This document shows, piece by piece, positions 1-64,000 of a stretch of DNA of 64,000 bases. The notes beneath the pieces were generated by a model that ran no database searches, was not told the origin of the DNA, and saw only the letters and a list, made by a program, of their open reading frames with translations. The position numbers were made by a program, and so were the translations under genes. The DNA lies in the NCBI GenBank assembly GCA_949295085.1, contig CASFJS010000004.1, positions 13,372 through 77,371 on the forward strand, written 5' to 3'. How positions within the stretch are numbered: position 1 is the first letter of the stretch; every line of letters starts with the position of its first letter. This stretch comes from an uncultured Pseudomonadota bacterium. GTDB taxonomy: Bacteria; Pseudomonadota; Alphaproteobacteria; RF32; CAG-239.

Positions 1-6
1 AGTTTT

Positions 7-465
7 TTAATTCGCCTTTTGCCCGTTGCCTTCACGTGCCTTTTTGGCGTTGAACATTGCCATAAAATCAATCGGATTAATCAACAACGGCGGCAGCCCG
101 GCATTGGTTATGGTGGTGGACACAATTTGCCGTGCAAACGGAAACAACATGTGCGGAATCTCAATCATCAAGACCGGTTCGCGATGTTCTTCCGGAATAT
201 TCAATGTTACCACCGCGCCGTAGGACAACTCAAGAATAAAGGCTTTTTCCTGCTCAATATCACCGTTGATACGAATATTTAAAAGCACGCTAAACGTTTT
301 GTCTTCGTCCAACTTTTGCGCTTCAACATTAACCTCAACGTTAACCTGCGGGTTATGTTGCCTCATTTTTTTAAAAATCGCCGGCGCGTGCGGAATTTCC
401 ATCGACATATCTTTAATATACTGGCTTTGCACCATAATTGCCGGTTGTTGCTGTTGTTCCATCAA
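7..465 (-). CDS. secB: Protein-export chaperone SecB
   Basis: 152 aa. Motifs resemble SecB (YIKDMSMEIPHAP..., FILELSYGAVVTL, IPHMLFPFARQIV). Divergent from the Tim44-like gene, as is typical in alphaproteobacteria. Confidence 0.7.
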   Translation of the reverse strand: MMEQQQQPAIMVQSQYIKDMSMEIPHAPAIFKKMRQHNPQVNVEVNVEAQKLDEDKTFSVLLNIRINGDIEQEKAFILELSYGAVVTLNIPEEHREPVLMIEIPHMLFPFARQIVSTTITNAGLPPLLINPIDFMAMFNAKKAREGNGQKAN

Positions 466-598
466 TATTTCTCCTTATGCTAAGCTGTTTTATACATTCA
501 TACATTCAAAATTTGTTTAGGTCAAATGATAATAAACAGTTGATAAAAATTTACGATAAAGCTATATTTGTACAGGTATAAGAAAAGAGGTAAAATAA

Positions 599-1273
599 AT
601 GACAAATCTGGATATCATCGTCTTGTTGATTGTTGTGGCGCTTATTTTCCAACGTCTGTGGCGGGTTTTGGGTACACGCCCGGAGGAAGAACCCCGCAAA
701 ATCAGAATGAGCCGCGAAAGCGCCGAAAAACTGTGCAATATCCTGCGGGCCGAGGCCGAACGTAAATTCAAAGAACAGGAAAAAGCGTTCGCCGAACCGC
801 AAGAAATCACACCGGTTGAAACGGCTCCGTTGACCGAAACGGAGGCTGCTTTGCGCCGGATTCCGAACTTCCGTGCAGATGCTTTTATCAACGGCGCCAA
901 AAAGGCATTTCAAGTGATCACCGAGGCCTTTAACAAAGCCGATACCGAGGCGCTCAAAATGCTGGTCAGCAATTCGATTTACAAAAAACTGCAAGAAGTG
1001 ATTCGCCAACGTCAGACCGACAAAATGACCGCCGAAACCGAATTTATCTGTTTTGACAAGGCCGAAATTATTCACGCCAAAATTACCGGCAAAAACAAAG
1101 CCGAAATCAGCGTCGAGTTTGTTACCGAGCAAATTAATGTCTTGCGCGACAAAAATGACAAAGTTGTTCAAGGCGACGAAAACTACATCCAAACCATTAC
1201 CGATATCTGGACCTTTGAGCGCCCGCTGGATGCCAAAACGCTCAACTGGGTGTTGGTATCAACCAAAAAATAA
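599..1273 (+). CDS. Tim44-like domain protein (inner-membrane anchored)
   Basis: 224 aa. N-terminal TM helix, charged linker and C-terminal Tim44-like fold signature. Conserved neighbour of secB and mltA in alphaproteobacteria. Confidence 0.55.
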   Translation: MTNLDIIVLLIVVALIFQRLWRVLGTRPEEEPRKIRMSRESAEKLCNILRAEAERKFKEQEKAFAEPQEITPVETAPLTETEAALRRIPNFRADAFINGAKKAFQVITEAFNKADTEALKMLVSNSIYKKLQEVIRQRQTDKMTAETEFICFDKAEIIHAKITGKNKAEISVEFVTEQINVLRDKNDKVVQGDENYIQTITDIWTFERPLDAKTLNWVLVSTKK

Positions 1274-2427
1274 TGCGCAAATACGTATTTTTGACATTGC
1301 TGTTGCTTGTTTTGGGCGCCTGCTCGGAGGAAAAAACGCCTCCGGCAGCAATATCTGATTTGCGCCTTGAACCGGTGTCTTTTGCCGACCTAAAAGGCTT
1401 TGAGGCCGATGATATGTCGCCGGCCTATGAGGCTTTTCGCCGCAGCTGTGCCGTCATAGCAGGGCAAAAAGGCGAATTTTTGGGCGGCGGACAGGCCTCA
1501 ATCAAAATCAACCGTCACGACTATTTGGCGGCCTGTGCCGCGGCGGAAAAAATAACTCCGGCCGGATTTAAGGCATTTATCAAACAATATTTTCGTCCGT
1601 ATCGGGTGGTTTACAAAGATTCGTCCGAAGGCAGGTTTACCGCTTATTATGAAGCCGAAATCAAAGCTTCGCTGACGCCCGATTCCCGCTACAAATATCC
1701 GGTTTACGGCCGGCCGGATGATCTGGTTGAGGTTAATCTTAAAGATTTTGATTCTGCCCTGCCGGCAAAAAAAATTATCGGCCGGGTACAAGAAGGCAAA
1801 CTGGTTCCGTACTACACCCGTGCCGAAATCAACCGTCAGGGGGTTAATGCGCCGGTTATTTTGTGGGCCGACAGCGCGGTCGACCTCTATATTATGCAAA
1901 TACAGGGGTCGGCAGTTGCCCTTTTGCCTGACGGACAACGCCTGCGCGTTGCCTTTGCCGAAAGCAACGGCCGGCCTTTCAAGGGTATCGGGTCGATTTT
2001 GCTGCAAAAAGGGCTTTTGGCGCCCGGTCAGGCGTCCATGGGCAGTATCAAAAAATGGCTCAAAGCCAATCCGGCTCTGGCACGACCGAATATGGATGAA
2101 AATCAACGCTATATCTTTCATCGCCTGGGCAATCCGGAGGGACCGGTCGGTGCGCTCGGCGTGCCGCTGACGGCCGGACGTTCGCTGGCGGTTGACAAAT
2201 CTTTTGTGCCGTTGGGGGCATTGCTCTGGCTGGAAACATCCGCCCCTGACAAAAGCCCGCTGAATCGTCTGGTCTTGGCGCAGGATATCGGCGGTGCCAT
2301 CAAAGGCGCGGTGCGCGGCGACTATTTTTGGGGTTCCGGCGGGGATGATGTTCTGGAGCTGGCCGGCAAAATGAATTCGGCCGGACGCTATTTTGTATTA
2401 TTGCCCGCAACACAGGAGATGAAGTAA
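1273..2427 (+). CDS. mltA: Membrane-bound lytic murein transglycosylase A (MltA)
   Basis: 384 aa. Lipoprotein signal (LLLVLGACSEE) and MltA/3D domain motifs. Start overlaps the upstream stop. Confidence 0.75.
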   Translation: MRKYVFLTLLLLVLGACSEEKTPPAAISDLRLEPVSFADLKGFEADDMSPAYEAFRRSCAVIAGQKGEFLGGGQASIKINRHDYLAACAAAEKITPAGFKAFIKQYFRPYRVVYKDSSEGRFTAYYEAEIKASLTPDSRYKYPVYGRPDDLVEVNLKDFDSALPAKKIIGRVQEGKLVPYYTRAEINRQGVNAPVILWADSAVDLYIMQIQGSAVALLPDGQRLRVAFAESNGRPFKGIGSILLQKGLLAPGQASMGSIKKWLKANPALARPNMDENQRYIFHRLGNPEGPVGALGVPLTAGRSLAVDKSFVPLGALLWLETSAPDKSPLNRLVLAQDIGGAIKGAVRGDYFWGSGGDDVLELAGKMNSAGRYFVLLPATQEMK

Positions 2428-2927
2428 TGTCTAAGACAAGCAACAAAGCCGATGATTTAATCTTTAAGGCGCTGCAAAAAGCAGTGGCCGAAGACCGCCT
2501 GCATATCTGCCTGATAAGCGCAAAGATTAATATTCCGGGCTCACCGGTGTATAATCCGTGGGAAGTTTTGCTACCCTCGCTGCTGCCGGTGTTGTTGGGG
2601 TTGTTTCTGATTTGGGCGGCCGGTATTTTGTGGGGGCTGGCGTTTATGATTGCCGGCATTATGTTATCATCCAATCTTGTAAAAAAGGAGCTGGAACAGC
2701 GCTTGTTTGAACGCACCAGAGCCTTGCTGACATCCGATTACGAAAATTGCTGCCGCTTGTGGGCGTTCGGCGGTATTGTTTTGGTTAATGCTGCGGACAA
2801 AAGCCAAGGCTGCGTTGCGCCGGACGGCAATTGGAAAGAATTTGTGGTCCTGCATTTTGCCGACTTGATGATCGATAAAAAAACAGACGAACCAGAGCAA
2901 GAGGCCGTTGATGAAAAAGCTGCTTGA
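2427..2927 (+). CDS. Hypothetical membrane protein
   Basis: 166 aa with two predicted TM helices. Translationally coupled between mltA and smr. Confidence 0.3.
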   Translation: MSKTSNKADDLIFKALQKAVAEDRLHICLISAKINIPGSPVYNPWEVLLPSLLPVLLGLFLIWAAGILWGLAFMIAGIMLSSNLVKKELEQRLFERTRALLTSDYENCCRLWAFGGIVLVNAADKSQGCVAPDGNWKEFVVLHFADLMIDKKTDEPEQEAVDEKAA

Positions 2928-3471
2928 AAAACAGCCTGAGGATATCGAATCCTGGCAGGAAGAAATAAGCGGCATACGGCGGTTAAAACAACCGGAAGAA
3001 CGGCCGTCGGCACCGTTGGTGCTGGACGAGGTCAGGCTTTCTCCGCAAATGGAGGGGGTATATAATATCAATTCGTTTACACCGTTGGTTTTGGGTAAAA
3101 CCGATTGTCTGGACCGCAACACGGCCGAAAAATTCCGTAACGGCCGTTTCAAAATTGATGCTAGGCTTGATTTGCACGGCCGCACCGAAAAAGAAGCTTT
3201 TGCCGCCGTGCTTGATTTTATTCGTTACAGTTTTAGCTTAAAACGACGCTGCGTGTTAATCATTACCGGCAAGGGAATAAAAAAAGAAGATGATGTCTGG
3301 TATGAGGCTAAAGGTATTATCCGCGAGGCTCTGCCGGGCTGGCTTAATCATGCCGATATTCGTCCTTTTGTATTGGGTATCACACAGGCTTTGCCGGCCG
3401 ACGGCGGTTCCGGTGCTTTTTATGTTCTGCTTAAAAGACAACGTTTGTCAAACCAAACCCAAAAATTTTAA
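2908..3471 (+). CDS. Smr domain protein (MutS2-like small endonuclease)
   Basis: 187 aa. C-terminal Smr motif LDLHGRTEKEA...IITGKG. mltA-smr linkage is typical of alphaproteobacteria. Confidence 0.65.
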   Translation: MMKKLLEKQPEDIESWQEEISGIRRLKQPEERPSAPLVLDEVRLSPQMEGVYNINSFTPLVLGKTDCLDRNTAEKFRNGRFKIDARLDLHGRTEKEAFAAVLDFIRYSFSLKRRCVLIITGKGIKKEDDVWYEAKGIIREALPGWLNHADIRPFVLGITQALPADGGSGAFYVLLKRQRLSNQTQKF

Positions 3472-3894
3472 AATAATCCAAATTGCCATAAATTCGAGCA
3501 CGATCATCAGGCGGTACATGTTTTGAAAGCTTTTTTTGGCGGTTTTGTGGCGGAAAATTTTTTGCCCCAGCCGGGCTCCGATCCAGCCGCCCAAAAACTC
3601 CAGCATGTGCAAGTCGTTTTCCGGCACGCGCCAGGCACGGCGGACAGCGGCGTGTTTATCAATGCCGTAAGCGATAAAAGTGGTCAGGTTGATACAAATG
3701 AGGTGAAACATCAAAAACAATAAAATAATTTTGTATGAAAAAATATTTTCAACCCGGAACAAATGATTCTCGGCAAAATAAGCCGCCCCGATAACAAGTG
3801 CCGCATTCAATAAATAAAACCGATTGCGCCGCAGAGGATACACCAAAACGGCCAGTCCCAAAAGAAATATCGTAAAAACCAGTGTCATTGTCAA
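3448..3894 (-). CDS. DUF1294 family membrane protein
   Basis: 148 aa. YGIDKHAAVRRAWRVPE...GGWIGA...FRHKT motif of DUF1294. Confidence 0.5.
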   Translation of the reverse strand: MTMTLVFTIFLLGLAVLVYPLRRNRFYLLNAALVIGAAYFAENHLFRVENIFSYKIILLFLMFHLICINLTTFIAYGIDKHAAVRRAWRVPENDLHMLEFLGGWIGARLGQKIFRHKTAKKSFQNMYRLMIVLEFMAIWIILKFLGLV

Positions 3895-4025
3895 AATCTC
3901 ACCGTTGTTGATTTTTATTTCGTAGCCTAAACCAAATGGACCTAAAAAGCAAATAGTGAATAAGTAAAAAATATAATTTTCATTTTACGGCAATGCCGTT
4001 ATAGTTAATACAAACGGCCGCACGG

Positions 4026-4634
4026 ATGGAGAATAAAGTGATGCAAAAACAAATTATAACAGTCATAAGCCTTTTGGTGCTGACAGCCTGTAGCAACCGG
4101 ACATCGACGGTGTTTGATTTTTTCAGCCGGAAAGATACGCCGGCGGATGTTGCTTATGTTGCCGATGAAGCAGGTGAAACAAATAGTCAAATTTCCGGTG
4201 CCGGCTACCATCTGGTAAAACGCGCGGATCGTTACGCCGCGGCAGATTATATCATCTTGCCGCAGGAATATGCCGTTGTGGCAACTCGGGCCGTCAATAA
4301 AATGCTGGCCGATGTTCCGGCAATTTTTGCGGCCGATAAAGATGCTCCGCTGTATATCGAAGACACGAATGTTATTGACCGTTATCTTCCGCAAGGTCGC
4401 GAAATGGCCGGAAAAACAGCCAAAGAAATTTTGATTAACTCGCAAATGTTTAATGTGACGGATGACAAAACATCTGCGGTCTATATTTTGAAAAGCAGTC
4501 TCAACAATACCAACACGCCGGAAGTTCCGGTTTTAATTTACAGACTGGAATTATATGACAAAGACGGCAATTTACAGGGCAGTTGGTGGGATACGCTGCG
4601 GCAGGTGCAAAATGATGATGGAAGCTGGTGGTAA
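4026..4634 (+). CDS. Putative lipoprotein
   Basis: 202 aa. Signal peptide with lipobox LTACS. Confidence 0.4.
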   Translation: MENKVMQKQIITVISLLVLTACSNRTSTVFDFFSRKDTPADVAYVADEAGETNSQISGAGYHLVKRADRYAAADYIILPQEYAVVATRAVNKMLADVPAIFAADKDAPLYIEDTNVIDRYLPQGREMAGKTAKEILINSQMFNVTDDKTSAVYILKSSLNNTNTPEVPVLIYRLELYDKDGNLQGSWWDTLRQVQNDDGSWW

Positions 4635-5663
4635 ATGACAAAAAACAGCTTGTATTTATTACTGGCAGCATTGTTCATAAGTCTTCCGGTTCGGGCGCAG
4701 GTCGGCGACAGCGAAAATGAGATATCCGTTTTTGCTTCCGGCTGTGAAACTTTGATTAATAACGAGAGTAAAGCATCGGCCAGAGTGCGTGCCACCGATA
4801 AGGCATCTTTTAAGGCCGTAGAAGAAATTCCGGAGCTGAGCCGTTTTCGCAGCCGGATGAAAACCCACGATTTTAATATCAAGATTTATCAACTTGTCGA
4901 TAATTATCTGGAAGACTTAAAAATAACGGCGACCAGTCCGAACGATGATCAGGTATGTATTGAGCTCAGCGCATATCTTCCGGCATCGGCCGTTCGGGAA
5001 GTCTTTGCCGAAGAAAGCAATGCTCCGGCAGCGGAAGATATGGCGTTAGAAGTTGAAAATATCGATGATAATGTCAATATTACCGTTCCGCCCAAACCGG
5101 ATATAACAATTAACCGGCAGATAGCTTACGAAAAAGCGGCCGCCGCACCTGTTGAAGCCGTAGAACAGGAACCGTTGCCGGTTGCAGAAAAGGCCGCAAC
5201 GATATCCGAACCGGTGCAAAACAACAAAACAAAAGTTTTTATTGAACAAACAAAATTTTATAACGGAACTTCTACCGGAGGTTTTTTTGCCGAATTAGAA
5301 AAAAATTTGCGGACCAAGCCCGGCGTGGAGGCGGTGACCCGACAAGACAATGCCGATTATGTTTTAGAAACGGAAATCCTGAAAGCCCGGGTTGACAATA
5401 TCAATTCGGAAACACGGCGGCTGCAGATTGTCGTGTCGTTAAAGTTAACCGATGTTGCGGCGGAAAAAACCACAACCGAACATCAAAACCGCTTTATTTT
5501 GTTCAACGCTTCGGATGATGCCCAAACCGTTGCCGCCGATCTGACTCGTAAGCTGTTGTCTGCCGGGGTTTCCAAACTGTTGCCGGATATAAAAACCTTT
5601 GAACAAACCTCCGTCATCACGCCTGATCGTCCTCATTTTCAAGCCAGGCCGGATGCAGCTTGA
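4635..5663 (+). CDS. Secreted hypothetical protein
   Basis: 342 aa. N-terminal signal peptide (LLAALFISLPVRAQ) followed by an Ala/Glu/Pro-rich central region. Confidence 0.35.
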   Translation: MTKNSLYLLLAALFISLPVRAQVGDSENEISVFASGCETLINNESKASARVRATDKASFKAVEEIPELSRFRSRMKTHDFNIKIYQLVDNYLEDLKITATSPNDDQVCIELSAYLPASAVREVFAEESNAPAAEDMALEVENIDDNVNITVPPKPDITINRQIAYEKAAAAPVEAVEQEPLPVAEKAATISEPVQNNKTKVFIEQTKFYNGTSTGGFFAELEKNLRTKPGVEAVTRQDNADYVLETEILKARVDNINSETRRLQIVVSLKLTDVAAEKTTTEHQNRFILFNASDDAQTVAADLTRKLLSAGVSKLLPDIKTFEQTSVITPDRPHFQARPDAA

Positions 5664-6384
5664 TGTTAAACATCCTGAAAAACAAATCATCCAGCGGCGG
5701 TTGCTGCATACTTAAAAAATAGCCGTTGATTTTTTCCAGAAGTTGTTCCTGCATAGCCGCATTTTGCGGAACATCAAGTGAGGTGTAAAGCAGCAGCTCA
5801 ACACCTTCGCCTTCATGTAAGGCATATTCCCAGGCACATAAACAGTTTTTCAAATTATCCGTCATAATTTTAATAACGGCTCGGTAATCCTTTACGGACA
5901 TGTTTAAGGCATGTTCGGCGGCAAAGTCAAACAGAGGCCGTTCCTGTTCATAAACTTCCGGATATTCGCCAATTTGTTTAAGCAGGGATAATTGTCCCGA
6001 TAACAAAGCATATTTTACCATAACCATATAAAAGGACTGTAAATTATCACGTATGTGATTCAATCTGTCCTGCAGCAAAATACCGGCTTTTTCAACTTCG
6101 CCGAGGTTGAGCAGGTTATCACAATAAATGAGCTCAAAAAATGAAGATAATTCACCGCCCAGGCTCCATATTTTGTTACTGAGAGCCAAAGCATTTGAAG
6201 GGTTGCCGAGCATAATATTAACCAACATCAAGCCAATAAGAGCATTAATGGAATCAGGACATTGCCGGTAAATTTCTTTCAATTTTTGTTCGGCGGGCAA
6301 AATATCAAAAGTTTGTGAGAACGGATATTCCAGCAACTCGTCAATGATAAGACGTGCTTGCTTGCGGGCTTCTTCTTTTTCCAT
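5617..6384 (-). CDS. Hypothetical protein (helical repeat-like)
   Basis: 255-aa ORF with good coding appearance, upstream of dtd on the same strand. Confidence 0.3.
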   Translation of the reverse strand: MEKEEARKQARLIIDELLEYPFSQTFDILPAEQKLKEIYRQCPDSINALIGLMLVNIMLGNPSNALALSNKIWSLGGELSSFFELIYCDNLLNLGEVEKAGILLQDRLNHIRDNLQSFYMVMVKYALLSGQLSLLKQIGEYPEVYEQERPLFDFAAEHALNMSVKDYRAVIKIMTDNLKNCLCAWEYALHEGEGVELLLYTSLDVPQNAAMQEQLLEKINGYFLSMQQPPLDDLFFRMFNIKLHPAWLENEDDQA

Positions 6385-6387
6385 GTT

Positions 6388-6828
6388 TTATCTCCTTTCC
6401 AGCATAAAGGTAACCGGCCCGTCATTCACCAGGCTGACCAGCATTTCCGCCTGAAAAACACCGCACCGGACATCAATCCCGTAGCCTCTCAGGCAGGATA
6501 CAAAATATTCATAAAGCGGTTTGGCGTCTTCGGGACGGGCCGCGGTTTCAAATCCCGGTCGATTGCCGCGCGAGGTGTCTCCGGCCAACGTAAATTGTGA
6601 TACCGCCAAAATTTGTCCGCCGACCTCCAAAACGGACAAATTCATTTTACCTTGAGCGTCTTCAAATATTCTCAAATGAGCAGTCTTTTTGGCCAGATAA
6701 TCGGCAACTTCCGTTGTATCACCGCGTTCAATGCCGATTAAAAGCAAAAATCCTTTATGGATAGCCGCGACTTCCGAGCCGTTGACGACAACATTGGCCT
6801 GCGTAACACGTTGAATAAGTACTTTCAT
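6388..6828 (-). CDS. dtd: D-aminoacyl-tRNA deacylase
   Basis: MKVLIQRV... start and SQFTLAGD motif, about 147 aa as in Dtd. Start placed at the second Met. Confidence 0.75.
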   Translation of the reverse strand: MKVLIQRVTQANVVVNGSEVAAIHKGFLLLIGIERGDTTEVADYLAKKTAHLRIFEDAQGKMNLSVLEVGGQILAVSQFTLAGDTSRGNRPGFETAARPEDAKPLYEYFVSCLRGYGIDVRCGVFQAEMLVSLVNDGPVTFMLERR

Positions 6829-6839
6829 TTTCGTTTCTT

Positions 6840-8063
6840 TCAATAAAATAAATATGCCAAAACAATTGCCGCGCCGATTCCGGCAAAATCAGACAACAAA
6901 GCCAACGGAAGAGCCGCACCGGTTTTGCTGATTTTAACCGCGCCGAAGTAAACCGCCAGCACATAAAAAGTTGTTTCGGTTGACCCCTGAATGATGGAGG
7001 CGGTAAACCCGGCAAAGCTGTCAACGCCATAGGTCGAAAAGGTGTCCAGCATCATGGCGCGAGCGCCGCTGCCGGATAGGGGTTTCATCAAGGCTGTCGG
7101 CAAAGCGGCAACAAAATCCGTGTTAATATGAAGCCTCTCAAAGCACCAGGCAATCCCGGAACAAATATAATCCAATCCGCCGGCGGTTCGAAAAACGCCG
7201 ATAGCAACCAGCATCGCCACAAGATAGGGAATAATCTGCATCGCAATTTTGAATCCGTCCCTGGCTCCCTCAATAAAAGTTTCATAAACATCAATTTTTT
7301 TAATCAGACCCGAAACAATAAATCCGAGCACCAAAGCAAACAAAATCAAATTGCTGATACAATAAGATACCCGTGTCCGGGCTGCCTCGTCCAGAGCGGC
7401 AAATCCGAAAGCCACAGCCGCAACAAACAAAATGCCGCCGCCGAGATAAGCCAACACCACCCGGTTGAAGATATTAATTCGTTGCCACAAAAGCGTTGCC
7501 AAAAAGCCGGTCAGGGTTGATACGGATGTTGCCAGCAAAATCGGAATAAAAACGGCCGCCGGATTTGTCGAGCCCATCTGGTAACGATACATCAAAATAG
7601 TAATGGGAATGAGTGTTACCGAAGACGAGTTGATAACCATAAACAGTATTTGTGCATCAGAGGCTTTGTCTTTGTGCGGGTTAACCTGTTGCAGTTGTTC
7701 CATGGCTTTGAGCCCCATCGGCGTTGCGGCGTTGTCCAGTCCCAAGACATTGGCGGCAATATTCATCATCATTGATCCAAAGGCCGGCGATTTTTTGGGA
7801 ATATCGGGCATAATACGATAAAACAGGGGGTAAAGCGCTTTTGCCAACAAACCGGTCAGTCCGGATCTTTCGGCGATTTTCATACATCCGAGCCAAAAGC
7901 ATAAAATGCCGGTTAAATTAAGAGCGATTTTAAAACCGTTGTTAGCACTGGCAAACAGACTGTTAACCAATTCCGGCCATATTTCCCAGTTGCCGGTTAT
8001 CGATTGCCAGACAGCCGTCAGCCCGGCCAAAATAAAAAATGCGGCCCAGATAATATTCAACAT
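6840..8063 (-). CDS. Nucleoside-recognition (Gate) domain membrane protein, SpmA/SpmB-like transporter
   Basis: 407-aa polytopic membrane protein with two Gate-domain halves. Confidence 0.45.
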   Translation of the reverse strand: MLNIIWAAFFILAGLTAVWQSITGNWEIWPELVNSLFASANNGFKIALNLTGILCFWLGCMKIAERSGLTGLLAKALYPLFYRIMPDIPKKSPAFGSMMMNIAANVLGLDNAATPMGLKAMEQLQQVNPHKDKASDAQILFMVINSSSVTLIPITILMYRYQMGSTNPAAVFIPILLATSVSTLTGFLATLLWQRINIFNRVVLAYLGGGILFVAAVAFGFAALDEAARTRVSYCISNLILFALVLGFIVSGLIKKIDVYETFIEGARDGFKIAMQIIPYLVAMLVAIGVFRTAGGLDYICSGIAWCFERLHINTDFVAALPTALMKPLSGSGARAMMLDTFSTYGVDSFAGFTASIIQGSTETTFYVLAVYFGAVKISKTGAALPLALLSDFAGIGAAIVLAYLFY

Positions 8064-8099
8064 ATTTTATATTCCAGTACTGCCGTCAAAAGTTTGAAA

Positions 8100-8135
8100 T
8101 ACAAAAAACCCCTTTGTTAAACAACAAAAGGATTT
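8100..8135 (-). terminator. Rho-independent terminator downstream of the LOG gene
   Basis: On the minus strand, CCTTTTGTT..AACAAAGGGG hairpin followed by TTTTTTGT. Confidence 0.45.
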
Positions 8136-8159
8136 TAACAACAGCGGCTTAAAATTTAT

Positions 8160-9074
8160 TTAAGAAGACTTTTCCGAACGTGAATTTTTCAATTTCGTCA
8201 GTTTATCGCTGACCATGGCCGTATCGCGTCCGGCTTTGGCCAGACGGTCATACATACGGGCAATTTCTTTTTCCAGATAGGCCTTTTCTATTTCATCATG
8301 CAGAGTGCGTTTCTGTTCCATTGAGCCGTTTTGCTCAATTTCCTGCATCTCATTGATCAGGTGTTCGACCCAGATTTTGCCGATTTTCTTTTTAATAAAA
8401 TAAGGCAATTCATAAGCCAGTTGACGTGCATGATAATAAGCCTCTTTAAAGCTCTCGCAGTCATTGTAGCGCAGTTTCAAAAGACGAAAGGCAATTTCAA
8501 GCTCCTCATTATTATCCACTACAATAAACGGCACCGGCTGAGCAAACCCCGATTTTACCATATCTTTAAGATACTCGAGAATATGGTAAAAGAATCCGTT
8601 GATGTTATAAACAATAAAAGGCTTGGTCTTGATAAAGCCGTCTTGCATGGCCACACAATCGTAAGCCAGCTCGTCAAGTGTGCCGACCCCGCCGGGGGCA
8701 AACACGATAATATCGGCATCAAACAGCTTTTTTTTGCGGTTTTCGATTGTATCGGTCAAAACGACATCGGTCACTTTTTCCAACAGAGCGTCTTTTTCAT
8801 AAAGGTCATAATACTCCTGCGTGGTAATACCGACAATCGGGCTGACGGCGTCATAAAGATCCTTATGCGTTTCCCATTCATCCAAAACACCTTTGGCCAC
8901 AGCCCCCATTACGCCGGAATTAGAAAATCCGTAGTCCAGCCTAAAGCCGAGCTTGGCAATAAGTCGTCCCATTTGATAGGTCTCTTGCTCATAAATCGGA
9001 TCATTACCCGATGAATGTCCGCCGGAAACACAAACACGCAAATTTGTTTTAATCGCACCACAATTATCCGTCAT
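8160..9074 (-). CDS. LOG family protein (TIGR00730 Rossmann-fold nucleotide-binding / cytokinin riboside 5'-monophosphate phosphoribohydrolase-like), long form
   Basis: GGHSSGND..., PGGVGTLDEL and other LOG motifs, with a C-terminal helical extension. Confidence 0.6.
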   Translation of the reverse strand: MTDNCGAIKTNLRVCVSGGHSSGNDPIYEQETYQMGRLIAKLGFRLDYGFSNSGVMGAVAKGVLDEWETHKDLYDAVSPIVGITTQEYYDLYEKDALLEKVTDVVLTDTIENRKKKLFDADIIVFAPGGVGTLDELAYDCVAMQDGFIKTKPFIVYNINGFFYHILEYLKDMVKSGFAQPVPFIVVDNNEELEIAFRLLKLRYNDCESFKEAYYHARQLAYELPYFIKKKIGKIWVEHLINEMQEIEQNGSMEQKRTLHDEIEKAYLEKEIARMYDRLAKAGRDTAMVSDKLTKLKNSRSEKSS

Positions 9075-9077
9075 GTC

Positions 9078-10214
<1,137 letters not shown>

Positions 10215-10270
10215 TCATTTTCCATTACTGCGGATAATGCCCCAGAACAAACGGAAAAGCAAGTTTTTAA

Positions 10271-10984
10271 TTAGTCGGTGTCATCAGAGGTATCGGCTTG
10301 CGGATTGATATCAATGGCATATCCGGTTGCGCGAACCGTGCGGATATAGTCCTGTCCGTATTGGTTAAGCGCACGCCGCAGCCGGCGGATATGGACATCT
10401 ACCGTGCGTGATTCAACATAAATATTATTTCCCCAGACATTTTTAAGCAAAAACTCGCGTGAAAAAACTTTGCCGGGGTTTTCCATCAGCATTTTAAGCA
10501 ATCGAAATTCGGTTGGCCCGAGATGAATATAAGTATCGCCGCGAAAAACTTTTTTCTCGATTAAATCCATGCGGATATCTTCAAAGACGAGTTCCGCTTC
10601 GGTTTGCGGTTCCGGCGCCCGCCTGAGTTGGCTTTTGACTCGCGCCATCAATTCCGGCACGGAAAAAGGCTTGGTTACATAATCATCGGCGCCGGCATCG
10701 AGCCCCCTGACTTTGTCCTCTTCCTCGCCTTTGGCGGTCAGCATAATAATCGGAATATTTTTGATATCCGGCTTGGAGCGGATAAGCTTGCAAATTTCAA
10801 CACCGGAAATTTCAGGCAACATCCAGTCCAAAAGAATAACCGACGGCTGATATTTTTCCGCATCGGCAATGGCCCGGCTGCCGCGCGATTGCACCAAAAC
10901 ATCATAGCCTTCTTTTTCCAGATTATATTTTAACATCAAGCCGATGGCTTCTTCATCTTCAACCACCATGATTAAATTTTTCAT
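10271..10984 (-). CDS. OmpR/PhoB-family response regulator (PhoB-like)
   Basis: 237 aa. Receiver domain (ILLDWMLP, DDYVTKPF) plus winged-helix domain, with high similarity to PhoB motifs. No cognate kinase is adjacent. Confidence 0.75.
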   Translation of the reverse strand: MKNLIMVVEDEEAIGLMLKYNLEKEGYDVLVQSRGSRAIADAEKYQPSVILLDWMLPEISGVEICKLIRSKPDIKNIPIIMLTAKGEEEDKVRGLDAGADDYVTKPFSVPELMARVKSQLRRAPEPQTEAELVFEDIRMDLIEKKVFRGDTYIHLGPTEFRLLKMLMENPGKVFSREFLLKNVWGNNIYVESRTVDVHIRRLRRALNQYGQDYIRTVRATGYAIDINPQADTSDDTD

Positions 10985-11047
10985 CAGGCCTCTCCTTGAA
11001 TGCAGAGTACACTTTCATAGCCTAACCCTATATCGGGCAGGTTAAAA

Positions 11048-11683
11048 TTATCTTAAGGCTTTAATATTTTTGGCAAGTTCTCCGCCGGCAAATACGGCCG
11101 TTCCGGCCACCAGCATATCGGCACCGGCAGCGGCGGCTTCGGCGGCCGTCATCGGATTAATACCGCCGTCAACACTCAGGGTAATGTCACGGGAGCCGAT
11201 AAGCTTGCGTATTTTAGCGATTTTGGGCAGTTGGTTATCCATAAATTTTTGGCCGCCGAATCCGGGGTTGACCGTCATGACCAAAACCAAATCAAGCCGA
11301 TCCAGAACATATTCCAAAACCGTCTCCGGAGTCGACGGGTTGAGTGCAATGCCGGCCTTAAGCCCCAGTGAGTGAATGGCATCAAGCGTCTTGTCCAGAT
11401 GCGGGCATACCTCCGCATGGACGGTCAGCATATCCGCACCGGCCAAAGCAAACCATTCCAGCATTTCATCGGGGGCTTGGACCATCAGGTGTGCATCAAA
11501 CGGCAGCTTGGTATAAGGTCGTATGGCTTTAACCACACAAGGGCCGAAAGTCAGGTTTGGTACAAAATGACCATCCATCACATCCAGGTGAATGGCATCG
11601 GCGCCGGCCTCATCCAGTCGGATAATCTCATTTTTTAAATCGGCAAAATCGGCAGACAAAAGACTCGGGGCAATCTTAACCAT
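11048..11683 (-). CDS. rpe: Ribulose-phosphate 3-epimerase
   Basis: 211 aa. HLDVMDGHFVPN and VDGG motifs. Confidence 0.88.
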   Translation of the reverse strand: MVKIAPSLLSADFADLKNEIIRLDEAGADAIHLDVMDGHFVPNLTFGPCVVKAIRPYTKLPFDAHLMVQAPDEMLEWFALAGADMLTVHAEVCPHLDKTLDAIHSLGLKAGIALNPSTPETVLEYVLDRLDLVLVMTVNPGFGGQKFMDNQLPKIAKIRKLIGSRDITLSVDGGINPMTAAEAAAAGADMLVAGTAVFAGGELAKNIKALR

Positions 11684-11813
11684 GTTTTTCCTCCGTTTGA
11701 TAATGTTCGTAAAATCAGCATAACGGTAAAAATAAGCAAAAGCAACCTTGTTTTACAGCCGATAATGATTATTTGGTTCTGCTGATAACCGTTAATTTGT
11801 AAGGAGAAAAACA

Positions 11814-12323
11814 ATGGCCCAAATGGCACAAAAAATATTGCAGGTCGATAAAGACGAACTTCTTAAAGTTTTAAATGTGGCCTTTGCCGAAGAATGGCTG
11901 GCTTATTATCAATATTGGCTGGGCGCCAGATTAGCCGTCGGGCCGATGCGTCAGGCGGTTGCGGCGGAGTTTGCCGAGCACGCGGCAGAAGAACTTGAAC
12001 ATGCCGGAAAATTGGCTGCCCGCATAATTGAACTGGGCGGTACCCCGGTGTTGAGTCCGGAAGAATGGCCGCAAACGGCTCTGTGCAAATATGAAGCACC
12101 GGCCGAGCCCTATGTCGAAACGTTGTTGGAACAGAATTTAACGGCAGAACGCTGCGCCATCACCCGTTATCAAAAAATTTGCGAGCTGACTTTCGGCAAA
12201 GATTTTACGACTTACGCTTTGTCGGCGGATATTTTACGCGAGGAACTGGAGCATGAAGAAGAATTAAACGCCTACAAAGACGATATTGAGGCCACTTTTA
12301 ACCACCAAAACGAGAAATTGTGA
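11814..12323 (+). CDS. Dps/ferritin-like protein
   Basis: 169 aa. Ferritin-like four-helix signature (EELEHAGKLAARIIELGGTP). RBS AAGGAG. Confidence 0.5.
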   Translation: MAQMAQKILQVDKDELLKVLNVAFAEEWLAYYQYWLGARLAVGPMRQAVAAEFAEHAAEELEHAGKLAARIIELGGTPVLSPEEWPQTALCKYEAPAEPYVETLLEQNLTAERCAITRYQKICELTFGKDFTTYALSADILREELEHEEELNAYKDDIEATFNHQNEKL

Positions 12324-12581
12324 TAATGTATTGATTTATCTTGATATTATAAGATATTGATAATTACGTATTGACATATTTATTAAAATACGCCAAAATT
12401 TTGACAAAAATAGAATCGGAATGTGATTAATCAGACGAGTTTTTATCTGTCACAAGAGGCATTTGAACCAACAGACCATAATCACACTCCAAATAAACTT
12501 CAGAGGTCTGTTTTTTTATTTGCCGGAAACAGATAAAGAGGGAGCCCCGTTCTTTGCGGGGCTTTTCCTTATTTTTTGTTT

Positions 12582-13238
12582 TTAAGTCAATATGCAGGAA
12601 TATAATACCGCAAAAAAATGCATCACCGTTCCGGCCAAAACAAAAAAATGCCACACGGCATGCGTGTATTTGCGGCTTTTCCAAACATAAAACAAGATAC
12701 CAAAAGTATAAAACACGCCGCCCAAAACCAGAAAAACAAGCCCTGTTTGCGGAACGGCCGCTGCCAAAGAGCGCGAGGCAAACACAATCAGCCAGCCCAT
12801 CAGCAAATACAGTCCGATAGACCATATTTTGGTGCCGCTGCCCGTTGTCGAGGCCAGCTTTAACACCGTACCGAGGCCTGCCAACCCCCAGATGATGCCA
12901 AACAGCACCCAGCCGGTTACTCCGCGCAGGTTAACCAATAAAAACGGCGTATAAGTTCCGGCAATCAGGTAATAAATTGAAATATGGTCAAATTTTTTTA
13001 AGCGTCGCTTGATTTTTTCGTTTTTAATGGCGTGGTAAAGCGTTGAGGCCGTATAAAGCAAAATCATACTCACCCCGAAAATGATTGTCGAAACAATCAC
13101 CCAGGCATCGCCGTAGATGGCGGAAAACACCGCCAGCAACACCAGTCCGGCGATGCTCAGGCCGATTCCTATACCGTGGATAATGCAGTTCCACAATTCT
13201 TCTTTCGGCGTATAGCGGGACAAAACGGCTCCAGACAT
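12582..13238 (-). CDS. Hemolysin III family channel protein
   Basis: 7-TM protein with hlyIII/PAQR motifs (HGIG.G, YLLMGW, H..WH.FV). Start placed at MSGAV. Confidence 0.7.
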   Translation of the reverse strand: MSGAVLSRYTPKEELWNCIIHGIGIGLSIAGLVLLAVFSAIYGDAWVIVSTIIFGVSMILLYTASTLYHAIKNEKIKRRLKKFDHISIYYLIAGTYTPFLLVNLRGVTGWVLFGIIWGLAGLGTVLKLASTTGSGTKIWSIGLYLLMGWLIVFASRSLAAAVPQTGLVFLVLGGVFYTFGILFYVWKSRKYTHAVWHFFVLAGTVMHFFAVLYSCILT

Positions 13239-13429
13239 CACAAATCCTTTCACCGGACAATGATGGCGCATTTATGAAGTCTGTGTCAAGCAGGCACTTT
13301 TGCGTGCTATGGTATGTTTTGGGAAACTGTCGCACAACCGAAAAATTAGCTTGAAAAAATTCTGTTTAATGCTAAATTAGCTGTCGATAAATTTGAATAT
13401 GCCCGTGCGGGGCTGTCCGCATAAATTAA

Positions 13430-14461
<1,032 letters not shown>

Positions 14462-14473
14462 TTTGATGATAAT

Positions 14474-14516
14474 GAACCCCTGCCGGCCGCGCCGTTGCGG
14501 GGGTTCTGTTTTTTGT
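14474..14516 (+). terminator. Rho-independent terminator after gap
   Basis: GAACCCC...GGGGGTTC hairpin followed by TGTTTTTTG. Confidence 0.5.
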
Positions 14517-14536
14517 GCATAAGAAAAGGATAGAAA

Positions 14537-15748
14537 ATGACAGCATACAGAACACTTGATGATTTGGGCGATTTGCACGGCAAGGTTGCCATGCTGCGCG
14601 CTGATTTGAACGTCCCGATGGACGAAAACTTTCACGTAACCAACACGGCACGTATCGACCGTACGGTACCCACAATTAAAGAGCTGATGAACCGCGGCGC
14701 CAAAGTCGTTGTTATCTCACACTTCGGCCGGCCGGAAGGCAAGGGCGACATGAAAAACTCTTTATCGCATATTGTCGGCGATTTGCAAAAATCTTTGGGG
14801 CATAAGGTTGTTTTTGTTGACGATTGTATCGGCCCCAAGGTTGAAGAAGCCGTCAAAAACATGAAAGATGACGAAGTTTTGCTGTTGGAAAATCTTCGTT
14901 TCTACAACGAGGAGAAAAAAGGCGACGAGGCCTGGGCCAAAGAGCTGGTTAAACCGGCCGATGTCTATGTTTCCGACGCTTTTTCAACGGCTCACCGCGC
15001 TCATGCTTCCATGGTGGCCGCGGTTAAGGAACGTCCTTCGGCTTTCGGCTTGCTGATGGCCGAAGAAGTCAACGCTCTTTCCAAAGGCTTAAATGATCCC
15101 AAACGTCCGCTGATGGCTATTGTCGGCGGTTCAAAAGTTTCAACCAAGCTCGACTTGCTGAATAATCTGGTCAAAAGAGTTGATAAGCTGGTTATCTCCG
15201 GCGGTATGGCACACACTTTTATGAAAACCGCCGGCATCGACACCATCAACGAGGCCAACTCGCTGGTGCAGATGGATATGTTGGACACCGCCAAAGAAAT
15301 TATGGCCACGGCCAAAGCCAACAACTGCAAAATTGTTTTACCTCTGGATGTGGTTGTATCCAAAGAGTTTAAACCGATGGCCGAACACCAAACGGTTGAT
15401 CTCGCGCATATTCCGGCTGAGGGCTGGAGCCTGCTTGATGTCGGCGACAAAACCATTGCCGCAATTAACGCCGAGATGGACGGCTGCAGTACTTTGGTCT
15501 GGAACGGACCTTTGGGTGTGTTTGAGATGAAACCGTTTGACAATGCCACCAACAAAGTTGCCGAACATGCGGCCGAGCTGACGGCTGCCGGCAAGTTGAT
15601 GTCGGTTGCCGGCGGCGGCGACACGGTTTCGGCTCTGGCCAATGCAGGCGTTGAAAACAAGTTTTCTTACATTTCAACCGCCGGCGGCGCTTTTCTGGAA
15701 TGGATGGAGGGCAAAGAGCTCCCCGGCGTTGCGGTTTTGAAAAAATAA
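14537..15748 (+). CDS. pgk: Phosphoglycerate kinase
   Basis: 403 aa with PGK motifs throughout. Shares an RBS context (AAGGATAGA) with gap. Confidence 0.92.
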   Translation: MTAYRTLDDLGDLHGKVAMLRADLNVPMDENFHVTNTARIDRTVPTIKELMNRGAKVVVISHFGRPEGKGDMKNSLSHIVGDLQKSLGHKVVFVDDCIGPKVEEAVKNMKDDEVLLLENLRFYNEEKKGDEAWAKELVKPADVYVSDAFSTAHRAHASMVAAVKERPSAFGLLMAEEVNALSKGLNDPKRPLMAIVGGSKVSTKLDLLNNLVKRVDKLVISGGMAHTFMKTAGIDTINEANSLVQMDMLDTAKEIMATAKANNCKIVLPLDVVVSKEFKPMAEHQTVDLAHIPAEGWSLLDVGDKTIAAINAEMDGCSTLVWNGPLGVFEMKPFDNATNKVAEHAAELTAAGKLMSVAGGGDTVSALANAGVENKFSYISTAGGAFLEWMEGKELPGVAVLKK

Positions 15749-15886
15749 GCTTCGGCATGATTTGCTGATTTAAGGCCTTGTCAAAAATTCTCGACAAGGC
15801 CTTTATCGTACTCCTCAAAAATCTTCCTTTTTTCCGTCGGGCAAGAACAGAGCAAATGGCGGGCCTCATCGGGAACAGGATGTTTT

Positions 15887-16984
15887 TTATTTTCTGGGTT
15901 CAAAAACTTCTCCGCCGATAACCTCTTGGACGGCTCCGGTGGTAAAAGGAAACGATGTCGGCATTTGCTGGAGTCTTCTGACCGCCAGATAAGCAAAAGC
16001 CTGCGCCTCAATTCCCATAGAGTTAAACCCGCATTCTTCCGCCGTACATACCGGAATATCCCTAAGCCGCCGGTGCAAAAAACGCAAAATTGTCGGGTTT
16101 TTGGCCCCGCCGCCGCAAACAATAACTTTTTTGGGGGTTAGCGGAATAAAATTATGGATACTTTGCGCAATGGCCTCTGTGACAAAGGCCGTTACCGTTG
16201 CAGCCCCGTCCTCAAGACTTAAGCCCTCCAAATGCTCCAGCTTGTTGTCAAAAGTCTGATTATCGGCTGCTTTAGGCGGCAGTTTGGCCAAAAATTTGTG
16301 TTTCATCATACTGGCCAGAACGTCTTCGTTAATTTGGCCGGTAATACCGAGTTTGCCGTTATAATCCATGTGCATATTGCCGTGCTTGTTGACCCATTCA
16401 TTGATGGCGGCATTCCCCGGTCCGGCATCAAAAGCCGTCAGTTCGCCGTTTTGGCCGATAAACGTTACCGCGCTCAGGCCGCCGATATCAACAAACACCG
16501 TCGGCTTTTCTTCTTTTTGTGCCAATGCGGCATGATAAACGGCCGACAGCGGCGCGCCCTGGCCGCCGGCCAGAATATCGGCATTGCGAAATTTTCCCAC
16601 CACACGCACACCCAGAGCATTGGCCAGTTTTTGTCCGTCGCCGATTTGGTAAAGAATATGTTCCGCCGGCCGGTGACAAACAATATGTCCGCCAAAACCA
16701 ATCAGCGTTATGCCCTCGTAATCGGTCATAATCTCGCGCGCCGCACCGATATGAAATTCGGTCAAAGCATTCTCAAGCCGTTGTTTTTCGTCATCGTTCA
16801 TGCCGGCAAAATGGTGGTGCAAATGCCGCAGTCCCTCGTGCAGGTTATCGTCATACGGAATATCAAACGTCTTGCCGAATTCAAATACATCCACGCCGTC
16901 GGTGGTAATGATTGAGGCATTAATGCCGTCCAGCGACGATCCGCTGGACAACCCGAGAACCTTGTATGTCTGTATCGGATTCAT
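15887..16984 (-). CDS. anmK: Anhydro-N-acetylmuramic acid kinase
   Basis: AnmK family (ASKHA fold), about 365 aa. Start placed at MNPIQTYKVLGLSSGSSLDG. Confidence 0.8.
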   Translation of the reverse strand: MNPIQTYKVLGLSSGSSLDGINASIITTDGVDVFEFGKTFDIPYDDNLHEGLRHLHHHFAGMNDDEKQRLENALTEFHIGAAREIMTDYEGITLIGFGGHIVCHRPAEHILYQIGDGQKLANALGVRVVGKFRNADILAGGQGAPLSAVYHAALAQKEEKPTVFVDIGGLSAVTFIGQNGELTAFDAGPGNAAINEWVNKHGNMHMDYNGKLGITGQINEDVLASMMKHKFLAKLPPKAADNQTFDNKLEHLEGLSLEDGAATVTAFVTEAIAQSIHNFIPLTPKKVIVCGGGAKNPTILRFLHRRLRDIPVCTAEECGFNSMGIEAQAFAYLAVRRLQQMPTSFPFTTGAVQEVIGGEVFEPRK

Positions 16985-17074
16985 AAAAAAGCAAACTCCT
17001 TTCTTGCATTGCAAAAATAATATGCTAATATGCGTTAAAATTTGGTTATATCAGATAAAAGGAGAGAAAAAACA

Positions 17075-18325
17075 ATGTCGGAATTCAAGTCCGAATTTTT
17101 GAATATTATGCTTGAACGCGGGTTTTACAATCAATGCACCAATATCGAGGGCTTTGATGTTTATTTGTCCGAATGCGAAAAATCGGGCCGTCCCGCAGTC
17201 GGCTATCTGGGTTCCGACCCCACCGGCGACAGTCTGCACGTCGGGCATATCGTGCCATTGATGATGCTGCGCTGGTTTCAGCGTTGCGGCCACAAGCCGT
17301 TGACACTGGTCGGCGGCGCTACCGCGCGTATCGGCGACCCTTCCGGTAAAGACAAATTACGCCCGTTTTTGGACGAGGCCACGCTGGCGCACAATATCGA
17401 AGGATTGAAAAAGTCGTTTTCCAAGTTCCTAAAGTTTGGCGACGGCGCCAATGATGCCGTCATGGTTGACAACTGGGATTGGTTTAAAGACGTTAATTAT
17501 CTGGAATTTTTACGCGATATCGGCACCTGTTATTCGGTTAATCGGATGCTGACGATGGATTCGGTCAAGACCCGCCTTGAGCGCGAACAGCCGATGAGCT
17601 TTTTGGAATTTAACTATATGTTGTTGCAGGGATATGATTTTTGTGTCCTGCTGCAAAAATACGGTTGCCGCGCCCAAATTGCCGGTTCCGACCAATGGGG
17701 CAACATCACCTCCGGCACCGAGCTCGGTCGTCGCAAATACGATACCGAATTGTTTGGTTTTACTGCGCCGATTATCACCGACGCTTCCGGCAAAAAAATG
17801 GGCAAATCCGAGGGGAATGCCGTCTGGATTAATGAAGACAAACTCTCTTCTTATAATTATTACCAATATTTCCGCAACATTAGCGATACCGAAGTCGGCA
17901 AATGCCTGCGTATTTATACCGACCTGCCGATAGACGAAGTTAAGCGCTTAGAAGCCTTAAAAGATCAGGAAATCAACGAGGCCAAAAAGATTCTGGCCTT
18001 TGAGGCAACCAAGATCTGCCGCGGCTTGGCTGAGGCCGAAGCGGCTCAGGCCACCGCCGTCAAAACCTTTGAGCAGGGCGGCGCCGGCAACAATCTGCCG
18101 GTGGTTGAGGCCGCCGCCGGTACGGGCATTTTGGATGTCTTTGTCAATATCGGCTTTTGCGCTTCCAAAGGCGAGGCGCGCCGCCTGATTAAACAAGGCG
18201 GGCTAAAGTTGAATGACACTGCCGTTGCAGACGAGAACTACCGTCTGCAAACATCCGATTTCAGCAATGGTCAGGCCAAAATCGCCTTAGGTAAGAAAAA
18301 ATTCGGCATTATTAAAGCCTGTTGA
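17075..18325 (+). CDS. tyrS: Tyrosine--tRNA ligase
   Basis: Class I HIGH motif (SLHVGHI) and KMSKS motif (KKMGKS), plus a C-terminal S4 domain. RBS AAAGGAGAG upstream of ATG at 17075. Confidence 0.88.
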   Translation: MSEFKSEFLNIMLERGFYNQCTNIEGFDVYLSECEKSGRPAVGYLGSDPTGDSLHVGHIVPLMMLRWFQRCGHKPLTLVGGATARIGDPSGKDKLRPFLDEATLAHNIEGLKKSFSKFLKFGDGANDAVMVDNWDWFKDVNYLEFLRDIGTCYSVNRMLTMDSVKTRLEREQPMSFLEFNYMLLQGYDFCVLLQKYGCRAQIAGSDQWGNITSGTELGRRKYDTELFGFTAPIITDASGKKMGKSEGNAVWINEDKLSSYNYYQYFRNISDTEVGKCLRIYTDLPIDEVKRLEALKDQEINEAKKILAFEATKICRGLAEAEAAQATAVKTFEQGGAGNNLPVVEAAAGTGILDVFVNIGFCASKGEARRLIKQGGLKLNDTAVADENYRLQTSDFSNGQAKIALGKKKFGIIKAC

Positions 18326-18396
18326 TATTGATATTTTAACTTTTAAACCTTAAATTATTTTAGAAAGCTCAAATAAAAAATTTAAGGAGGTTGGCG

Positions 18397-18849
18397 GTGC
18401 CGGATAGTTTACCGGAATTGCGCGATATTCATCTGCCGGAAGGCGTATCGGCCTTTCCGCCGGCTTATGGCTGGTGGGTTATCTTGGCCGCACTTATCGG
18501 TATTCTTATTTTGTACCGCCTGTTTTTTTTGCTGCGCCGTAAGTCCAAGAAGCTTTATGCTTTGCGTTTGTTAAACAAGACTCAAAACGATTCGCTTTTT
18601 GCCGCGGCGCAAATGTCTGAAATTCTGCGTCGTATCTGCGTCTACAAATATCCGGAGGCCGCCGCGCTTGACGGGCAGCGTTGGCTCGATTTTTTAACTC
18701 ATCATAGCAAAAAAGCAGCCCTTTCAAAAAGTGCGACCGCTTTGCTTCTGAATGCGCCCTATATGCCGGAAGACAGCCATGATTTTGCCGCGGCCGATGT
18801 CGTGGCACTGCGTGATTTTTGCCGCCGTTGGATAGGAGAAAATCTATGA
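18397..18849 (+). CDS. DUF4381 domain membrane protein (Bat-operon associated)
   Basis: One TM helix. Sits directly upstream of batA and is translationally coupled to it. GTG start after AAGGAGG. Confidence 0.5.
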   Translation: MPDSLPELRDIHLPEGVSAFPPAYGWWVILAALIGILILYRLFFLLRRKSKKLYALRLLNKTQNDSLFAAAQMSEILRRICVYKYPEAAALDGQRWLDFLTHHSKKAALSKSATALLLNAPYMPEDSHDFAAADVVALRDFCRRWIGENL

Positions 18850-19832
18850 CGGTTTTGGCTTATCCTTATGCGCTGCTCCTGTTGCTGTTGCCGTTTTTGT
18901 TCTATCGTTTATTGCCGGCGGTTAAGGGTCTGCACGGCGATTCTTTGCGTGTGCCGTTTTTGGCGGATCTGCAGCGTATCAATATTGCTTCCGGCGGCCT
19001 GTGGCAGATGGAAACAGGCTCCGGAAAGACATCAAAAAAATTTTGGCCGCTGTATTTAATCTGGGTTTTGTTATGTCTTGCGGCGGCCCGGCCGCAATAT
19101 ATCGGCGAACCGCTGCCTCTTAAAAACGACAGTCGTGACATTATGCTGGTTTTGGATATATCAACCTCAATGCTGGAACCTGATTTTACTTTGGGCAACC
19201 GGCGAATGACCCGCCTTGATGCGGTCAAGGCTGTGGTATCCTCTTTTGCCGACAAGCGCGCTGACGATCGTTTGGGGTTAATCTTGTTTGGTACTCGCGC
19301 CTATTTGCAGGCGCCGTTAACATTTGACAAAGCCGGCGTCAAAGATATCTTATACTCAATGCAGGCCGGCATGGCGGGTGATTCAACCAGTATCGGCGAT
19401 GCCCTGGCACTGGCCTTAAAAAATTTGAGCGGACAAAAAGGTGATAAGGTTATTATTCTGTTGACCGACGGCGAAAACAATGACGGTTCTTTGAGCCTCG
19501 GTCAAGCCATCAAAATGGCTGCCGATGAGGGCATCAAAACCTATACCATCGGTGTCGGCTCGCCGAATGTCTTTTTCGGTATGTTGCGGCTGGCCGCGCC
19601 GGGGGTGGATGAACAAGAGCTGAAATTGTTGGCCGAGGCCACCAAAGGGCAATATTTTCGTGCCGAAAGCACCGCCGATTTGCAAAAGGTATATGATTTG
19701 ATAAACCAACTTGAGCCGACCAATAACGATGCGCGTTATGTGCGAGAAACCACCGAGCTTTACGCCCTGCCGCTGCTCTTGGCCATAATACTCGGCTTGG
19801 GTCTGGCTTTTGTTTTGCGGAGGATTGGCTGA
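18846..19832 (+). CDS. batA: VWA domain protein BatA
   Basis: N-terminal TM helices plus a von Willebrand A domain with MIDAS motif (DISTSM). ATGA overlaps with both neighbours. Confidence 0.75.
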   Translation: MTVLAYPYALLLLLLPFLFYRLLPAVKGLHGDSLRVPFLADLQRINIASGGLWQMETGSGKTSKKFWPLYLIWVLLCLAAARPQYIGEPLPLKNDSRDIMLVLDISTSMLEPDFTLGNRRMTRLDAVKAVVSSFADKRADDRLGLILFGTRAYLQAPLTFDKAGVKDILYSMQAGMAGDSTSIGDALALALKNLSGQKGDKVIILLTDGENNDGSLSLGQAIKMAADEGIKTYTIGVGSPNVFFGMLRLAAPGVDEQELKLLAEATKGQYFRAESTADLQKVYDLINQLEPTNNDARYVRETTELYALPLLLAIILGLGLAFVLRRIG

Positions 19833-21589
19833 TGGCAGACTTCTGGCAGAATTTTCATTTTTTGCGGCCGTGGCTTTTGTTGTTGCTGATATTGCCGGCC
19901 TTGCTTTACGGATTTTATTTTCGCGGGCTCAACACGCAATCTTCCTGGCAAAAGATTATAGACAAACGTTTGTTGGATTTTTTGCTGATTAAAGGTTCGG
20001 CGGTTAAACGGCGGGTGTTGGTTTGGCTTGGTGGTATCGGGCTGATGACGGCGATGATTGCGGCAGCCGGTCCGTCATGGCAGAAGACGGAGGTTCCGGC
20101 CTATGCGCCGCAAAATCCGGTGATGATATTGTTGAATTTGTCATCCGATATGAACGAGACGGATTTAACCCCCTCGCGCCTGAGCCGCGCCAAATATAAA
20201 ATCAAAGATTTTTTGACCCTGTTGCACGGTGTTGAAGTCGGTCTGTTGGTTTATTCTGCCGAGCCTTTTGTTATTTCGCCTCTAACCGACGATGTCCATA
20301 TTTTGCAAAATTTGTTACCGGCCGTTAATTTGGACATTATGCCGACAAACGGTGACCGGCTTGACCGCGCCATTGATCTGGCAGCGGCAAAAATCAAGGC
20401 TGCCGGTTATCGCGAAGGGCGTTTGGTTATTTTTGCGCCGGATGTCGGCCAGGCGTTTGACAGAGCTCTGGCCGCGGCCGAAGATGTGCATCGCGACGGG
20501 TTTAAGATTGATATTATCGGTGTTTCGGCCGCCGCTAACGAAAAACTGGCCATGGTTGCCAAAGCCGGCGGCGGCAGTTATTGGCCGCTGCAAGCCGACG
20601 ATGCCAAAATAGCCGCTTTGGCAGCCGAGCTTAATCAAAACAGCGACGATTTATCCGCAAGCGAGAATAAGCGCACCGTTTGGCTGGATGCCGGCTATTG
20701 GCTGCTGCCGCTGCCGTTGTTGTGTTGCTTGTTGTTTTTCCGCAAAGGTATCTTGGTTGTAGCTTTGATTCTTTTGTCATCAAACGCTTATGCCGGCTTT
20801 TTCTTAAACGCCGATCAGGAGGGTCTGCGCGCCTTTAACAACGGCGATTATCCGGCGGCGGCGGCCTCTTTTGCCGACGCTGACTGGAAAGCTGCCGCTT
20901 TATATCGGGCCGGCGATTACGCAGGCGCTTATAAGGAATATCAAAAAAGCAACAGTGTTGACGCTTTGTATAATCAGGGCAATGCTTTGGCCAAAGGCGG
21001 CAAGATAAAAGAAGCCATTGCCAAATATGAGGAGGTTTTGCGCCAGGAGCCGAATCACGAAGATGCCAAATTTAATCTGGAGTACTTAAAAAAACAGCAA
21101 CAACAAAACCAACAACAGCAAAACCAACAACAGCAAAACCAACAACAAAACGAACGGCAAGATCAACAACAAAACCAACAGCAGCAACAAAACCGGCAAG
21201 CTGATGATAATCAACAAAATGCCGATAACCAAAACAATACGCCGCAACCATCCGAGGGTGAGCAGAATTCCGCGCAACAGCAGCAACAGGATGAATCATC
21301 GCCGCAGTCTGAGGGCAAACAGGATAAAAATTCCGATAATCAGGATAATCAAGCCGGGCAAGAACGCGAAAAAGCGGCGGATGATTTGCTTGATGAAAGC
21401 GAGCCACGGCCCGAGGGGAATAAAGAGCAAAAAGGAGCCTTGCCCAAACAAGGCGGTGAGCAGGAAAAATACGACGAACAAATGCAGGCCAAAACAGCCC
21501 GTTACCGCGAAATACCGGAAGATCCCGGCGGCCTGTTGAAAGCTTTTATTTATCAGGAATATCGTCAAAATCGTTATCAAGAGGAATAA
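19832..21589 (+). CDS. batB: VWA + TPR protein (BatB/BatC-like fusion) with Q/N-rich low-complexity tail
   Basis: TM helices, VWA domain, a second TM helix, TPR repeats (YNQGNALAKGGKIKEAIAKYEEVLRQEPNHEDAKFNL), then a QQQNQ-type repeat region. Confidence 0.7.
   Translation: MADFWQNFHFLRPWLLLLLILPALLYGFYFRGLNTQSSWQKIIDKRLLDFLLIKGSAVKRRVLVWLGGIGLMTAMIAAAGPSWQKTEVPAYAPQNPVMILLNLSSDMNETDLTPSRLSRAKYKIKDFLTLLHGVEVGLLVYSAEPFVISPLTDDVHILQNLLPAVNLDIMPTNGDRLDRAIDLAAAKIKAAGYREGRLVIFAPDVGQAFDRALAAAEDVHRDGFKIDIIGVSAAANEKLAMVAKAGGGSYWPLQADDAKIAALAAELNQNSDDLSASENKRTVWLDAGYWLLPLPLLCCLLFFRKGILVVALILLSSNAYAGFFLNADQEGLRAFNNGDYPAAAASFADADWKAAALYRAGDYAGAYKEYQKSNSVDALYNQGNALAKGGKIKEAIAKYEEVLRQEPNHEDAKFNLEYLKKQQQQNQQQQNQQQQNQQQNERQDQQQNQQQQQNRQADDNQQNADNQNNTPQPSEGEQNSAQQQQQDESSPQSEGKQDKNSDNQDNQAGQEREKAADDLLDESEPRPEGNKEQKGALPKQGGEQEKYDEQMQAKTARYREIPEDPGGLLKAFIYQEYRQNRYQEE
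21086..21250 (+). repeat. Imperfect tandem 15-nt repeats (CAACAACAGCAAAAC-like) encoding (QQQNQ)n inside batB
   Basis: Visible by eye: ...CAACAACAGCAAAACCAACAACAGCAAAACCAACAACAAAAC... Confidence 0.8.
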
Positions 21590-21592
21590 AAA

Positions 21593-23317
21593 ATGAAAAA
21601 GGTATTTTTATTTATTCTGGCATTGATGTTGATGGTGAAAACCGTTTGGGCGCAGAGCTTTGACGCCACCGTCAATCGCACAACCGTACCGGAGGGCGAA
21701 ACATTTGTTCTAACGCTGGACCTAAAAGATGTTGATACCTCGTCCACGCCGGATATCGGCGCCTTAAGCAAAGATTTTACGGTGCTGTCTGTATCCAACG
21801 GCTATCGCACCAATATTATCAACGGAGATGTCAGCAAATCGCGCCAGTGGAGTCTGGTTTTGATACCTGACCGAAGCGGCAGTTTGACCATTCCGTCGAT
21901 TGAGCTTGCCGGCTATCAAACGCAACCCATTACCTTAAATGTGATTCCGGCCGGTACGACCGATCAGCTGGTGCAGGGGCAGGCGGCCGATACACCGCGT
22001 TTCAAAATAAGCGGCGATATTGATAATTTTTCACCTTATGTTCAACAGCAGCTTAATTATCGGCTGACGATTTATGATGCCGGCGGTTTGCAGGGGGAGA
22101 CGCCGTTTTTTGTAACCGATAATGACGACTGGATAATCAAAAGTTTGGGTGAGCCGCAGGTCGAGACTAAAATTGTCAACGGTCAAACCTTGCGCGAAAT
22201 TACTTTTAACTATGCTTTATTTGCCCAAAGAAGCGGAGAACAGACTGTTCCGCCGGTGCGTTTTAACGGCTATTATTTGACTAAAGAAACCCGTACGGAT
22301 CCGTTTGCCCGTTTTTTTGATAATGATCCGTTTTTTGCCTCTTTCGGTATGAACGATGTTTTTGCCTCGCGCACGCCGGTTGTTTTAAACACCAAGCCGA
22401 TAAAAGTTAACGTCCGTCCGGCAAAGGTTGATACCGGTTGGTGGTTGCCGGCAGAAGAAGTTAAACTTTCGGCCGAATTTGCCGGTGACAAGCCGCAATT
22501 CAAATCCGGTGAGGCAATCAGCCGCACCATTTATCTGAAAGCGGTTGGTGTTTTGGATAATCAATTGCCGGAAATCAAGTTTGCCGCGGTTAACGGGGTT
22601 AAACAATATCCGGAAAAACCGCAAACCGATATGAAAGTTGAGAACGGCAAAGTTGTTTCTTATGCCCGCATGACCAATGTTTATATTCCGGAACAAGCCG
22701 GTGAAATCATTTTACCCGAAATAAGCGTCGACTGGTTTAACACCGCAACCGGTCAGGCCGAAACGGCAGTTATTCCGGCTTATCATACCGAGGTGATGGC
22801 AGGAATTCAGTCGTCGGCATCTGTTGCCGCAAAGCCGCGTCCGGAGCAGCAGCCGGTTTTGATGCCGGCCGCACCGAGCCGGACGGTCACGACAGTAGAG
22901 CAGGTTGATAACACGCAAATTATTTGGTATTTGCTGATAGCTTTTGTCGGCGGTATAATTCTGACATTGCTTGTATCAAAATTGATTACTTTCGCCGCGA
23001 CGCCGACAACCAATCATAAAAAAGCCGTTTTGGCGGCGGCCGAAACCAAAAATTTGCCCAAATTGCGTGATGAGCTTTTGGTTTGGGCGGCAGCGGAATT
23101 TCCGCGGCACAAAATTTCCAATTTACAAGATGTTGCCGATATTTTCCAAAATTCGGCCTTTAATAAGGAGCTTGACAGGCTGCGGGAGGCTTTGTATGCT
23201 GAAACGGCCAAAGATTGGGATGATAAAACTTTTATCGAAATTTTCAAAAAAATATCAAAACAAACCAGAAAACAACGGAGAAAAACCGATGAGCCGCTTC
23301 CAAAACTTTACAGGTAA
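21593..23317 (+). CDS. batD: BatD-like oxygen-tolerance protein
   Basis: 574 aa. Signal peptide, large periplasmic domain and a C-terminal TM helix. Last gene of the bat operon. Confidence 0.65.
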   Translation: MKKVFLFILALMLMVKTVWAQSFDATVNRTTVPEGETFVLTLDLKDVDTSSTPDIGALSKDFTVLSVSNGYRTNIINGDVSKSRQWSLVLIPDRSGSLTIPSIELAGYQTQPITLNVIPAGTTDQLVQGQAADTPRFKISGDIDNFSPYVQQQLNYRLTIYDAGGLQGETPFFVTDNDDWIIKSLGEPQVETKIVNGQTLREITFNYALFAQRSGEQTVPPVRFNGYYLTKETRTDPFARFFDNDPFFASFGMNDVFASRTPVVLNTKPIKVNVRPAKVDTGWWLPAEEVKLSAEFAGDKPQFKSGEAISRTIYLKAVGVLDNQLPEIKFAAVNGVKQYPEKPQTDMKVENGKVVSYARMTNVYIPEQAGEIILPEISVDWFNTATGQAETAVIPAYHTEVMAGIQSSASVAAKPRPEQQPVLMPAAPSRTVTTVEQVDNTQIIWYLLIAFVGGIILTLLVSKLITFAATPTTNHKKAVLAAAETKNLPKLRDELLVWAAAEFPRHKISNLQDVADIFQNSAFNKELDRLREALYAETAKDWDDKTFIEIFKKISKQTRKQRRKTDEPLPKLYR

Positions 23318-24194
23318 GATATATCTGCGCCCGATAGTCTATCCCGGGGATGATAAAATAACTTATTGCCTGCCGCAGGAAGAAGCTGATAAGGCCTTTG
23401 CCGCCGGTTTGCCGGAAATTGAATTGGAAGGCGTTGCGGCAAAGTCTTCCGCGCCGAAAATAGCCGTCATTCTGACCCGCGACCAACATCCGGATCGTCA
23501 ATTACCTGATTACTCTTTACCTTTGGCAACGGCGGAGGCTGTCACGCTTTCCGGCGGAAAAATATGTCCGGTAGGCTATGACAAGGTTGCCGGACAATTG
23601 GCGGCCATTCATCCGGATGGTGTTTTCCTGCCCGGCGGTGTGTTTGACGTACCGCTTGATTGGGAAGAAAACGAACCGGAACATCCGGTTGATTTGCGGC
23701 GTTTCAATGTGTACAGAGAAGTTATCGATTATGCCAAAGAACACAAATTACCCTTGCTGGCGGTTTGCGGCGGCATGCAGGTTTTGGCATGCTGTTTTGG
23801 CGCCAAGATTGGCCGCATTGAGGGACATCGTACAAATATCAAAGATTTTGCGCACAAAATGGAAATTAAACAAAACAGCTTGCTGCAAAAAATTACCGGA
23901 GCATCCGAGATGGAGGTCAACTCCTGGCACACCTGGGCGGTAAGCAAAGATAACATCGGCAATAACCTGGCTCATACATCTCCGGATGGCATTGTTGAGG
24001 CAATTGAACCGGTCAATCCATGGCATCCGTTTGTTTTGGGTATTCAGTCGCACCCCGAATATTTTGTAAAAAAAGGTTATGCCGCCGCGGATAAAATATT
24101 CAAAAGTTTTATCAAAGCAGCCGAAGAAAAAGCCCTTTCCAAACAAAAGTCAGCGTTTAGCATGTTAACGGAAAAGGGTATAAGTCGTGGGTGA
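23289..24194 (+). CDS. Class I glutamine amidotransferase-like hydrolase (peptidase C26 / gamma-glutamyl-GABA hydrolase family)
   Basis: Catalytic Cys motif LAVCGGMQ and His motif (IQSHPE). Start placed at MSRFQNF (ATG 23289), overlapping the end of batD. Confidence 0.65.
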   Translation: MSRFQNFTGKIYLRPIVYPGDDKITYCLPQEEADKAFAAGLPEIELEGVAAKSSAPKIAVILTRDQHPDRQLPDYSLPLATAEAVTLSGGKICPVGYDKVAGQLAAIHPDGVFLPGGVFDVPLDWEENEPEHPVDLRRFNVYREVIDYAKEHKLPLLAVCGGMQVLACCFGAKIGRIEGHRTNIKDFAHKMEIKQNSLLQKITGASEMEVNSWHTWAVSKDNIGNNLAHTSPDGIVEAIEPVNPWHPFVLGIQSHPEYFVKKGYAAADKIFKSFIKAAEEKALSKQKSAFSMLTEKGISRG

Positions 24195-24804
24195 AGACTT
24201 AATCGAGATAAAAACCGACACACACTTTGTGGTCGATTTAATGTATGCCGGCACCACGCACAATATGACCGGACAGCCGGTGTATCAGGAAATTGGACTG
24301 GGTAATCATGCTTATGTTCACAAAGATTTATGGTTTTGTTTGCAAAAATTGATACCTTATCTGGATAAAACCGGTCGTCGGCTCAAAATTTACGAGGCTT
24401 TTCGTCCGGTGGCAGCACATAAATTGTTGTTTGCGGCCATCCCGCAAGACGGCTTTTTTGTTCCCGAGGCAGAACGTTCGCCGCATTGCCGGGCTGCGGC
24501 GGTTGATGTGGCGTTGCTTGAGGCAGACGGTGTGGAGCTGGTTTATCCGACCAAAGTTGATGCTTATGATGAAAATTTTGCCAAAGAAGTCCAATCCGGG
24601 CATTTGGAAAGTTTTTTCAAATATCTGCAAAAAGCCACGCTTGACTATCAAGATGCCTCAATACCGGAAGCTATTCACAATCGTGACGAGTTATACCGTC
24701 TTATGCAGAGTATCGGTTTGGTTCCGGTGCCCCGGCGTCATGAATGGTGGCATTACGAGCTGCCGGCTGCCCGTACGGACAAATATCCGCTGATTGAATT
24801 TTAA
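24187..24804 (+). CDS. D-Ala-D-Ala dipeptidase (VanX/DdpX, peptidase M15D)
   Basis: VDLMYA..., SPHCRAAAVD and EWWHYE motifs. Likely GTG start. Confidence 0.7.
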   Translation: MGEDLIEIKTDTHFVVDLMYAGTTHNMTGQPVYQEIGLGNHAYVHKDLWFCLQKLIPYLDKTGRRLKIYEAFRPVAAHKLLFAAIPQDGFFVPEAERSPHCRAAAVDVALLEADGVELVYPTKVDAYDENFAKEVQSGHLESFFKYLQKATLDYQDASIPEAIHNRDELYRLMQSIGLVPVPRRHEWWHYELPAARTDKYPLIEF

Positions 24805-25430
24805 ATAACCCCCATTTTTTGAGCGCGAATAACGGCTTGTGTGCGGTTGGTCGCGCCAACGGCACGCAAAAGAGCATTAATATGCAGCTTGACGGTAGCT
24901 TCCGATACGTCCATTTGGTAAGCAATTTGCTTATTGGATAATCCTTGAGACAAATATTTTAAAACTTCAAATTGGCGGTTGGTCAGTTTTTTGCCGTTGG
25001 CAAGATTCATTTTATCGGCGGCCTGTTTAAGCAGCGCCGGCGGAAAATAAGTTGCACCGTTTAAGATCAGGCCGAGTGCCGAATTAAGCACTTTGGTATC
25101 AATGTCTTTCGGCAGATAACAACAAACGCCAAGATTAAGCGCTCGCTTAATGGCGTGAATATTTTCCGAAGATGAAATAATGCCGATTCTGATATCCGGC
25201 GCGTATTCCTTAATACTTTTTATGCTGTCTTCCCAGTCTGTCTTTGTCATATTAAGATCGGTCAACAATAAATCGGTATCAGGTTCTTTTTTCAAAAGCT
25301 CCAAGAGTTCCGCAAAAGAAGCGGCCTCCGATAAGGTTGCCTCGGGCAGTATTTTATCAAGGTTCAGTCTTAAGCCGTCTCGGTAGAGTGCATGGTCGTC
25401 CGCAATTATAATTTTCATTGTCGTCTCCAT
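24801..25430 (-). CDS. LuxR/NarL-family response regulator
   Basis: Receiver domain (IIIADDH...DLLLTDLNM) plus C-terminal LuxR-type HTH (LSNKQIAYQMDVSEATVKLH). Confidence 0.72.
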   Translation of the reverse strand: METTMKIIIADDHALYRDGLRLNLDKILPEATLSEAASFAELLELLKKEPDTDLLLTDLNMTKTDWEDSIKSIKEYAPDIRIGIISSSENIHAIKRALNLGVCCYLPKDIDTKVLNSALGLILNGATYFPPALLKQAADKMNLANGKKLTNRQFEVLKYLSQGLSNKQIAYQMDVSEATVKLHINALLRAVGATNRTQAVIRAQKMGVI

Positions 25431-25514
25431 AACTAAAATCTTCGGATTTTTGCGTCCAAACCGATTACCGAAAATATATGATCAAAAAGTCATATTTAAA
25501 GCTTTCTAATTTAT

Positions 25515-25970
25515 TTATTGCAAATAAAGACAATCCACGCCGGCCTCTTTAAGCATTTGTTCGGAATAAGCCACTTTATCGCGCCAGGTTCCGGCCGGCT
25601 GGCCTTCCTGAGGTTCAAACTTGTAGGTTACCACCATTTTGATGCCGGATTGGATGATTGCCCGCGCGCAGTCAGGGCAGGGCATGGAGGTCACATAAAT
25701 GATACAGCCTTTGAGCGAGGCACCGATAAGACAGGCATTATACACGGCATTACGCTCGGCATGCTCAAAGAAATCATATTTGGTCGGGCGCTCAAGCCTT
25801 TCGGGAATATCGTCGCTCACGCCGCGGACAATACCGTTGTAGCCGGTGGAGCGTATTTCGCGATCAGGTCCGACGACAATGGCGCCGACCTTGGTTGACG
25901 GATCCTTTGACCAACTGGCAACCAGCCTGGCCATTTCCATAAAACGATAGTGCCATTTATCCGAAAACAT
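25515..25970 (-). CDS. dCMP deaminase (ComEB-like)
   Basis: HAERNA...PCPDCA zinc-deaminase motifs. Start placed at MFSDKW (the ORF-track start lies further upstream). Confidence 0.7.
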   Translation of the reverse strand: MFSDKWHYRFMEMARLVASWSKDPSTKVGAIVVGPDREIRSTGYNGIVRGVSDDIPERLERPTKYDFFEHAERNAVYNACLIGASLKGCIIYVTSMPCPDCARAIIQSGIKMVVTYKFEPQEGQPAGTWRDKVAYSEQMLKEAGVDCLYLQ

Positions 25971-26042
25971 GTGCCTACTCCCCAAAATATGATTGACATT
26001 ATTATAAAAATGAAAGATTTTAGAGGCAACACTTTTTTGTAA

Positions 26043-27341
<1,299 letters not shown>

Positions 27342-27352
27342 GGCTTAAAGCC

Positions 27353-27402
27353 CGTAAAAAAAGGCCCCTTTTTGAACTGTCCAACTTTCCGGGGACAGTT
27401 CA
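27353..27402. repeat. Left boundary repeat of the AT-rich island (hairpin GAACTGTCC-N-GGACAGTTC preceded by CGTAAAAA..GCCCCT)
   Basis: About 50 bp. Its reverse complement recurs at 33320-33370 with the hairpin stem conserved. Confidence 0.7.
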
Positions 27403-27495
27403 TAAGGCCGGGGAGCTTTTAGCGTATGCAATAGGAATCCTCGGATTCTAAAGGCTAAAAGAATCATTTTGCGAAATGTGATTTACGAACTCTCC

Positions 27496-27526
27496 GACCA
27501 CCTTAGTGCTTAGGTGGTCTTTTTTT
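27496..27526 (+). terminator. Rho-independent terminator
   Basis: GACCACCTTAGTGCTTAGGTGGTC hairpin followed by TTTTTTT. Confidence 0.6.
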
Positions 27527-27985
27527 ATGGAGATTTATTATTTATGGGGAAAATATGCGCTTTTTTTCGGACATAGAAATGTCTATGGCAATATTGACCA
27601 AGAATTGGAAAAGCAAGTAGAAAAGCTCATAATTCAGGAAAATATTGATACGTTTTGGATCGGCGGTTATGGTGAATTTGATAAATTAGCTTCTCGAACA
27701 GTTAGAAAAATGCAGGAAAAATATCCTGTAATACGGTTAATATTGATTATTGCTTATGCAGGGCAACTCCACCGCTTCGGAGATGAATTTCCTTTTGATG
27801 GTTTTGATTATCCTCCTGAAGCTGAAAATGCACCACAAAAATTTGCCATCTCGGCCAGAAATCATTATATGGCTGAAAATTGCGATATGGTTATCTCTCA
27901 TATTGTACATGATTATGGCGGGGCCTATGACGCCGTTAGAACTGCTAAAAGTAAAGGTAAAATTATAATAAATTTAGTTAAATAA
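27527..27985 (+). CDS. YpsA-like DUF1273 protein (SLOG superfamily, predicted nucleotide/ADP-ribose binding)
   Basis: Motifs correspond to B. subtilis YpsA (FGHRN ~ TGYKP; WIGGYGEFDKLA ~ ILISGQLGVELWA; EKYPVIRLILIIAY ~ EEYPDLKVAVITPF). AT-rich. Confidence 0.5.
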   Translation: MEIYYLWGKYALFFGHRNVYGNIDQELEKQVEKLIIQENIDTFWIGGYGEFDKLASRTVRKMQEKYPVIRLILIIAYAGQLHRFGDEFPFDGFDYPPEAENAPQKFAISARNHYMAENCDMVISHIVHDYGGAYDAVRTAKSKGKIIINLVK

Positions 27986-28169
27986 ATATAAAATCTCTCC
28001 AAATAAGAAACTTAAAAAATATATACATTGACTTGCTATAAAAAATCGGCTTAGACTTTAATATAAAATAAATCAATATGGAAATTTTGACATTATAGTT
28101 TATTTTAATATTAGCTAATGGAGTTTTGAACGAGAAGCAAGTAAAAACTATTATAATTAGGAGTTGTCG

Positions 28170-29162
28170 ATGATTTATCCAAATAAATTAAAGCCCGGAT
28201 CTCATATTCGAGTTATTGCGCCATCAAGAAGTTTCAAAATTATTTCAGAAGAAACACGCGAAATTGCGAAAAAACGTTTTGCAGATATGGGAATTTCGGT
28301 AAGTTATTCCAAACATTGTGATGAAATTGACGATTTTGTTTCATCATCAATTGCTTCAAGACTTGAAGATTTGCATGAAGCGTTTGCGGATAAAAGCGTT
28401 GACGGTATTTTAACAGCTATTGGCGGGTTTAATACTAATCAGTTAATTGATAAAATTGATTATACTCTTATTAAAAACAATCCTAAAATTTTATGTGGAT
28501 TTTCAGATATTACTTGCCTTTGCCATGCCATAACAGCAAAGACAGATGTTGTAACCTATTCTGGTCCGCATTTTTCAAGTTTTGGAATGCTTTATGGTTT
28601 TGATTATACATTGGACTATTTTAAAAAGTGTCTAATTGAGAGCAAGCCTTATCAGGTTGTCCCGGCCAAAGAGTTTAGCAATGATGAATGGTTTATGGAT
28701 CAAGAGAAACGTAATTTTACACCCAATAGTGGCTTTTGGATCATTAACAAAGGAAAAGGGAGTGAATTTGAGGGAAAATTAGTTGGCGGGCATGTTCGTT
28801 GTCTGAGTTCATTGCAAGGTACAGAATTTTGGCCGTCTTTGGAAAATACTATTTTGTTTTTAGAAGAAGATGAGGAAACAAACGCCGTTTTATTCGATCG
28901 TTTGTTGCAATCGTTAATTCATCAAGCAGATTTTAAACATGTTAAGGCGTTAATTATTGGCCGTTTCAAACCAGAATCAAAAATTGACAGAAATTTGCTT
29001 GAACAAATCATTCATACCAAAGAAGCCTTGAAAGAGTTACCTGTAATTGCCAATTTTGATATTGGACACTCGACTCCGATTATTACCTATCCAATCGGGG
29101 GACGGATTTCTCTTAAAATGCGGGAAGACGAGTTGCCAGCTATTGAAATACTGGAGCATTAA
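28170..29162 (+). CDS. Peptidase S66 LD-carboxypeptidase / microcin C immunity MccF family
   Basis: GGFN...CGFSDIT (nucleophile Ser) with His/Glu downstream. About 331 aa. RBS AGGAG at 28159. AT-rich. Confidence 0.7.
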   Translation: MIYPNKLKPGSHIRVIAPSRSFKIISEETREIAKKRFADMGISVSYSKHCDEIDDFVSSSIASRLEDLHEAFADKSVDGILTAIGGFNTNQLIDKIDYTLIKNNPKILCGFSDITCLCHAITAKTDVVTYSGPHFSSFGMLYGFDYTLDYFKKCLIESKPYQVVPAKEFSNDEWFMDQEKRNFTPNSGFWIINKGKGSEFEGKLVGGHVRCLSSLQGTEFWPSLENTILFLEEDEETNAVLFDRLLQSLIHQADFKHVKALIIGRFKPESKIDRNLLEQIIHTKEALKELPVIANFDIGHSTPIITYPIGGRISLKMREDELPAIEILEH

Positions 29163-29165
29163 AAA

Positions 29166-29196
29166 AATAGCGGGAAGTTTACTTCCCGCTATTTTT
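29166..29196. terminator. Bidirectional terminator between convergent genes
   Basis: Perfect palindrome AATAGCGGGAAGT-TTAC-TTCCCGCTATT flanked by A and T runs. Confidence 0.65.
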
Positions 29197-30307
29197 ATCT
29201 TGATAATTTATTTTGTGTTAATGTAAAGATTATTGAATTGGAAGAGTTCTCTCCTGTTTGCTTTTGCTGGTTTTCTATAACTTCTGTATTTGATTTTTGA
29301 TTTTGAGATGTTGGACATATAAAATCCATAATTTTTTGAGTATACTCTCCTTTATTAGATCCGTACTCTAATAATTCGTATTGATGTAGTGTCTTTCTTA
29401 ACACCTCTTTGGGAAGATTGGTTTTATCGGCACATGCTTTCATTATCTCAAGATATTTTTTCATTAGACGATTGGTGTTGCCCTTATTAGACGGTTCCAA
29501 TCCATCATTATATAAAGCCATGCTCGTTACAATCGTGTCTTCCATTTTTACTCGGATATTAGGATTTTGAATGTATTTATCTAATCCTAATACGGGGTGG
29601 CAATCCATAACATGATTTAATCCATAAATCTGTTTTAGTACCGTAGAGCTTCCTAAGGCAATCTCTATTCCGAGCTGCTTATCCTGATTTTCTAAAATAA
29701 TAACATTTCCAATATCTGAAAACGTATCTTTTCCATAATCACGCAAAGCGAGATTAAAATTGCGTCCCCAAACACCATCAATACCAAGTTTATGACGATA
29801 ATATTTAGGCTGCATAGTGTCTATTTCAAACATTTCAGATTTAAACATACTATGAGCCAAATCCATCAAATCAGTATCTCTGGCACTAATACGAATTTTT
29901 ATGTCATTAGGATCAATATTCCATTGTTCTTGGATAAAGCTGTAAGTCTGTTTTGTAATATCTTCCAGCCGTTCCGGTTTAGTCAGTATTCCAAGACTTG
30001 GAAAATACGATCCCCAATTCGGATAAAAATCATCATTTTCATAATTTTTTAAATTTCGAGTACGAATACAGGGCTGCGACATAACATAACCGCCAGCAGG
30101 AATACTGTCATTCAAAAAATAAGGCTTTAAAACACTGATGTGCGAACCAATAAAACGAACAGATGGATCTATTCCGGACGATATTTTAACAGGGTCATGT
30201 TTTATACAAGAACGGTCCTGAAAATAGGTTAGAAAACCGTCAATCATATTTTGCATATGAAAATGACTTTCTTTCCTGTTGAAATCTGGCATATCTTTTA
30301 TTTTCAT
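29195..30307 (-). CDS. Standalone alanyl-tRNA synthetase-like class II aaRS catalytic-domain paralog
   Basis: 370 aa. Alignable to the AlaRS N-terminal catalytic core: FLTYFQD...SSGIDPSVRF ~ FLDFFHSKGH...SSSLVPHNDPTLLF; SQPCIRTRN ~ SQRCVRAGG; GIEIALGSSTVLKQIYGLNHVMD ~ [23 protein letters not shown]. No tRNA-binding or editing domains. Confidence 0.45.
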   Translation of the reverse strand: MKIKDMPDFNRKESHFHMQNMIDGFLTYFQDRSCIKHDPVKISSGIDPSVRFIGSHISVLKPYFLNDSIPAGGYVMSQPCIRTRNLKNYENDDFYPNWGSYFPSLGILTKPERLEDITKQTYSFIQEQWNIDPNDIKIRISARDTDLMDLAHSMFKSEMFEIDTMQPKYYRHKLGIDGVWGRNFNLALRDYGKDTFSDIGNVIILENQDKQLGIEIALGSSTVLKQIYGLNHVMDCHPVLGLDKYIQNPNIRVKMEDTIVTSMALYNDGLEPSNKGNTNRLMKKYLEIMKACADKTNLPKEVLRKTLHQYELLEYGSNKGEYTQKIMDFICPTSQNQKSNTEVIENQQKQTGENSSNSIIFTLTQNKLSR

Positions 30308-30317
30308 TTTTTTTATC

Positions 30318-31130
30318 CTATTTTTTACCGTAACCCGACTTAAACTGGGCCATTATTAAGACGTTATTATGATCATGCTGTTTGAACAGTTTAGCCATTT
30401 GGACAATTCTTGTTCCGTACTTTTGACGTCCTTCTGCTGTCATGCCAATTTTCCAATTCCATTCCGGTGTTTTGCACTGTTCACTTAAAGCTTCACGCAG
30501 GAATTGAGATGGGATTCTTGGTGTTACCAGCCTTTCCGGGAAGAATAGCTGCGTATTATCTGAACTTTTTAGATAAAAATAAGATTCAACCGAAGTACGA
30601 GCAGAATCTTCATATATGACGTTATCTTTGATAAAATCTACTAAATTACGATTCCCGGAATATTGAGTTTCAAATTCTGAAATATTCCGTGATGATCCGT
30701 CATAATCAAGCAACTGAACATTCTTTTGTTTGAAAAAGTTATCCATATCATCTGTATCACATTTAACATTTGGAATAAAATGTAAATGTGCATGAAATAT
30801 TGATTTAATATGTGGCGGCGTATTTAATTCTTCCGCCTTACTTGTTCCATGCTCAAACATAATAAAATTTTCTGATTTTGTTGTATTCTCCAAACGATCC
30901 AATATATAACCTACTTCTCGTCCTTGAGCGTCATTAAATTCTGCAAATGTGTTAATATGTTCTTTAGGGAGAATAATAATATGATTGGGAGCAATCGGAA
31001 ATTTATCTGGAATAACCTTAAAGCTCTTAGTTTCAAATAAAGTTACATTACTCTGTAATTCTGGATATTGCTCTTTGATATTTTGAAATTCATCTTTCAA
31101 ACCATCACATAAAACGCAATTTTTTATCAT
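30318..31130 (-). CDS. HIT-family hydrolase (histidine triad; possible phosphoramidase)
   Basis: HAHLHFIP histidine-triad motif and N-terminal CVLCDG. The HIT domain is followed by a C-terminal extension of about 150 aa. Confidence 0.7.
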   Translation of the reverse strand: MIKNCVLCDGLKDEFQNIKEQYPELQSNVTLFETKSFKVIPDKFPIAPNHIIILPKEHINTFAEFNDAQGREVGYILDRLENTTKSENFIMFEHGTSKAEELNTPPHIKSIFHAHLHFIPNVKCDTDDMDNFFKQKNVQLLDYDGSSRNISEFETQYSGNRNLVDFIKDNVIYEDSARTSVESYFYLKSSDNTQLFFPERLVTPRIPSQFLREALSEQCKTPEWNWKIGMTAEGRQKYGTRIVQMAKLFKQHDHNNVLIMAQFKSGYGKK

Positions 31131-31732
31131 AAACTCGCCCCTCCAATGGCGTTTTTTGAGAATTTCATATAATAACCATTTTGTTTTTTACGAACATGAT
31201 TAGCATGTTTTATAATTTGGAAAGCTGCCTCTGTTGCTGACAACTTAGTTACATCTAAGCGTAAAAGATTTGGATGTTCTATCTCTGGCAACCCCAAGTT
31301 CGCAATTTGCTGAACTACATCCGGATTTATTGTTTTTAAAAACTTTTTCCGAAAAGGGTTGGCGATTCTTTTCTTGTTCTCTTTTACATCACACAGTAAC
31401 ATTACAGGAACGAATAAAGCCTGCCGTGTATTGGCAAGCTTTTCAACTGGTTTATAATATGAATTTTCTTCCCCTAGGGAAATTACATTTGTAAATATAA
31501 AAGATTCACCTTTAGGACAAATTTCTCCCATGGCTTCAAGAACAATATTACGCACCTTTAGTCGATATTCTTCATGTTTGGGATGGGAATAATTTTTTGA
31601 TACTGAAAAAATCGCATTTGTATACGAATGATTGTCAACTAAAGTGAATGATTGTTTTTTCTGGATTTCCTTTGCAATGGTTTGCTTTCCCACGCCTGGA
31701 CCTCCGATTAAATAAATGATTGTATTCCTCAT
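31127..31732 (-). CDS. P-loop nucleotide/nucleoside kinase-like protein
   Basis: Walker A motif LIGGPGVGKQTIAKEI, about 200 aa, adenylate-kinase / shikimate-kinase-like size. ATGA overlap with the HIT gene. Confidence 0.55.
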   Translation of the reverse strand: MRNTIIYLIGGPGVGKQTIAKEIQKKQSFTLVDNHSYTNAIFSVSKNYSHPKHEEYRLKVRNIVLEAMGEICPKGESFIFTNVISLGEENSYYKPVEKLANTRQALFVPVMLLCDVKENKKRIANPFRKKFLKTINPDVVQQIANLGLPEIEHPNLLRLDVTKLSATEAAFQIIKHANHVRKKQNGYYMKFSKNAIGGASL

Positions 31733-31805
31733 TTTAACCTTTATGCAAAATTAACATTGCGGCAATCAATTGACTTAATTTTGACAAAATATTTAGGGAA
31801 ACAAC

Positions 31806-31859
31806 ATGATCTTCATCAAAATTATTTCCTTTAATTGTCTTGTTTTCTGCGCCTTTTGA
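31806..31859 (+). other. Candidate 17-aa small ORF (MIFIKIISFNCLVFCAF), possible RiPP precursor/leader
   Basis: ATG preceded by AGGGAA. Two Cys. Lies 130 bp upstream of the radical SAM gene on the same strand. Highly speculative. Confidence 0.15.
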
Positions 31860-31871
31860 TTATTATCGGTT

Positions 31872-31888
31872 GTTAATATATCATTAAC
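31872..31888. promoter_or_regulatory. Palindrome GTTAAT-ATATC-ATTAAC in the divergent promoter region of the island
   Basis: Inverted repeat. A third GTTAAT copy lies at 31949-31954. Adjacent are TTGACA/TTGACT -35-like hexamers (31911-31927). Confidence 0.3.
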
Positions 31889-31991
31889 CATTATCGTGGT
31901 CAATATTTTTTTGACAAAATGTTGACTTTTCCCGATAAGAATGTTAGTGTTAATTGTTTTCCATTAAAAATTACCAGTTCAAGGATAAAAA

Positions 31992-33248
31992 ATGCAAGCA
32001 ACAAACTTATTCAGTCGCACAGTTCCATGTAAAAAAGAGCTAATTAAAGAAGATACCTCTGCTTATTTGGGAACGGAAACATATTCTATTATGAAAAATA
32101 GCTTATTACGCATATCCCCCAATGGAACTCTTGCAATTTCAGGAAAAACAATAAATAGTGTTTTATTCTTAGACAATGAAATGGTTGAGCTTCTTCAACA
32201 ACCGACTTTCACGTTGAATGGAATGCCGCAGTCCGTCGTTCAGAATTTATTAAGCCATGAACTAATAGAACAAACCGACAGGCCTAATTCTTTTAAAAAA
32301 GTCCATTGTCTAAATAACGCCTTGCCATATTATGGCAGAATTGAAATTACCGACGCTTGCCAATGTGATTGTGATATTTGTTATAAAGCGGGAATTCCTA
32401 CTCCTCCACCATCTCTGGATATTCTGAAAAAACGAATCAAGCATTTAAGAAAGCTGGGAATTACCAGACTTGAAATTTTAGGCGGCGAACCATTGCTCAG
32501 AAAAGATTTGCCTGAACTCTGTGATTTTGTAACTAAAGAAAACTTTTTATACACGATTGTAACTAACGGTGAGTATTTATCCTCGTTGGATAAAAGAGCC
32601 ATTAACTCATTAAAAAGCGCAAGTGATGTAATTATAAGTATTGACTCATACGGAGAATTACACGACAAAAGCAGAAAACGTCCGGGACTTTTTGCTAAAG
32701 ATATAGAGGGGATTCAGGTATTAAAAGAAAATGGTATCAACTGCTCTTTGTTATGTACTGTTAATCAGGATAATGAACCTGGCATTGACCAATTAGTCGA
32801 ATACCTAAAACCCTTTGAAGTTAATTTATTTATCCGGCCGACAATAATTGCCGGAGCTGCTGCTAACAACGAATTGCAAAATGTTGATATGCGCCGCATT
32901 TACGAAAAACACAAAAATAATCCGTACGTTTTTCATAATACCGTTCATTTAGCTGACAAAATTCCAGAATCAAAATATTATGGTTGCGATATTCGACAAC
33001 TGATTAATATTGATGTAAATGGCCGTCTACTAATTTGTCATATGGATCGTAAGCATAAAAAGGGGCCTATTGAGAAATATACTCCGGAAATGTTATTACA
33101 AGAATTGGATTTTACCCTGCGCTCACGCTTAAAAAAACAGGAAACCTGTAAGGATTGTGATGTTAACAGTTCATCAGAAGGAATTAAATGTGGGGGATTT
33201 TGCCAATTTTCAAATACTTTTATCAAAAATAAAATAAAAGAACGCTAA
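31992..33248 (+). CDS. Radical SAM / SPASM-domain protein with N-terminal RRE-like extension (peptide-modifying maturase-like)
   Basis: CQCDCDIC fits CxxxCxxC. Glycine-rich SAM motif (LEILGGEPLL). C-terminal Cys cluster CKDCDV...CGGFC (SPASM/twitch-like). About 120 aa of non-rSAM N-terminal domain. Confidence 0.7.
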   Translation: MQATNLFSRTVPCKKELIKEDTSAYLGTETYSIMKNSLLRISPNGTLAISGKTINSVLFLDNEMVELLQQPTFTLNGMPQSVVQNLLSHELIEQTDRPNSFKKVHCLNNALPYYGRIEITDACQCDCDICYKAGIPTPPPSLDILKKRIKHLRKLGITRLEILGGEPLLRKDLPELCDFVTKENFLYTIVTNGEYLSSLDKRAINSLKSASDVIISIDSYGELHDKSRKRPGLFAKDIEGIQVLKENGINCSLLCTVNQDNEPGIDQLVEYLKPFEVNLFIRPTIIAGAAANNELQNVDMRRIYEKHKNNPYVFHNTVHLADKIPESKYYGCDIRQLINIDVNGRLLICHMDRKHKKGPIEKYTPEMLLQELDFTLRSRLKKQETCKDCDVNSSSEGIKCGGFCQFSNTFIKNKIKER

Positions 33249-33319
33249 TTATGAATGGAAAATTTTATGATGAGCTATTTATAGGTCATTTAATATCTAT
33301 CAAAAAAAGCCTCTTAATT

Positions 33320-33370
33320 TTGAACTGTCCCCGGAAAGTTGGACAGTTCACTTCGGAGGGGCTTTTTACG
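33320..33370. repeat. Right boundary repeat of the AT-rich island (inverted copy of 27353-27402)
   Basis: TTGAACTGTCCCCGGAAAGTTGGACAGTTCA...GGGGCTTTTTACG is the reverse complement of the left copy. It doubles as a bidirectional terminator. Confidence 0.7.
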
Positions 33371-33381
33371 ATGGATAACGG

Positions 33382-33696
33382 TTATTTTTCAAGCCCGTCG
33401 ATCAGTGGATTGTTTTTAACTTTTTTTATCAAAACCTGATAATCGCGCAAAACATCATCGCCGGCCTTGTTGTGCTCCAGCACCACAATCCGGTTGCAAT
33501 TATTGAGGGCTTCAACAATCTTGGCGGGAATATAATCAAGCAGCAAAACATCATGGTCGTTTCGGAACAACGTTGCGTGTTTCCCGCCGTCATAAAGCAA
33601 CAACGGCCTTTCCGGCTTCGCTCTTTCATAAGGCAGCACAAACACCGGCACACCCTCATCGCTCAAAACAATCTGATAATCCTTTGCGTGTTTCAT
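33382..33696 (-). CDS. Hypothetical protein
   Basis: 104-aa ORF with host-like GC, coupled to the next ORF. Confidence 0.3.
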   Translation of the reverse strand: MKHAKDYQIVLSDEGVPVFVLPYERAKPERPLLLYDGGKHATLFRNDHDVLLLDYIPAKIVEALNNCNRIVVLEHNKAGDDVLRDYQVLIKKVKNNPLIDGLEK

Positions 33697-33968
33697 TAAC
33701 TGAGTCTTTCTTTGGCCTTTTTCTGCAAAGAGATAGCTTTGTCAATTGTCCAATCGGCGGCTTTAACGCTTTTGTCATACAAAAATTCACCAATGCCGAA
33801 ATTCATCCCCGGCGCCATCTGGTCAGCCATATTTTTGGCGCCGCCGACAAATAATTTGGCCGTTTCGGCAGTAAATTTTAAGCCGTATTTTGCAGCCTTG
33901 GAGGCGATAATTGTCGCGCTCAGGCCGGCTTTTCCGGCGGTTTTTAATGTTTTTTCCATGGTCGGCAT
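33696..33968 (-). CDS. Hypothetical protein
   Basis: 90-aa ORF, Ala/Lys-rich. Confidence 0.25.
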   Translation of the reverse strand: MPTMEKTLKTAGKAGLSATIIASKAAKYGLKFTAETAKLFVGGAKNMADQMAPGMNFGIGEFLYDKSVKAADWTIDKAISLQKKAKERLS

Positions 33969-34290
33969 AAATTTTCTCCCAATTATGATAACTAAAGGTT
34001 AACACAATTTTAACTTTTTGGCAAGTGGCAAAAATTTACCTCCGGCGGTAATGAGGTAATCAATTAAAGAAAATGCACGTTAATTTCCGGTTGACTCTCG
34101 ATATTTGTTGTATTAAATTCCTGCAATGAAGCCAATCGCAAGTTGTAAGGTTTTTTTGATATGTGTTTGTTTATGATCATAGCCGCCCGCGGCATTATTA
34201 TCCCCTAGGGGGATTTACGCTTTTTTACACATATCGTTTTTTAGTTTTCAAAGATACAATCATTTATTTGTTTTTAAGGTGTTTTAAGAG

Positions 34291-37200
34291 ATGAAACATT
34301 ATGCGGATGTTAAGGCAAAGCCTGACTTTGTCGAATTGGAAAAAGAGGTTTTGAAGTTCTGGGATGAGGACAAGACTTTTGAAAAATCGGTGCACAATCG
34401 CGACGGCGCGGCCGAGTTTGTGTTTTATGACGGACCGCCGTTTGCCAACGGCACGCCGCACTACGGCCACATCATGGTGTCTTATGTCAAGGACGTCGTC
34501 GCCCGTTTTCAGACTATGAACGGCAAAAAGGTTGAGCGCCGTTTGGGCTGGGACTGCCACGGCCTGCCGGCCGAAATGTCCGCCGAAAAACAGCTCGGTG
34601 TTTCCGGACGCAAGCAGATCGAGGCCTACGGGGTTGAAAAGTTCAACAATTTCTGCCGTTCCGATGTCTTAAAATATTCCGGCATCTGGGTCGATATGTT
34701 CAAGCGTATCGGCCGCTGGGTAGATTTCAACCACGACTATAAGACCATGGACCTGCCGTTTATGGAAAGCGTCATCAGCAACTTCAAACAGCTTTATGAC
34801 AAGGGCTTGGTCTATGAGGACTACCGCGTTTTGCCGTACTCTTGGGCCGCCGAAACTCCGCTGTCAAATTTTGAGGTCAATCAGGGCTATCAGGACAAAA
34901 CCGACAACGCCATTACCGTGATGTTCAAGCTTGAAAACGGCATGAAAATTCTGGTTTGGACCACTACGCCGTGGACCCTGCCGTCCAATCTGATGTTGGC
35001 GGTGGGCGATGATATCGACTATGTCGTTATGGAAGAAGACGGCCAGAAGTATATCTTGGCGCGCGCGCTGCTCGGTCGCTATAAAAAGCAGCTTGAGCAC
35101 GCCGTTGAGGCGGGCTCCTTAAAAGGGCGTGATCTGGTCGGTATGAGCTACGAGCCGATGTTCCCGTACTTCAAACACTTAAAAGACAAGGGCTGTTTCA
35201 AAGTCTTGTCCGGCGAGTTTGTTTCAACCGAGGACGGTACCGGCGTGGTTCATATTGCCCCCGGCTTTGGTCAGGACGACTTTGACGCCTGCCGCGCGTA
35301 TGACGAGCATTTTCCGGTTGTCTGTCCGGTAGATGAGGCCGGCAAATTTACCGCCGAAGTGTCTGATTACGAGGGCAAACAGGTTTTTGAAACCAACGAG
35401 CCGATTATGCAGTGGCTCAAAGAAAACGGCCTTTTGGTCAAAAAAGAACAATACACCCACTCTTATCCTTTCTGCTGGCGTACCGACACGCCGCTGATTT
35501 ACAAAGCAATGTCGTCGTGGTTTGTCCGCGTAACCGACTTCCGCGACGATATGGTCAAAAACAACCGGCAGATTAACTGGGTGCCGGAGCATATCAAAGA
35601 CGGCCGTTTTGGCAAATGGCTTGAGGGCGCGCGTGACTGGTCAATTTCGCGCAACCGTTTTTGGGGCACGCCGATTCCGGTCTGGAAGTCAGATAATCCG
35701 GCCTATCCGCGGGTTGATGTTTTCGGCTCCATCGCCGAGATAAAGGCCAAAACCGGATTTGATGTCGTCGATTTGCACAAACCTTATATTGACGAAGTTG
35801 TTTACCCCAATCCGGACGATCCTTCCGGCAAGACGATGATGCGTCGCGTCGGCGATGTGTTCGACTGCTGGTTTGAATCCGGCTCCATGCCTTATGCTCA
35901 GGTGCACTATCCGTTTGAGAACAAAGAGTGGTTTGAGAGCCATTTTCCGGCTGATTTTATTGTCGAGGCCATGGACCAGACCCGCGGTTGGTTTTATACC
36001 CTGACGGTATTGTCAACCGCGCTGCACAATCGTCCGGCGTTCAAAAACTGCATTTGCACCGGTCTGTTGATGGCTGAAGGCGGACAAAAGCTTTCCAAAC
36101 GCCTTAAGAATTATCCTGACCCGAACGAGGTTTTGGACACCATCGGCTCGGATGTTTTGCGTTGGTTTTTGGTATCTTCGCCGGTATTAAAAGGCGGCAA
36201 TCTGGCGGTTGACAAAGAGGGCAAAGAGATTGCCAAAGCCGCCCGCGAGGCTTTGATACCGTTATGGAACGCGTTTTACTTCTTTACGCTCTATGCCAAT
36301 GCCGAAAGCTACAGGGCCAAAGAGGTTTACGCCTCAACCGAGGCGATGGACAATTATATTCTGTCCAAATTGCAAAAAACGGCCACGATAGTCAAAAACG
36401 GCTTGGAAACCTATAATGTCGCTGTCGCTTGTGATGAGATTGCCGCATTTATTGAGGTCTTAAACAACTGGTATATCCGCCGTTGCCGCGATCGTTTTTG
36501 GGAGGGCGAGCCTCTGGCATTTGATGTCTTGTACACCGTTTTGCTCAATTTGAGCAAGATTGCCGCGCCGCTGATGCCCTTTGTCGCCGAATATGTTTAC
36601 AAAACCCTAAGCGGCGGCGAATCCGTTCATCTGGCGGACTATCCGGATCTGTCGGCAATAAAATTTGATGCCGCGCTGGTTGAGGATATGGACTTTTTGC
36701 AGGATTTGTGCTCGGCGGCCAAGTTCATCCGCGAAGAAAAGAACCTTCGCAACCGCCTGCCGCTCAAGTCGCTGACCGTTGTCGGCCGTGATCTGCCGGC
36801 GGCTTATGGCGAAATTGTCAAAGATGAGCTAAACGTCAAAGAGGTTTTGTTTGACGCCAATTTGAGCGCCTATGCCGACAAAAAGATTTATCTTTATACG
36901 CCGCTTTTGGGCAAAGCTCTGGGCAAAGAAATGGGCGCGGTAATGGCTGCCTACAAGCAGGGGCATTGGAGCCTCAATGCCGACGGAACTTTGGCGATTG
37001 CCGGCCATAATCTGACCAAAGATTTGTTCGAAGTTCGGCTGGAGATGAAAGAGGGCGTTGCCGGCCGTGCCTTTGCCGATAACAAGGCCTTGGTCACGTT
37101 AAACACGACCGTAACGCCGGAACTCAAACGCGAGGGTATGGCGCGCGACTTCATTCGTCTGGTGCAAACGCTGCGCAAGGATAAAGACTTTAATATTTCC

Positions 37201-37377
37201 GACCGTATAGAGCTGAGCTATGCCACTGACAATACCGAGTTGGCGCGGGCGCTGGAAGAAAATCGTGCCTATATTGCCGAGCAGGTTTTGGCAGTAAAGG
37301 TCGATAACTCCTGCGCCGGAGGTACCAAAGCCGATATTGAGGGCGCCGCCGTTTGCTTTGACGCTAAGGTCGCCTGA
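34291..37377 (+). CDS. ileS: Isoleucine--tRNA ligase, type 2 (eukaryote-like)
   Basis: PPFANGTPHYGHI HIGH region is characteristic of type-2 IleRS. KMSKS motif (KLSKRL). 1028 aa. No C-terminal Zn-finger of type 1. Confidence 0.85.
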   Translation: MKHYADVKAKPDFVELEKEVLKFWDEDKTFEKSVHNRDGAAEFVFYDGPPFANGTPHYGHIMVSYVKDVVARFQTMNGKKVERRLGWDCHGLPAEMSAEKQLGVSGRKQIEAYGVEKFNNFCRSDVLKYSGIWVDMFKRIGRWVDFNHDYKTMDLPFMESVISNFKQLYDKGLVYEDYRVLPYSWAAETPLSNFEVNQGYQDKTDNAITVMFKLENGMKILVWTTTPWTLPSNLMLAVGDDIDYVVMEEDGQKYILARALLGRYKKQLEHAVEAGSLKGRDLVGMSYEPMFPYFKHLKDKGCFKVLSGEFVSTEDGTGVVHIAPGFGQDDFDACRAYDEHFPVVCPVDEAGKFTAEVSDYEGKQVFETNEPIMQWLKENGLLVKKEQYTHSYPFCWRTDTPLIYKAMSSWFVRVTDFRDDMVKNNRQINWVPEHIKDGRFGKWLEGARDWSISRNRFWGTPIPVWKSDNPAYPRVDVFGSIAEIKAKTGFDVVDLHKPYIDEVVYPNPDDPSGKTMMRRVGDVFDCWFESGSMPYAQVHYPFENKEWFESHFPADFIVEAMDQTRGWFYTLTVLSTALHNRPAFKNCICTGLLMAEGGQKLSKRLKNYPDPNEVLDTIGSDVLRWFLVSSPVLKGGNLAVDKEGKEIAKAAREALIPLWNAFYFFTLYANAESYRAKEVYASTEAMDNYILSKLQKTATIVKNGLETYNVAVACDEIAAFIEVLNNWYIRRCRDRFWEGEPLAFDVLYTVLLNLSKIAAPLMPFVAEYVYKTLSGGESVHLADYPDLSAIKFDAALVEDMDFLQDLCSAAKFIREEKNLRNRLPLKSLTVVGRDLPAAYGEIVKDELNVKEVLFDANLSAYADKKIYLYTPLLGKALGKEMGAVMAAYKQGHWSLNADGTLAIAGHNLTKDLFEVRLEMKEGVAGRAFADNKALVTLNTTVTPELKREGMARDFIRLVQTLRKDKDFNISDRIELSYATDNTELARALEENRAYIAEQVLAVKVDNSCAGGTKADIEGAAVCFDAKVA

Positions 37378-37476
37378 ACCAAATATTGGCCACTCAAAAA
37401 ACTCGTCATCGCCGTGCATGCCCCTGGTAATGTCACGCCGCCTCGTTGTAGGAAAAAGCCTGAGGAACAGCTTTTG

Positions 37477-40071
37477 CTATCCTTTACGGTTTTTGCCTTT
37501 GACAATTTCCAATTCGCCGTTTAACACGATAATGTCCGCCGTGTCATTGTCGCAGATATCGCCGTTCAATATTTTAATCGCCAACTTGTTTTCGATATTG
37601 GTTTTAAGCAGGCGTTTGAGCGGCCGCGCGCCATAAACCGGATCATAACCGTTGTTGACAATCCAGACAAACGCCGTATCGTGAACATTGAGCTTGATGT
37701 TGCGCGGGCTCAGGCGCTTTTCGATATTGGCAATCTGAATCTTGGCAATATCTTTGATATTGTTTTTATCCAGTTTGTGAAAGATGGTAATTTCATCAAT
37801 CCGGTTGATAAACTCCGGCCTAAACGACGCTTTAACAATATCCATCACCTGAGCGCGGATTTTTTTGCCGTCATCGGCGCCGGTCGCGTTGCTCAAAATA
37901 TCCGATCCGAGGTTTGAGGTCATGATAATCAGCGTATTTTTGAAATCAACCGTGCGACCCTGTCCGTCGGTCAGGCGCCCGTCGTCTAAGACCTGCAGCA
38001 GGACGTTAAAGATATCCGGATGAGCTTTTTCCACTTCATCAAACAAAATCACCTGATACGGCCGACGACGTACCGCTTCGGTCAAAAATCCGCCTTCCTC
38101 ATAGCCGACATACCCCGGCGGCGAACCGATAAGCCTGGCCACCGAATGCTTTTCCATATATTCGGACATATCAACCCGCAAAATAGCTTTTTCGTCATTA
38201 AACAAAAATTCCGCCACGGCTTTACTGAGTTCGGTTTTGCCCACGCCGGTTGGGCCGAGGAACAAAAAGGAGCCGATTGGCTGTCCGGCATCGGATATAC
38301 CGGCACGCGAACGCCTGATGGCATTAGCCACGGCCGATATGGCTTCTTTTTGACCAACCACGCGTTTGCTCAAGAATTCTTCCATATGCAAAAGCTTTTC
38401 TTTTTCGCCGGCCAGCATTTTGTCAACCGGAATACCGGTGCGTTTGGATACCACATGGGCAATATCTTCTTCGGTTACTGTTTCGGTAAAGCTGTTGCGT
38501 TTGTTTTCAACTTTGCTTTCGGCCTCGTTAATCTTTCTTTCGAGCTCGGGAATAATACTGTACTGCAGCTCGCCGGCGCGTTCAAGCTTACCCTCGCGCT
38601 TGGCAATCTCAACTTCAATCCGTGCTTTGTCCAGTTTGTCTTTTAAGACCGTAAAGTCGGCCAGTCCCTGCTTATCTTCACGCCATTTGTCTCCCAAACC
38701 TTTGGCTTTTTTCTCCAGTCCGTCGATTTCATAATTAATCAGCTCCAGCCGCTCTTTGGATTTGGCGTCGGTTTCACGCTTAAGTCCTTCGCGCTCGATT
38801 TTAAGTTGCAAAATACGCCGGTCCAGTTCGTCCAGTTCTTCCGGCTTGGAGTCAATGGCCATGCGCAGGGCGCTGGCGGCCTCGTCCATCAGGTCAATGG
38901 CCTTATCCGGCAAAAAGCGGTCGGTAATATAGCGGTTAGACAGAGTTGCCGCGGCGATTAAGGCGCTGTCGGCGATTCGAACGCCGTGATGCAGCTCAAA
39001 TTTTTCTTTAATACCGCGCAGGATGGATACCGTATCTTCCACCGTCGGCTCGGCCACATAAATTTCCTGAAAACGGCGCGCCAACGCCGCGTCTTTTTCA
39101 ACATATTTCTTATATTCATTTAACGTCGTGGCGCCCATACAATGCAGTTCGCCGCGAGCCAGAGCCGGTTTCAACAAGTTTGACGCATCCATGGCGCCTT
39201 CGGTCGCTCCGGCACCGACCAGCGTGTGCATCTCATCAATAAACAAAATAATCTCGCCTTCTGATGCTTCAATATCTTTCAACACGGCTTTTAAGCGTTC
39301 TTCAAACTCGCCGCGAAATTTGGCGCCGGCAATCAATGCGCCCAGATCAAGCGCCAACAACCGCTTACCGACCAGACTTTCCGGTACATCGTTATTCACG
39401 ATACGGATAGCCAGTCCTTCGACAATGGCCGTCTTGCCCACACCCGGCTCGCCGATTAAAACCGGATTGTTTTTGGTGCGCCGCGACAACACTTGAATTG
39501 CCCGGCGAATTTCCTGCTCACGCCCGATAACCGGATCAAGTTTGCCTTCCTTGGCCTTGGCGGTGATATCAATGGTAAATTTCTTGAGGGCTTCAAAATT
39601 GTCTTCGCTGGTTTCGGAATCGGCCAGCCGCCCCTTACGATAATCATTAATCGCCTGATTAAGCCGTGCCGCATCAACACCGCCGGCTTTCAAAATATCA
39701 TAAGCACTGTTTCCGGCTGTCACACTCAGTGCTTGTAACAGGCGTTCAATCGTCACGAATTTGTCATTGGCTTTGTCGGCCAGATTTTCCGCAGCCATCA
39801 TTACCGCGGTAAATTCCTGATTCATCAGTGTCTGCACGCCGGAACCGCCGACCTGAGGGAGTTTGGCAAAGCCGTCATCAGTCTTTTCTTTAATCTGGTT
39901 AAGATTTCCGCCGGACTTGACAATCAAGTCGTCAATCAGTTGATTTTTGCCGTCAAGCAAAACTTTCAACAAATGTAACGGCGTAATATATTGATTTTTA
40001 TGAGCCGCGGCCAACTGCACCACGGCTTCGATAATCTCTTTAGATTTAGCTGTTAGTTTATCAAAATCCAT
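37477..40071 (-). CDS. clpB: Chaperone ClpB
   Basis: Two AAA+ modules (GEPGVGKT; GPTGVGKT), coiled-coil middle domain, about 865 aa. Start placed at MDFDKLT. Confidence 0.92.
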
Positions 40072-40094
40072 AATTTCAATGCCTCCGCTTCCAT

Positions 40095-40140
40095 AGATAT
40101 AATATAGGAAATCACGGGGCATAAAATCAAGAGGTTGCTA
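40095..40140 (-). promoter_or_regulatory. Putative sigma-32 (RpoH)-type promoter for clpB
   Basis: On the minus strand: CTTG-N19-CCTATATT, close to the alphaproteobacterial RpoH consensus CTTG-N17/18-CYTATNT, about 25 nt upstream of the clpB ATG. Confidence 0.35.
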
Positions 40141-41280
40141 AGTCGTTTTTTTCTTTAAGTGAATAAAGGCAATATCCGCCGGGGCCAGCAACCTCATGGA
40201 TGGTCCCCATGTTCCGGCTCCGCGCGATACAAACAAATCCGTATCATTAACTTTGAAGACCCCCGCCAGATAGCGGTTGGCTTGTTTTACAAAAATATGA
40301 AACGGAAAAATCTGTCCGCCGTGCGTATGTCCCGACAATACCAGATCAACCAAACCGCTGCTCAAACTGTCAACAATATTCGGCGTATGAGACAACAAAA
40401 TTTTGTAATCGTCATTGGTTGAGTTTTTAAGCGTTCTCCACAGGTTAACCCGCTCGTACATCGTTCCCAAATCAGGTATGCCGCAAAGAAATACATTGGC
40501 ATGGCCGATATGGACTCCGCCGTTGAACAAAAAAGTTAAATTGTGGTCATTCAAGACACGTTTTGACGTATAAATATCGTTATAAAACTCATGGTTTCCC
40601 ATAATACTATAGACACCGAACGGTGCGCTGAGCTCTTTTAAGGCGCTTAACTGCTGCTCGATTAAGACCGTATTATCATCAATAGTATCACCGGTCAGAA
40701 CGATAACGTCGGGATTGAGCATATTGACCGCATTGACCAATTGCCGGATTCTGGCAACGGGTGTTGCCCGGTTAATGTGCAAATCACTGATTTGAATGAT
40801 ACTCATATCCTGGGTAATTTTGTCAGAATAAAAAGTAAGCTCTTTAACGGCAGGCTGTTTGTAGCCCTGATAGAGGGCATAACCGCCGACGACAATGGTA
40901 AAAACAACCACCAAAGCATTAGCCCGGCCGAGCAAAGATAGGTTTTTCGGGTGAATGTGCCAGCCGCTTCGTCCCATGAGCCGGGCAATACCGTAAAAGG
41001 CATACCAGACGATATCGCGCAGCATAATGGTTATAAATAAAATAAAAACAAACCCCATCAAGACATACAATGTATGAGACACAAAAGCGTAAACATCCAG
41101 CGGCAAGTAATCGCCGCCGGACAAAAACCACATAACCAGCGGGGCAAACCACCCCGCAATAACCACGACGGATACGATGATTTTATAAACAATTTTCAAA
41201 TCACTGTAACCGACCAAAGTTTTAATGGTAATGGCCGAACATGAAATGGCTAAGATTAAAACTGCAAAAAAGAAAAACAT
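40138..41280 (-). CDS. Membrane-anchored metallophosphoesterase
   Basis: N-terminal TM helices. Calcineurin-like motifs (GDTID..., GNHEF, GHTH). Confidence 0.65.
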   Translation of the reverse strand: MFFFFAVLILAISCSAITIKTLVGYSDLKIVYKIIVSVVVIAGWFAPLVMWFLSGGDYLPLDVYAFVSHTLYVLMGFVFILFITIMLRDIVWYAFYGIARLMGRSGWHIHPKNLSLLGRANALVVVFTIVVGGYALYQGYKQPAVKELTFYSDKITQDMSIIQISDLHINRATPVARIRQLVNAVNMLNPDVIVLTGDTIDDNTVLIEQQLSALKELSAPFGVYSIMGNHEFYNDIYTSKRVLNDHNLTFLFNGGVHIGHANVFLCGIPDLGTMYERVNLWRTLKNSTNDDYKILLSHTPNIVDSLSSGLVDLVLSGHTHGGQIFPFHIFVKQANRYLAGVFKVNDTDLFVSRGAGTWGPSMRLLAPADIAFIHLKKKTT

Positions 41281-41316
41281 AATATTCTTCCCTCCTGAGT
41301 TAATATCCGATATCGG

Positions 41317-41889
41317 TCAGAGTTTTGTTTCCGATATGTTTTGCTTCAAAAGACTGACTGCTGCGCGCGCATGGGGGGGGGTAGAACTTTTGTCAGAAAT
41401 TTCAATAACCTTAAAAGATTTTTTTGTTGTTTTAGGTCTGGTTTCAATCAAAACTTCCGTCGTTTCCGCAGGCTCTTTTTCCGTTTTTGTCGTTGATCTT
41501 CTGTTGCGTTGTGTCGGTTTAGTCTCTACCAAAGTGTTTGAGGTCTCGTTGCTGTCGGATACCTGAGACTGCGGTGCTTCGGCAGGCGTCTCCGGTTGTT
41601 CGGCAGAAACCTCGGAGGTTTCACCGTCTTTGTTGGCAAAACGGGCATTTTTACGCTCGTTTATTTCCGTAATAATTTTACGGTAATGTTCGGCATATTG
41701 GCGAAACACCTCGGCCTCGACATAATTGCCGTTGCTATGGGCTTCCTTGGCCAGTTCATTATAGCGTTTGATCAGATCCAGCGCCGTTCCGCTGCATTTA
41801 CCGGCCGGGGATATACTGTCAAATTTGTAATTAATGGAATAAACCTGATTGTTATAATTATTATTGTTGCGATATTTAATTTTTTTCAT
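41317..41889 (-). CDS. DUF4167 domain protein
   Basis: Conserved N-terminal YKFDSISPAGK...AEVFRQYAEHY signature of alphaproteobacterial DUF4167. Low-complexity C-terminus containing the C9 tract. Confidence 0.55.
   Translation of the reverse strand: MKKIKYRNNNNYNNQVYSINYKFDSISPAGKCSGTALDLIKRYNELAKEAHSNGNYVEAEVFRQYAEHYRKIITEINERKNARFANKDGETSEVSAEQPETPAEAPQSQVSDSNETSNTLVETKPTQRNRRSTTKTEKEPAETTEVLIETRPKTTKKSFKVIEISDKSSTPPHARAAVSLLKQNISETKL
41373..41381. repeat. Homopolymeric G9 (C9 on the coding strand) tract inside the 3' part of the DUF4167 gene
   Basis: atgggggggggtag, preceded by (GC)4. Confidence 0.85.
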
Positions 41890-42031
41890 AAAACGATTAC
41901 CATAAAAAAACACACCGTTAAAGATGTAAAATTAAAAACAAGATTGTTTGAGAAAAAATGTTTCGGCACCCAAAAAAGCGCGCCGCCCAACATACAACAG
42001 CCATCATAATCAATCTTTTATTAAATGCAAA

Positions 42032-42883
42032 CTATTTTTTCAAAATTATACAGCGTTCAATGCCGTTTAGGTCTTTTGCTTTGACGGCGGATTTGAAACC
42101 GTTTTGAAGCGCGATACGGATAACATCATCGGCCTGGCCTTCGCCGCATTCAAAAATCAAATGACCGTTATCTGCCAGCATATGCGCCGAAATCTCGGTA
42201 ATCCGCCGATAATCGCGCAGGCCGTCTTCGCCGCCGTCAAGTGCCGACAACGGATCAAAGTCCTTGACTTCCGCGTCAAGTGTGATGATCTCGGCACTCG
42301 GAATATAAGGCGGGTTGCTGACAATCATATCAAAACCATTTTGTGTTGTTGTGATGTTCGGATCAAACCAGCTGAGCTGATACCAGCTGACACGTTCGGC
42401 AACGCCGAGGTTTCTGGCATTAAGTTCGGCAACTTTTAACGCCTTGGCCGAAAAATCAATTCCCACACCGGCAGCCAGAGGGCATTCGGCCAGCAGCGAT
42501 AAAATAATACATCCGGAACCCACCCCGAATTCCAGCAATCTGAAAGGGCGGTTTTTGTCAAGAAGTTTTAAGGCCTCTTCAACCAAAATCTCCGTGTCCG
42601 GCCGAGGCGACAAAACATCACGATTAACCGCAAAATCATATTTATAAAAACCTCGCCGGCCGATAATTTTGTCAACCGGACAATGCTCGGCGCGCTGTTT
42701 GACGGCAAAAACAAATTTTTGCCGTTGCTCCGTTGTCAGCGGCCGGTCATAAAAATAAAGCCCATTAACCGGAATATCCAAGGCATAAGCCAACAGCAGG
42801 CGCATTTCCTGCCGGCTTGTTTCAATTCCGCCGCGGCGTAAAAGCCGCAAATTTTCTGTCAGCAGTTCTTCAATATCGGTCAT
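42032..42883 (-). CDS. prmC: Release factor glutamine methyltransferase PrmC (HemK)
   Basis: NPPY motif (VSNPPYI), SAM-binding motif (LEFGVGSG), 283 aa. Confidence 0.82.
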   Translation of the reverse strand: MTDIEELLTENLRLLRRGGIETSRQEMRLLLAYALDIPVNGLYFYDRPLTTEQRQKFVFAVKQRAEHCPVDKIIGRRGFYKYDFAVNRDVLSPRPDTEILVEEALKLLDKNRPFRLLEFGVGSGCIILSLLAECPLAAGVGIDFSAKALKVAELNARNLGVAERVSWYQLSWFDPNITTTQNGFDMIVSNPPYIPSAEIITLDAEVKDFDPLSALDGGEDGLRDYRRITEISAHMLADNGHLIFECGEGQADDVIRIALQNGFKSAVKAKDLNGIERCIILKK

Positions 42884-42950
42884 TGGCTCATATCAATAAA
42901 AAAAAGCACCTTTGTCATAAAGATGCCAGAAATAGCAAAACGGTGAGAAA

Positions 42951-43148
42951 TCAGACCAAACCATGTGTTGATTGTAAAGAATGTTTCTTAAAAAAATCAT
43001 ATTCTTGAGAGCCGTCAACACCGCGCACTTTACTCAGCCGCTGCCGCATCCGGTCGGCAAAAGAAGACATGGTCCACCCTTTGTCATTCTTTTCATCTTC
43101 CGTCATCAAACGGGCAAAATCATCAGATTTGTTTGGCTTTTTATTCAT
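42951..43148 (-). CDS. Small hypothetical protein
   Basis: 65-aa ORF between rpoH and prmC on the same strand. Confidence 0.2.
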   Translation of the reverse strand: MNKKPNKSDDFARLMTEDEKNDKGWTMSSFADRMRQRLSKVRGVDGSQEYDFFKKHSLQSTHGLV

Positions 43149-43183
43149 TACAAAGCTCTCCTCCGGCCTGTTGAGCCATTATA

Positions 43184-44107
43184 TCATTTTTTTACGGAAA
43201 TCGCAAGCAAAACAAGCTGTTGTAATTTTTTGAATGCCGCCTCTTCAATCTGGCGCACGCGCTCCCGGCTGATACCGAATTTTTCGCCGACTTCGTTCAG
43301 CGTTTGCGGGTCTTCCGTCAACAGGCGGTTTTTAACAATATATTGTTCACGGTCGCTAAGCTGTTTTAAACATTGCTGCAAAACAGCCTTTTTGTAAGCA
43401 GCTTCCTGCCGTCCGGCAACTTTTTCCTCAATATTCTGGCTCTTGTCAACCAAAAGATCTATGCGCTCATCTTCGTCTTCATCAGAAACGCTGACATTCA
43501 ACGACTTATCGCCACCGAGCCGCATATTCATCTCTTTAACGTCATTTTCATCAACAACCAGCTCCCGGGCAATGGCTTTAACTTCCTGCGGTGCCAATTC
43601 TTTGTTGTCATAAATGCCGAGGCGGGCTTTAATGCGTTTCAGATTATAAAAAAGCTTTTTCTGCGCGGCACTTGTCCCCATTTTTACCAGCGACCACGAT
43701 TTCAAAATATAATCATTGATGGAAGCTTTAATCCACCAAATAGCATAAGTTGCCAAACGAACCTTTTTGGATAAATCAAATTTTTTGACCGCCTGCATAA
43801 GTCCGAGATTAGCCTCCGAAATAATATCGGCCAAAGGCAAACCATACCGGCGGTAAGTCATGGCAATCTTTGCGGCCAGCCGCAAGTGCGACGTAACCAA
43901 AACCTGTGCGGCCCGGACATCGCCGTTCTGCTGCAAATCCGTAACCAGTTTCTTTTCCTGCTCCTCGGTCAGCACCGGAAAAGTCTTGATTTTTTCAAGG
44001 TATGAAACCAGAGAGTTATCACTGACAACCGCCGGAAGCTGACACTTCCGGACAACAATCCCGTGACCATCCCGAGAATTTAAATTATTTGTAGTTTTAT
44101 CTTCCAT
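43184..44107 (-). CDS. rpoH: RNA polymerase sigma-32 factor RpoH
   Basis: Sigma-70 regions 2 and 4 plus the RpoH box (AQKKLFYNLKRIKARLG). Start placed at MEDKTT to give a sigma-32-like length of about 307 aa. Confidence 0.8.
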   Translation of the reverse strand: MEDKTTNNLNSRDGHGIVVRKCQLPAVVSDNSLVSYLEKIKTFPVLTEEQEKKLVTDLQQNGDVRAAQVLVTSHLRLAAKIAMTYRRYGLPLADIISEANLGLMQAVKKFDLSKKVRLATYAIWWIKASINDYILKSWSLVKMGTSAAQKKLFYNLKRIKARLGIYDNKELAPQEVKAIARELVVDENDVKEMNMRLGGDKSLNVSVSDEDEDERIDLLVDKSQNIEEKVAGRQEAAYKKAVLQQCLKQLSDREQYIVKNRLLTEDPQTLNEVGEKFGISRERVRQIEEAAFKKLQQLVLLAISVKK

Positions 44108-44193
44108 TGCTCTGTTAATATAGGTAAACCGACTGCCTTTGTCAAGATTCGACAGGCAACCATGATAAGACATTTTTATGCTTTTGGCAATAG

Positions 44194-44730
44194 TCAATCT
44201 CCAACAACAAAATTAGGTATCTCACGGCGGCTAAAGTTAATAATGTCAACTTTGACGTTGGCTCCGTCGTCATACATCAGCAGATAAAAACGCACCTTAA
44301 GTTCGGGACTGTTGCTTTGGCAAATCTTAAAATTATGGTCGGTCAGCGCATTGTTAATTCGCAACTCAACCATCCTTCCGGCCAGTTGAGGGTAAGTCTT
44401 CGGCATAACATCATCAATGTTCAATTCCGTAAAATCATCAATATTTTTCATAAGCAGCCGGGAGCGTCGTTTTTCGGCAATGCTTTTTCCTTTGGTTGAT
44501 ATATAGGGCCTGAGCGTTTCCCGCACCTGACGGAGAACCGTCTCGTCATCACAAGCCGGCTTGGGGTTAGGGGCAACTTTTGTTTTCTGCTTTTGCTGCT
44601 CAATAATCGCAACGACGGTTTTGTCAGGATATCCGAAAACATTGGTATCTTCTTCGGGCACGGTATCTTGAGCATAAACGGGCAGAGCCCCCGAAAGAAG
44701 AAACAGCAGTGCCGCCAGATATTTTTTCAT
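44194..44730 (-). CDS. Putative exported/lipoprotein
   Basis: Signal peptide MKKYLAALLFLLSGALPVYAQ. Start chosen to avoid overlap with asnS. Confidence 0.4.
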   Translation of the reverse strand: MKKYLAALLFLLSGALPVYAQDTVPEEDTNVFGYPDKTVVAIIEQQKQKTKVAPNPKPACDDETVLRQVRETLRPYISTKGKSIAEKRRSRLLMKNIDDFTELNIDDVMPKTYPQLAGRMVELRINNALTDHNFKICQSNSPELKVRFYLLMYDDGANVKVDIINFSRREIPNFVVGD

Positions 44731-44740
44731 ACATCTTTTC

Positions 44741-46129
44741 CTAAAAATTAATTGACTTTGGCGTCCGCGGAAAAGGAATAACATCACGAATATTGCCGAT
44801 TCCGGTAATAAGCATCATCATACGCTCAAAACCTAGCCCGAAACCGGCATGCGGCACCGACCCGTAGCGCCGAGAATCCAAATACCATTCGTAATCAGCC
44901 TCGGTCATCCCCATTTCCTCAATGCGTTTAATCAAAACATCAAGCCGTTCTTCACGCTGCGATCCGCCGATAAGTTCGCCGATTCCCGGTACCAAAACAT
45001 CCATCGCCGCCACGGTGCGTCCGTCATCGTTCAAGCGCATATAAAAGGCTTTGATTTCTTTCGGATAATCACGCACGATAACCGGACGTTTGAAATGTTC
45101 TTCCGCCAAAAAGCGCTCGTGTTCGGTCTGCAGATCAATGCCGAATTCCGGTTTGTATTCAAACGCCTTGCCGGAGGCTTTCATAATATCAATCGCTTCG
45201 GTATAGGTAATGCGGGCAAAACCGCTGTTCATGATATTATTAAGCTTATCAAGAAGTCCCGGCTCGACAAACTTGTCAAACAAAGCCAGATCATCGGCAC
45301 AAGTATTCATGACATGGCGGATGCAGTATTTGACCATGTCTTCGGCCAAATCCATATCATCATGAATATCGGCAAAAGCCATCTCCGGCTCAATCATCCA
45401 AAACTCGGCGGCGTGTCGCGTGGTGTTGGAGTTTTCGGCGCGGAACGTCGGCCCGAAAGTATAAATATCGCCAAGTGCACAGGCATACATCTCGCCGTTA
45501 AGCTGACCGGAAACCGTCAGGCGGGCTTCTTTACCGAAAAAATCCTGACTATAGTCAACTTTGCCGTCGGGCGTGCGTGGCGGATTGTTGATGTCAAGCG
45601 TCGTCACCTGAAACATTTCGCCGGCGCCCTCACAGTCCGAACCGGTAATAATCGGCGTATGAACATAGCGAAAACCGCGTTCGTTAAAAAATTTGTGAAT
45701 GGCATAAGACAATTCCGAGCGCACACGAAAAGCTGCGCCGTATTTGTTGGAGCGCGGGCGCAAATGCGCAATGGTACGCAGGTACTCATCGCTGTGTTTT
45801 TTCTTTTGTAACGGGTAATCTTCCGGCGCCAGCGAATAAATTTCAATTGTTTCCGCAACCACCTCAAACTTCTGGTTGCCGCCCTGTGACAAAATCATCT
45901 CACCGGTTACCGCGACCGACGATCCGGTTGTGAGCTTTTTGATATCATCATAATTGCTTAAATCGTTGCGGGCAATAACCTGCATATTTTTAAGACAGGA
46001 GCCGTCGTTGATTTCAACAAAAGAAAAATCTTTGGCATCGCGGCGGGTCCGAACCCAGCCTTTGATAAGAACTTGTTTAATCGTCTGTTCCGATTGCAGC
46101 AGTTGAGCAATTTTAGTTCTCTTCAGCAT
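44741..46129 (-). CDS. asnS: Asparagine--tRNA ligase
   Basis: Class IIb aaRS with N-terminal OB fold (KGWVRTRRD). Motifs FRAE..., GGSQREER and ...GFGLGFERM. 462 aa. Confidence 0.88.
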
Positions 46130-46273
46130 TTTATTTATATCCTCAAATTCCGTTATGATTCTGCAAAATTACAGCCACTATATTACAGCTTTGTGCAAAT
46201 GTCCAGCATTGACAAATTTTATTCTACAGTTTAGATTCAAACCAAAACAACCGAAACTTTAAGGACAACAGCG

Positions 46274-46726
46274 ATGAAAAAACAATTTTTGACACTCGGC
46301 GCGGCGGCTGTGTTGCTGTCGGCCTGCGCGGCAAACATCAATTCCGATCATTACAATACGTCGGCCACCGGCGCGGTAGGGCAGGTTATGGGCTGTACGG
46401 TGGTGAACGTTCGCCAGGTTAATGTTTCTTCGGACGATTCGTCAGCCGGTGCAGTTTTGGGCGCCATCGGCGGCGGTGTTGCCGGTTCCACCATCGGTCA
46501 CGGCCGCGGCAGTGTCTTAGGTGCTTTGGGCGGTGCGGCTCTGGGCAGCGTTGCCGGTAACATGGCGCAAAAAGGTTTAACCGGCCAAACCGGCGTTGAA
46601 TATATTGTCCGTCTGGACAACGGCACCATGCGTACCGTTACTCAGGGTACCGATGTTTATATGCAGCCCGGCCAGCGTTGTTACTTGCTGTATGGCGAAC
46701 AATCGCGCATTATTCCGGCCAATTAA
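46274..46726 (+). CDS. Glycine-zipper outer-membrane lipoprotein (SlyB/Pcp, 17-kDa-antigen-like)
   Basis: Lipobox LLSACA. Gly-zipper (GAVLGAIGGGVAGSTIGHGRGSVLGALGGAALGSVAG). Confidence 0.6.
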   Translation: MKKQFLTLGAAAVLLSACAANINSDHYNTSATGAVGQVMGCTVVNVRQVNVSSDDSSAGAVLGAIGGGVAGSTIGHGRGSVLGALGGAALGSVAGNMAQKGLTGQTGVEYIVRLDNGTMRTVTQGTDVYMQPGQRCYLLYGEQSRIIPAN

Positions 46727-46737
46727 ACGTTGCAAAT

Positions 46738-46771
46738 AAAAAAGCGGTCTGCGGCAGACCGCTTTTTTTCA
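46738..46771 (+). terminator. Rho-independent terminator
   Basis: AAAAAGCGGTCTGC-GGCAGACCGCTTTTTTT. Confidence 0.65.
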
Positions 46772-46927
46772 TGAATTATACATCCCGAAAACCCTTTGCA
46801 AGGTTGATTTTCAAGGCCTGAGGCGATTTGTAACATTCGGAAAATTTTTGTGTTTTGCCATTAAAAATTATATCCGCTAAATTGCAAACAGACAGCAAAC
46901 AAAAATGAATTAAGGACGAATAATCAA

Positions 46928-47728
46928 ATGGCAAATATACATCCGACGGCATTTGTTGAAGACGGCGCCAAGATTGCCGACAGCGCCGAGATAGGCCCTT
47001 TTTGCTGGGTCAGCGCTCAGGCCAAAATAGATGAAAATGTAAAGCTTATCGGCCGGGTAACCGTCTATGGTGATACCACCATCGGCGAGGGTACGGTGGT
47101 TTTCCCCGGAGCCTGTCTGGGAACGGGACCTCAGGATCACGGCAACGAGTTTGTTCCGGGCGCCAAAGTCATTATCGGCAAAAACAATGTCATCCGTGAA
47201 AATGTTACCATTCATCGCGGCACCCCAAAAGAGCATCAGACCACCGTTGTCGGTGACAACTGTATGTTGATGGTCAATTCGCATATTGCGCATGATTGTG
47301 TCGTCGGCAACAATGTGATTATGACCAACAACGCGGTTATCGGCGGTCATGTCCGGTTGGGCGACGGTGTTATCTTGGGCGGCAATTCGGCGGTTCACCA
47401 ATTTTGCCGTATTGGTCGCAAAGCCATGGTTGGAGGTCTTTCCGGTGTTGATCGTGATGTCATTCCTTTTGGTATTGTTACCGGAGACCGTGGCAAACTG
47501 CGTGGCTTAAACCGCGTCGGTATGCAGCGTGCCGGCATGGACGAAAAAACCATTAAAGCGGTTTCACATGCTTTTATGTACATCTTTAAGGGCAAAGAGG
47601 ATACATTTGAGATAAGGGTCGAAAAAGCCGGAGAGAAATACAAAGACAATGCTCTGGTTATGGAACAGTTGCAGTTTATCAGCGATGGCCTGGCCGGCCG
47701 CCGCAAGGTGATGACTGCTGCCGAATAG
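46928..47728 (+). CDS. lpxA: Acyl-ACP--UDP-N-acetylglucosamine O-acyltransferase
   Basis: Left-handed beta-helix hexapeptide repeats and start MANIHPTAFVEDGAKI. 266 aa. Confidence 0.85.
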   Translation: MANIHPTAFVEDGAKIADSAEIGPFCWVSAQAKIDENVKLIGRVTVYGDTTIGEGTVVFPGACLGTGPQDHGNEFVPGAKVIIGKNNVIRENVTIHRGTPKEHQTTVVGDNCMLMVNSHIAHDCVVGNNVIMTNNAVIGGHVRLGDGVILGGNSAVHQFCRIGRKAMVGGLSGVDRDVIPFGIVTGDRGKLRGLNRVGMQRAGMDEKTIKAVSHAFMYIFKGKEDTFEIRVEKAGEKYKDNALVMEQLQFISDGLAGRRKVMTAAE

Positions 47729-47771
47729 TTTTTTGGCCGGCCTCGGGAAAGGTCCTCAGCTGCCGGCCGCA

Positions 47772-47800
47772 AAATTGGTTTGGACATTAAACCAATTTTT
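47772..47800 (+). terminator. Hairpin terminator after lpxA
   Basis: AAATTGGTTT-GGACATT-AAACCAATTTTT. Confidence 0.45.
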
Positions 47801-47940
47801 ACAAAGCTTGATATAGGATATTTTTGGCAGGATAAAAACGGTCGCCGGGTCTGCCTTACGGGACAAAAAGGCCGCTGTTTTCAGAAACAATGCCCAAAAT
47901 AACCGAATATCAAGTTTTGTTTTTTATGAAAGTTGAAAAG

Positions 47941-48786
47941 ATGACAAACACACACCGCAAACTCGGTATTATTGCCGGTGGCGGCTCTATTCCCGAAATG
48001 CTGGTTGGACAATGCCGGACCGAAGGCAGAGATTTTGTTGTTCTGGCAATTGATGGCAATGCCGATAAAAATTTTTTTAATGATAAAGCAGATTTTCCGT
48101 TTCGTTGGATTCGCATTGGTCAAGCCGGCACCGGTTTCAAATATTTTGCCGAACACGGGGTCGAAGACGTCATTATGATCGGAACCATCCGCCGGCCGAG
48201 CTTTTTTGATCTGGTACCGGATTTGCGTACCACGGCCTTTTTTGCGCGTATTGGTGCCAAGGCTTTGGGAGATGATGGTATTTTGCGCGCTCTGGTCAAA
48301 GAGATAGAAAGCGATGGCATGCTGGTCAAGGGCATCCATGAGGTTATGCCGGAATTATTGGTTAAAGAAGGCTTGTTGACCAAACGTAAACCATCCAAAC
48401 GGGATGAGGCGGACATCCGCCGCGGTGTTGAAGCCGCTCTGGCGTTGGGGCGTTTGGATATTGGTCAGGCAGTTGTCGTCCAACAAGGGTTAGTCCTTGG
48501 CGTAGAGGGAATAGAGGGGACCGATGAGCTAATGCGCCGTTGCAAAGAATATCGGCGCAAAGGCGGCGGCGGTGTGTTGGTTAAGTTGCGTAAGCCCGGG
48601 CAGGATATGCGTATTGATTTGCCGACCGTTGGTCCCCGGTCGGTTGAGCGCGCACATGAATGCGGGCTTGAAGGGCTGGTTGTCCACGCCGGTAATGGTC
48701 TGATGGTTGACGAACAAGAAACCATAGCTTTGGCAAACAAGTATGGTATGTTTATTGTCGGAGTAAATCCCAATGACTTCAAATAA
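47941..48786 (+). CDS. lpxI: UDP-2,3-diacylglucosamine pyrophosphatase LpxI (DUF1009)
   Basis: Start LGIIAGGGSIP. About 281 aa. Positioned between lpxA and lpxB as in Caulobacter-type lipid A clusters. Confidence 0.7.
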   Translation: MTNTHRKLGIIAGGGSIPEMLVGQCRTEGRDFVVLAIDGNADKNFFNDKADFPFRWIRIGQAGTGFKYFAEHGVEDVIMIGTIRRPSFFDLVPDLRTTAFFARIGAKALGDDGILRALVKEIESDGMLVKGIHEVMPELLVKEGLLTKRKPSKRDEADIRRGVEAALALGRLDIGQAVVVQQGLVLGVEGIEGTDELMRRCKEYRRKGGGGVLVKLRKPGQDMRIDLPTVGPRSVERAHECGLEGLVVHAGNGLMVDEQETIALANKYGMFIVGVNPNDFK

Positions 48787-49936
48787 ACTCAGAATTTATC
48801 TGATAGCCGGTGAGCCGAGCGGTGATTTGCTCGGTTCAAGGTTAATGCGGGCCTTAAAACAAAAAACAGATAATCAGGTAGAATTTTTCGGCCTCGGCGG
48901 AGATACCATGGAAGCCGAAGGGCTGCCCTCTTTGTTTGATATTTCCGAATTGGCGGTTATGGGTTTGGTTGAGGTCGTTCCGAGTATTCCGCGGGTTTTA
49001 CGGCGGATTCGCGAAGTGGTGGCCGATATAGAGCACCGCCGTCCCGACATTGTCGTTACGATAGACAGCTGGAGCTTTTGCAGCAGAGTTCACAAAGCCT
49101 TGCGCCGCCGCCATACCGGTATTAAGCAGTTACACTATGTTGCACCGCAGGTCTGGGCCTGGAAAAAGCGTCGGGCCAAAACCATGTATCAGTATGTTGA
49201 TGAATTGTTGACATTATTGCCGGCCGAGCCGCCTTATTTCACCGGGCACGGCTTAAAAACCGTTTTTGTCGGTCATCCGGTGATTGAAAGTGCTGCCTTG
49301 CAGGCTGACGGACAGGCTTTTCGCCAAAGATTTGCCATTCCGGACAATAAACAGATTATCTCGGTTCTGCCGGGGTCGCGTCATACCGAAGTTTGCCGTC
49401 TGTTGCCCGATTTTTTACAAGCGGCAGGACTCTTGCACGAACTTAATCCGGACATGCACTTTGTTTTGCCAACGGTCAAAACCGTTGCCGCCCGTATCCG
49501 GCAAATGACCGAAGATTGCAATTTGCCGCTGACGGTTTTAGAAACCGAGGCGGACAGGTATGGTGCTTTTCAAGCCTCCAGCGCCGCAATTGCCGCTTCC
49601 GGCACGGTCGCGCTGGAGCTGGCAATTTGCCATATTCCGCATATTATTGCTTATAAGGTGGCGCCGCTGACTTATACGTTGGCCAAACATTTGGTTAAAA
49701 TTAAATATGTTAATCTGACCAATATCATGTTAAACCGCCCGGTGGTTCCGGAATTGTTGCAGGAAAAATGCACGCCGCAAAACATTGTTCACGAAATTTT
49801 GGAATTGTTAAAAAACGGCAGTGCCTATGAAAAGCAAATGCAGGGCTTTACCGAAGTGCGGCAGTATCTGAGTTGCGGCAACCAAACGCCGAGTCAAAAT
49901 GCCGCCGACGAGGTCCTGAGGCTGATAAGATGTTAA
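48773..49936 (+). CDS. lpxB: Lipid-A-disaccharide synthase
   Basis: GT19 motifs (IAGEPSGD...). 387 aa. Overlaps lpxI. Confidence 0.82.
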   Translation: MTSNKLRIYLIAGEPSGDLLGSRLMRALKQKTDNQVEFFGLGGDTMEAEGLPSLFDISELAVMGLVEVVPSIPRVLRRIREVVADIEHRRPDIVVTIDSWSFCSRVHKALRRRHTGIKQLHYVAPQVWAWKKRRAKTMYQYVDELLTLLPAEPPYFTGHGLKTVFVGHPVIESAALQADGQAFRQRFAIPDNKQIISVLPGSRHTEVCRLLPDFLQAAGLLHELNPDMHFVLPTVKTVAARIRQMTEDCNLPLTVLETEADRYGAFQASSAAIAASGTVALELAICHIPHIIAYKVAPLTYTLAKHLVKIKYVNLTNIMLNRPVVPELLQEKCTPQNIVHEILELLKNGSAYEKQMQGFTEVRQYLSCGNQTPSQNAADEVLRLIRC

Positions 49937-51879
49937 AGGCTTTCGGCGGATATCTGCGAGATAATTTTTGCAAAGATAAAACGCGGCTTATTTTATGGTA
50001 TCCGGTACTGTTGGCACTGGGCATCGGGTTTTATTTTACCCTGTCGCGTGAGCCGTCAAAATGGATCACTCTTGCCGTTATCGAGAGTCTGATTATCGTG
50101 GCGGTTATTTTTCGGCGTCGTCTTACGATATTAAAAATATTGGGCGCGCTGGCCCTGGTTGTTGCAGGCTTCACGTTAATTCAGGTTAAAAGTATTTATT
50201 TATATGCGCCGCCGCAAAATTTTCCCGACAAAACGTTTTATTTTAAAGGCGAGATTGCCGCCATTGACAGCAATTATCAGGGGCGGCGGCGCTTTACACT
50301 GCAAAATCTGGAGGATTTCGACGGCAATATTTATCCCGGCAAGTATCGTATTGTTCAACGCTCCAAAAAAGGCGAGGCCAAAGTCGGTGAATGTGTCGAG
50401 ATGGTTGGCAGGATAATGCCTCTGGCCAGGGCGGTGGTTCCCGGCGGATATCAGTTTGATCGTAAAAGCTATTTTACCGGTCTTAAAGGTTCAGGTTTTG
50501 CCGAAAGCCGTTGGTTCAGGATTGATTGTCCCGAGGGTGGTCGTCACAAGACTTTTGCAGCCTATATTGCCGATATCCGCCAAAAGATTGTCGGACGGAT
50601 AGCCGAGCTTCTGCCGCCGGATGAGGCCGCTGTTACCGCCGCGGTTATTGCCGGCGAACGCAGTTTGATCGGACAACGGTTAAATGAACAATATCGCGAT
50701 TCCGGTTTAGCGCATTTCTTGTCAATTTCCGGGCTGCACATGAGTATGCTGGCCGGTCTGATGTTTTTTCTGGTGCGTTTTGTTTTGGCTTTATTTCCGC
50801 CTTTGGCGTTGCGGCTTGATACCAAAAAGATTGCCGCCGTTTGGGCTTTGTTTATGAGCTTGGTCTATTTACTGATATCCGGCATGGAAATTCCGGCACA
50901 AAGAGCGTTTATCATGACAACCGTGGTACTTTTGGGCGTTTTAACCGATCGTCGAGCCATATCCCTGCAAACGATAGCTTTGGCAGCGTTTATAGTTTTG
51001 TTGTTCAATCCGGAAGTTTTAACCTCAGCCAGCTTTCAAATGTCGTTTGCTGCCGTTCTCGGTTTGATAGCATTTTATGAAAAAGTTGAGCACCGGGTGC
51101 GTCGGTTTTTGCATATCGACGGCATGAATAAATGGCTGCGAGGCATTGAACTTTATGTGATCGGCGTGGTGGTTTCGGACTTTATTGCCTCGCTGATGAC
51201 GTTGCCTTTTGCGGTTTACCATTTCAATATGGTGGCGCTTTATACCACTTTGGGCAATTTTCTGGCCGGGCCGATTATCGGCCTGATAATTATGCCGTTT
51301 GTGCTGGTGAGCTTGCTTTTAATTCCTTTCGGACTGGATGCGCCGTTTGTTAAAATTGTCGGTCTCGGCATCAAATGGGTCAACGACATAACGGCCTGGG
51401 TGGCATCTTTGCCCGGCGCCGGCTGTCAGGTTCCCTCAATGCCGTTTTGGGGACTGCTGCTGATTGTTATCGGCGGTTTATGGTTGATGCTGTGGCAGGC
51501 TCGGTGGCGTTTGTGGGGCTGGCTGGGAATAATGGTTGGTATTTTGAGCCTGCTGACGGTAAGAACACCGGACATTCTGGTAAGCGCCGACTTGAAAGCC
51601 GTTGCTTTCAAAAACGATGACGGCCGCTTGGAGTTGGTATCATCACGCGGCGCCCGCTTTGTCAAAAGTTTTTGGCAGGGCAAATATCCGTTTGCCGAAA
51701 CCAAAACCACATTGCAGGAACATCCGGAACTGGTTGTTGCGGAAAGCAAAGTGAGCCTCGCCGGAAAGACCTACGACCTCGGGCAGACACTAGGCATAAA
51801 TTTCTATAAAAATCCCGATGGCAGTTTTTCGGCCGAAACCGTCCGCGACGCAATCGGCGACAGATTATGGAACCAATAA
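49930..51879 (+). CDS. comEC: ComEC/Rec2 family DNA internalization channel protein
   Basis: DUF4131 N-terminal region and polytopic competence domain (LAHFLSISGLHMS). Confidence 0.7.
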   Translation: MLKAFGGYLRDNFCKDKTRLILWYPVLLALGIGFYFTLSREPSKWITLAVIESLIIVAVIFRRRLTILKILGALALVVAGFTLIQVKSIYLYAPPQNFPDKTFYFKGEIAAIDSNYQGRRRFTLQNLEDFDGNIYPGKYRIVQRSKKGEAKVGECVEMVGRIMPLARAVVPGGYQFDRKSYFTGLKGSGFAESRWFRIDCPEGGRHKTFAAYIADIRQKIVGRIAELLPPDEAAVTAAVIAGERSLIGQRLNEQYRDSGLAHFLSISGLHMSMLAGLMFFLVRFVLALFPPLALRLDTKKIAAVWALFMSLVYLLISGMEIPAQRAFIMTTVVLLGVLTDRRAISLQTIALAAFIVLLFNPEVLTSASFQMSFAAVLGLIAFYEKVEHRVRRFLHIDGMNKWLRGIELYVIGVVVSDFIASLMTLPFAVYHFNMVALYTTLGNFLAGPIIGLIIMPFVLVSLLLIPFGLDAPFVKIVGLGIKWVNDITAWVASLPGAGCQVPSMPFWGLLLIVIGGLWLMLWQARWRLWGWLGIMVGILSLLTVRTPDILVSADLKAVAFKNDDGRLELVSSRGARFVKSFWQGKYPFAETKTTLQEHPELVVAESKVSLAGKTYDLGQTLGINFYKNPDGSFSAETVRDAIGDRLWNQ

Positions 51880-51968
51880 GATCAGACACTTTTTTGTTTA
51901 CTTTTGTAACAAACCATGTATAAAATGATCCGAATTCATGCTTGATATATGTCGGAGACCTCTTTGAG

Positions 51969-53003
51969 ATGAACGGAAAAGCACCTTTGGTATCGGTTAT
52001 CATACCGGTTTACAACACGGCCAAATACTTGCCGCAATGTCTGGACAGTATTGTTAATCAGACACTCAGGGATATTGAAATTATCTGTGTTGATGACGGC
52101 TCGACCGACAATTCGCTTGAGATCTTGCAACAATATGCCGGACAAGACAAACGTTTTACGCTTTTGCAGCAGCCAAACCGGTTTGCCGGAGTGGCGCGTA
52201 ACGCCGGTATGGATATTGCCAGAGGCGCATATTTGTCATTTTTGGACAGTGATGATTTTTTTGCGCCGGATATGCTGGAAAAATTATATCATGCGGCCAA
52301 AGCCGAACAAGCCGATATGGTGGTATGTGACTTTAAGGAATATAAAGAAAGCCGCTGGCCTTTTTTGCCTCCGCGTGTCTGTGTTATGAACAGCTCTCAA
52401 TCTCAGACATATAATAATGAGGAGGGGCTCCTCCCCCCCCCCTACGAATTTCTTAATCCCTCTACCGAAAACAAACTGTTTGACCGCAACTTTATCGTAA
52501 AAAATCACATTCGCTTTCAAGACATTAAATCTTGCAACGATCTGGGGTTTACTTTCTGCGCGGCATCCGTCGCCGGCAAAATAGCCTTTGTTCGAGAGGC
52601 CCTGGTCAATTACCGGTGCAAACGCCCCGCAAACATCAGCCATAGCCGAGGGCGCAAAGATATTAACATTATCAAAGCCTATCTTTACGTGAAAGATTTT
52701 TTGTCCTGCAATCGTAAAGAAAACATGATTGGATATTTAAAAAACAAGCTATATGGCAACATTGCTTTGGAAATATCCAAATACGATGCTCCGGACAGAG
52801 ATACTTTGGCTAAAAAAGGCCGTGCCCTCTTGGGGGAAGATTATCCGTTTTTTGCCAAATGTTTTCATTATGACAAAAAAGATTATCGCTTTCTCGGTCT
52901 GCCGCTTTTTGAGCGTATCCAAACAGCATCCAAAACAACTTATGTGATTTTCGGTTGCCTTAAAATTAAACGAAAAATCAAAACAAAGGAAAAACAGTCA
53001 TGA
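51969..53003 (+). CDS. Family 2 glycosyltransferase (contains C10 tract)
   Basis: GT2 N-terminal domain VSVIIPVYNTAKYL...DIEIICVDDGSTD...DSDD. Paralog of 59876-60787. Confidence 0.75.
   Translation: MNGKAPLVSVIIPVYNTAKYLPQCLDSIVNQTLRDIEIICVDDGSTDNSLEILQQYAGQDKRFTLLQQPNRFAGVARNAGMDIARGAYLSFLDSDDFFAPDMLEKLYHAAKAEQADMVVCDFKEYKESRWPFLPPRVCVMNSSQSQTYNNEEGLLPPPYEFLNPSTENKLFDRNFIVKNHIRFQDIKSCNDLGFTFCAASVAGKIAFVREALVNYRCKRPANISHSRGRKDINIIKAYLYVKDFLSCNRKENMIGYLKNKLYGNIALEISKYDAPDRDTLAKKGRALLGEDYPFFAKCFHYDKKDYRFLGLPLFERIQTASKTTYVIFGCLKIKRKIKTKEKQS
52433..52442. repeat. Homopolymeric C10 tract within the GT2 coding sequence (currently in frame, encoding LLPPPY)
   Basis: ctcctccccccccccctac, counted directly. 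Confidence 0.9.
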
Positions 53004-53734
53004 TTTTTTCAAAGATAAAGAAAGAAAACAAACGAAGCATATATTTTTTGGGAATTAAACTTTTTTCGTATACAAAAAAGACAAATCAGACAATAAAAGA
53101 CGAGTTACGGTACTTTCGGGATTGGCAGACGGACTTTTATAAAGACAGACCCGAAAAATTTCCGGTTGTTTTAACGGAAGCCGAAAAAGAAACACTTATT
53201 CAATACCTGCGGCAGTCAAAAAACTATCTTGAATTTGGCGCCGGCGGGTCAAGTTTTTTGGCGCTGTTGAACTCTGATACGACCGTTTATTCCGTTGAGT
53301 CCGATAAAGATTGGGTCGACTACTTGCGCTCCTGGACTTTTATGCGTAACAAAGAAACCGAAGGAAAAATTAATTTTTTTGTCGCAGATATCGGCCAAAC
53401 AAAAGCATGGGGTTATCCGGCGGATGAAAGCCGAAAAAATTCATATCCGGACTATTCTTCAAACATATTCGCCCGGATAACCGATACGGATATTGACACG
53501 GTTTTTGTTGACGGTCGGTTTCGCGTTGCTTGTGTTGTGGCCTCGGCCATACATTACCCTGACGCCGTTATTTTGGTACATGATTACACAAAACGCCGGC
53601 ATTATCATATTGTTGAATCATTATTTGATGTGACGGATATAACGGATACCCTCGTCGCCCTGAAACTAAAAAAAGCACAGGAAACAAAAGCCCTGCAAAA
53701 TTTGTACGACGAATATAAATACAATCCAGACTGA
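53000..53734 (+). CDS. Hypothetical protein, possibly TylF-like class I SAM-dependent methyltransferase fold
   Basis: LEFGAGGSSF glycine-rich motif and DTVFVDGR. N-terminal shared motif SIYFLGIKLF. ATGA-coupled to the GT2 gene. Confidence 0.3.
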   Translation: MIFSKIKKENKRSIYFLGIKLFSYTKKTNQTIKDELRYFRDWQTDFYKDRPEKFPVVLTEAEKETLIQYLRQSKNYLEFGAGGSSFLALLNSDTTVYSVESDKDWVDYLRSWTFMRNKETEGKINFFVADIGQTKAWGYPADESRKNSYPDYSSNIFARITDTDIDTVFVDGRFRVACVVASAIHYPDAVILVHDYTKRRHYHIVESLFDVTDITDTLVALKLKKAQETKALQNLYDEYKYNPD

Positions 53735-54100
53735 TCAAAATTCCTCTTTAATACCGAGCATCATATTTTCACGGTATTCGGCACCCCAGGCCACCATCGA
53801 ATCAATTACCGGCTTAAGGGCATAACCGACCGATGTCAGCGTATATTCGACCCGCGGCGGGATTTGGGCATAAACCTTGCGGATAACCAAACCTTTTTCT
53901 TCCAGCATCCGCAGATTTGATGTCAAAACCTTTTGCGTAATGTCACCCAGCGATTTTTTGAGTTCGCCGAAACGCTTGGTTCCGTCCATCAGTGTTTGGA
54001 TAATTTGCATTTTCCAACGATCGCCGATTAGTTTAACCGTCATTTCCGCCAGGTATTTTTGCACATCGTCTATCATCAAAAAATCTCCCGCAAGCCGCAA
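53735..54100 (-). CDS. HxlR-family transcriptional regulator
   Basis: 121 aa. Winged helix with GELKKSLGDITQKVLTSNLRMLEEKGLV signature. Confidence 0.75.
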   Translation of the reverse strand: MRLAGDFLMIDDVQKYLAEMTVKLIGDRWKMQIIQTLMDGTKRFGELKKSLGDITQKVLTSNLRMLEEKGLVIRKVYAQIPPRVEYTLTSVGYALKPVIDSMVAWGAEYRENMMLGIKEEF

Positions 54101-54278
54101 ATTCCTTTGTTGGTACCCTCAGAGAAACTAGAGCACTTTCAAGTGCTTACTTTACTTTTATAACAGAAACGGTTTATAAAAATCAATATAAAAAGCAAAC
54201 TTAATGTATAAAATTTTAACACGGCTTTCTTATTATTATACACCACACAACACACACAAACCAAAAAACCGTCCGGGT

Positions 54279-54326
54279 TATTGAAAGCCTCCGGGCGGTT
54301 TTTTTAAGATTTCATTGCGCCGTCAA
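54279..54326. terminator. Orphan bidirectional Rho-independent terminator in a 350-bp intergenic region
   Basis: AAAAAACCGTCCGGG-loop-CCCGGGCGGTTTTTTT, a 10-bp stem with one G-U pair. Confidence 0.5.
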
Positions 54327-54450
54327 TCGTCAAAACATTGAAATTTATGTTGCCAAGGGCATGTTTTGGCATTAAACTCAAAAATTACTGGCTTTCGCCG
54401 ATTCTGGTTCGGAGGCAGCGGTAATTTGATTTTATATAACAGAGGAAAAC

Positions 54451-55608
54451 ATGCCCAAGAAAAAGCAAAATAGCAAAACGCCCGTTGTATTGCAGGTTTT
54501 GCCGGAGATGAATCACGGCGGCGTTGAGATGGGAACGGTCGAAATTGCTTCCGGTCTGCAGGCCGTCGGCATCAAAAATTTTGTCGCTTCCGCCGGCGGG
54601 CGTATGGTCTATGACCTCAAAAAACTTAAAGTAAAACATTTCGAATTGCCGCTAAAGACCAAAAATCCTTTCAAACTATGGTCTAATGCCAAAAAGCTCG
54701 CGCAGATTATCCGCGACAACGGTATCAACATTGTCCATGCCCGCTCGCGTGCACCGGCCTGGAGCGCCTATTGGGCGGCCAAACGCACCGGCGCCGTTTT
54801 CGTCACCACGTTTCACGGCACCTACGGCCTCGGTCCTTTCGGTATCAAAAAGCTCTACAACCGCGTTATGACCTACGGCAAGTTGGTGATTGCCATCTCA
54901 ACCCACATAAAAAATCACATGATGAAAGAATACAAAGTTCCGGCCGAAAAAATCCGCCTGATTCACCGCTGTGTGAATATCGACAACTTCAGCCCCGACA
55001 AGGTCACGCAGGAGCGTATCATCAAAGCTCTGCAGGATAATCACATCCCCGAAGACAAACCGATTATCTCGCTCATTGGCCGCGTTACCCGCTGGAAAGG
55101 CCAGCACTTGTTGATAGAGGCCTTGTCCAAGGTAAAGACCAAAGACTTTTATTGTCTGATTGTCGGCTCTGATCAGGGGCGGGTGCATTATACCAACGAG
55201 CTTAAGGCGCTGGCTGCCAAATACGGCCTGACGCCCAAAATCCAGTTTATTGATCACAGTTTTGATATTCCGGCATTGTTGATGTTGTCCGACGTCGTCT
55301 TGTCGACCGCCATCGAGCCGGAGGCCTTCGGCCGTGCCGCCATCGAGGGGCAGGCCATGGGCAAAATCGTTTTGGCCTCAAATATCGGAGGCTCGCTTGA
55401 TAACACGATTGACGGTGTCACCGGCAAACTGTTTGAGAGCAACAACGCGCAGGCTTTAGCTAAAGCTATCGACTGGGCGTTAAATCTGTCGCCGGCAGAA
55501 AAAGCCAAAATCTCTGCCGCGGCAATCAAAAATGTAAAAGATAATTTTACAAAACAAATCATGTGTGATAAAACAATAGCTGTTTATCACGAATTACTCA
55601 ACGAATAG
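54451..55608 (+). CDS. Family 4 (GT-B) glycosyltransferase
   Basis: GT4 signature EAFGRAAIEGQAMGKIVLASNIGG...DGVTG. 385 aa. Confidence 0.75.
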   Translation: MPKKKQNSKTPVVLQVLPEMNHGGVEMGTVEIASGLQAVGIKNFVASAGGRMVYDLKKLKVKHFELPLKTKNPFKLWSNAKKLAQIIRDNGINIVHARSRAPAWSAYWAAKRTGAVFVTTFHGTYGLGPFGIKKLYNRVMTYGKLVIAISTHIKNHMMKEYKVPAEKIRLIHRCVNIDNFSPDKVTQERIIKALQDNHIPEDKPIISLIGRVTRWKGQHLLIEALSKVKTKDFYCLIVGSDQGRVHYTNELKALAAKYGLTPKIQFIDHSFDIPALLMLSDVVLSTAIEPEAFGRAAIEGQAMGKIVLASNIGGSLDNTIDGVTGKLFESNNAQALAKAIDWALNLSPAEKAKISAAAIKNVKDNFTKQIMCDKTIAVYHELLNE

Positions 55609-55622
55609 AAAGGATATTTAAT

Positions 55623-57548
55623 ATGGTTGCGATTAAATTGCCTGATGGCAGTGTGATGGAAATGGCAAGCGGCGCCAGCGGACTGGACGTCGCCGAAAAA
55701 ATCAGCTCCGGCCTGGCCAAAGCGGCTTTGGCGGTAAAAGTAAACGGCAAACTGACTGATTTAAGCACTCCGATCACGACCGACGCAACCGTAACCATCA
55801 TTACCGGCCGCGACAAAGAGGGCTTAAACATTCTGCGCCACTCCTGCTCGCATATTATGGCCGAGGCTGTCAAAGAGTTGTGGCCCGATGTTCAGGTCAC
55901 CATCGGCCCGTCGATTGAGAACGGTTTTTACTATGACTTTGCCCGCAAAGAGCCGTTCACGACCGAAGATTTTGAGAAGATTGAAGCCCGTATGCACGAG
56001 ATTGTCAAACGCGACGAAAAGATTGAGCGCAAAGTTTTGCCGCGGGCTGAGGCCATCAAATTCTTTAAGGACATGGGCGAAAAATACAAAGCCGAGATTA
56101 TTGAAGACCTGCCGGAATCCGAAACCATTTCGCTCTATACGCAGGGCAATTTTACCGACCTGTGCCGCGGGCCGCACGTCCCCTCAACCGGCAAAGTCGG
56201 CGACGCCTTTAAGCTCATGAAAGTTGCCGGTGCCTACTGGCGCGGTGATTCAACCAAAGAAATGTTGCAGCGTATTTACGCCACCGCCTGGGCAGATAAA
56301 AAAGACCTCAAAGCCTATCTTGATATGCTGGAGGAAGCCGCCAAGCGCGACCACCGCAAGCTGGGCAAGGAAATGGATTTGTTCCATTTTGAGCCCGAAT
56401 ATGCCCCCGGCGCCGTTTTTTGGCATGACAAAGGTTATCGTATCTACCGCAAACTGATTGAGTATATGCGCAACCGTCAGGAGCACAACGGCTATATTGA
56501 AGTTTCGACCCCGCGGGTCATGGATCGCTGTCTGTGGGAGACCTCCGGCCACTGGGAAAAATACGGCGCCCACAACTATTCCGGCCAGACCGAGGACAAA
56601 AAATGGTTCTGCATCAAGCCGATGAACTGCCCCGGCGGCCTGTTGGTCTACAAACAGGGTATCAAGTCCTATCGCGACCTGCCGCTGCGCATGGCCGAGT
56701 TCGGCAAGGTTAACCGCTACGAGGCTTCCGGTTCTTTGATGGGGCTGATGCGCGTCCGTGAGTTTACGCAAGACGACGCCCATATTTTCTGCACGCCGGA
56801 GCAGATGGAAGAAGAATGCATCACCACCTTGAAGCTGATTTTGGATATTTATAAGGACTTTGGCTTTAACGAGGTTAAAATCTATCTGTCCACCCGTCCG
56901 GAAAAACGCATCGGTTCCGATGAAATCTGGGATTTGTGTGAAAAATCTTTAGCTAATGCTTTAACTTCGCACGGCTATGCTTATGAAATTAATGAGGGTG
57001 AGGGCGCTTTCTACGGCCCCAAGCTGGAGTTTATTTTGCGTGATGCCATCGGTCGCGAGTGGCAGTGCGGCACCATTCAGGTTGATATGAATCTGCCGCA
57101 GCGTTTTGACATCAGCTATATCGGCGAAGATGGCGAAAAACACCAGCCGGTTATGTTGCACCGCGCCTTGTTCGGTTCAATTGAGCGCTTTTTGGGCATC
57201 TTGATTGAAAACCATGCCGGACGCCTGCCGCTATGGCTGTCGCCGGAACAGGTCGTGGTTTGTCCGATTGTCAGCGAGTTTGACGACTATGCCGAAGAAG
57301 TTGCCTCTGCCATGAAAAAGGCAGGCTTGTTGGCCAAGACCGATTTGCGCAACGAGAAAATCAACTACAAGATTCGCGAACATTCGGTTGCCAAGATTCC
57401 GGTGATTGCGGTGGTCGGCGCCAAGGAAAAAGAAAACCGCACCGTCACGGTTCGCCGTATCGGCTCCGACAAGCAGGAAACTTTTGCTTTGGATGAGCTG
57501 ATTAAATCACTGGTTGACGAGGCCAAAATGCCGCACGCCGACGAATAG
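55623..57548 (+). CDS. thrS: Threonine--tRNA ligase
   Basis: TGS domain, editing domain, class II core (motifs 1-3) and anticodon-binding domain. 641 aa. Confidence 0.92.
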   Translation: MVAIKLPDGSVMEMASGASGLDVAEKISSGLAKAALAVKVNGKLTDLSTPITTDATVTIITGRDKEGLNILRHSCSHIMAEAVKELWPDVQVTIGPSIENGFYYDFARKEPFTTEDFEKIEARMHEIVKRDEKIERKVLPRAEAIKFFKDMGEKYKAEIIEDLPESETISLYTQGNFTDLCRGPHVPSTGKVGDAFKLMKVAGAYWRGDSTKEMLQRIYATAWADKKDLKAYLDMLEEAAKRDHRKLGKEMDLFHFEPEYAPGAVFWHDKGYRIYRKLIEYMRNRQEHNGYIEVSTPRVMDRCLWETSGHWEKYGAHNYSGQTEDKKWFCIKPMNCPGGLLVYKQGIKSYRDLPLRMAEFGKVNRYEASGSLMGLMRVREFTQDDAHIFCTPEQMEEECITTLKLILDIYKDFGFNEVKIYLSTRPEKRIGSDEIWDLCEKSLANALTSHGYAYEINEGEGAFYGPKLEFILRDAIGREWQCGTIQVDMNLPQRFDISYIGEDGEKHQPVMLHRALFGSIERFLGILIENHAGRLPLWLSPEQVVVCPIVSEFDDYAEEVASAMKKAGLLAKTDLRNEKINYKIREHSVAKIPVIAVVGAKEKENRTVTVRRIGSDKQETFALDELIKSLVDEAKMPHADE

Positions 57549-57565
57549 GCAAGGAAATAGAACAG

Positions 57566-57597
57566 GCGGCCGGTAAAAACATCGGCCGCTTTTTTGT
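57566..57597 (+). terminator. Rho-independent terminator after thrS
   Basis: GCGGCCG-GTAAAAACAT-CGGCCGC followed by TTTTTTG. Confidence 0.6.
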
Positions 57598-57610
57598 GAG
57601 GAGATAAAAG

Positions 57611-58093
57611 ATGAATTATAATGAAGCAGATATTGCCCGCCTGCGTGAGGCTGTTGAGATGTCGGCAATTTCCGGCAACAGCGCGCAGCCGCTCGGCGGA
57701 CCGTTCGGCGCGGTGATATACAAAGACGGCCGCTGTGTTGCCAAAGGCTTTAATCATGTTCTGGCCGAAAACGACCCCACTGCCCACGCCGAGGTCTGGA
57801 CGATTCGTCAGGCCTGTGCGGCACTGAACAGCTTTGACCTCTCGGGGTGCACGCTTTATAGCAGCTGCGAGCCCTGTCCGATGTGCCTGATGTCGGCCAA
57901 ATGGGCCAATATTGATAAAATCTTTTTTGCCGCCACCCGCAAAGACGCCGCCGATATAGGCTTTCGCGACGACGAGCTTTACGGCCTGCTCAAAAAAGGC
58001 GTTTATGCCTGCGCCGTTCCCGAATGCCGCGATGAGGCCGTCCGCGTCATGCAACATTGGCACCAAAAATTCGGCACCGATAAGGGGTATTAA
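57611..58093 (+). CDS. CDA-fold zinc deaminase (guanine deaminase / TadA-like)
   Basis: HAEVWTI...SCEPCPMC zinc-binding motifs. 160 aa. Confidence 0.7.
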   Translation: MNYNEADIARLREAVEMSAISGNSAQPLGGPFGAVIYKDGRCVAKGFNHVLAENDPTAHAEVWTIRQACAALNSFDLSGCTLYSSCEPCPMCLMSAKWANIDKIFFAATRKDAADIGFRDDELYGLLKKGVYACAVPECRDEAVRVMQHWHQKFGTDKGY

Positions 58094-58131
58094 AATCCTC
58101 GTGTCGGCGGTTCAATCCCGTCCCTGAGCAC
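58094..58131 (+). other. tRNA 3'-end-like fragment (T-arm + acceptor 3' strand + ACCA). Possible integration-site remnant
   Basis: GGCGG-TTCAATC-CCGTC-CCTGAGC-A-CCA fits T-stem, T-loop, T-stem, acceptor, discriminator and CCA. No matching 5' half upstream. Sits at the edge of the AT-rich glycan gene block. Confidence 0.3.
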
Positions 58132-58281
58132 CATTTAAATCAAGGCCTGGTGATTTTTTTCACCGAGGCTTTTGTTTTTATCCGGACACTCTATTCTTTG
58201 ATGCGACCGCCGCCGGTGTTCCAGGCACTTAAAAGGCCTGCCTCTATACCGGCGGCAAAAAGCTGGCGCGGATTGCGGGGA

Positions 58282-59226
58282 CTATTTTCCCTCAAAAATT
58301 TCATCAGTTGAAACACAGATACACTGCTTACCGGACAAACGGGCTATTTCTTGAGCCTGTAAAGGATCAGATTCAATAAAGCATACAGTATCTTTCATCT
58401 TTTTATAGATTGATGCCTTATAGGCAGCATGACATTGAAGGTGTCGTCGTTCTTCAGCCGAATTTACATTAAGCATAAACAAATTTTTGTATTTGACATT
58501 ATGCGCGGCCAGCCAATTTTCCGTTTGCGGGCGATATTTTTCCAAACGTGAAGTTACGATAGAATGAATTTCATACCGCGGAATAAATAAGGGTTTTGCC
58601 GAAGATAAAAATTTTAGATACTCAAAGCCGTCGTCATTTTGTTCTGCCATAGGATCAACACATAAAACACCATCAAAATCAAAACAGCATTTTGCTGCAA
58701 TAGCATGGTTCAGATAATTCCATTGAAACAAACGCGGATGTTCGACCGTTTCTAAAGCATAATCGACCAGCTTTGATGATTCATCGGTCGTATAAACGGC
58801 CGCAAACATAAACTCTTTTTCATTCGGAGAAAATTTGTTTGCCAGCATCTCCTTTGTTTTGTGCATTGCTTTTCCGGAGGCAACGGAATCATCAACGACT
58901 AAAATTTTTTTATATTTACCATCGGTGTCTAATACTCTTTGCCCGTTAGACGGTAAAATATCATTGAGCAGTTCCGGTAGCGAACAAACCGGCTTATTCA
59001 AAAACAAGCCGATTATATAGGCAGGGATCATACCTGAACGAGGCACGCCGACAATCAAATCAATATTTGCCGGAAGTTTGTATATGTTTTGTCTTATGGT
59101 TGAAGCCAGAGATTGAAAGGTTTTAAAATGTATTTTGGCTTTTCCTCTTGATTTCAGGGAAATTTTAATCCCCAAAAAATATAAGATCTTTTTGCCGTTA
59201 TGCTTTTTAATACCGAAAAGTTTCAT
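58282..59226 (-). CDS. Phosphoribosyltransferase-domain / HAD-like hydrolase fusion protein
   Basis: PRTase motif ILVVDDSVASGKAM. HAD motif I FDFDGVL in the C-terminal half. N-terminal shared motif KILYFLGIKISLK. Confidence 0.45.
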   Translation of the reverse strand: MKLFGIKKHNGKKILYFLGIKISLKSRGKAKIHFKTFQSLASTIRQNIYKLPANIDLIVGVPRSGMIPAYIIGLFLNKPVCSLPELLNDILPSNGQRVLDTDGKYKKILVVDDSVASGKAMHKTKEMLANKFSPNEKEFMFAAVYTTDESSKLVDYALETVEHPRLFQWNYLNHAIAAKCCFDFDGVLCVDPMAEQNDDGFEYLKFLSSAKPLFIPRYEIHSIVTSRLEKYRPQTENWLAAHNVKYKNLFMLNVNSAEERRHLQCHAAYKASIYKKMKDTVCFIESDPLQAQEIARLSGKQCICVSTDEIFEGK

Positions 59227-59235
59227 TTTTTTTCC

Positions 59236-59874
59236 TCATTTTACTGCTCTTAATCCAAGATTTATCCACCCGTGGTCATACCCGCGGCATTCGGAAGATT
59301 TCATACGCCCAATATTTGTAAAACCGCTTTCTTTTAAGCATTCTGTTAAATATCTTTCGGAAAAGGCGGCCTGATGAGAATTCCAATGCCCTTTGATTCT
59401 ATTGCCGTCACCATAGGTAAAAATTCTTCCACAAAACCATTTACAAACATCGTGCTCATCATTAAATTTCCACCAACCGTCATTATAAAAGTCCTTGCCT
59501 TGATATAATTCTCCATCGACAAAGGCTTTGGCTATTTTTAATCCATCAGGCACCCACAACTCCAACACGCCGTCTTTTTTCAAAATTCTGTATATCTCTT
59601 TAAGTACAAATTTGGTTTTATACCATTCAATGTGTTCCAGAAAATGGCTACTGTAAATCAAATCAAAACTGTTGTCTGCCAATGGTATGCCGTTAGCGGC
59701 ATCGGCAATATAATCCGTTGCCTTATTTTTGACTATGTTTAGCCCCTCAAAGCCCGGAATTCTTTTCTTTCCGGGACCGATTTCCAAATAGCGGACACTT
59801 TTGCGCCTGTTGGCCAGCCGTATGAAAGGCTCAACTCCAAATTTGTATAAAATTGTTTTTAGAAATATTGTCAT
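59236..59874 (-). CDS. Class I SAM-dependent methyltransferase
   Basis: LEIGPG... motif I and DLIYSSHFLEH post-I/II motifs. 212 aa. Confidence 0.6.
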   Translation of the reverse strand: MTIFLKTILYKFGVEPFIRLANRRKSVRYLEIGPGKKRIPGFEGLNIVKNKATDYIADAANGIPLADNSFDLIYSSHFLEHIEWYKTKFVLKEIYRILKKDGVLELWVPDGLKIAKAFVDGELYQGKDFYNDGWWKFNDEHDVCKWFCGRIFTYGDGNRIKGHWNSHQAAFSERYLTECLKESGFTNIGRMKSSECRGYDHGWINLGLRAVK

Positions 59875-59875
59875 A

Positions 59876-60787
59876 TCACTTCCTTTCTTTTAATTTGCTA
59901 AAGCATGAAATTATTTGCTTTATTTTGAATTTGTAATATTTTTGGCGCAGCCGGAAATTGTGGTTGAATAAAGTTTGATATTGCCGGTATAAATCTTTTG
60001 AGTTCATCTCATTTTTGCCGATGAAGCGTTCTATTAAAAAATTTTGTAAATATTTATATTCAAAATCTGCAAGACCTGAGGATTTGGCACATTCCAATGA
60101 TTTTTTCAAAGCAGTTATTTTATCGTGCTGTCGTTTACTCAATTTGTCCTTATGATTGGTGGAAGACGATGCGTTACTACACCAATAAAAATAGCCGCTG
60201 TAATCAATAAAACAGTAAAGAGGTTTTAAACAAACCGTTTTGACGTTAAATAAAATATCCTGATAAAATATGCCGTCATAAAATAACATATCGTTTTGTT
60301 GCAAAAATTCTGTCCGCCATATTTTATTCCAAACATAACACTTCTTCATATTATCAAGAATACGGCAAAAATCGCTACTGACGAGAGGCTTTTCCCTGAT
60401 ATCCTTTTCTGTTGCGGTATCGCTGCATTTATAATAACCGCACTGAACAACATCTGCCCTATAAAGTTCCGCCGCCAGATACAACTGTTTATAAAAGTCA
60501 TTTTTGATATGGTCATCGGCATCGACAAAACCAATATATCTTCCGGCTGCTCTGGCAATACCAGTATTGCGCGCCAAAGACGAACCACCGTTCTTTTGAA
60601 TAATAACCTTGATTCGCTCATCCCGAATCGCATACTCGTTAAGAATCGCGGCACTGCCGTCGGTTGAACCGTCATCAACACAGATAATCTCAATATCTTT
60701 GAGGGTTTGATTAACAATACTGTCCAAACACCGCGGCAGATATTTTTCACTGTTGTAAATCGGAACAATAACACTAATTTTAGGCAT
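59876..60787 (-). CDS. Family 2 glycosyltransferase (paralog of 51969-53003)
   Basis: [42 protein letters not shown]...DADD, about 60% identical to the other GT2 over the N-terminal domain. Confidence 0.75.
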   Translation of the reverse strand: [303 protein letters not shown]

Positions 60788-60800
60788 ATCTTATTCCTTT

Positions 60801-61718
60801 TTATTTTCGTCTGAATTTAAATTCCCAACCCAGCAAACCGACAACCTTAAATTTTTGTCCGGCGATTTCGCGGTTGTGAATATTGAAAAAAGCATGAAAA
60901 AAGTTTTTAATCTTTTGGCTCTGTTGGTATCGGAGGCAAATGTCTTTGATATCTTTTTCAAAAGCCGTCAGCGGAACATACTTCCAAAACGCCTCACCAC
61001 CTAAGATATCAGGATTGTTCCAAGGTTTGTTGTTTCCACCGCCACAATAATGCAGAATACAAGCATTGGAATACTCAGGTATTTTTTTGGGAATAACACA
61101 ATAACAATTATCAAGCTGCTGATAACAATCTTGAAATATCCTATTCAATATATCCATATCCGGCAGCCGCAAAGCATTTTGTCCAGACAACAAAGCCGCG
61201 GTTAGTTTGATTTGTTGAGAAATATTTTGTAGATTCCACAGGCAGTTATTAATGAGTAAAAGTCCTGAATTAAAGTTTTTTGCAGGAATTAAACGCTCAT
61301 TATAGCAAGGAACCGCGCCGATTATTTTATCGCCTAAATCTTCATTATAAAGTTTTTTAATATCATCAACAAACGCGACATCAACATCCGAATAAATCGC
61401 CTTTTCGCAGTCCGGCAGAATATCCGGAATTAAAAACCTTGAATACATATCGCGGCTGATATGCTTAAGCCGCGGCAGGTCACCGAATTCTTTGTCGCAG
61501 TCCACCGGAATAAAGCGCACGCTGAAGTTGTCAAAATACTGCCGGGTGTCGCAGATTTTTTGCCGGTTCTTTTCGCTGATGCCGGAATCCAGCACATAAA
61601 AATCAACGTACTCTTGCGTGTTGGCAAGGATACTGGCCATTGTGGTGGCAACAAAGGGGGCAAACTTGTCATTGCTGGCCAAAAATACCGGAATATGAGA
61701 CTTATTTGGTGTATTCAT
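60801..61718 (-). CDS. Family 8 glycosyltransferase (LPS/LOS alpha-glycosyltransferase, RfaJ/LgtC-like)
   Basis: GT8 motifs (NDKFAPFVATTMASIL..., YSDVDVAFVDD, HYCGG...KPW). Confidence 0.7.
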   Translation of the reverse strand: MNTPNKSHIPVFLASNDKFAPFVATTMASILANTQEYVDFYVLDSGISEKNRQKICDTRQYFDNFSVRFIPVDCDKEFGDLPRLKHISRDMYSRFLIPDILPDCEKAIYSDVDVAFVDDIKKLYNEDLGDKIIGAVPCYNERLIPAKNFNSGLLLINNCLWNLQNISQQIKLTAALLSGQNALRLPDMDILNRIFQDCYQQLDNCYCVIPKKIPEYSNACILHYCGGGNNKPWNNPDILGGEAFWKYVPLTAFEKDIKDICLRYQQSQKIKNFFHAFFNIHNREIAGQKFKVVGLLGWEFKFRRK

Positions 61719-62505
61719 CTTTAAAAATTCCTTTCAATCCGACCGGATTAACCGAAATGATTTCGACATCGGGATAAAATTTTCCGGCAAATTTTTTAAA
61801 TTGCTTATAAGCGGCAATCACCTTTTTGACGGCCAAAGAGTTTTTTTCTTTTGCGTTATAAACATAACCGCCGGTGGTGCAGTCGCAGCCGACCAGATAA
61901 ATTCTTCGCGGATAGGTCCACAAAGCAAATTGCAACGCCGAAAAGGTGGTGCTGCCGAAATCACCGAGCGGGCAGCAGGATATATCATAGGCAAACTGCG
62001 GCTTAAACCCCAACATCCAGTCAGTCCGATAACGCAACGCGCCGGCTTTGATGGCGCAGGATTCGGGAACCGTCCACGGTTTTTCATAAACATTTTCGCG
62101 AATAAGACCATAAAACTTGGTGCATTTTTTCGGCTCATACGCGGCCACGTCGTCAATATATTCCGGCGTTTTGCCCGTATAATCCTGAATAAAAATATAA
62201 TCCAATTTGACCGGCGCCACGGCAAAACTGCGGTTGACGCCGATATGCACGGCGCCTTTGACGGGTTTGTAGTCTTTGGCGGTCGGGCCGGAAGCAAAAA
62301 TAACAATATCCTGCCCGATGTGCTTTTCCTTAAACGGTAAAAAAGTTTTTTGGTGCAGGGCAAAAGTGCTCAGGTTGTTTTGCGTCATCCGGTTCAAAAT
62401 ACGGGTAATGTTGCCGCCGTCCGGATTTTTGAGCTTAAATTTCAATCCCAGGAAATAAACGATTTTGTGGGTGTCAAGCCGCTGAATACCGAATAGTCTG
62501 CTCAT
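61702..62505 (-). CDS. Hypothetical glycan-cluster protein (possible MptE/DUF115-like transferase fold)
   Basis: Rossmann-like IVIFASGPTAKDY...LVGCD. N-terminal shared motif KIVYFLGLKFKLK. First gene of the minus-strand operon. Confidence 0.3.
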   Translation of the reverse strand: MSRLFGIQRLDTHKIVYFLGLKFKLKNPDGGNITRILNRMTQNNLSTFALHQKTFLPFKEKHIGQDIVIFASGPTAKDYKPVKGAVHIGVNRSFAVAPVKLDYIFIQDYTGKTPEYIDDVAAYEPKKCTKFYGLIRENVYEKPWTVPESCAIKAGALRYRTDWMLGFKPQFAYDISCCPLGDFGSTTFSALQFALWTYPRRIYLVGCDCTTGGYVYNAKEKNSLAVKKVIAAYKQFKKFAGKFYPDVEIISVNPVGLKGIFKDEYTK

Positions 62506-62811
62506 ATGATCGTCCTCATTTTGGTCAAAAACAAAAAAGCCACCTGATGAAGGTGACTGGAAGTTGGAAACTATTCATACGAAATAGTGCGACATATTAG
62601 CCAATACAGCCATATATCACTAGTATATATACGGACTATATGTTCATATAGCCTATTTTGTCGCCTTCCAGTCTTGTGAACCAGAAGGCTTGCAAAATTT
62701 ATCGTCTTTTCGACGCGTATGAATGAGGTTTCCACACCCCAGAACATTCATCAAATGTTCCGCCATCAAGTCTAAGGACTATTTTACCAAAAGTAAAGTT
62801 AAAAAAATTGC

Positions 62812-62843
62812 CCTATAAAAAAATCCCGACACCATATCGGGAT
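62812..62843 (-). terminator. Rho-independent terminator downstream of mlaC
   Basis: Minus strand: ATCCCGATATGGTGTCGGGAT followed by TTTTTTTT. Confidence 0.6.
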
Positions 62844-62866
62844 TTTTAATGAAAAAGCTGAAATTT

Positions 62867-63493
62867 TTATTTAGCCGCGACCGGTGTTTGTTGTGCCTTA
62901 AGCTTGGCCTGCAAATCGGCAATCAAGGCATCAACCCCGCCGGGGTTGTTTTTGATAAAGGCGGTGTATTCGCTGCGGGCCGACTGCGCCAGACTGACAC
63001 CTTCAATTACGATATCAACAATCTTGTAGCTGCCGTTTTTTTCGCGCACCCGCCACAACACCTGCGCCGGCGCGCCCTGATCCATCGGCACCTCGGAGTT
63101 CACAAAAACCTGCCCTTTGGAAGAAGACGGCGTCGTCCCCTTAAACACAAAGTTGCGCCCCTTAAACTCGTTAAAACGCTTTGACCATGTGGCAATATTC
63201 AAATCACGATAGACGGCAATAAACTCTTTGCGCTGCTGGGCATTAGCGGTGCGCCAGTTGCGCCCCAGCACAAACTGACCGATAAAATCCAAATCCAGCG
63301 CGTCATTCAACAATTTGTAAAAACGTTTGTCTTTTTCCGCCTGACTGATATTGGCATTGATAATCTGTTCAATACCGGTGGCGGTGGTGTCTTTGATGAA
63401 TTTTTCGGCCGCTTTGGCGTCAACTTCGGCTCTTGCCGCGCCGCTCATCAGCACAAAGGCAACGGTTAAAATGCTCAGCAGATATTTTTTCAT
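62867..63493 (-). CDS. mlaC: Phospholipid-binding periplasmic protein MlaC (Ttg2D)
   Basis: Signal peptide and the MlaC/toluene-tolerance family profile. 208 aa. Confidence 0.7.
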   Translation of the reverse strand: MKKYLLSILTVAFVLMSGAARAEVDAKAAEKFIKDTTATGIEQIINANISQAEKDKRFYKLLNDALDLDFIGQFVLGRNWRTANAQQRKEFIAVYRDLNIATWSKRFNEFKGRNFVFKGTTPSSSKGQVFVNSEVPMDQGAPAQVLWRVREKNGSYKIVDIVIEGVSLAQSARSEYTAFIKNNPGGVDALIADLQAKLKAQQTPVAAK

Positions 63494-63523
63494 GTTCGGA
63501 TTCTCCTTATCTCAGGGGTTAAA

Positions 63524-64000
63524 TTATTCTTCCATCTCCGCATCAAAATCAAAATCATACATCGGCGTTTCTTCTTCCGTGGCAAACCGACATTGCACCT
63601 GCCGCTGGTTTTGCAGATAGGCGGAACGAATGGCTGCATAAGGATCAACCGCGTTTTTCGTCAGGCCCAGATACAAGTCCATATAGCTCTCAAGCTTCGA
63701 TACATACTTGACCGCGGTGTACGGATACGAAATCTTGGCGCTGTAATTGGCGTCGTTATAGGTCATCCAATAAACCGGATCGGCGACAAAGTCTGCCATT
63801 GATCCGACAAAATTGCGCGGGTTTGACGGCCCAATAAACGGCACAACCAAATACGGCCCGTCGGCAATGCACCAGCTGGCCATTGTTTCGCCGAGCGAGG
63901 TTTGATCCTGCACCAGTCCCCAGCCGCCGGCAACGTCAAACAATCCGGCCAAACCCAGAGTCGAGTTAATGACAAACCGGCTTACGCTGATGGCAACCGC
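63524..64000 (-). CDS. mlaA: MlaA/VacJ family lipoprotein (N-terminus beyond window end)
   Basis: GPYLVVPFIGPSNPRN motif typical of MlaA. The reading frame continues to the window edge. Confidence 0.6.
   Translation of the reverse strand, partial: AVAISVSRFVINSTLGLAGLFDVAGGWGLVQDQTSLGETMASWCIADGPYLVVPFIGPSNPRNFVGSMADFVADPVYWMTYNDANYSAKISYPYTAVKYVSKLESYMDLYLGLTKNAVDPYAAIRSAYLQNQRQVQCRFATEEETPMYDFDFDAEMEE

Follow-up and report, generated by a model that had tools for sequence, protein, structure and literature searches.

A horizontally mobile cassette pairing AlaL, a stand-alone alanyl-tRNA synthetase-like protein, with an S66 peptidase of the MccF type

AcmF, from ascamycin biosynthesis in Streptomyces sp. 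80H647, is a truncated alanyl-tRNA synthetase (AlaRS)-like, Ala-tRNA-dependent transferase acting on sulfamoyl-adenosine, for which R93, W100, F104, E216, Q219 and the essential E232 have been described; in the same pathway the hydrolase AcmE takes off the aminoacyl group of the aminoacyl-nucleoside (PMC12945691). Three enzymes of microcin C immunity, MccF (S66), MccH (HIT) and MccE-CTD (GNAT), all act on aminoacyl-nucleotides (PMC8323819, PMC7157772), MccF cutting aminoacyl- and peptidyl-adenylates (PMC8323819). Here we describe a cassette with likenesses to both. The literature yielded no system of this composition, in line with the preliminary description, which had not recognised the combination, and PADLOC has no model for it.

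The cassette lies in a window of 64,000 nucleotides (the whole stretch of DNA analysed), in a segment at 27353-33370 whose products are a protein with the AlaRS fold (AlaL), an S66 peptidase, a radical SAM enzyme, and HIT and P-loop kinase proteins. GC content across this segment is 0.34, against 0.478 on the left (20000-27352) and 0.485 on the right (33371-41000), so that the sharp fall first noticed is real. The features are listed below, with the ORFs at the positions originally assigned to them.

27336-27405, no strand: left compound hairpin repeat directly past the eno stop; core 27374-27401
27506-27985, plus strand: YpsA/SLOG-like ORF (Pfam PF06908, 24.5 bits, under the 27.7 cut-off)
28164-29162, plus strand: S66 serine peptidase, placed in the MccF clade by sequence; both S66 domains matched (E 1e-32 and 1e-28)
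29146-29213, no strand: inverted repeat where the S66 and AlaL genes converge (repeat search)
29195-30307, minus strand: AlaL, AlaRS catalytic-core paralog, 370 aa (structure model and profile match)
30318-31130, minus strand: two-domain HIT protein, HAHLH at residues 113-117
31127-31732, minus strand: P-loop NMP-kinase-like protein, GGPGVGKQ
31733-31991, no strand: divergent regulatory region; its -35/-10-like boxes and the palindrome GTTAATATATCATTAAC (31872-31888) are both conserved
31992-33248, plus strand: radical SAM enzyme, 418 aa, CX3CX2C at residues 123-130
33318-33387, no strand: right hairpin repeat, inverted; core 33322-33349

The segment is indeed bracketed by inverted copies of one repeat: the arms are 70 nt long and 74% complementary, and their 28-nt cores each fold as a hairpin with identical stems and an inverted loop. 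The repeat has two copies only in the window, against a chance expectation of 0. The left hairpin marks the low-GC left border in this genome only, since none of the related AlaL loci compared carries the hairpins; nor does a YpsA-like homologue adjoin AlaL in any other locus examined. The YpsA-like ORF and the hairpins, earlier counted as part of the module, were rejected as members of the system because they are missing from all related loci. The conserved unit runs from the S66 to the radical SAM gene (~28149-33258), narrower than the island first drawn. It recurs at 96% identity in unrelated flanks of other gut genomes, beside an rve transposase. Restriction/helicase, OLD or methylase genes are neighbours of the cassette, and one related locus has a phage terminase on one side and a phage integrase on the other; no tRNA gene was found near the cassette. 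It is a foreign and horizontally mobile operon, which supports the first reading of the segment as an island.

A standalone AlaRS-like catalytic domain was correctly recognised in AlaL. Its AF2 model (pLDDT 88) finds only AlaRS among its top 19 Foldseek matches in the PDB, 18 of them catalytic fragments with TM 0.66-0.73, and a profile match to AlaRS in the PDB reaches E 1e-6. With 285 clusters at E<1e-30, AlaL proteins make up a family that is both large and separate. The Mid2 tRNA-recognition subdomain, the editing domain and the C-Ala domain are absent, and of the AlaRS tRNA-recognition region no more than the first helices are retained, including the conserved arginine R280. In studies from the Schimmel laboratory, N-terminal AlaRS fragments of ~368-385 aa reportedly form the adenylate and fail to charge tRNA; as AlaL keeps just those first helices, a tRNA-dependent mechanism is not secured.

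To describe the active site we used hhalign to E. coli AlaRS and residue frequencies across 259 family members. The key residues are R82, W98, F102, D198, N201 and E215. The motif-2 arginine R82 (R69 in E. coli AlaRS) is conserved in 97% of members, the adenine-stacking F102 in 98% and N201 (N212 in E. coli) in 97%, while the position of E. coli D235, E215 in AlaL, is Glu in 97% and Asp once; Y170, H172, R182, N185, D144 and D146 are further invariant residues. Judged by these residues, AlaL holds a pocket for the adenosine/alpha-phosphate and alpha-amino parts of alanyl-adenylate. For ATP, class II synthetases rely on the motif-3 arginine; its position is occupied by T222 in AlaL and by Arg in 0 of the 259 members, and the description of the fold as aminoacyl-adenylate-forming is for this reason not established.

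Compared with AcmF through the latter's published residue numbers rather than a sequence alignment, AlaL is likewise truncated and AlaRS-like, with Glu at the Asp235 position, without the canonical ATP-activation residues, and with the same W-x3-F adenine-stacking and acid-x2-amide spacings, the amide being Gln219 in AcmF but Asn in AlaL. Each is paired with a hydrolase, which is a secreted alpha/beta hydrolase in the ascamycin pathway and a cytoplasmic S66 peptidase here. Unlike AcmF, AlaL lacks a full tRNA-recognition domain, and its cassette contains neither an accompanying AlaRS (AcmD) nor sulfamoyl-adenosine biosynthesis genes; its hosts are gut Alphaproteobacteria and Patescibacteria rather than Streptomyces. 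As a stand-alone class II core with a putative substrate other than tRNA (amide or ester formation), AlaL also resembles EpmA/PoxA, archaeal AsnA and the amino acid:carrier-protein ligases. EpmA pairs with the radical SAM enzyme EpmB, and AlaL too lies beside a radical SAM enzyme in the window. However, AlaL is of AlaRS lineage whereas these paralogs derive from LysRS, AsnRS or SerRS; it lacks the motif-3 arginine, its obligate partner is a peptidase, and the cassette's radical SAM enzyme is of the SPASM-like/SkfB/MoaA-like type, EpmB being a KamA-type aminomutase.

The MccF-like reading of the S66 protein held up: by sequence it belongs to the MccF and not to the LdcA clade, with E values of 1e-37 to B. 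anthracis MccF and 1e-29 to E. coli MccF against 1e-20 to LdcA, although it is nearest to the uncharacterised BA_5613/Lmo1638 subgroup (E 1e-101). As in microcin C immunity, the predicted Ser114/Glu234/His302 triad is intact, and a HIT protein and, in some relatives, a GNAT co-occur with it; no signal peptide was seen on inspection of the N-terminus. Unlike microcin C, the cassette lacks the MccB adenylyltransferase, the MccA heptapeptide and the MccC exporter. The proposal that the HIT protein is a single-domain phosphoramidase of the MccH/HinT type had to be rejected: with 270 aa and two domains it resembles CWF19, and it often occurs as a fusion with the kinase, whereas MccH is HinT-like and ~140 aa long.

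In the neighbourhood survey that had been proposed, which spans several phyla, 47 of the 51 loci have the S66 gene no more than 6 kb from AlaL, and 43 no more than 151 nt from it. Pairwise identities of AlaL and of the partner S66 correlate (r ~0.85; 0.84-0.87), and one locus encodes a natural AlaL-S66 fusion in one ORF of 692 aa. AlaL and S66 are a near-obligate protein pair, kept from human-gut Alphaproteobacteria to Patescibacteria. The remaining partners vary: a HIT protein or an HD hydrolase of the YedJ type (YedJ/YpgQ-like), a methyltransferase, a second aaRS-like protein with an AsnRS/AsnA-like core and intact motif 3 (GLGIERF), a GNAT and a radical SAM enzyme. AlaL-HD, AlaL-methyltransferase, GNAT-AlaL and REC-AlaL fusions occur, histidine kinases lie near some loci, and NUDIX and dCTP-deaminase-like genes adjoin remote variants. 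The kinase and radical SAM genes are accessory, present in part of the AlaL family only. With 39 loci in 185,579 species genomes the cassette is rare. It was found to lack an exporter, a carrier or precursor peptide gene and any evident enzymes for assembling a sulfamate or phosphoramidate scaffold.

The gene assignments made at first sight all stand, except for two sub-domain calls on the radical SAM protein. Neither SPASM nor RRE (PqqD) has a Pfam match in it; a SPASM-like Cys pattern (CX11GX4C ... CX2CX10CX3C) is readable in the Cys-rich C-terminus, and the 115-aa N-terminal extension is of unassigned fold. Since the precursor peptide gene is absent and an RRE undetected, a role as peptide maturase is unsupported.

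From the observed folds, residue patterns, linkage, fusions and mobility we infer a substrate, a direction for the AlaL reaction and a biological role: the cassette most plausibly makes and/or destroys an aminoacyl-nucleotide antimetabolite, as a synthesis/degradation conflict module. The original suggestion of synthesis of, or resistance to, such a compound has gained plausibility, short of proof. In the version that we tentatively prefer, AlaL in this mobile operon forms an aminoacyl-nucleotide, S66 cleaves it and the partners process the nucleotide part. AlaL would join an amino acid, supplied by aminoacyl-tRNA as in AcmF or by an ATP route via substitute residues, to an adenosine-type nucleotide or nucleoside held in the former ATP site, giving a non-canonical aminoacyl-nucleotide like those that block aminoacyl-tRNA synthetases. 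S66 would cut its amide bond as MccF does, and so limit or reverse the AlaL product, for self-immunity or reset; the covalent AlaL-S66 fusion sits awkwardly with S66 simply destroying what AlaL makes. The HIT-kinase pair and the radical SAM enzyme would build, tailor or dispose of the nucleotide part, a YedJ-type HD pyrophosphohydrolase, a SAM methyltransferase and an AsnRS/AsnA-like ligase replacing the HIT-kinase pair in other lineages. Because exporter and carrier peptide are missing and the sites are rich in IS, prophage and defence genes, we favour conflict inside the cell or at close contact (a shut-off of translation upon infection, or antagonism at contact range) and think a classical secreted antibiotic less likely.

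More doubtful is a cassette for resistance only, in which AlaL, a catalytically disabled decoy or targeting module, would capture aminoacyl-adenylate-mimicking antibiotics (ascamycin, microcin C, aminoacyl-sulfamoyl-adenosine types) and pass them to an S66 amidase, HIT/HD phosphohydrolase, kinase, methyltransferase or GNAT for inactivation. Three partner classes match the three microcin C immunity classes, MccF (S66), MccH (HIT) and MccE (GNAT), and AlaL retains aminoacyl-AMP-binding residues without the ATP-binding motif-3 arginine. Its fusions to S66, HD, methyltransferase and GNAT fit recognition plus inactivating domains, and the lack of exporter and precursor genes and the IS-linked, resistance-gene-like spread agree with this. 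However, the intact motif 3 of the AsnRS-like partner suggests real ATP-dependent ligase chemistry, REC-AlaL and the nearby histidine kinases suggest a regulated enzymatic output, the additional invariant residues of AlaL look catalytic, beyond ligand binding, and the HIT protein does not belong to the MccH/HinT type.

The HIT protein bears on another alternative. It combines an N-terminal CxxC with a C-terminal domain in which the motifs PSQFLR and WNW are conserved. Its best Pfam match is DcpS_C and its best structural matches are spliceosomal CWF19 proteins, the fold resembling the CWF19 C-terminal domain pair; CwfJ_C_1 and CwfJ_C_2 gave no sequence-level Pfam match. The CWF19/Drn1 family are eukaryotic lariat-intron turnover factors; the cassette protein, by contrast, is bacterial, has a complete HxHxH motif and the N-terminal CxxC, and lacks a Dbr1-like N-terminal domain. 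The kinase has a weak match to phrog_505, a phage polynucleotide kinase (E 1e-4), and some relatives carry it as a fusion with HIT, which recalls PNKP/aprataxin logic; here ATGA couples the kinase and HIT genes but not, as was claimed for the whole three-gene minus-strand operon, HIT and AlaL, which are 10 nt apart. These two proteins point toward RNA ends rather than small molecules. It is nevertheless unlikely that the cassette modifies or repairs tRNA acceptor ends in phage-host tRNA conflicts, with AlaL docked to a tRNA-like 3' end, RNA termini healed or marked by the kinase (PNK-like), HIT (CWF19-like), HD and methyltransferase, and S66 stripping the aminoacyl/acyl group. The retained tRNA-recognition helices with R280 and the defence-island and prophage neighbours would suit such a role; yet the known substrates of the S66 clade are small aminoacyl-nucleotides, not RNA, AlaL lacks Mid2, the subdomain that reads G3:U70, there is neither an RNA ligase in the cassette nor a tRNA gene nearby, and the HD partner resembles YedJ/YpgQ, YpgQ being an NTP pyrophosphohydrolase.

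A housekeeping role in the cell wall, S66 acting as LD-carboxypeptidase on (UDP-Mur)NAc-peptides and AlaL and the AsnRS-like protein adding or amidating stem-peptide residues, is highly improbable. The best named NCBIfam match of S66 is a muramoyltetrapeptide carboxypeptidase (103 bits, though, against a 378-bit cut-off), one PDB entry labels the closest S66 structures 'LD-carboxypeptidase family protein', and UDP-MurNAc-peptides count as peptidyl-nucleotides; but the protein is far closer to MccF than to LdcA, a patchy, AT-rich, mobile cassette of such rarity is unlike core wall metabolism, and the scheme has no place for HIT, kinase, radical SAM enzyme or methyltransferase. Least probable is AlaL as an enzyme dedicated to making a dinucleoside polyphosphate or another nucleotide alarmone or second messenger, which HIT, HD and NUDIX proteins would hydrolyse in the manner of RelA/SpoT: these alternative partners are the classical ApnA hydrolase families (HIT, Fhit; HD, YqeK; NUDIX), AlaL's class II aaRS fold is that of the classical Ap4A synthases, and the REC-AlaL and AlaL-HD fusions and the DcpS_C match are in keeping, but the motif-3 arginine normally required for ATP activation is absent, and the near-obligate S66 peptidase, the methyltransferase and the AsnRS-like partner are left unexplained.

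The divergent region at 31733-31991 holds no conserved small ORF. The inverted repeat at 29146-29213 is likely a bidirectional terminator.

The low-GC island between eno and ileS is real and mobile, and its functional unit is a cassette of five genes, encoding an S66 peptidase, AlaL (an AlaRS-like catalytic-core protein), a HIT protein, a P-loop kinase and a radical SAM protein (rSAM). GC content falls from 0.45–0.51 to 0.29–0.37 across about 27350–33400 and returns to 0.41–0.53 beyond; computed directly, it is 0.34 in 27353–33370 versus 0.478 and 0.485 in the adjoining 7-kb stretches. An ORF listing bore out the gene layout of the preliminary description from eno through ileS:

26061–27341 (+), eno, identified as an ORF
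27506–27985 (+), YpsA-like ORF, with a sub-threshold Pfam match only
28164–29162 (+), S66 peptidase, with Pfam matches to both S66 domains
29195–30307 (-), AlaL (AlaRS-like), with a sub-threshold match to Pfam tRNA-synt_2c over residues 22–84
30318–31130 (-), HIT protein, matching Pfam HIT/DcpS_C
31127–31732 (-), P-loop kinase, with a sub-threshold match to Pfam AAA_18
31992–33248 (+), radical SAM protein, matching Pfam Radical_SAM (PF04055)
34291–37377 (+), ileS, identified as an ORF beyond two small ORFs

The ATGA coupling ascribed to the whole minus-strand operon is present between the kinase and HIT genes and missing between HIT and AlaL, which stand 10 nt apart. The inverted repeat said to bracket the island is indeed there: its arms (27336–27405 and 33318–33387) are 74% complementary over 70 nt, and each contains a hairpin core of 28 nt; the stems of the two cores are identical and the loop is inverted. 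These cores occur twice only in the 64 kb window, where none is expected by chance. We rejected the hairpin pair as terminal inverted repeats or a signature of mobility: it is specific to the window and absent from 50 related loci, and no conserved inverted repeats flanking the cassette were found elsewhere among the related loci. There are no tRNA genes nearby, and Rfam gave sub-threshold noise only, at the convergent terminator; a riboswitch, T-box or tRNA attachment site was rejected on these grounds. Two small ORFs with a one-base overlap, 33382–33696 (-), 104 aa, and 33696–33968 (-), 90 aa, stand between the island and ileS, where GC is intermediate, and have no match in Pfam, NCBIfam, PADLOC or PHROGs. 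Upstream of the island, reading of the translations shows two host genes, one (24187–24804, +) resembling VanX/DdpX-type D-Ala-D-Ala dipeptidases, with an EWWHYE motif, and the other (25515–26144, -) dCMP deaminases.

AlaL homologues were drawn from a protein database, species-representative genomes and the contigs encoding them. In the related loci, DNA homology to the window is limited to about 28149–33258 (S66 through rSAM), and the YpsA-like ORF and hairpin repeats never travel with the cassette, which defines the five genes as the functional unit. Abundant human-gut contigs carry the cassette at 96% identity over window positions 27892–33252 with wholly different flanks, in which an rve transposase adjoins and helicase, methylase and Vsr genes are variable; the flanks of the related loci L001–L004 and L012–L014 are different again. 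In contigs L059–L066 the neighbours of the 96%-identical cassette are the rve transposase, an HTH pair of XRE type and interchangeable modules, namely a helicase (SNF2/ResIII) or a DNA methylase accompanied by Vsr and HEF_HK. The cassette is very common in human-gut contigs, the rSAM protein being indexed in 651 blocks of the metagenome collection. Judged by genome titles, the close relatives are placed in uncultured gut Alphaproteobacteria. A search for the empty site with the 3' end of eno returned one metagenome match (L055), 82% identical over eno and followed by a different downstream gene. A phage origin was rejected, since no AlaL relative was found in IMG/VR and PHROGs matches were generic only.

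AlaL is a family of its own. Its AlphaFold2 model, computed with 30 homologues, has a pLDDT of 88 and a pTM of 0.84. In a Foldseek search of the PDB the model's top 19 matches are AlaRS without exception, 18 being catalytic fragments, to which it aligns with TM 0.66–0.73 at ~14% identity, values that place it in the class IIc catalytic-core fold. The family profile also reaches AlaRS by sequence (E 1e-6). An HMM search of 1.84 billion cluster representatives recovered 780 clusters at E<1e-3, with 285 at E<1e-30; this total is small beside that expected for canonical AlaRS, which by our estimate, rather than by count, is far larger, and this argues for a distinct family and against AlaRS fragments. 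The protein has 370 aa, ~335 of them structured. Aligned to AlaRS, it extends no further than the first helices of the tRNA-recognition domain, and it lacks the Mid2 subdomain, the editing domain and the C-Ala domain.

We mapped the active site by profile alignment to E. coli AlaRS and by residue counts over 259 members; the E. coli reference sequence was cross-checked over its motif-2 region only, which is consistent with the PDB alignments. Among the 259 members, the motif-2 Arg (R82) is retained in 97%, the adenine-stacking Phe (F102) in 98% and N201, corresponding to Asn212 of AlaRS, in 97%. The position of AlaRS Asp235, which binds the alpha-amino group, is occupied by Glu (E215) in 97% and by Asp once, a departure from functional AlaRS; that of Gly237 is mostly Ala, and the ATP-binding motif-3 Arg is replaced by Thr, Val, Ala, Asn or Met, with Arg in none of the 259. 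Six residues (D144, D146, Y170, H172, R182 and N185) are invariant in AlaL and have no AlaRS counterpart. Judged by its residues, AlaL has kept an aminoacyl-AMP-shaped pocket.

The best mechanistic lead for AlaL is its likeness to AcmF, the AlaRS-like transferase of the ascamycin pathway. AcmF is a truncated AlaRS-like enzyme without the residues for ATP and alanine activation (review, 2026; PMC12945691). It holds sulfamoyl-adenosine via R93, W100, F104, E216 and Q219 and, with an essential Glu232 (equivalent to D235E), moves Ala from Ala-tRNA to the sulfamoyl nitrogen (PMC12945691). Compared with these published residue numbers rather than by alignment, AlaL is similarly truncated, carries Glu in place of Asp235 and has Trp and Phe for adenine stacking, and its R82, W98, F102, D198, N201 and E215 match the AcmF pattern and spacings. 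However, AlaL keeps Asn (N201, 97%) where AcmF has Gln, and its recognition domain is shortened, whereas a full tRNA-recognition domain is an AcmF-type feature. The companion AlaRS and sulfamoyl-adenosine genes of an AcmF-type cluster were absent from the neighbours of AlaL in the loci examined.

The S66 protein has a two-domain architecture (PF02016 and PF17676), and the MccF-like character first proposed from sequence reading holds: it matches B. anthracis MccF at E 1e-37 and E. coli MccF at 1e-29, versus 1e-20 for LdcA. S114, E234 and H302 align to the B. anthracis MccF triad, while the conserved Trp of the SNDEWF inter-domain loop is out of register with the B. anthracis MccF Trp. The nearest structures are BA_5613 ('MccF-like') and Lmo1638 (E about 1e-101, ~55% identity as estimated from alignments). 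MccF, a microcin C immunity enzyme, acts on processed microcin C and related adenylates by cutting the amide of the aminoacyl-nucleotide (PMC8323819). Loss of synteny in relatives had been named beforehand as the result that would speak against a linked module; the neighbourhood survey showed the opposite, with an S66 gene within 6 kb of AlaL in 47 of 51 loci and a gap of at most 151 nt in 43. Truncated contigs account for two of the four loci without a nearby S66. The pairwise identities of AlaL rise with those of its partner S66 (r = 0.84–0.87). In a Parcubacteria MAG (L036, 5245–7323) the two are joined in one 692-aa ORF, which could be a genuine fusion or reflect a stop codon lost in assembly.

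The HIT family is small and practically confined to AlaL cassettes. Its invariant elements are an N-terminal CxxC, the HxHxH motif (HAHLH at residues 113–117) and C-terminal PSQFLR and WNW; it is neither single-domain and HinT-like nor within the MccH clade, and so differs from the MccH type. In single-sequence and profile searches of the PDB the kinase matches AK6/Fap7-type kinases over the P-loop only, and it weakly matches phage polynucleotide kinase. The CX3CX2C motif of rSAM is intact (CQCDCDIC at residue 123; PF04055, E 4e-14), and its best matches, all weak, are SkfB, BlsE, MoaA and viperin. We rejected a viperin or MoaA identity since the scores fall far under the cut-offs (48 bits for NCBIfam viperin against a 180-bit cut-off), and NCBIfam maturase matches are likewise all far beneath theirs. 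The SPASM domain and PqqD-like RRE earlier attributed to rSAM found no support, with no match to PF13186 or PF05402 even at E≤10; a SPASM-like Cys pattern can be seen by eye. L056 encodes a homologue of rSAM (65% identity) together with AlaL at the end of a prophage, and L058 another (50%) beside AbiTii and restriction genes.

The intergenic region between the divergent kinase and rSAM genes contains conserved promoter-like boxes and a palindrome, GTTAATATATCATTAAC (31872–31888), which is near-identical in L012, has 1–2 changes in L001–L003 and L013–L014 and is not evident in L004. The palindrome looks like a putative operator; the cassette has no regulator gene. A small-ORF listing and an alignment of eight loci revealed no conserved small ORF or precursor peptide gene in or beside the cassette. 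An intergenic ORF of 24–37 aa was rejected as a precursor peptide: it overlaps the promoter boxes, is broken by indels in L003 and L014 and is absent in L004.

The partners of AlaL vary by lineage. Gut Alphaproteobacteria and one archaeal bin pair AlaL with a 270-aa HIT protein, the kinase and rSAM being present in the closest clade only. Patescibacteria, a Calothrix plasmid and some other MAGs combine AlaL and S66 with a YedJ/YpgQ-like HD protein, a methyltransferase and a 370-aa class II core, which is AsnRS/AsnA-like, lacks an anticodon domain and has motif 3 intact; in 12 Patescibacteria loci a sensor histidine kinase is encoded no more than 6 kb away. Hybrid loci are L016, L051/L052 (a kinase-HIT fusion with S66, AlaL, a methyltransferase and LysR) and the marine L056 (3340–9266; S66-AlaL-S66-AsnRS-like-rSAM), which has a phage GpA terminase gene on one side and a phage integrase on the other and looks like prophage cargo. 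AlaL itself occurs in GNAT-AlaL, AlaL-methyltransferase, AlaL-HD and REC-AlaL fusions, and partners are also joined to one another, as in the kinase-HIT fusions. Remote variants bring RimI-like GNAT, dCTP-deaminase-like and NUDIX genes. Two of them, in Dojkabacteria/Saccharibacteria (L048/L050, ~6300–13100), have an AlaL of 24–26% identity and keep S66 beside a RimI-like GNAT and a methyltransferase; L050 further carries a tandem pair of dCTP-deaminase-like genes and a gene for a radical SAM protein of 307 aa, and the L048 contig ends just after AlaL. In three loci (among them L001, 6678–7349, and L013, 10388–11137) a 223–249-aa ORF with an S-adenosylmethionine-synthetase N-terminal-like domain adjoins S66. 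Two other loci (one of them L002, 7606–10920) have a homologous segment within a ResIII protein of 1104 aa, whose gene neighbours one of Eco57I type.

All recurrent partners are enzymes of nucleotides or of amino or carboxyl groups, and the S66, HIT and GNAT partners belong to enzyme classes that detoxify microcin C. We infer that an operon handling an aminoacyl-nucleotide is the most economical reading. Our favoured, if tentative, version assigns synthesis to AlaL and the role of coupled antidote to S66: the AlaL pocket is strictly conserved, well beyond the need of ligand binding, the AsnRS-like partner looks catalytically competent, the REC fusions and nearby histidine kinases hint that the output is regulated, and AcmF provides a precedent. 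A cassette for resistance only, with AlaL as a decoy or targeting module, would account for the fusions and for the absence of biosynthetic scaffold genes, and is rather unlikely. The lack of an exporter or carrier peptide, together with IS, restriction, OLD/helicase and prophage-integrase neighbours, suggests a part in conflicts within the cell rather than a secreted antibiotic, the link to defence islands consisting of single examples. Taking synthesis by AlaL further, we consider it an unlikely possibility that AlaL and S66 are the core of a previously unrecognised conflict system with a toxin made on demand. AlaL would then make an aaRS-inhibiting aminoacyl-nucleotide in the cell, for example upon phage infection or a two-component signal; this compound would shut down translation, and the part of antidote or reset would fall to the HIT/HD hydrolases and a tightly coupled amidase of the MccF type. 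A role at RNA ends, to which the CWF19-like HIT and PNK-like kinase would point, is more doubtful still. Cell-wall metabolism is improbable, and alarmone synthesis is the least probable of all.

The system has no model in PADLOC v2.0, NCBIfam or PHROGs. PADLOC returned a generic rSAM-core match to pVip (E 7e-16), a kinase match (E 0.0026) and nothing else, and a known anti-phage defence system was rejected on this negative result. Apart from the AcmF work, an AlaRS-like/S66 cluster is not described in the full-text literature searched, a collection with few subscription papers. The system would be a new form of aminoacyl-nucleotide antimetabolite/immunity loci, with a realistic chance of being something more distinct. 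If our inference holds, aminoacyl-nucleotide antimetabolites would have a second route, widespread and reliant on neither ribosomal peptides nor MccB; the only precedent for an AlaRS-like enzyme in such chemistry is AcmF, from a single Streptomyces pathway. The system would also give a function to several hundred sequence clusters of AlaRS-like proteins and hint at what the BA_5613/Lmo1638 branch of MccF peptidases, solved in structure but orphan in function, cleaves in nature. Should the conflict system be real, its chemistry of immunity or abortive infection would form a new class, common to Patescibacteria, gut Alphaproteobacteria, cyanobacterial plasmids and prophages. The cassette is of ecological and practical interest through its abundance in human gut metagenomes, its movement between genomes at 96% identity and its position beside defence genes and prophage ends; it may provide an aaRS inhibitor, resistance to Trojan-horse antibiotics or an immune mechanism, each of them new.

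Finally, full-length aaRS genes (ileS, aspS, glyQS, Asx-type and class I aaRS) lie a few kb from the cassette in several unrelated contexts: at 34291–37377 of the window, L004 1880–3646, L005 10366–11799, L016 8669–10099 and L009 10477–15119, the last of which also has a second, divergent S66 gene. These neighbours could be due to chance or co-regulation, or could be resistant copies of the target.

Follow-up and report, generated by a model that had tools for sequence, protein, structure and literature searches.

A mobile island pairing a truncated alanyl-tRNA synthetase-like protein with an MccF-type peptidase: a possible tRNA-dependent source of aminoacyl-adenylate mimics

The 64,000-nucleotide stretch of alphaproteobacterial DNA analyzed here (the window) carries a 5.9-kb low-GC island lying between inverted repeats, in which a kinase-HIT-AlaL operon is flanked by two further genes, one divergent from it for a radical SAM enzyme and one convergent with it for an S66 peptidase. 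AlaL, a name coined here, is a 370-aa truncated alanyl-tRNA synthetase (AlaRS)-like protein whose ATG-started open reading frame has its exact limits at 29195..30307 on the minus strand. The kinase gene comes first in the operon and overlaps the HIT gene by 4 bp, and a gap of 10 bp separates the latter from alaL; the original prediction for this DNA, made from the sequence alone, was right in treating HIT and kinase as co-operonic with AlaL. What had been missed at that stage were the convergent S66 gene (28164-29162) and the radical SAM gene, the structure of the island and the recurrent link to GlyRS in relatives.

The island is bounded by an imperfect 70-nt inverted repeat. Its left arm (27336..27405), where the GC content begins to fall, contains the hairpin GAACTGTCC-N10-GGACAGTTC, and its right arm (33318..33387), where the GC content begins to rise, contains the same hairpin with the loop inverted. 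A further inverted repeat with 33-nt arms (pair I3, 29146..29213) spans the 32-bp gap that separates the stop codons of the convergent S66 and alaL genes and is probably a bidirectional terminator. The promoter region from which the kinase operon and the radical SAM gene diverge contains a palindromic TTGAC-containing element (31899..31926) that is conserved in the window and in loci L001, L002 and L048 of the family survey presented below; it occurs once in the window against zero occurrences expected and represents a candidate operator or twin promoter. The search for a precursor ORF in this kinase/radical SAM intergenic region gave just the palindromic element, and no small precursor ORF is conserved between the genes in the window, L001, L002 and L048. 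Extra aminoacyl-tRNA synthetase (aaRS), exporter, sulfate-activation and sulfatase genes are all absent from the island. The same cassette is found with different flanks in L002, L003 and L048, and the island is mobile.

AlaL possesses the AlaRS-type class II catalytic fold, which becomes visible with a family profile and a structure model. Searches with the single sequence (Pfam, NCBIfam, PDB phmmer) returned sub-threshold AlaRS matches only: PF01411 covered residues 22-84 only (E 1e-4, 21.3 bits against a cut-off of 30.3 bits) and TIGR00344 reached 18.2 bits against a cut-off of 457 bits. With a 41-sequence AlaL profile, the PDB matches were AlaRS catalytic fragments only (E 6.5e-7). The likeness to the AlaRS core originally noticed by eye is therefore real, weak as it is for the single sequence, and the four motif pairings quoted for it were recovered by hhalign against E. 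coli AlaRS, a reference verified against PDB 3HXU. The aminoacylation core of the protein is followed by one helical subdomain, the first, from the tRNA-recognition domain; a disordered tail completes the chain. The description of AlaL as a truncated paralog of the AlaRS core devoid of editing domain holds, and the C-Ala domain is absent as well; it does not, however, end after the aminoacylation domain as had been claimed, since about 80 further structured residues (~249-330) match the helical part with which the tRNA-recognition domain begins, structure being found only up to ~333 and disorder being predicted for residues 334-370. The proposed lack of any tRNA-binding domain must likewise be restricted to the Mid2 subdomain and to C-Ala, missing together with the editing domain from a protein that ends at residue 370, whereas that first helical part is kept. 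Nor is AlaL an orphan: it is a member of a large, distinct and unnamed family of truncated AlaRS paralogs. One homolog is 99% identical and represents 93 member sequences, a word-indexed search matched 183 proteins at E<=1e-3 and an exhaustive profile search delineated 772 clusters at 50% identity. No homologs were found in plasmid or phage collections.

Members of the family occur in Patescibacteria, gut Alphaproteobacteria, Firmicutes, Actinobacteria, cyanobacteria and one archaeon, and their neighborhoods were surveyed in 52 loci (labels L001 etc.). No partner is more conserved in the family than the MccF-type S66 peptidase, whose gene is found no farther than 5 kb from alaL in 43 of these loci; an alpha/beta-hydrolase gene replaces it in L032 and L036. 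The usual third gene of the clusters encodes an AsnRS-like core with an intact motif 3. HD, HIT, methyltransferase, dCTP-deaminase-like and radical SAM proteins are the other recurrent neighbors, to which NUDIX, ThrRS-like core and PurD-like ATP-dependent glycine ligase proteins can be added, the last adjoining AlaL in L040; L046 carries an MFS exporter and an ATP-grasp ligase. An extra full-length GlyRS is present in 13/52 loci, distributed over four phyla and both GlyRS architectures. In Firmicutes its gene forms part of a compact AsxL-AlaL-GlyRS-S66 operon, and the extra GlyRS of Alphaproteobacteria and Actinobacteria represents a type foreign to its hosts. Fusions comprise AlaL-S66 (L024), AlaL-HD, GNAT-AlaL and AlaL-methyltransferase. 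Partners and fusions across the 52 loci are overwhelmingly nucleotide-handling enzymes, and it is reasonable to infer that the chemistry initially suggested from the HIT and kinase genes, on a nucleotide or phosphate moiety, takes place within a natural-product-like cassette. The suggestion of an amino-acid:carrier ligase, in contrast, is not indicated, as the island and the recurrent neighbors include no carrier-protein (PP-binding) gene. An Rfam search of the window and of eight relatives gave no RNA match, neither a T-box nor a riboswitch nor any other, and the amino acid handled by these systems can therefore not be read from a specifier codon. The literature searched holds nothing on neighborhoods associating aaRS-like and S66 proteins or on GlyRS self-resistance clusters.

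The S66 serine peptidase of the window (28164..29162, plus strand) may have its true start at the ATG in 28170. Its assignment to the MccF type rests on the Pfam S66 N and C domains (E 1e-32 and 1e-28), on PDB matches and on a catalytic triad composed of the Ser of GFSDIT, the Glu of FLEED and the His of GHSTP. The closest solved homologs are the B. anthracis 'MccF-like' protein BA_5613 (4E5S, E 1.8e-101) and Lmo1638 (E 1.7e-96), and no published substrate for either was found in the literature searched. The NCBIfam muramoyltetrapeptide carboxypeptidase model matched at E 1.5e-29, far under its cut-off. S66 enzymes also include the LD-carboxypeptidases of murein recycling. A cassette devoted to the remodeling or recycling of cell-wall peptides can thus be envisaged, in which the S66 enzyme, as a member of the LdcA family, would act as LD-carboxypeptidase on a (UDP-MurNAc-)tetrapeptide, AlaL, as a non-Fem analog, would extend the stem peptide by a Gly or Ala taken from aminoacyl-tRNA and the AsnRS-like protein would add Asx. 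UDP-linked precursors would account for the nucleotide enzymes, and the identity of the residues would fit, Gly, Ala and Asx being the classic cross-bridge residues and bridges using Gly-tRNA. We nevertheless hold this role for very improbable: the peptidase aligns end to end with MccF (E 1e-36) and with LdcA in parts only, mur, fem and other peptidoglycan genes are not among the recurrent neighbors of AlaL, and HIT, kinase, radical SAM, dCTP-deaminase-like and NUDIX proteins have no obvious function in murein metabolism.

Directly upstream of alaL, the gene at 30318..31130 (minus strand) encodes a 270-aa two-domain HIT protein (Pfam HIT, DcpS_C) with a CxxC motif, a HAHLHFIP histidine triad and a conserved C-terminal IPSQFLR...WNWK domain. 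It matches Hint and Fhit in the PDB, and its AF2 model (pLDDT 89) finds its best whole-length fold matches in CWF19-type and Apa2 two-domain HITs. This HIT family numbers 45 proteins only, three of which are fused to a kinase (P0312-P0314), and its gene adjoins alaL in L001-4, L006 and L048-52. The 201-aa product of the first gene of the operon (31127..31732, minus strand) is a P-loop nucleotide/nucleoside kinase-like protein; its AAA_18, AAA_17 and AAA_33 matches are all under curated cut-offs, and weak matches to NMP kinases, APS kinases and dephospho-CoA kinases are limited to the P-loop. The 418-aa radical SAM enzyme encoded divergently (31992..33248, plus strand; PF04055 E 4e-14) displays a CxxxCxxC core, a Cys-rich C-terminal SPASM/twitch-like region and a 110-aa N-terminal extension. 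Its nearest families are NirJ/AhbC, PTO1314, SkfB and BlsE-type enzymes, all far under cut-offs, and its gene is kept with the island in L001-3 and L048. PDB sequence searches led to no specific functional assignment for the kinase and radical SAM proteins. Identification of the latter as a viperin was rejected, the pVip match (56 bits) being at the level of the generic core only and the NCBIfam score reaching 48 bits against a 180-bit cut-off. PADLOC returned no defence-system match for AlaL, HIT and S66 or for the AsnRS-like, HD and DCD partners.

AlaL shares only 13-15% identity with the canonical AlaRS catalytic fragment (E. coli AlaRS 1-441; PDB 3HXU, 9JC7, 1RIQ), remains below the Pfam and TIGRFAM cut-offs and, compared with that fragment, has its insertions deleted; it cannot be the cell's own AlaRS. 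Residue equivalences with E. coli AlaRS were taken from hhalign and column counts from 344 family members. The motif-2 Arg R82 (R69 in E. coli) is Arg in 331/344 members, F102 (F90) is Phe in 336, D198 (E209) is Asp in 320 and N201 (N212) is Asn in 332. The residues with which AlaRS holds the adenylate, R82, W98/F102, D198 and N201, are retained in AlaL. The motif-3 Arg that grips ATP, on the other hand, is absent: T222 occupies the position of Arg242, and the six commonest residues of this column, T/V/M/A/N/S, which account for 325/344 members, do not include Arg. The position of Asp235, which binds the amino group of alanine in AlaRS, is taken by E215 (Glu in 330/344 members, Asp in 3). Conservation of the motif-2/3 arginines and of the Arg and Asp residues binding ATP and alanine, to which the original prediction had drawn attention, is therefore partial, with R82 kept and both the motif-3 Arg and Asp235 replaced; the missing motif-3 Arg goes against this prediction by the refuting condition that it had set for itself. 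AlaL may still use ATP because the motif-2 Arg, the second basic residue R84 and the invariant R182 are kept. Among the other positions, I203 (V214) is Ile in 315/344 members, A217 (G237) is Ala in 277 and K225 is found in 195, and the Asn of 'PSN' (N274 in AlaL; compare N303 of the AlaRS N303 + D400 pair) is Asn in 59.

Several of these features are found in AcmF from Streptomyces sp. JCM9888/80H647, to which AlaL is likened on the basis of its published description. AcmF is an AlaRS-like enzyme that moves alanine from Ala-tRNA to the sulfamate of dealanylascamycin (PMC12945691). It is truncated and lacks ATP-binding residues, its D232E residue (E232, at the AlaRS Asp235 position) is essential, W100 and F104 stack on the acceptor adenine, the Asp+Asn reader of G3:U70 is missing, and Ala-, Gly- or Ser-tRNA can serve as donors (PMC12945691). 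It is accompanied by AcmD, an additional AlaRS that is resistant, and by AcmE, a hydrolase that removes the alanyl group (PMC12945691), and the acm cluster also has P-loop (APS) kinase and radical SAM proteins (PMC4257720, PMC12945691). Like AcmF, AlaL is AlaRS-like and truncated, lacks editing and C-Ala domains, and has Glu in place of Asp235, a W-x3-F aromatic pair, no Asp+Asn G3:U70 reader and a hairpin shortened to 13-14 residues, instead of 23, between the equivalents of N212 and D235. The two proteins differ in that AcmF has Gln (Q219) at the N212 position where AlaL keeps Asn. With regard to ATP binding, AlaL has lost the motif-3 Arg and kept the motif-2 Arg, R84 and R182. Streptomyces members of the AlaL family, obtained in a second homolog search seeded with an actinobacterial member, are annotated as 'hypothetical proteins', and the AcmF residue pattern was not seen in them.

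In alignment A1 (41 sequences), about 40 positions around the AlaL active site are invariant, and they are 93-98% conserved among the 344 members. They include the Glu that is catalytic in AcmF, which argues against AlaL being a non-catalytic, HisZ-like pseudo-enzyme that would sense an amino acid, an adenylate or uncharged tRNA and regulate its partners; the fusion partners are moreover enzymes and not DNA-binding domains, and we give this explanation hardly any credit. Because the motif-3 Arg is lost and Asp235 is replaced by Glu, the adenylate-forming ligase initially proposed is less likely than an AcmF-like transferase using aminoacyl-tRNA. Such a ligase would activate Ala or Gly with ATP and pass it without tRNA to the amine of a small molecule or nucleotide, HIT and kinase acting on the nucleotide moiety. 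The retention of the motif-2 Arg, of the adenine-stacking Phe, of the acidic D198 and of Asn201 speaks in its favor, and R182 or the frequent K225 could replace the motif-3 Arg. Lacking Mid2, AlaL also resembles an E. coli AlaRS fragment of ~368 residues that forms the adenylate and does not charge tRNA; the HIT partner would fit the use of aaRS-made aminoacyl-adenylates as substrates by Hint-type enzymes, and a PurD-like, ATP-dependent glycine ligase adjoins AlaL in L040. However, Arg is not among the motif-3 residues reported for the 344 members, little more than half of which have K225, the Glu at the Asp235 position is that of the ATP-independent AcmF, and a reaction without tRNA would hardly account for the full-length GlyRS that recurs embedded in operons. 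Overall, we consider the ligase rather unlikely.

We favor, with a probability of roughly 0.45, a tRNA-dependent and AcmF-like aminoacyl transfer by which AlaL would make an aminoacyl-adenylate mimic, the MccF-type S66 enzyme serving as hydrolase. AlaL would make no adenylate itself, and a nucleoside or nucleotide acceptor would bind in its old adenylate pocket. Kinase, HIT and radical SAM proteins would prepare this acceptor, in roles that are guessed here, and it could resemble an adenosine 5'-phosphoramidate or sulfamate. AlaL would then pass a small aminoacyl group from aminoacyl-tRNA to the acceptor amine; glycine or alanine is proposed because the side-chain pocket seems narrowed by Ile203 and Ala217 and because an extra GlyRS recurs in relatives. 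The product would be a non-hydrolysable mimic of an aminoacyl-adenylate and thus a tRNA-synthetase inhibitor, of which the S66 enzyme would cut the aminoacyl-N bond, as MccF does on processed microcin C, for self-protection or turnover. Alternatively, the HIT protein could, like MccH, hydrolyze the P-N bond. Besides the fold and the active-site pattern of the family, the genes that accompany AlaL speak for this reading by analogy with the acm system: the S66 peptidase or the alpha/beta-hydrolase replacing it, the extra GlyRS, the fusions, the neighboring nucleotide enzymes and truncated synthetase cores, the exporter and ATP-grasp ligase of L046 and the mobility of the island. Some observations count against the AcmF-like transfer, namely the Gln/Asn201 difference, the lack of Mid2 in AlaL and the lack of both extra aaRS and exporter in the island of the window; and in a toxin-immunity pairing, the fusion of a synthase to the hydrolase of its own product (L024) would be odd.

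The association of AlaL with an MccF-type peptidase and nucleotide enzymes hints at a hitherto undescribed pathway that would either make antibiotic-like aminoacyl-adenylate mimics or protect against them. If defence were the sole function, the cassette would confer resistance to exogenous aminoacyl-nucleotide antibiotics of the microcin C or ascamycin kind, S66 cutting the C-N bond, HIT the P-N bond, the kinase modifying the drug and AlaL operating as decoy or detoxifying transferase. The S66, HIT and GNAT partners match the three enzyme classes known to detoxify aminoacyl-adenylate mimics, represented by MccF, MccH and MccE, an agreement that also counts for the favored AcmF-like transfer. 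The island of the window, moreover, has neither exporter nor precursor peptide, and the cassette is mobile and found in gut bacteria. MccH-clade HIT proteins from Parcubacteria do give resistance to microcin C (PMC7157772). A stoichiometric decoy, however, would not need so strict a conservation of the catalytic site; radical SAM enzyme, PurD-like and ATP-grasp ligases, methyltransferase, dCTP-deaminase-like protein, intact AsnRS-like core and MFS exporter make the neighborhoods look biosynthetic; and an aaRS core unable to charge tRNA is unprecedented among known resistance mechanisms. A pure resistance cassette therefore seems improbable to us.

Pursuing the AcmF-like transfer further, AlaL cassettes might constitute a new tRNA-dependent route, operating without MccB or precursor peptide, to phosphoramidate or sulfamate aminoacyl-adenylate mimics, with a natural GlyRS inhibitor as likely product, built-in S66/HIT/GNAT detoxification, a resistant GlyRS copy and horizontal spread. 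This full scheme is possible but doubtful. No natural GlyRS inhibitor or gene cluster for one was found in the literature searched. If the scheme is correct, at least 770 sequence clusters annotated 'hypothetical' would represent a second and far larger case of an AlaRS core turned aminoacyl-transferase, extending the single Streptomyces case of AcmF to many phyla. Gut bacteria and Patescibacteria would then be sources of new natural tRNA-synthetase inhibitors, possibly directed against GlyRS, and the widespread 'MccF-like' S66 peptidases of the BA_5613 and Lmo1638 type, whose structures are solved, would acquire a candidate natural substrate. Patescibacteria have small genomes and few known secondary-metabolite pathways. 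For these ultra-small episymbionts, the cassette would amount to a conserved chemical weapon or a self-poisoning switch. The small size of the island makes direct heterologous expression feasible.

Stand-alone class II cores with non-tRNA-charging jobs are already known in AsnA and archaeal asparagine synthetase A, EpmA/GenX, HisZ and SerRS-like carrier-protein ligases, and the AsnRS-like core of AlaL clusters is of this kind. Unlike AlaL, the named paralogs have kept the motif-3 Arg and make adenylates (HisZ being regulatory), and none derives from AlaRS; neither a carrier-protein gene nor one for an EF-P-type target accompanies AlaL here. At the level of gene clusters, AcmF is accompanied by a full-length extra aaRS and by a hydrolase removing the aminoacyl group, a role assigned to S66 by analogy in AlaL systems. 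An extra aaRS occurs in 13/52 AlaL loci, not including this island, and is GlyRS there and AlaRS in the case of AcmF; the putative hydrolase is an S66 enzyme of the MccF type beside AlaL, including in the window, and a secreted alpha/beta-hydrolase for AcmF. This island has a HIT protein in place of acm-type sulfate-activation or sulfatase genes, and the hosts differ, AlaL being found in gut Alphaproteobacteria, Patescibacteria and others and AcmF in Streptomyces. Microcin C relies on the MccB synthase and on MccF, the C-terminal domain of MccE (MccE-CTD) and MccH for immunity. The island lacks MccB, no ThiF/E1-like domain being present in any of its ORFs, as well as the MccC exporter, and no MccA-like peptide gene, that is a short ORF ending in Asn, is conserved with it. 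The amino acid would be Gly or Ala for the AlaL system and is Asp for microcin C, and synthesis would proceed by an aaRS-like transferase instead of the adenylation of a ribosomal peptide. Both systems nonetheless have an MccF-type S66 peptidase with a Ser-His-Glu triad, a conserved partner in the case of AlaL, along with a HIT enzyme, adjacent to AlaL, and a GNAT domain, fused to AlaL in one member; both cassettes are horizontally mobile, and the predicted product of AlaL belongs to the same class of non-hydrolysable aminoacyl-adenylate mimics.

The reading frame at 29195-30307 (-) starts with ATG, runs clean and encodes the 370-aa protein AlaL, a name that we also apply to its family of truncated proteins resembling alanyl-tRNA synthetase (AlaRS). 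The G+C content around it is 33%, against about 47% for the genome. When AlaL was searched as a single sequence, PF01411 matched residues 22-84 with 21 bits (E 1e-4; cut-off 30), TIGR00344 reached 18 bits (cut-off 457) and the PDB returned nothing significant. The PDB matches of a 41-homologue profile were AlaRS catalytic fragments only (E 6.5e-7). The original prediction of an AlaRS-like ORF is confirmed. The same prediction called the protein an orphan, which does not hold: AlaL is a member of a large family derived from AlaRS, uncharacterised so far, whose MccF-type partner is conserved. A word-indexed search recovered 183 homologues, all named 'hypothetical' or unnamed, and an exhaustive search with a profile, run over 1.84 billion representatives, yielded 772 clusters at E<=1e-3, 293 of them reaching E<=1e-30. 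These counts, and the length of 320-400 aa shared by nearly all clusters, separate the family well from true AlaRS. In one-genome-per-species data, Patescibacteria supply most matches, and others come from Alpha- and Gammaproteobacteria MAGs, Bdellovibrionales, a Calothrix plasmid, Firmicutes, Dysgonomonas, Arthrobacter, Humibacillus and a Methanosarcinales MAG; members exist in Streptomyces too.

Active-site conservation was counted over 344 family members after aligning E. coli AlaRS to the family profile, the reference sequence being confirmed against PDB 3HXU and its numbering controlled by the known residues R69, W170, N212, V214, D235 and G237. The motif-2 arginine R69 corresponds to R82 of AlaL (Arg in 331/344), the adenine-stacking F90 to F102 (Phe in 336/344) and N212 to N201 (Asn in 332/344). 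An aromatic residue, Trp or other (W98 in the window), is kept four positions ahead of F102. Elsewhere E209 is represented by D198 (Asp in 320/344), D235 by E215 (Glu in 330/344), V214 by I203 (Ile in 315/344) and G237 by A217 (Ala in 277/344). Ile203 and Ala217 each add one carbon to the side-chain pocket of AlaRS, so that glycine would be favoured. Alongside such conservation, we consider it most improbable that AlaL is a pseudo-enzyme. At motif 3, R242 corresponds to T222, a position held by T, V, M, A, N or S in 325/344 members; these six commonest residues exclude Arg. The original prediction had proposed an aminoacyl-adenylate-forming ligase and had itself pointed to the motif-2 and motif-3 arginines. 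Its interpretation is supported in part. By its own arginine criterion, the missing motif-3 arginine weakens the simple adenylate-forming reading, and an ATP-dependent ligase appears a doubtful possibility. Downstream of the core, predicted helices (249-330) align to the opening stretch of the AlaRS tRNA-recognition domain, 'ADHIR...DGV.PSN..RGYVLRR'; this segment conserves P272, R280 and Y285 but not the specificity Asn (59/344). AlaL lacks the Mid2 subdomain as well as the editing and C-Ala domains, and residues 334-370 are modelled as disordered.

Genomic company is the most informative result on AlaL. ORFs were called in 52 loci, which were then searched with the neighbours found. Within 5 kb of AlaL, an S66 peptidase occurs in 43/52 loci, an AsnRS-like core in 30, a SAM methyltransferase in 24, a full-length GlyRS of either type in 13, an HD phosphohydrolase in 12, a two-domain HIT protein in 11 and dCTP-deaminase-like pairs in five. 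S66 usually lies directly downstream of AlaL; loci devoid of it are mostly truncated contigs, and in L032 and L036 an alpha/beta-hydrolase occupies its place. The typical patescibacterial operon comprises an HD phosphohydrolase, a SAM methyltransferase, AlaL and S66, completed by an AsnRS-like catalytic core of 375 aa in which motif 3 is intact (GFGLGIER) and the anticodon domain is lacking. Two dCTP-deaminase-like genes and a radical SAM gene are found in L032 and L036-39, a NUDIX gene near HIT-AlaL in L006, and an MFS exporter with an ATP-grasp ligase in the Arthrobacter locus L046. Fusions join AlaL to S66 (L024, 5236-7320), HD (L035, 7992-11448, and protein P0228), GNAT (GNAT-AlaL, P0157), methyltransferase (AlaL-methyltransferase, P0169) and a response-regulator receiver (receiver-AlaL, P0189); partners are also fused to one another, as methyltransferase-S66 (L035, 7992-11448) and kinase-HIT (P0312-14). 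In Dysgonomonas sp. 521 (L040, 7404-12912), HD and AlaL accompany a PurD-like phosphoribosylamine-glycine ligase, a 496-aa unknown protein, a 303-aa ThrRS-like catalytic core and a small HIT; this cassette holds a second kind of truncated synthetase core and another glycine-handling enzyme.

In Firmicutes, GlyRS sits inside a compact operon of the order AsnRS-like-AlaL-GlyRS-S66, and a second copy lies a few kb from it. The embedded copies are mostly nearer to each other than to the second copy of the same locus, which suggests a separate orthologous group; the exception is L034, whose two copies are 80% identical. Alphaproteobacteria normally rely on alpha2beta2 GlyRS, and actinobacteria on the alpha2 type. 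The alphaproteobacterial cassettes L005 and L050 carry alpha2-type GlyRS (73% identical between the two), and a fused alpha-beta GlyRS directly follows AlaL in the actinobacterial L046 and L047. This independent recruitment of two architectures speaks for a central role of glycine, Gly-tRNA or GlyRS in what AlaL cassettes do. No GlyRS was found in the window island.

In the window, AlaL forms an operon with a P-loop kinase (31127-31732, -) and a HIT protein (30318-31130, -); the kinase overlaps HIT by 4 bp, and 10 bp separate HIT from AlaL. The S66 gene (28164-29162, +) is convergent with AlaL, an inverted repeat spanning the 32-bp gap, and a radical SAM gene (31992-33248, +) diverges from the operon. 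Between the latter two, the palindromic TTGAC element GTCAACATTTTGTCAAAAAAATATTGAC (31899-31926), conserved in relatives' loci L001, L002 and L048, may serve as an operator or a twin promoter; a conserved small ORF was sought in this intergenic region and none was found. A 70-nt imperfect inverted repeat (27336-27405 and 33318-33387) brackets the 5.9-kb low-GC block, and its core, the 28-nt hairpin GAACTGTCC-N10-GGACAGTTC, occurs at these two sites only in 64 kb. The island contains no transposase or integrase. The cassette has unrelated flanks in L002, L003 and L048, which points to its mobility. Identity to the window across the island is 96% for the human-gut MAG contig UMGS1924 and about 82-84% for Alphaproteobacteria MAGs. 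A 159-aa YpsA/SLOG-like ORF (27506-27985, +; PF06908 E 3e-5, under cut-off) lies within the block and outside the cassette common to L002 or L048; since SLOG domains bind nucleotides, it may be extra cargo. Just beyond the island, two small ORFs (104 and 90 aa; 33382-33968, -) match no Pfam or NCBIfam entry. A 1028-aa IleRS of normal G+C (34291-37377, +), 0.9 kb off the edge, may by its length be the eukaryote-like (type 2) form, and its position next to a putative synthetase-inhibitor cassette may be coincidence. Upstream, at 23067-24804 (+), genes of housekeeping G+C have translations that look by eye like a class I glutamine-amidotransferase-like protein and a VanX/DdpX-type D-Ala-D-Ala dipeptidase; these genes are unrelated to the island and relevant to cell-wall peptide metabolism.

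The window S66 aligns end to end with the 'MccF-like' BA_5613 of B. anthracis (E 1.8e-101) and with Listeria Lmo1638, and matches MccF proper with E 1e-36. It holds the Ser, His, Glu triad, PDB 4INJ being a Ser-to-Ala form of the same motif. LdcA aligns in pieces only, and remodelling of murein peptides by the cassette seems quite improbable. The HIT protein, from a family of only 45, carries CxxC, HAHLHFIP and a conserved C-terminal domain (IPSQFLR...WNWK); its model (pLDDT 89) comes closest to two-domain HITs such as CWF19 and Apa2. Distant relatives of this two-domain protein (about 28% identity) also occur in Firmicutes (L053 and L054), in another conserved operon without AlaL that encodes DUF2797, the HIT-like protein, two uncharacterised proteins and a small HIT. 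The kinase can be described only generically, as P-loop and NMP-kinase-like, and the radical SAM enzyme only as a member of the SPASM/twitch group close to SkfB and BlsE.

We propose, with a probability of roughly 0.45, that AlaL is a tRNA-dependent acyltransferase making a non-hydrolysable aminoacyl-adenylate mimic, with S66 as the hydrolase. Its adenylate pocket would accept an amine-bearing nucleotide or nucleoside, produced in the window island by the kinase, HIT and radical SAM enzymes, and AlaL would acylate the amine with Gly or Ala taken from aminoacyl-tRNA. Adenosine 5'-phosphoramidate, an isostere of the AcmF substrate, would be an attractive acceptor. The product would be the non-hydrolysable mimic, whose acyl-N bond S66 could hydrolyse.

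Known systems offer two comparisons. GNAT enzymes such as MccE disarm aminoacyl-adenylate mimics. To our knowledge, S66 (MccF), HIT (MccH) and GNAT (MccE) are the three classes that do so, and each of them occurs linked or fused to AlaL. Such disarming is documented for the HIT class (PMC7157772). A purely resistance-conferring cassette is improbable. AcmF, from ascamycin biosynthesis, is a truncated AlaRS-like enzyme without ATP-binding residues and without the Asp and Asn that read G3:U70; it carries N219Q and D232E, Glu232 being essential, and the acceptor occupies the former adenylate site, its adenine stacked against W100 and F104 (PMC12945691). Charged tRNA is the donor of the Ala, or alternatively Gly or Ser, that AcmF attaches to the sulfamate nitrogen of dealanylascamycin. 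Encoded in the same cluster are AcmD, an extra and resistant AlaRS, and AcmE, an alanine-removing hydrolase (PMC12945691), as well as an APS kinase and proteins of the radical SAM type (PMC4257720). Judged by the published description of AcmF, AlaL is truncated like it, has the same Glu and W-x3-F pair and a similarly shortened hairpin (14 residues in AlaL, 13 in AcmF, 23 in AlaRS), whereas AlaL keeps Asn201 where AcmF has N219Q. At the level of gene clusters, AlaL loci recall the logic of the AcmF cluster, an extra synthetase together with a hydrolase, by their S66 (43/52) and, in 13/52 but not in the window island, by a GlyRS.

Follow-up and report, generated by a model that had tools for sequence, protein, structure and literature searches.

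The locus described here raises the question of what is modified by a radical SAM (rSAM) enzyme encoded in a low-GC island of an uncultured alphaproteobacterium, within the 64,000-nt stretch of DNA that was analyzed (hereafter, the window). The original prediction, made from sequence alone, placed the enzyme among the RiPP maturases and named as its candidate partner a 17-aa Cys-containing peptide encoded just upstream; failing that, it was suggested that the enzyme may act on the AlaRS-like product instead. Here we propose, by analogy with known systems and as a possibility that falls somewhat short of probable, that the gene belongs to a mobile five-gene cassette which makes an aminoacyl-nucleotide toxin, an aminoacyl-adenylate mimic, together with self-protection against it, and in which the rSAM enzyme would serve as a tailoring enzyme.

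Judged by its motifs, the ORF at 31992-33248 (+ strand, 418 aa, preceded by an AAGGA ribosome-binding site) encodes a genuine radical SAM enzyme. Both marks of membership in the rSAM family were found, the CX3CX2C motif, present as CQCDCDIC (C123/C127/C130), and a match to Pfam Radical_SAM/PF04055 above the gathering score (residues 117-271, E 3.7e-14, 53.7 bits against a cutoff of 29.5); a GGEP motif is also present. A C-terminal Cys set (C332-X11-G344-X4-C349; C386-X2-C389-X10-C400-X3-C404) is, like the three core Cys residues, invariant in 22 of 22 family members, as is an N-terminal Cys, C13, which lies in a [V/I/A]PC motif and had been overlooked in the earlier reading. The SPASM pattern comprises seven Cys residues, arranged as CX9-15GX4C, a gap, CX2CX5CX3C, a second gap and a last Cys, and is represented by Pfam PF13186. 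Its first half is satisfied by C332-X11-G344-X4-C349, whereas the second half reads CX2CX10CX3C in the window protein, as against the canonical CX2CX5CX3C in P0012; the final Cys is missing, and a Pfam scan of the window protein gave no PF13186 match. With C13 counted, the invariant Cys residues outside the core number seven, and C13 may be a replacement for the missing SPASM residue. The predicted layout is the [V/I/A]PC motif, an RRE-like alpha/beta domain (~28-95), the core (117-271) and a SPASM-like C-terminal region, and the originally proposed architecture of an rSAM core with an auxiliary-cluster Cys set and an extra N-terminal domain holds. The protein is under selection, since close homologs are 79-99% identical while the upstream intergenic DNA barely aligns. 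Scans of metagenomes and viruses with the family alignment added one true member, L024, and otherwise recovered generic rSAMs.

The resemblance to RiPP maturases resides mainly in the predicted structure. An AF2 model of the enzyme (pLDDT 88) has SkfB, SuiB and CteB as its best Foldseek matches, with full-length alignments and E values of 1e-16 to 1e-11, and the N-terminal domain is placed as the RRE, the peptide-recognition domain, of these enzymes; its secondary-structure order in the model (residues 30-94) is beta-beta-beta-(beta)-alpha-alpha-beta. At the sequence level, in contrast, residues 1-115 have no Pfam match, alignment of the domain to the PqqD domain of P0019 with hhalign gave a probability of 0.3%, and a PDB profile search with the domain found nothing, so that it is the modelled fold which suggests the label RRE-like. 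Like the SkfB/SuiB/CteB/AlbA-type maturases, the window enzyme combines an N-terminal alpha/beta domain, an rSAM core and a Cys-rich, auxiliary-cluster C-terminal domain, but identity to this group is only 15-19% and none of the curated NCBIfam RiPP-maturase scores is reached (AlbA, 48.9 bits against a cutoff of 850; StsB, 56.7 against 625; SkfB, 44.8 against 300; WgkB, 57 against 650; ScmF, 60.9 against 400). It also differs from these maturases in the invariant N-terminal Cys, in the X10 spacing of the second SPASM half, and in having aaRS-like and nucleotide enzymes, rather than a precursor gene, for neighbors. The maturase reading therefore retains its structural part and loses the part that concerns family assignment and precursor.

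The proposed precursor itself, the 17-aa ORF MIFIKIISFNCLVFCAF (31806-31859, + strand), lies in the intergenic control region (31733-31991) from which the kinase operon and the rSAM gene diverge; repeats and conservation mark this region. The ORF has an ATG start, an AGGGAA upstream and two Cys residues, and stands beside an rSAM whose architecture resembles that of RiPP maturases. In L010, however, a copy of 96% DNA identity and 99% rSAM identity, the ATG is replaced by CTG, and the start-bearing segment is absent from all the other relatives, L011/L012 (90%) and L005/L006/L008 (79-86%). The ATG falls within the -10 hexamer of a promoter-like match (31781-31810). The ORF is extremely hydrophobic, as had been noted, and has the composition of AT-rich intergenic DNA; it is not the only same-strand small ORF of the region, as had been stated, three TTG-initiated ORFs overlapping it. 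Conservation in related islands was the check by which the original prediction was to stand or fall, and no conserved small ORF of at least 5 aa was found on either strand in four intergenic regions across five loci of the module; small-ORF matches occurred only between the window and the near-identical L010, and there in all frames. Conservation in relatives was instead seen in the distal part of the control region (~31896-31945), and the sequence TTTTGACAAAAT(A/G)TT occurs in the region twice (31779-31793 and 31909-31923). We judge the ORF spurious and outside the system, and reject, as extremely improbable, a sacti-/ranthipeptide- or PqqE-like maturase acting on this adjacent peptide.

In place of a precursor, the rSAM gene has other companions. 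It closes a 5.1-kb cassette with the layout MccF-type S66 peptidase, AlaRS-like–HIT–kinase, rSAM. The DNA shared between loci spans only ~28150 to 33260, and in L005-L008 and L010-L012 the same five genes recur, with differing housekeeping genes on either side; the rSAM gene travels as one unit with the other four, and the cassette is mobile. In the window it sits in an island of ~34% GC (flanks, ~50%) bounded by a 28-nt perfect inverted repeat, present in two copies where none is expected: the left copy (27374-27401, + strand), at the island boundary, forms the core of a ~70-nt imperfect repeat, and the right copy (33322-33349, - strand) lies inside a hairpin after the rSAM gene. A further hairpin, an inverted repeat between the convergent S66 and AlaRS-like genes (29146-29213), is likely a bidirectional terminator; an Rfam scan of 27000-34400 returned only weak, sub-threshold matches on this hairpin, which are chance hits. 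The island also carries a gene for a SLOG/YpsA-like protein (159 aa, 27506-27985, + strand; Pfam YpsA, 24.5 bits, below cutoff), which is missing from related loci and, being outside the module common to them, is accessory or unrelated.

The S66 serine peptidase (332 aa, 28164-29162, + strand) has both S66 domains of Pfam, the N- and the C-terminal one, and its gene forms a transcription unit of its own, convergent to the AlaRS-like operon. In the PDB the peptidase matches the MccF-like protein BA_5613 at E 2e-101, MccF at 1e-37 and LdcA at 1e-20 or weaker. In an alignment with E. coli LdcA and with the MccF of E. coli encoded on plasmid MccC7-H22, the equivalents of the catalytic Ser, His and Glu (S118, H311 and E243) are kept, as is a ~30-aa loop of the pattern (S/T)(D/N)(D/E)xW(F/Y)xDQE(K/N)R, which is missing from LdcA and whose Trp aligns to MccF W186, the residue that stacks on adenine (PMC8323819). 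By these residues the peptidase is of the MccF and not the LdcA type, and is predicted to hydrolyze an aminoacyl-nucleotide.

The remaining three genes form a tightly packed operon, with a 4-nt kinase/HIT overlap followed by a 10-nt gap. Its first gene encodes a P-loop kinase (201 aa, 31127-31732, - strand) with the Walker A motif GGPGVGKQT, scores below cutoff for Pfam AAA_18/AAA_17 and weak adenylate-kinase-like similarity. The second encodes a HIT-family protein (270 aa, 30318-31130, - strand), composed of an N-terminal Hint-type HIT domain (CVLC..., HAHLHFIP) and a C-terminal half of ~150 aa; Pfam DcpS_C and HIT score above cutoff, in the PDB it matches HIT hydrolases, Hint and Fhit, and its family is small (45 hits). 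Kinase and HIT genes are fused in P0178-P0180 and L181.

The third product, the AlaRS-like protein (370 aa, 29195-30307, - strand), opens with a class II catalytic domain, continues into the first part of the tRNA-recognition domain and finishes in a tail. Its family profile matches only AlaRS in the PDB, hhalign against E. coli AlaRS gave 94.5% probability, and the top 19 Foldseek matches of its AF2 model (pLDDT 90) are AlaRS catalytic fragments. The active site is altered in part: the equivalents of R69 and N212 are invariant, D235 is replaced by an invariant Glu (E215), G237 by Ala, and motif 3 has changed from GLER to GSST, with loss of the motif-3 Arg. About 26 residues, many of them polar, are invariant in the family, for which a word-indexed search found 183 homologs, mostly in Patescibacteria. 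The tail (334-370) is predicted to be disordered (pLDDT below 50) and ends in ...SIIFTLTQNKLSR; only in the rSAM-linked subgroup does it close with a conserved hydrophobic patch followed by NKxSR.

This tail gives a second form to the RiPP-like interpretation, in which the rSAM would modify a peptide or protein, either a precursor encoded elsewhere in the genome or the disordered tail itself, held by the RRE-like domain; since S66 enzymes are carboxypeptidases, the window peptidase might then release a product by a scaffold-peptide, "pearlin"-like logic. The structural nearness to SkfB, SuiB and CteB over their whole lengths speaks for it, and counts against a toxin cassette; several RiPP maturases figure among the weak NCBIfam matches, and a 65-aa ORF in L024 is weakly collinear with the N-terminal domain. 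Against this stand the lack of an RRE/PqqD signal by sequence or profile, maturase scores far below every cutoff, the lack of a conserved small ORF in the module, the nucleotide-binding loop of the S66 peptidase, and the locus L001, where an rSAM is present together with an AlaRS-like protein that lacks the tail motif. We consider the RiPP-like interpretation unlikely. L001 is also awkward for our own proposal, and because the correlation between tail and rSAM holds in window-type cassettes and fails there, we put it forward only as a hypothesis.

Comparison with sister cassettes shows what is constant. Eight distinct architectures were examined, across Alphaproteobacteria and Patescibacteria, and in every one the AlaRS-like gene adjoins an S66 gene. 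More generally, what recurs is the pairing of an S66 peptidase with a paralog of the class II aaRSs, in most cases the AlaRS-like one; on a Bradyrhizobium plasmid the S66 gene is paired with an AgnA-like paralog. Two architectures combine this core with the rSAM. One is the window type; the other is that of L001, where a 65%-identical rSAM homolog is accompanied by two S66 genes, an AlaRS-like gene and an AgnA-like aaRS paralog. The rSAM is missing from most AlaRS-like/S66 cassettes (types B-E) and is dispensable for the function of the core. Distant rSAM family members (32-50% identity) have a methyltransferase and further rSAM/SPASM genes as neighbors, and an aaRS-like gene is not seen near them, the view being restricted by contig ends in some of these loci; both observations count against a toxin-tailoring role. 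A methyltransferase link between the rSAM side (L004, L024, P0214 fusion) and the AlaRS-like side (L014, L018, L181) was considered and rejected, the similarity being only generic. Nonetheless, from its linkage in window-type and L001 cassettes, the rSAM family associates with aaRS-like and nucleotide-handling enzymes and not with a peptide gene. The fallback of the original prediction, that the enzyme may act on the AlaRS-like product, fits this linkage best. In the Patescibacteria loci and in L181, in the latter with overlapping reading frames, the S66 gene is part of the AlaRS-like operon, which could be a sign of a biosynthetic rather than an immunity role for the peptidase and in that respect weakens the proposal.

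The surroundings of some relatives suggest a different function. L001 lies between a terminase/HTH pair and an integrase, the neighbors of L003 are AbiTii, a ResIII restriction enzyme and SNF2, and those of L005 are T5orf172, ResIII and KilA-N. Such mobile or defense-rich contexts, along with the inverted repeats that bound the island, would suit anti-phage defense or abortive infection, in which a modified (aminoacyl-)nucleotide would block translation or replication upon infection, the rSAM acting as a viperin-like enzyme with a helper kinase while the S66 and HIT proteins limit the level of the nucleotide in uninfected cells. The rSAM core does superpose well on viperins (Foldseek TM normalized to target, 0.70-0.78), and PADLOC pVip models, including that for "viperins associated with kinases", score 56 bits; these matches, however, cover the generic rSAM core only, and NCBIfam viperin_w_prok gives 48.3 bits against a cutoff of 180. 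The viperin-specific trait is a C-terminal extension that binds NTP, in place of which the window enzyme ends in a SPASM-like region and carries an additional domain at its N-terminus, and we reject its identification as a prokaryotic viperin (pVip). PADLOC matches none of the other cassette genes, no sensor or effector domain typical of defense systems is present, and the AlaRS-like/S66 pair is common in Patescibacteria operons without defense neighbors; a defense role is, in our estimate, improbable.

The closest parallel to the AlaRS-like protein is AcmF. This truncated, AlaRS-like enzyme is an N-alanyl transferase that depends on Ala-tRNA; it produces ascamycin, an Ala-AMP mimic, and has lost ATP-binding residues, with the active-site changes N219Q and D232E (PMC12945691). 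By its published description, AcmF likewise retains the aminoacylation domain with a portion of the tRNA-recognition domain. Its D232E corresponds to the change of D235 to E215 here, an Asp-to-Glu replacement at the position that binds the alpha-amino group, whereas the Asn that became Gln in AcmF is retained. The ascamycin acm cluster of Streptomyces differs in yielding a sulfamate and in having many genes, among them the alpha/beta hydrolase AcmE, with no S66 gene and no such HIT/kinase/rSAM set.

Agrocin 84, a phosphoramidate aminoacyl-adenylate mimic for which AgnA-type enzymes are proposed to be biosynthetic (PMC8323819), offers a second parallel. Its 17-gene agn cluster of pAgK84, examined on a pAgK84-type plasmid (L186), includes class II aaRS paralogs (AgnA, possibly AgnC1), SAM methyltransferases, the rSAM AgnC7 and the S66 protein AgnC5, which has the MccF-type Trp loop and is 27% identical to the window peptidase. 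AgnC7 shares only generic rSAM-core similarity with the window enzyme and is without the N-terminal domain, and no similarity was found between AgnC1 and the AlaRS-like family. AgnA is 42% identical to the L001 aaRS paralog that adjoins the rSAM homolog and is also related to the paralogs of the Patescibacteria and Bradyrhizobium cassettes, but its homologs occur only in sister cassettes (L001, L014, L018, L185). With five genes, without homologs of AgnA, AgnC1 or the immunity LeuRS of such clusters and without genes for a sugar or uptake moiety, the window cassette is not an agn-type cluster.

Nor is it a microcin C-like peptide-nucleotide cluster. Such clusters are recognized by an MccA peptide ending in Asn and a ThiF-type MccB adenylyltransferase; the island has no ThiF-like gene, the module no conserved small ORF, and MccA, MccB, MccC, MccD and MccE counterparts are all missing from the cassette. 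What is shared is an S66 peptidase with the catalytic triad and Trp loop, whose gene is a separate transcription unit convergent to the biosynthetic operon, and a HIT-family member, which in microcin C is a phosphoramidase and the second known route of detoxification (PMC7157772). The window S66 protein is only ~28% identical to E. coli MccF, its closest relatives being the "MccF-like" BA_5613/Lmo1638 group, and the HIT protein is twice the length of MccH.

The S66 protein MccF and the HIT protein MccH are the two known cleavers of processed microcin C and are established resistance enzymes, found also as stand-alone genes (PMC8323819, PMC7157772). A cassette that confers resistance only must therefore be weighed, in which the S66 and HIT proteins would hydrolyze imported microcin C-, agrocin- or ascamycin-like mimics, the crippled AlaRS-like protein would be a binding decoy, and the kinase and rSAM would contribute further inactivation, with no synthesis at all. 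The loss of the motif-3 Arg and the absence of an exporter agree with it. In the opposite direction, the ~26 invariant residues of the AlaRS-like family argue for catalysis over mere binding, the three genes are packed in one operon, and the variable tailoring genes of the sister cassettes (methyltransferase, HD, HAD, rSAM and the AgnA-like adenylating enzyme, of a type itself proposed to be biosynthetic) are typical of biosynthesis, which makes resistance alone quite improbable.

In the toxin cassette that we tentatively prefer, the kinase and Hint-type HIT protein would prepare or interconvert an adenosine phosphate or phosphoramidate-type acceptor, to which the AlaRS-like enzyme, with the adenylate-binding motif-2 Arg kept, the ATP-binding motif-3 Arg lost and the AcmF-like Asp-to-Glu change, would attach a small amino acid, possibly taken from aminoacyl-tRNA as by AcmF. 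The rSAM/SPASM enzyme would modify the nucleoside or aminoacyl part by radical chemistry, perhaps held in place by the docking of the conserved AlaRS-like tail on the RRE-like domain, and the MccF-type peptidase would give self-immunity by hydrolyzing the aminoacyl-N bond. What the sequences show directly is the gene content, its synteny and mobility, the assigned folds, the pattern of active-site residues and the lack of conservation of the 17-aa ORF; each chemical step, the product, and the part and substrate of the rSAM are inferred. The module that moves as a unit, the AlaRS-like/S66 core, the MccF-type loop, the active-site parallel with AcmF, the kinase::HIT fusions and the precedents of MccF/MccH and agrocin 84 all point in this direction, and the lack of a conserved small ORF argues against a peptide substrate. 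Weighing against the proposal is that an AgnA homolog, an MccB-type enzyme, an exporter and a resistant aaRS copy are all missing from the window cassette. Also, a small-molecule substrate leaves the RRE-like domain unexplained. Hint-type HIT proteins are as a rule hydrolases, and a synthetic role for this one is speculative.

A bolder version of the toxin proposal, which we regard as doubtful, would see here a new route to aminoacyl-adenylate-mimic toxins, built on an AlaRS-derived transferase core with neither a ThiF-type enzyme nor a peptide precursor, with the RRE-like domain repurposed to dock the AlaRS-like tail so that the rSAM/SPASM enzyme modifies a labile aminoacyl-nucleotide while it is enzyme-bound. 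The AlaRS-like/MccF-type-S66 core, which is widespread in Patescibacteria and human-gut Alphaproteobacteria, would then mark a large hidden family of natural products that target aaRSs. We found no description of such a system in the literature on aaRS-like genes in cassettes with S66/MccF, HIT or rSAM genes, and to our knowledge the class contains only microcin C, agrocin 84, albomycin and ascamycin-type compounds.

If the toxin proposal is correct, this five-gene, 5-kb cassette would be among the smallest known routes to an aminoacyl-tRNA-synthetase inhibitor, and an AlaRS-like gene beside an MccF-type S66 gene would provide a searchable two-gene signature across Patescibacteria and Proteobacteria. 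The "MccF-like" BA_5613/Lmo1638 peptidases would also gain a function, AcmF-type chemistry would reach further than Streptomyces, and the window enzyme would exemplify an RRE-like rSAM that serves something other than peptide maturation. The lesson for annotation is that an rSAM/SPASM protein with an N-terminal domain should not be called a RiPP maturase when no conserved precursor accompanies it. The cassette is common in uncultured gut Alphaproteobacteria, the rSAM cluster being present on 328 contigs and the HIT protein on 413.

The radical SAM (rSAM) gene lies on the forward strand at 31992-33248, behind an AAGGA ribosome-binding site, and encodes a protein of 418 residues. Its residues 117-271 match Pfam Radical_SAM at 53.7 bits (cutoff 29.5), and the segment CQCDCDIC supplies the CX3CX2C motif (C123, C127 and C130); the protein reaches no NCBIfam family, the best matches staying at 45-65 bits where the cutoffs are 180-850. 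Alignment of 22 family members, about 25-99% identical, revealed ten invariant cysteines. Three form the core motif, six lie at the C-terminus (C332-X11-G-X4-C349 and C386-X2-C389-X10-C400-X3-C404), and the tenth, C13, sits in an N-terminal [V/I/A]PC motif absent from the original prediction; C125 is found in 15 of the 22. The radical SAM call and the C-terminal cysteine cluster of that prediction were thus borne out, both cysteine sets being invariant in all 22 members. With three core and seven further cysteines, the protein has as many as a SPASM enzyme that carries two auxiliary clusters, and we infer that C13 serves as a cluster ligand.

For the AF2 model, computed from 43 sequences (pLDDT 88, pTM 0.88), the closest Foldseek matches in the PDB were SkfB, SuiB and CteB, aligned over 390-460 columns, followed by BlsE, MoaA, anSME and viperins. 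Segment 30-94, predicted as beta-beta-beta-(beta)-alpha-alpha-beta, occupies the position of the RRE, a peptide-recognition domain, in SkfB, SuiB and CteB. None of the sequence or profile tests linked it to PqqD/RRE, so that the label RRE-like draws its support from predicted structure only.

The same prediction had put the enzyme forward as a likely RiPP maturase with a 17-aa ORF (31806-31859, + strand) as its candidate precursor, and this part was not supported. The letters of the ORF are present in the window, but its start is not kept in relatives. In the closest module copy, L010 (rSAM 99% identical, module DNA 96%), ACATGATC of the window reads ACCTGATT, which removes the start codon; the stretch carrying the start is deleted in L011 and L012 (90%), and a segment of ~66 bp that includes it is missing from L005, L006 and L008 (79-86%). 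Nor did a comparison of ORFs of at least 5 aa, on both strands of the four intergenic regions in five module copies, yield any conserved small ORF: in every frame, only the near-identical pair of window and L010 matched. Non-conservation was one of the grounds named in advance for discarding the proposal, and we regard a precursor role for it as ruled out almost to certainty. A promoter-like match at 31781-31810 includes the ATG of the ORF in its -10 hexamer (CATGAT). A conserved block 5' of the rSAM gene (~31896-31945), TTTTTGACAAAAT(G/A)TTGAC...GATAA(A/G)AAT, is also promoter-like. The motif (A)TTTTGACA(A/T)(A/T)AT recurs at 31779-31793 and 31909-31923, between the divergent kinase and rSAM genes, and at 28083-28100, 5' of the S66 peptidase gene; it may serve these genes as a common -35 promoter region or as a co-regulating operator.

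The genes around the rSAM gene proved more interesting than the original maturase and precursor claim. Together they form a low-GC island (~27.4-33.4 kb, about 34% versus about 50% GC) between the enolase and IleRS genes. The S66 peptidase (28164-29162, +) converges on an operon, transcribed divergently from the rSAM gene, that encodes a P-loop kinase (31127-31732, -), a HIT protein (30318-31130, -) and a truncated alanyl-tRNA-synthetase-like (AlaRS-like) protein (29195-30307, -). Hairpins occur 3' of the rSAM gene and at the convergent S66/AlaRS-like pair. A SLOG/YpsA-like ORF (27506-27985, +) lies in the island but does not belong to the conserved module. A perfect 28-nt inverted repeat, GAACTGTCCAACTTTCCGGGGACAGTTC (27374-27401, +; 33322-33349, -), brackets the island exactly, with two copies in the 64-kb window against zero expected and none in the 187 fetched loci. 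It is the core of an imperfect repeat of ~70 nt, and either copy is a hairpin adjoining a T-run; the repeats may be the ends of a mobile element, or terminators that were duplicated. Two neighbouring small ORFs (33382-33696, -, 104 aa; 33696-33968, -, 90 aa), for which Pfam, NCBIfam and PADLOC gave no match, separate the island from ileS.

DNA similarity to the window runs from ~28150 to ~33260, which is exactly the five module genes, and the order S66 | AlaRS-like-HIT-kinase | rSAM is common to all loci encoding 79-99% identical rSAM homologs. The flanks differ, being yidC-rnpA-pssA-psd in L005 and prmA-pepP/aspS in L008; the five genes travel as one unit. Hosts are uncultured Alphaproteobacteria, including one human-gut MAG. 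The rSAM family is small, with twelve close homologs in 5.8 billion clustered proteins and about 30 full-length clusters at 50% identity (1.84 billion representatives); the cluster itself is frequent (328 contigs with the rSAM, 413 with the HIT protein).

Among PDB entries, the S66 peptidase best matches the uncharacterised "MccF-like" proteins BA_5613 and Lmo1638 (E 1e-101 to 1e-96), followed by MccF (1e-37 to 1e-29) and LdcA (1e-20 or weaker). Alignment to E. coli MccF, from the MccC7-H22 plasmid, where it is convergent with a ThiF/MFS/methyltransferase/GNAT operon, and to E. coli LdcA showed that all cassette S66 proteins keep the equivalents of S118, H311 and E243. Also common to them is a loop of ~30 residues in which a Trp aligns to MccF W186; LdcA lacks this loop. 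W186 of MccF makes a stacking contact with the adenine of processed microcin C (PMC8323819).

AlaRS was the sole PDB match of the AlaRS-like family profile (hhalign probability 94.5% against the E. coli enzyme), and AlaRS catalytic fragments made up the top 19 Foldseek matches of its AF2 model (pLDDT 90, TM about 0.7). E. coli AlaRS residues R69 and N212 correspond to R82 and N201, both invariant in the family, D235 to an invariant Glu (E215), and G237 to A217; in motif 3, GLER has become GSST, so that the ATP-binding Arg is lost. AcmF, a truncated AlaRS-like enzyme that alanylates the sulfamate nitrogen of dealanylascamycin with Ala-tRNA as the donor, is reported to lack residues for ATP binding and to have the changes D232E and N219Q (PMC12945691). 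The likeness is partial: the cassette protein has the D235 to Glu change and has lost the motif-3 Arg, but keeps the Asn (N201). The HIT protein joins a Hint-type N-terminal domain with HxHxHxx to an uncharacterised C-terminal half of ~150 residues, and three of its family's 45 matches are kinase::HIT fusions. MccH-type HIT enzymes cut the P-N bond of processed microcin C (PMC7157772).

With 183 matches, many in Patescibacteria, the AlaRS-like family is much larger than the rSAM family, and in every context examined its gene adjoins an S66 gene of one subfamily (55-71% identity). Besides the window type, we found HIT-AlaRS-like | S66 (L013, L017); a TetR-like regulator, a membrane protein and AlaRS-like | S66 (L022); HD-methyltransferase-AlaRS-like-S66-tRNA-synt_2 paralog (L014-16 and L018-20, Patescibacteria); and kinase::HIT fusion | methyltransferase-AlaRS-like-S66 (L181-183). 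In L181, which occupies the same psd/pssA chromosomal site as L005, kinase and HIT are a single fused protein of 447-460 aa (7001-8344; P0178-P0180), the methyltransferase takes the place of the rSAM, and AlaRS-like and S66 form one operon with overlapping reading frames. L001, on an element with integrase and terminase, has S66 | AlaRS-like | S66-tRNA-synt_2 paralog-rSAM (65% identical), so that the rSAM has joined the AlaRS-like/S66 core in two different architectures.

A tblastn search of plasmids with the S66 sequence matched an Agrobacterium plasmid of 44,420 bp with the agn cluster, ordered AgnA (asparagine-synthetase-A-like), methyltransferase, LeuRS, two hypothetical proteins, SDR, methyltransferase, amidohydrolase, S66 peptidase, dioxygenase and radical SAM. 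In the agn pathway, which is unsolved, AgnA is the enzyme proposed to make the phosphoramide bond in agrocin 84 (PMC8323819). It shares 42% identity (E 2e-54) with the tRNA-synt_2 paralog preceding the rSAM gene in L001, and is also related to the paralogs of the Patescibacteria loci and of a Bradyrhizobium elkanii plasmid. Of the other agn products, the S66 peptidase AgnC5 has the Trp loop, the likeness of the rSAM AgnC7 to the window enzyme is limited to the core, and AgnC1 is unrelated to the AlaRS-like protein. The B. elkanii genes, on symbiosis plasmid pS05J (L185:5980-9765), run S66 (47% identical), AgnA-like (annotated "amino acid-tRNA ligase-related protein"), HAD hydrolase and methyltransferase, adjoin nodU, and look like a cultured-organism, experimentally tractable version of the cassette.

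From gene content, synteny, folds and active-site patterns, we tentatively propose, with a confidence just short of even, that the cassette would synthesise an aminoacyl-adenylate-like compound and shield the producing cell from it, the rSAM acting as a tailoring enzyme. Such a small molecule is suggested because an MccF-type S66 with a nucleotide-binding loop recurs beside class II aaRS paralogs, because the accessory genes vary and encode enzymes of nucleotide handling or tailoring (HIT, kinase, HD, HAD, methyltransferase, rSAM), and by the precedents of AcmF, AgnA, MccF and MccH. A cassette for resistance only, lacking the synthetic step, seems to us distinctly improbable. We rate the cassette as belonging with aminoacyl-nucleotide (aaRS-inhibitor-type) gene clusters; by defined membership tests it did not class as an mcc-like, agn-like or RiPP system. 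Source databases name none of its proteins, and we found no literature description of cassettes joining aaRS-like with S66/MccF, HIT or rSAM genes.

The RRE-like domain is left unexplained by the proposed toxin cassette. AlaRS-like residues 334-370 (~37 aa; codons within 29195-29305, -) are predicted to be a disordered tail and are variable in sequence, except for the last ~13, where (K/N)N(K/N)xSR comes after a hydrophobic patch; the tail peptide of the window protein is SSNSIIFTLTQNKLSR. Such an ending is conserved only in cassettes that also have kinase and rSAM, and is absent from L001, L013, L017, L022, L181 and the Patescibacteria loci. The RRE-like domain may dock this tail. That the rSAM instead modifies a peptide or protein, either encoded in trans or the tail itself, we consider unlikely.

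Mobile, defence-rich neighbourhoods at L001, L003 and L005 speak for a defence or abortive-infection module, a function to which we give only a small chance. Among the distant rSAM relatives, several contigs stop at or within the rSAM gene, which leaves those neighbourhoods incomplete. The L003 homolog (50% identity) neighbours other rSAM/SPASM genes, and those of L004 and L024 (32-33%) occur with two such genes and a methyltransferase. In L024 (828-6211; 32%) these are joined by a PP-loop ATPase and a 65-aa ORF that shows weak collinearity with the N-terminal domain of the rSAM (hhalign E 0.006); parts of this arrangement recur in L004 and L003, and protein P0214 is an rSAM::methyltransferase fusion.

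Further genes lie near some AlaRS-like/S66 pairs. In Patescibacteria, L014:3761-6111, 5' of the cassette, encodes a 385-aa PheRS-alpha-like protein with FDX-ACB, an MvdD-like ATP-grasp ligase and a 53-aa ORF; this may represent a RiPP pair of the microviridin type, or else extend the cluster of the cassette. In L018 (10980-12594), ~700 bp 3' of the AlaRS-like/S66/AgnA-like operon, a 67-aa ORF immediately precedes an rSAM/SPASM gene of 463 aa; unlike the pair proposed for the window, this could be a genuine precursor and maturase. Two tandem dCTP-deaminase-like (DCD) genes lie directly 3' of S66 in L022 (6706-7714). SLOG domains bind nucleotides, and the L009 rSAM homolog (49%) is paired with a SLOG protein (LDcluster4; 2681-3238), of another family than the window's YpsA-like ORF, and an M20 peptidase, with a Ham1-like NTPase close by.

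Follow-up and report, generated by a model that had tools for sequence, protein, structure and literature searches.

We analyzed a stretch of 64,000 nucleotides (the window, positions 1–64000) from an uncultured alphaproteobacterium. The slot between comEC and hxlR in this DNA is occupied by two overlapping genes, the first of which encodes a glycosyltransferase of family GT2 and contains a run of ten C. The features of this locus are as follows.

51897–51926, plus strand: weak sigma-70-like promoter match (TTTACT-18-TAAAAT, 9/12) in the 89 nt that separate comEC from the GT2 gene
51969–53003, plus strand: GT2 family glycosyltransferase gene, 344 aa, with a PF00535 match; carries the tract
52433–52442, plus strand: poly-C tract, C10, in frame (ON), encoding part of L-PPP (residues 156–158)
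52454–52456, plus strand: TAA stop that would end translation in the +1 state (C11), predicted product 162 aa
52498–52500, plus strand: TAA stop reached in the −1 state (C9), product 176 aa, identical to the public protein P0123
53000–53734, plus strand: methyltransferase-like gene, 244 aa, whose ATG overlaps the GT2 stop (ATGA); homologous to PDB entry 3cvo

The poly-C tract

The ten C are uninterrupted and lie 45% of the way along the GT2 gene. In the frame of the ORF, the codons across the run are CTC CTC CCC CCC CCC TAC, which translate as LLPPPY, and public gene calls on related contigs give the same ORF of 344 aa. A first-pass annotation of this DNA had described the tract as lying inside a GT2 gene and being in frame (ON), and both the sequence and the ORF agree with that description. 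It had also called such a tract unexpected by chance in a genome of about 50% GC. The expectation is borne out, with 0.02 (independent-base model) or 0.04 (first-order Markov model) runs of at least ten C expected in 64 kb; the base composition needs correction, as the window has 45.8% GC.

Runs of at least six C or G are scarce in the window: two for C (one C6 and the C10) and two for G (one G6 and one G9), against about ten each expected under the first-order Markov model, which is a roughly fivefold depletion overall. Because G/C runs are otherwise depleted, the C10 and the G9 (41373–41381) are clear outliers. Runs of seven or eight G or C are absent from the window, and these two tracts stand alone. 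Only five G/C runs of at least eight occur in roughly 1 Mb of GT2-homolog loci from other genomes, nearly all of which are gut or rumen MAGs. An uninterrupted G/C tract of about eight or more in an ORF or promoter is a hallmark of simple-sequence-repeat contingency loci, and the C10 tract, which is real, in frame and far beyond chance, has this property.

Some local elements were considered and discarded. A hairpin of GAGGAG with CTCCTC, or of the G run with the C run, is no more stable than in shuffled sequences (z = 0.24) and was dropped as a stimulator of slippage. Terminator-like hits on the minus strand at 52419–52443 are merely the G run pairing with CCCCTCCTC. An internal promoter-like site at 52387–52415 with an SD-like motif is not followed by a start codon, and the region contains eight such sites against 6.3 expected, so that we attribute it to chance. 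The match at 51897–51926 upstream of the gene is likewise a consensus match only, such sites being no commoner in the region than in shuffled sequence.

The GT2 enzyme and the place of the tract in the protein

Membership of family GT2 is supported by the Pfam profile PF00535 (Glycos_transf_2), which matches residues 9–137 with an E-value of 3.8e-41 and 141 bits, far above the curated cut-off of 23.3. The best NCBIfam model is NF007482 (WaaH/YibD-type LPS core glycosyltransferase), for which the score of 139 bits lies below the cut-off of 423; the enzyme is thus related to this family without being a member of it, and no role in LPS core synthesis can be transferred.

The AlphaFold model, built on 12 sequences, is GT-A-like with a pTM of 0.77. 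Its N-terminal 120 residues mostly have pLDDT values above 90, which makes the nucleotide-binding half confident. The closest solved folds are 5hea, TarP, TarS and RmlT (Foldseek E-values of 5e-20 to 1e-15, query-normalised TM-scores of 0.5–0.6), at 19–31% sequence identity. In an alignment of 11 homologs (ten at 39–56% identity and the 99% identical variant P0001), the DXD motif Asp93-Ser94-Asp95-Asp96 is invariant, as is the motif Cys189-Asn190-Asp191. Alignment, model and top PDB matches therefore agree on the DXD motif and the GT-A fold that characterize GT2 enzymes. By analogy with the catalytic Asp of TarP/RmlT-type enzymes, the Cys-Asn-Asp motif (189–191) presumably holds the catalytic base.

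The three prolines encoded by the tract are an insertion of three residues relative to all ten distant homologs, in a poorly conserved stretch; P0001 has them too. Residues 151–158 form a loop with pLDDT below 50, in which, judging from the model, a tract of this kind can be accommodated. Nine nucleotides have thus been inserted, specifically in this lineage, into a tolerant loop that separates the donor-binding half of the enzyme from its conserved second half.

When the GT2 protein was scanned against GTDB species representatives, the best identity among the matches listed was 47%. The closest homolog outside the species is P0002 (56% identity), encoded at 2397–3407 of contig L094. It was rejected as a positional ortholog, since it has a different context (it adjoins a resolvase-like gene) and is a mosaic, being nearly identical to the other GT2 of the window (59876–60787) over its first ∼65 residues and resembling the GT2 with the poly-C tract in the remainder. 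The gene preceding P0002 is a small resolvase/HTH_7-like gene, and the same holds for the first GT2 of contig L099. The mosaic suggests recombination among the GT2 genes of such cassettes.

Consequences of a change in tract length

We translated the gene in silico with 6 to 14 C in the tract. C7, C10 and C13 give the full-length protein. With C9, the 158 native residues are followed by 18 missense residues (176 aa) and with C12 the product has 177 aa, translation ending at the TAA at 52498–52500. With C11, only four missense residues follow the 158 native ones (162 aa), and C8, C11 and C14 all end at the TAA at 52454–52456, with products of 161–163 aa. A frameshift in either direction removes everything after Pro158, the Cys-Asn-Asp motif included. 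The earlier estimate was that a change of one base truncates the enzyme after about 160 aa, which these figures refine. A change of a single repeat unit toggles between a full-length and a truncated product, as in known contingency loci. An exact look-up in the public protein collection of the C7, C8, C11, C12 and C13 products, in two haplotype backgrounds, returned none of them.

Genomic context

Upstream of the GT2 gene lie an lpxA-like acyltransferase gene (Hexapep and Acetyltransf_11 domains), lpxI, lpxB and comEC. The 244-aa protein encoded immediately downstream matches PDB entry 3cvo ("methyltransferase-like protein of unknown function") with an E-value of 8.4e-25 and has no Pfam or NCBIfam match at threshold; judging from the ATGA overlap, its gene is probably translationally coupled to the GT2 gene. 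On its 3′ side follow hxlR (opposite strand), a GT4 glycosyltransferase gene, thrS and a deaminase gene. The GT2 and methyltransferase-like genes have a GC content of 40–43%, compared with 49–52% in the flanking core genes.

We compared this slot (51880–53735 of the window) with positions 1312–8100 of contigs L099 and L102, whose ThrRS is 99% identical. Both contigs have a different glycan cassette of six genes between comEC and hxlR:

HTH_7 protein, GT2-hexapeptide fusion, 428-aa protein, nucleotidyltransferase, GT2, SHMT

This six-gene cassette contains no G/C tract. An A9 run at 4047–4055 of L099 and L102, inside the gene for the 428-aa protein, is a possible further slippage site. The gene with the poly-C tract is thus part of a strain-variable locus, probably for a surface glycan and probably exchanged horizontally, of a kind that usually harbors contingency genes. 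A surface glycan is the likely product of the pathway, given the GT2 family of the enzyme and the neighboring lpxI, lpxB, GT4, GT8 and GT2 genes. The first-pass annotation had spoken of the first gene of an LPS/LOS glycosyltransferase block. The position in a block is a fair description; LPS/LOS is plausible only, from the lipid A neighbors and the GT8 gene, and the product could equally be a capsule or exopolysaccharide.

A second glycan cluster of low GC content (36–45%) lies at 58282–62505 on the minus strand and encodes a phosphoribosyltransferase-like protein, a methyltransferase, a GT2, a GT8 and a 267-aa protein. It too varies: strain B (L004) has a Methyltransf_21 gene and another GT2 gene, and L099 and L102 have yet another set. 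Elsewhere in the window, a 6-kb segment of 34% GC (27366–33362) is replaced by 18 nt in strain C (L092) and looks like a strain-specific island. It encodes an LD-carboxypeptidase, a 370-aa protein with a weak AlaRS-like match, a 201-aa ORF, a HIT-domain protein and a radical SAM protein, and there is no tRNA at its edges. Rfam and tRNA scans of the whole window found nothing, neither rRNA nor tRNA.

Homologs of the GT2 enzyme, among the matches listed in the scan of GTDB representatives, come nearly all from MAGs recovered from the human or animal gut or rumen. ThrRS has many relatives at 90–99% identity, of which those with a name are all labelled "MAG: Alphaproteobacteria bacterium", and the presence of LpxI and DUF4167 is in keeping with Alphaproteobacteria. 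A literature search for the accessions of the sequencing runs turned up no relevant paper. The host bacterium is probably gut-associated. In a MAG labelled Bacteroidaceae (L027), another GT2 gene (6689–8017) is accompanied by two poly-C runs. One, a C9 at 6593–6601, comes after a TTGACA hexamer (some 90 nt ahead of the start) and a single A, and could form the spacer of a promoter; the other, a C12 at 7874–7885 near the 3′ end of the gene, encodes APPPPKPP. Poly-C runs near GT2 genes may be recurrent in such MAGs.

Natural C10 and C9 alleles

The earlier annotation had proposed a comparison of strains, which we carried out on public assemblies. The protein cluster of the GT2 enzyme at 90% identity has five members. 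One of these, P0123 (176 aa), ends in ...LLPPPTNFLIPLPKTNCLTATLS and is exactly the C9 frameshift product; it is encoded on L001–L003. Fetching the contigs that encode the cluster gave 11 related sequences (L001–L011) with 98.7–100% DNA identity to the window. The tract has nine C in L001, L002 and L003 and ten in L004–L011 and the window. It is uninterrupted in all 11 contigs, and its flanks are identical.

Two MEGAHIT contigs, L002 and L006, were rejected as extra strains, since their variants alternate between two haplotypes and thus mark them as mosaics of co-assembly or mixture. The haplotypes of the species that carry the gene are the following.

Haplotype A: window = ERR10610563 (0 differences in 9.5 kb), C10
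Haplotype B: ERZ16268163 / ERR10610549, C10
Haplotype C: ERZ16268236 / ERR10610621, C9
Haplotype D: ERZ16268270, ERZ16268267, ERR10610655, C10
Haplotype E: SRR29999897, from a different project, C10

Tract length therefore differs within the species, with C10 in four of the five haplotypes and C9 in one. Uniform length, or interruption of the tract in relatives, had been named beforehand as outcomes that would speak against a switch, and neither is seen among these five. In a block of 7007 bp common to 11 sequences (the window and L001–L010, without L011), no indel other than the one at the tract is present. The C9 haplotype C (L001) differs from the nearest C10 haplotype, D (L008), at 11 other positions in these 7007 bp. 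Apart from the tract, the C9 allele carries neither an indel nor a stop, and the gene after it is likewise undamaged. In the C9 strain (L001, 6001–7034; also L002 and L003), the GT2 gene is annotated automatically as two proteins, P0123 (176 aa) and P0122 (104 aa).

Length polymorphism among close strains with conserved flanks, a further mark of contingency loci, is thus present as a single independent event: among the five haplotypes, there is only one independent change in tract length. That the tract is uninterrupted in all five is uninformative on selection, since at a divergence below 1% this is the chance expectation. JGI metagenome contigs scanned for the flanks of the tract with a variable gap gave 0 hits.

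Other repeats and the second G/C tract

Over 24.2 kb, haplotype C differs from the window by 217 substitutions and seven indels. Two of the indels are at the long G/C tracts, one is in a T7 run (34150), one is in an A6 run (41972) and three are at 37402–37462. According to the ORF coordinates, the five indels outside the G/C tracts lie between genes, and the only indels within ORFs are those at the two G/C tracts. Both long G/C tracts have changed in haplotype C, compared with one of the 15 A/T runs of at least seven. The substitution rate on the block compared between haplotypes C and D is 0.0016 per site, and set against this rate the single length change suggests, crudely, a rate of change in the tract several hundred times that of an average site.

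The second of the two tracts is situated in a gene on the opposite strand:

41373–41381: G9 on the plus strand, C9 on the coding (minus) strand, inside the DUF4167 gene (Pfam) at 41317–41889

This tract sits 17 codons before the DUF4167 stop. In haplotype C it has ten bases, which gives a 196-aa protein with an altered tail (P0130), and in strain D it is interrupted by a synonymous change (CCCCTCCCC). The tract varies though it touches only the C-terminal tail, so length changes in the long G/C runs of this genome do not depend on the run being a switch, and the behavior of the DUF4167 tract means that instability alone is no proof of a switch. That a frameshift at the C-terminus can be nearly neutral is made as a general point in PMC3315296.

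Alternative explanations

The interpretation that competes most seriously with a switch, though we regard it as unlikely, takes the tract for a mere site of high mutability in a gene that is dispensable and was acquired horizontally, and the C9 allele for ordinary pseudogenisation on the way to gene loss. The GT2 gene is indeed accessory, being replaced by a different cassette in other strains, and has a low GC content. Only one length change has been found, and C9 could be a one-way loss. The DUF4167 tract moreover varies with an effect on only the last 17 residues and is interrupted in strain D, and it looks neutral. On the other hand, the gene is intact and in frame, with the full C10, in four of the five haplotypes, which come from two sequencing projects, and the C9 allele carries no second lesion in the gene or in its downstream neighbor. 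An in-frame C10 insertion in a loop also implies repeated, tolerated steps of slippage. Even if the gene were decaying, the tract would still toggle its expression; this explanation differs from a switch in evolutionary meaning and not in mechanism.

Two other readings concern the alleles themselves. It is very improbable that out-of-frame alleles still yield some enzyme by programmed recoding, that is, by transcriptional slippage or −1 ribosomal frameshifting on C CCC CCC with the SD-like GAGGAGGGG 5 nt upstream, which would make expression graded and not on/off. Internal SD-like elements stimulate frameshifting in dnaX and prfB, the arrangement GAGGAGGGG-CTCCT-C10 is present here, and the C run fits the slippery pattern X XXY YYZ. 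The window allele needs no recoding, however; the codons GAG GAG GGG simply encode Glu-Glu-Gly in frame, and the adjacent hairpin has the stability of shuffled sequence, as noted above. Slightly less credible still is that the true length is uniform and the difference between C9 and C10 is a sequencing or assembly artefact at a homopolymer. Long G/C homopolymers are error-prone on short-read platforms, and both long G/C tracts differ in one and the same sample. A systematic error should nevertheless hit all samples equally, and 14 of the 15 A/T runs of at least seven are unchanged in the C9 sample, with no other indel within an ORF over 24 kb. Nine C are read in two assemblies of ERR10610621 made with different software, the ENA scaffold (L001) and the Logan contig (L003), and the mosaic MEGAHIT contig L002 reads C9 too, while assemblies of at least four other samples have C10. 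Since the assemblies of the C9 sample agree with one another and those of the other samples agree on C10, an artefact of assembly is unlikely.

A probable slipped-strand switch in a putative surface-glycan gene

We consider it likely that the C10 tract is a slipped-strand (simple-sequence-repeat) contingency switch in the GT2 gene of this uncultured alphaproteobacterium and that it toggles a step in the synthesis of a surface glycan. Phase variation, as first suggested for this gene, is supported by the natural C9 and C10 alleles, by the truncation predicted for C9 and by the many glycan and lipid A genes around the GT2 gene.

According to this mechanism, cells with ten C in the tract (or 7 or 13) would make the full 344-aa enzyme. 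Gain or loss of one C at replication, through slipped-strand mispairing, would shift the frame after Pro158 and lead to a stop 18 codons (C9) or four codons (C11) further on. The truncated protein would retain the nucleotide-sugar-binding half with the DSDD motif (93–96) and would be without the second half and its residues Cys189, Asn190 and Asp191. OFF cells would thus be without one sugar addition on their surface glycan, and they would probably contain less of the overlapping methyltransferase-like protein because translational coupling would be lost. Later slippage could restore the frame. The population would then be a heritable and reversible mix of glycan types, from which phage, antibody or other host pressure could select.

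Comparison with known systems

Homopolymeric-tract contingency loci of this kind are described in PMC3025981, PMC5084427 and PMC3068675. The loci of Campylobacter jejuni (LOS, capsule and flagellin-glycan) and the lgt genes of Neisseria meningitidis likewise have an uninterrupted G/C run of about 8–13 in the ORF of a surface-glycan transferase, slippage by one base likewise leads to a premature stop, and ON and OFF alleles occur among nearly identical strains. The present case differs in its host, an uncultured and probably gut-associated alphaproteobacterium, whereas C. jejuni and N. meningitidis are epsilon- and betaproteobacterial pathogens. It also differs in the mid-gene position of the tract, which in those species is near the 5′ end, and only two long G/C tracts were seen in the 64 kb.

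In Helicobacter pylori, poly-C tracts in the fucosyltransferase genes futA, futB and futC control the Lewis-antigen decoration of LPS, and futC reportedly combines its tract with a translational frameshift cassette. H. pylori is a gut-associated bacterium, as ours probably is, and in both the poly-C tract is inside a glycosyltransferase gene, but the fut enzymes belong to GT10/GT11 and have no sequence relationship to the GT2 enzyme described here. Other tracts act on different genes and with different bases. Slippage in the poly-A tracts of Vibrio cholerae O1 wbeL and manA leads to intra-strain heterogeneity in the O antigen, a target of phage or immunity (PMC3441752), and slippage in a poly-G switch of a Bifidobacterium breve pilus leads to heterogeneity in a gut colonisation factor (PMC9187656). 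Both cases were established by experiment or deep sequencing, whereas ours comes from a comparison of assemblies.

The structural relatives, which are inverting GT-A (GT2) transferases of the TarP, TarS and RmlT type and the Streptococcus parasanguinis enzyme CgT (5hea), have in common with our model a helical C-terminal part and an N-terminal domain that binds the nucleotide sugar and bears a DXD motif. Since the acceptors of these enzymes (teichoic acid, serine-rich adhesin) are those of Gram-positive bacteria, they give no indication of the substrate here. To our knowledge, none of these enzymes is phase-variable.

Implications

The mechanism is textbook and will therefore not surprise a specialist; the locus adds an unexceptional though well-supported case of the on/off switching by slippage with which many host-associated bacteria vary their surface sugars. 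Good descriptions of contingency loci come from a small number of cultured pathogens and seldom from uncultured commensals; for gut Alphaproteobacteria, our literature searches turned up no account of homopolymer switches. A more speculative idea, to which we give little credence, is that this widespread lineage diversifies its surface glycans on two levels, by swaps of whole cassettes (in the comEC–hxlR slot and in the cluster downstream of thrS) and by slippage within a cassette gene, and that −1 recoding aided by GAGGAGGGG might make OFF alleles leaky, as reported for H. pylori futC.

For the annotation of MAGs, the C9 allele is a warning, since gene calling breaks it into two pieces (176 and 104 aa), so that what is probably a switch in its OFF state would be recorded as a damaged gene. 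Because natural ON and OFF alleles are present in public metagenomes, the state of the switch can be scored from reads without culture and related to host, time point or phage load. If the two-level scheme sketched above is true, this would be the first contingency-locus system described in commensal Alphaproteobacteria, and it would be trackable in existing metagenomic time series.
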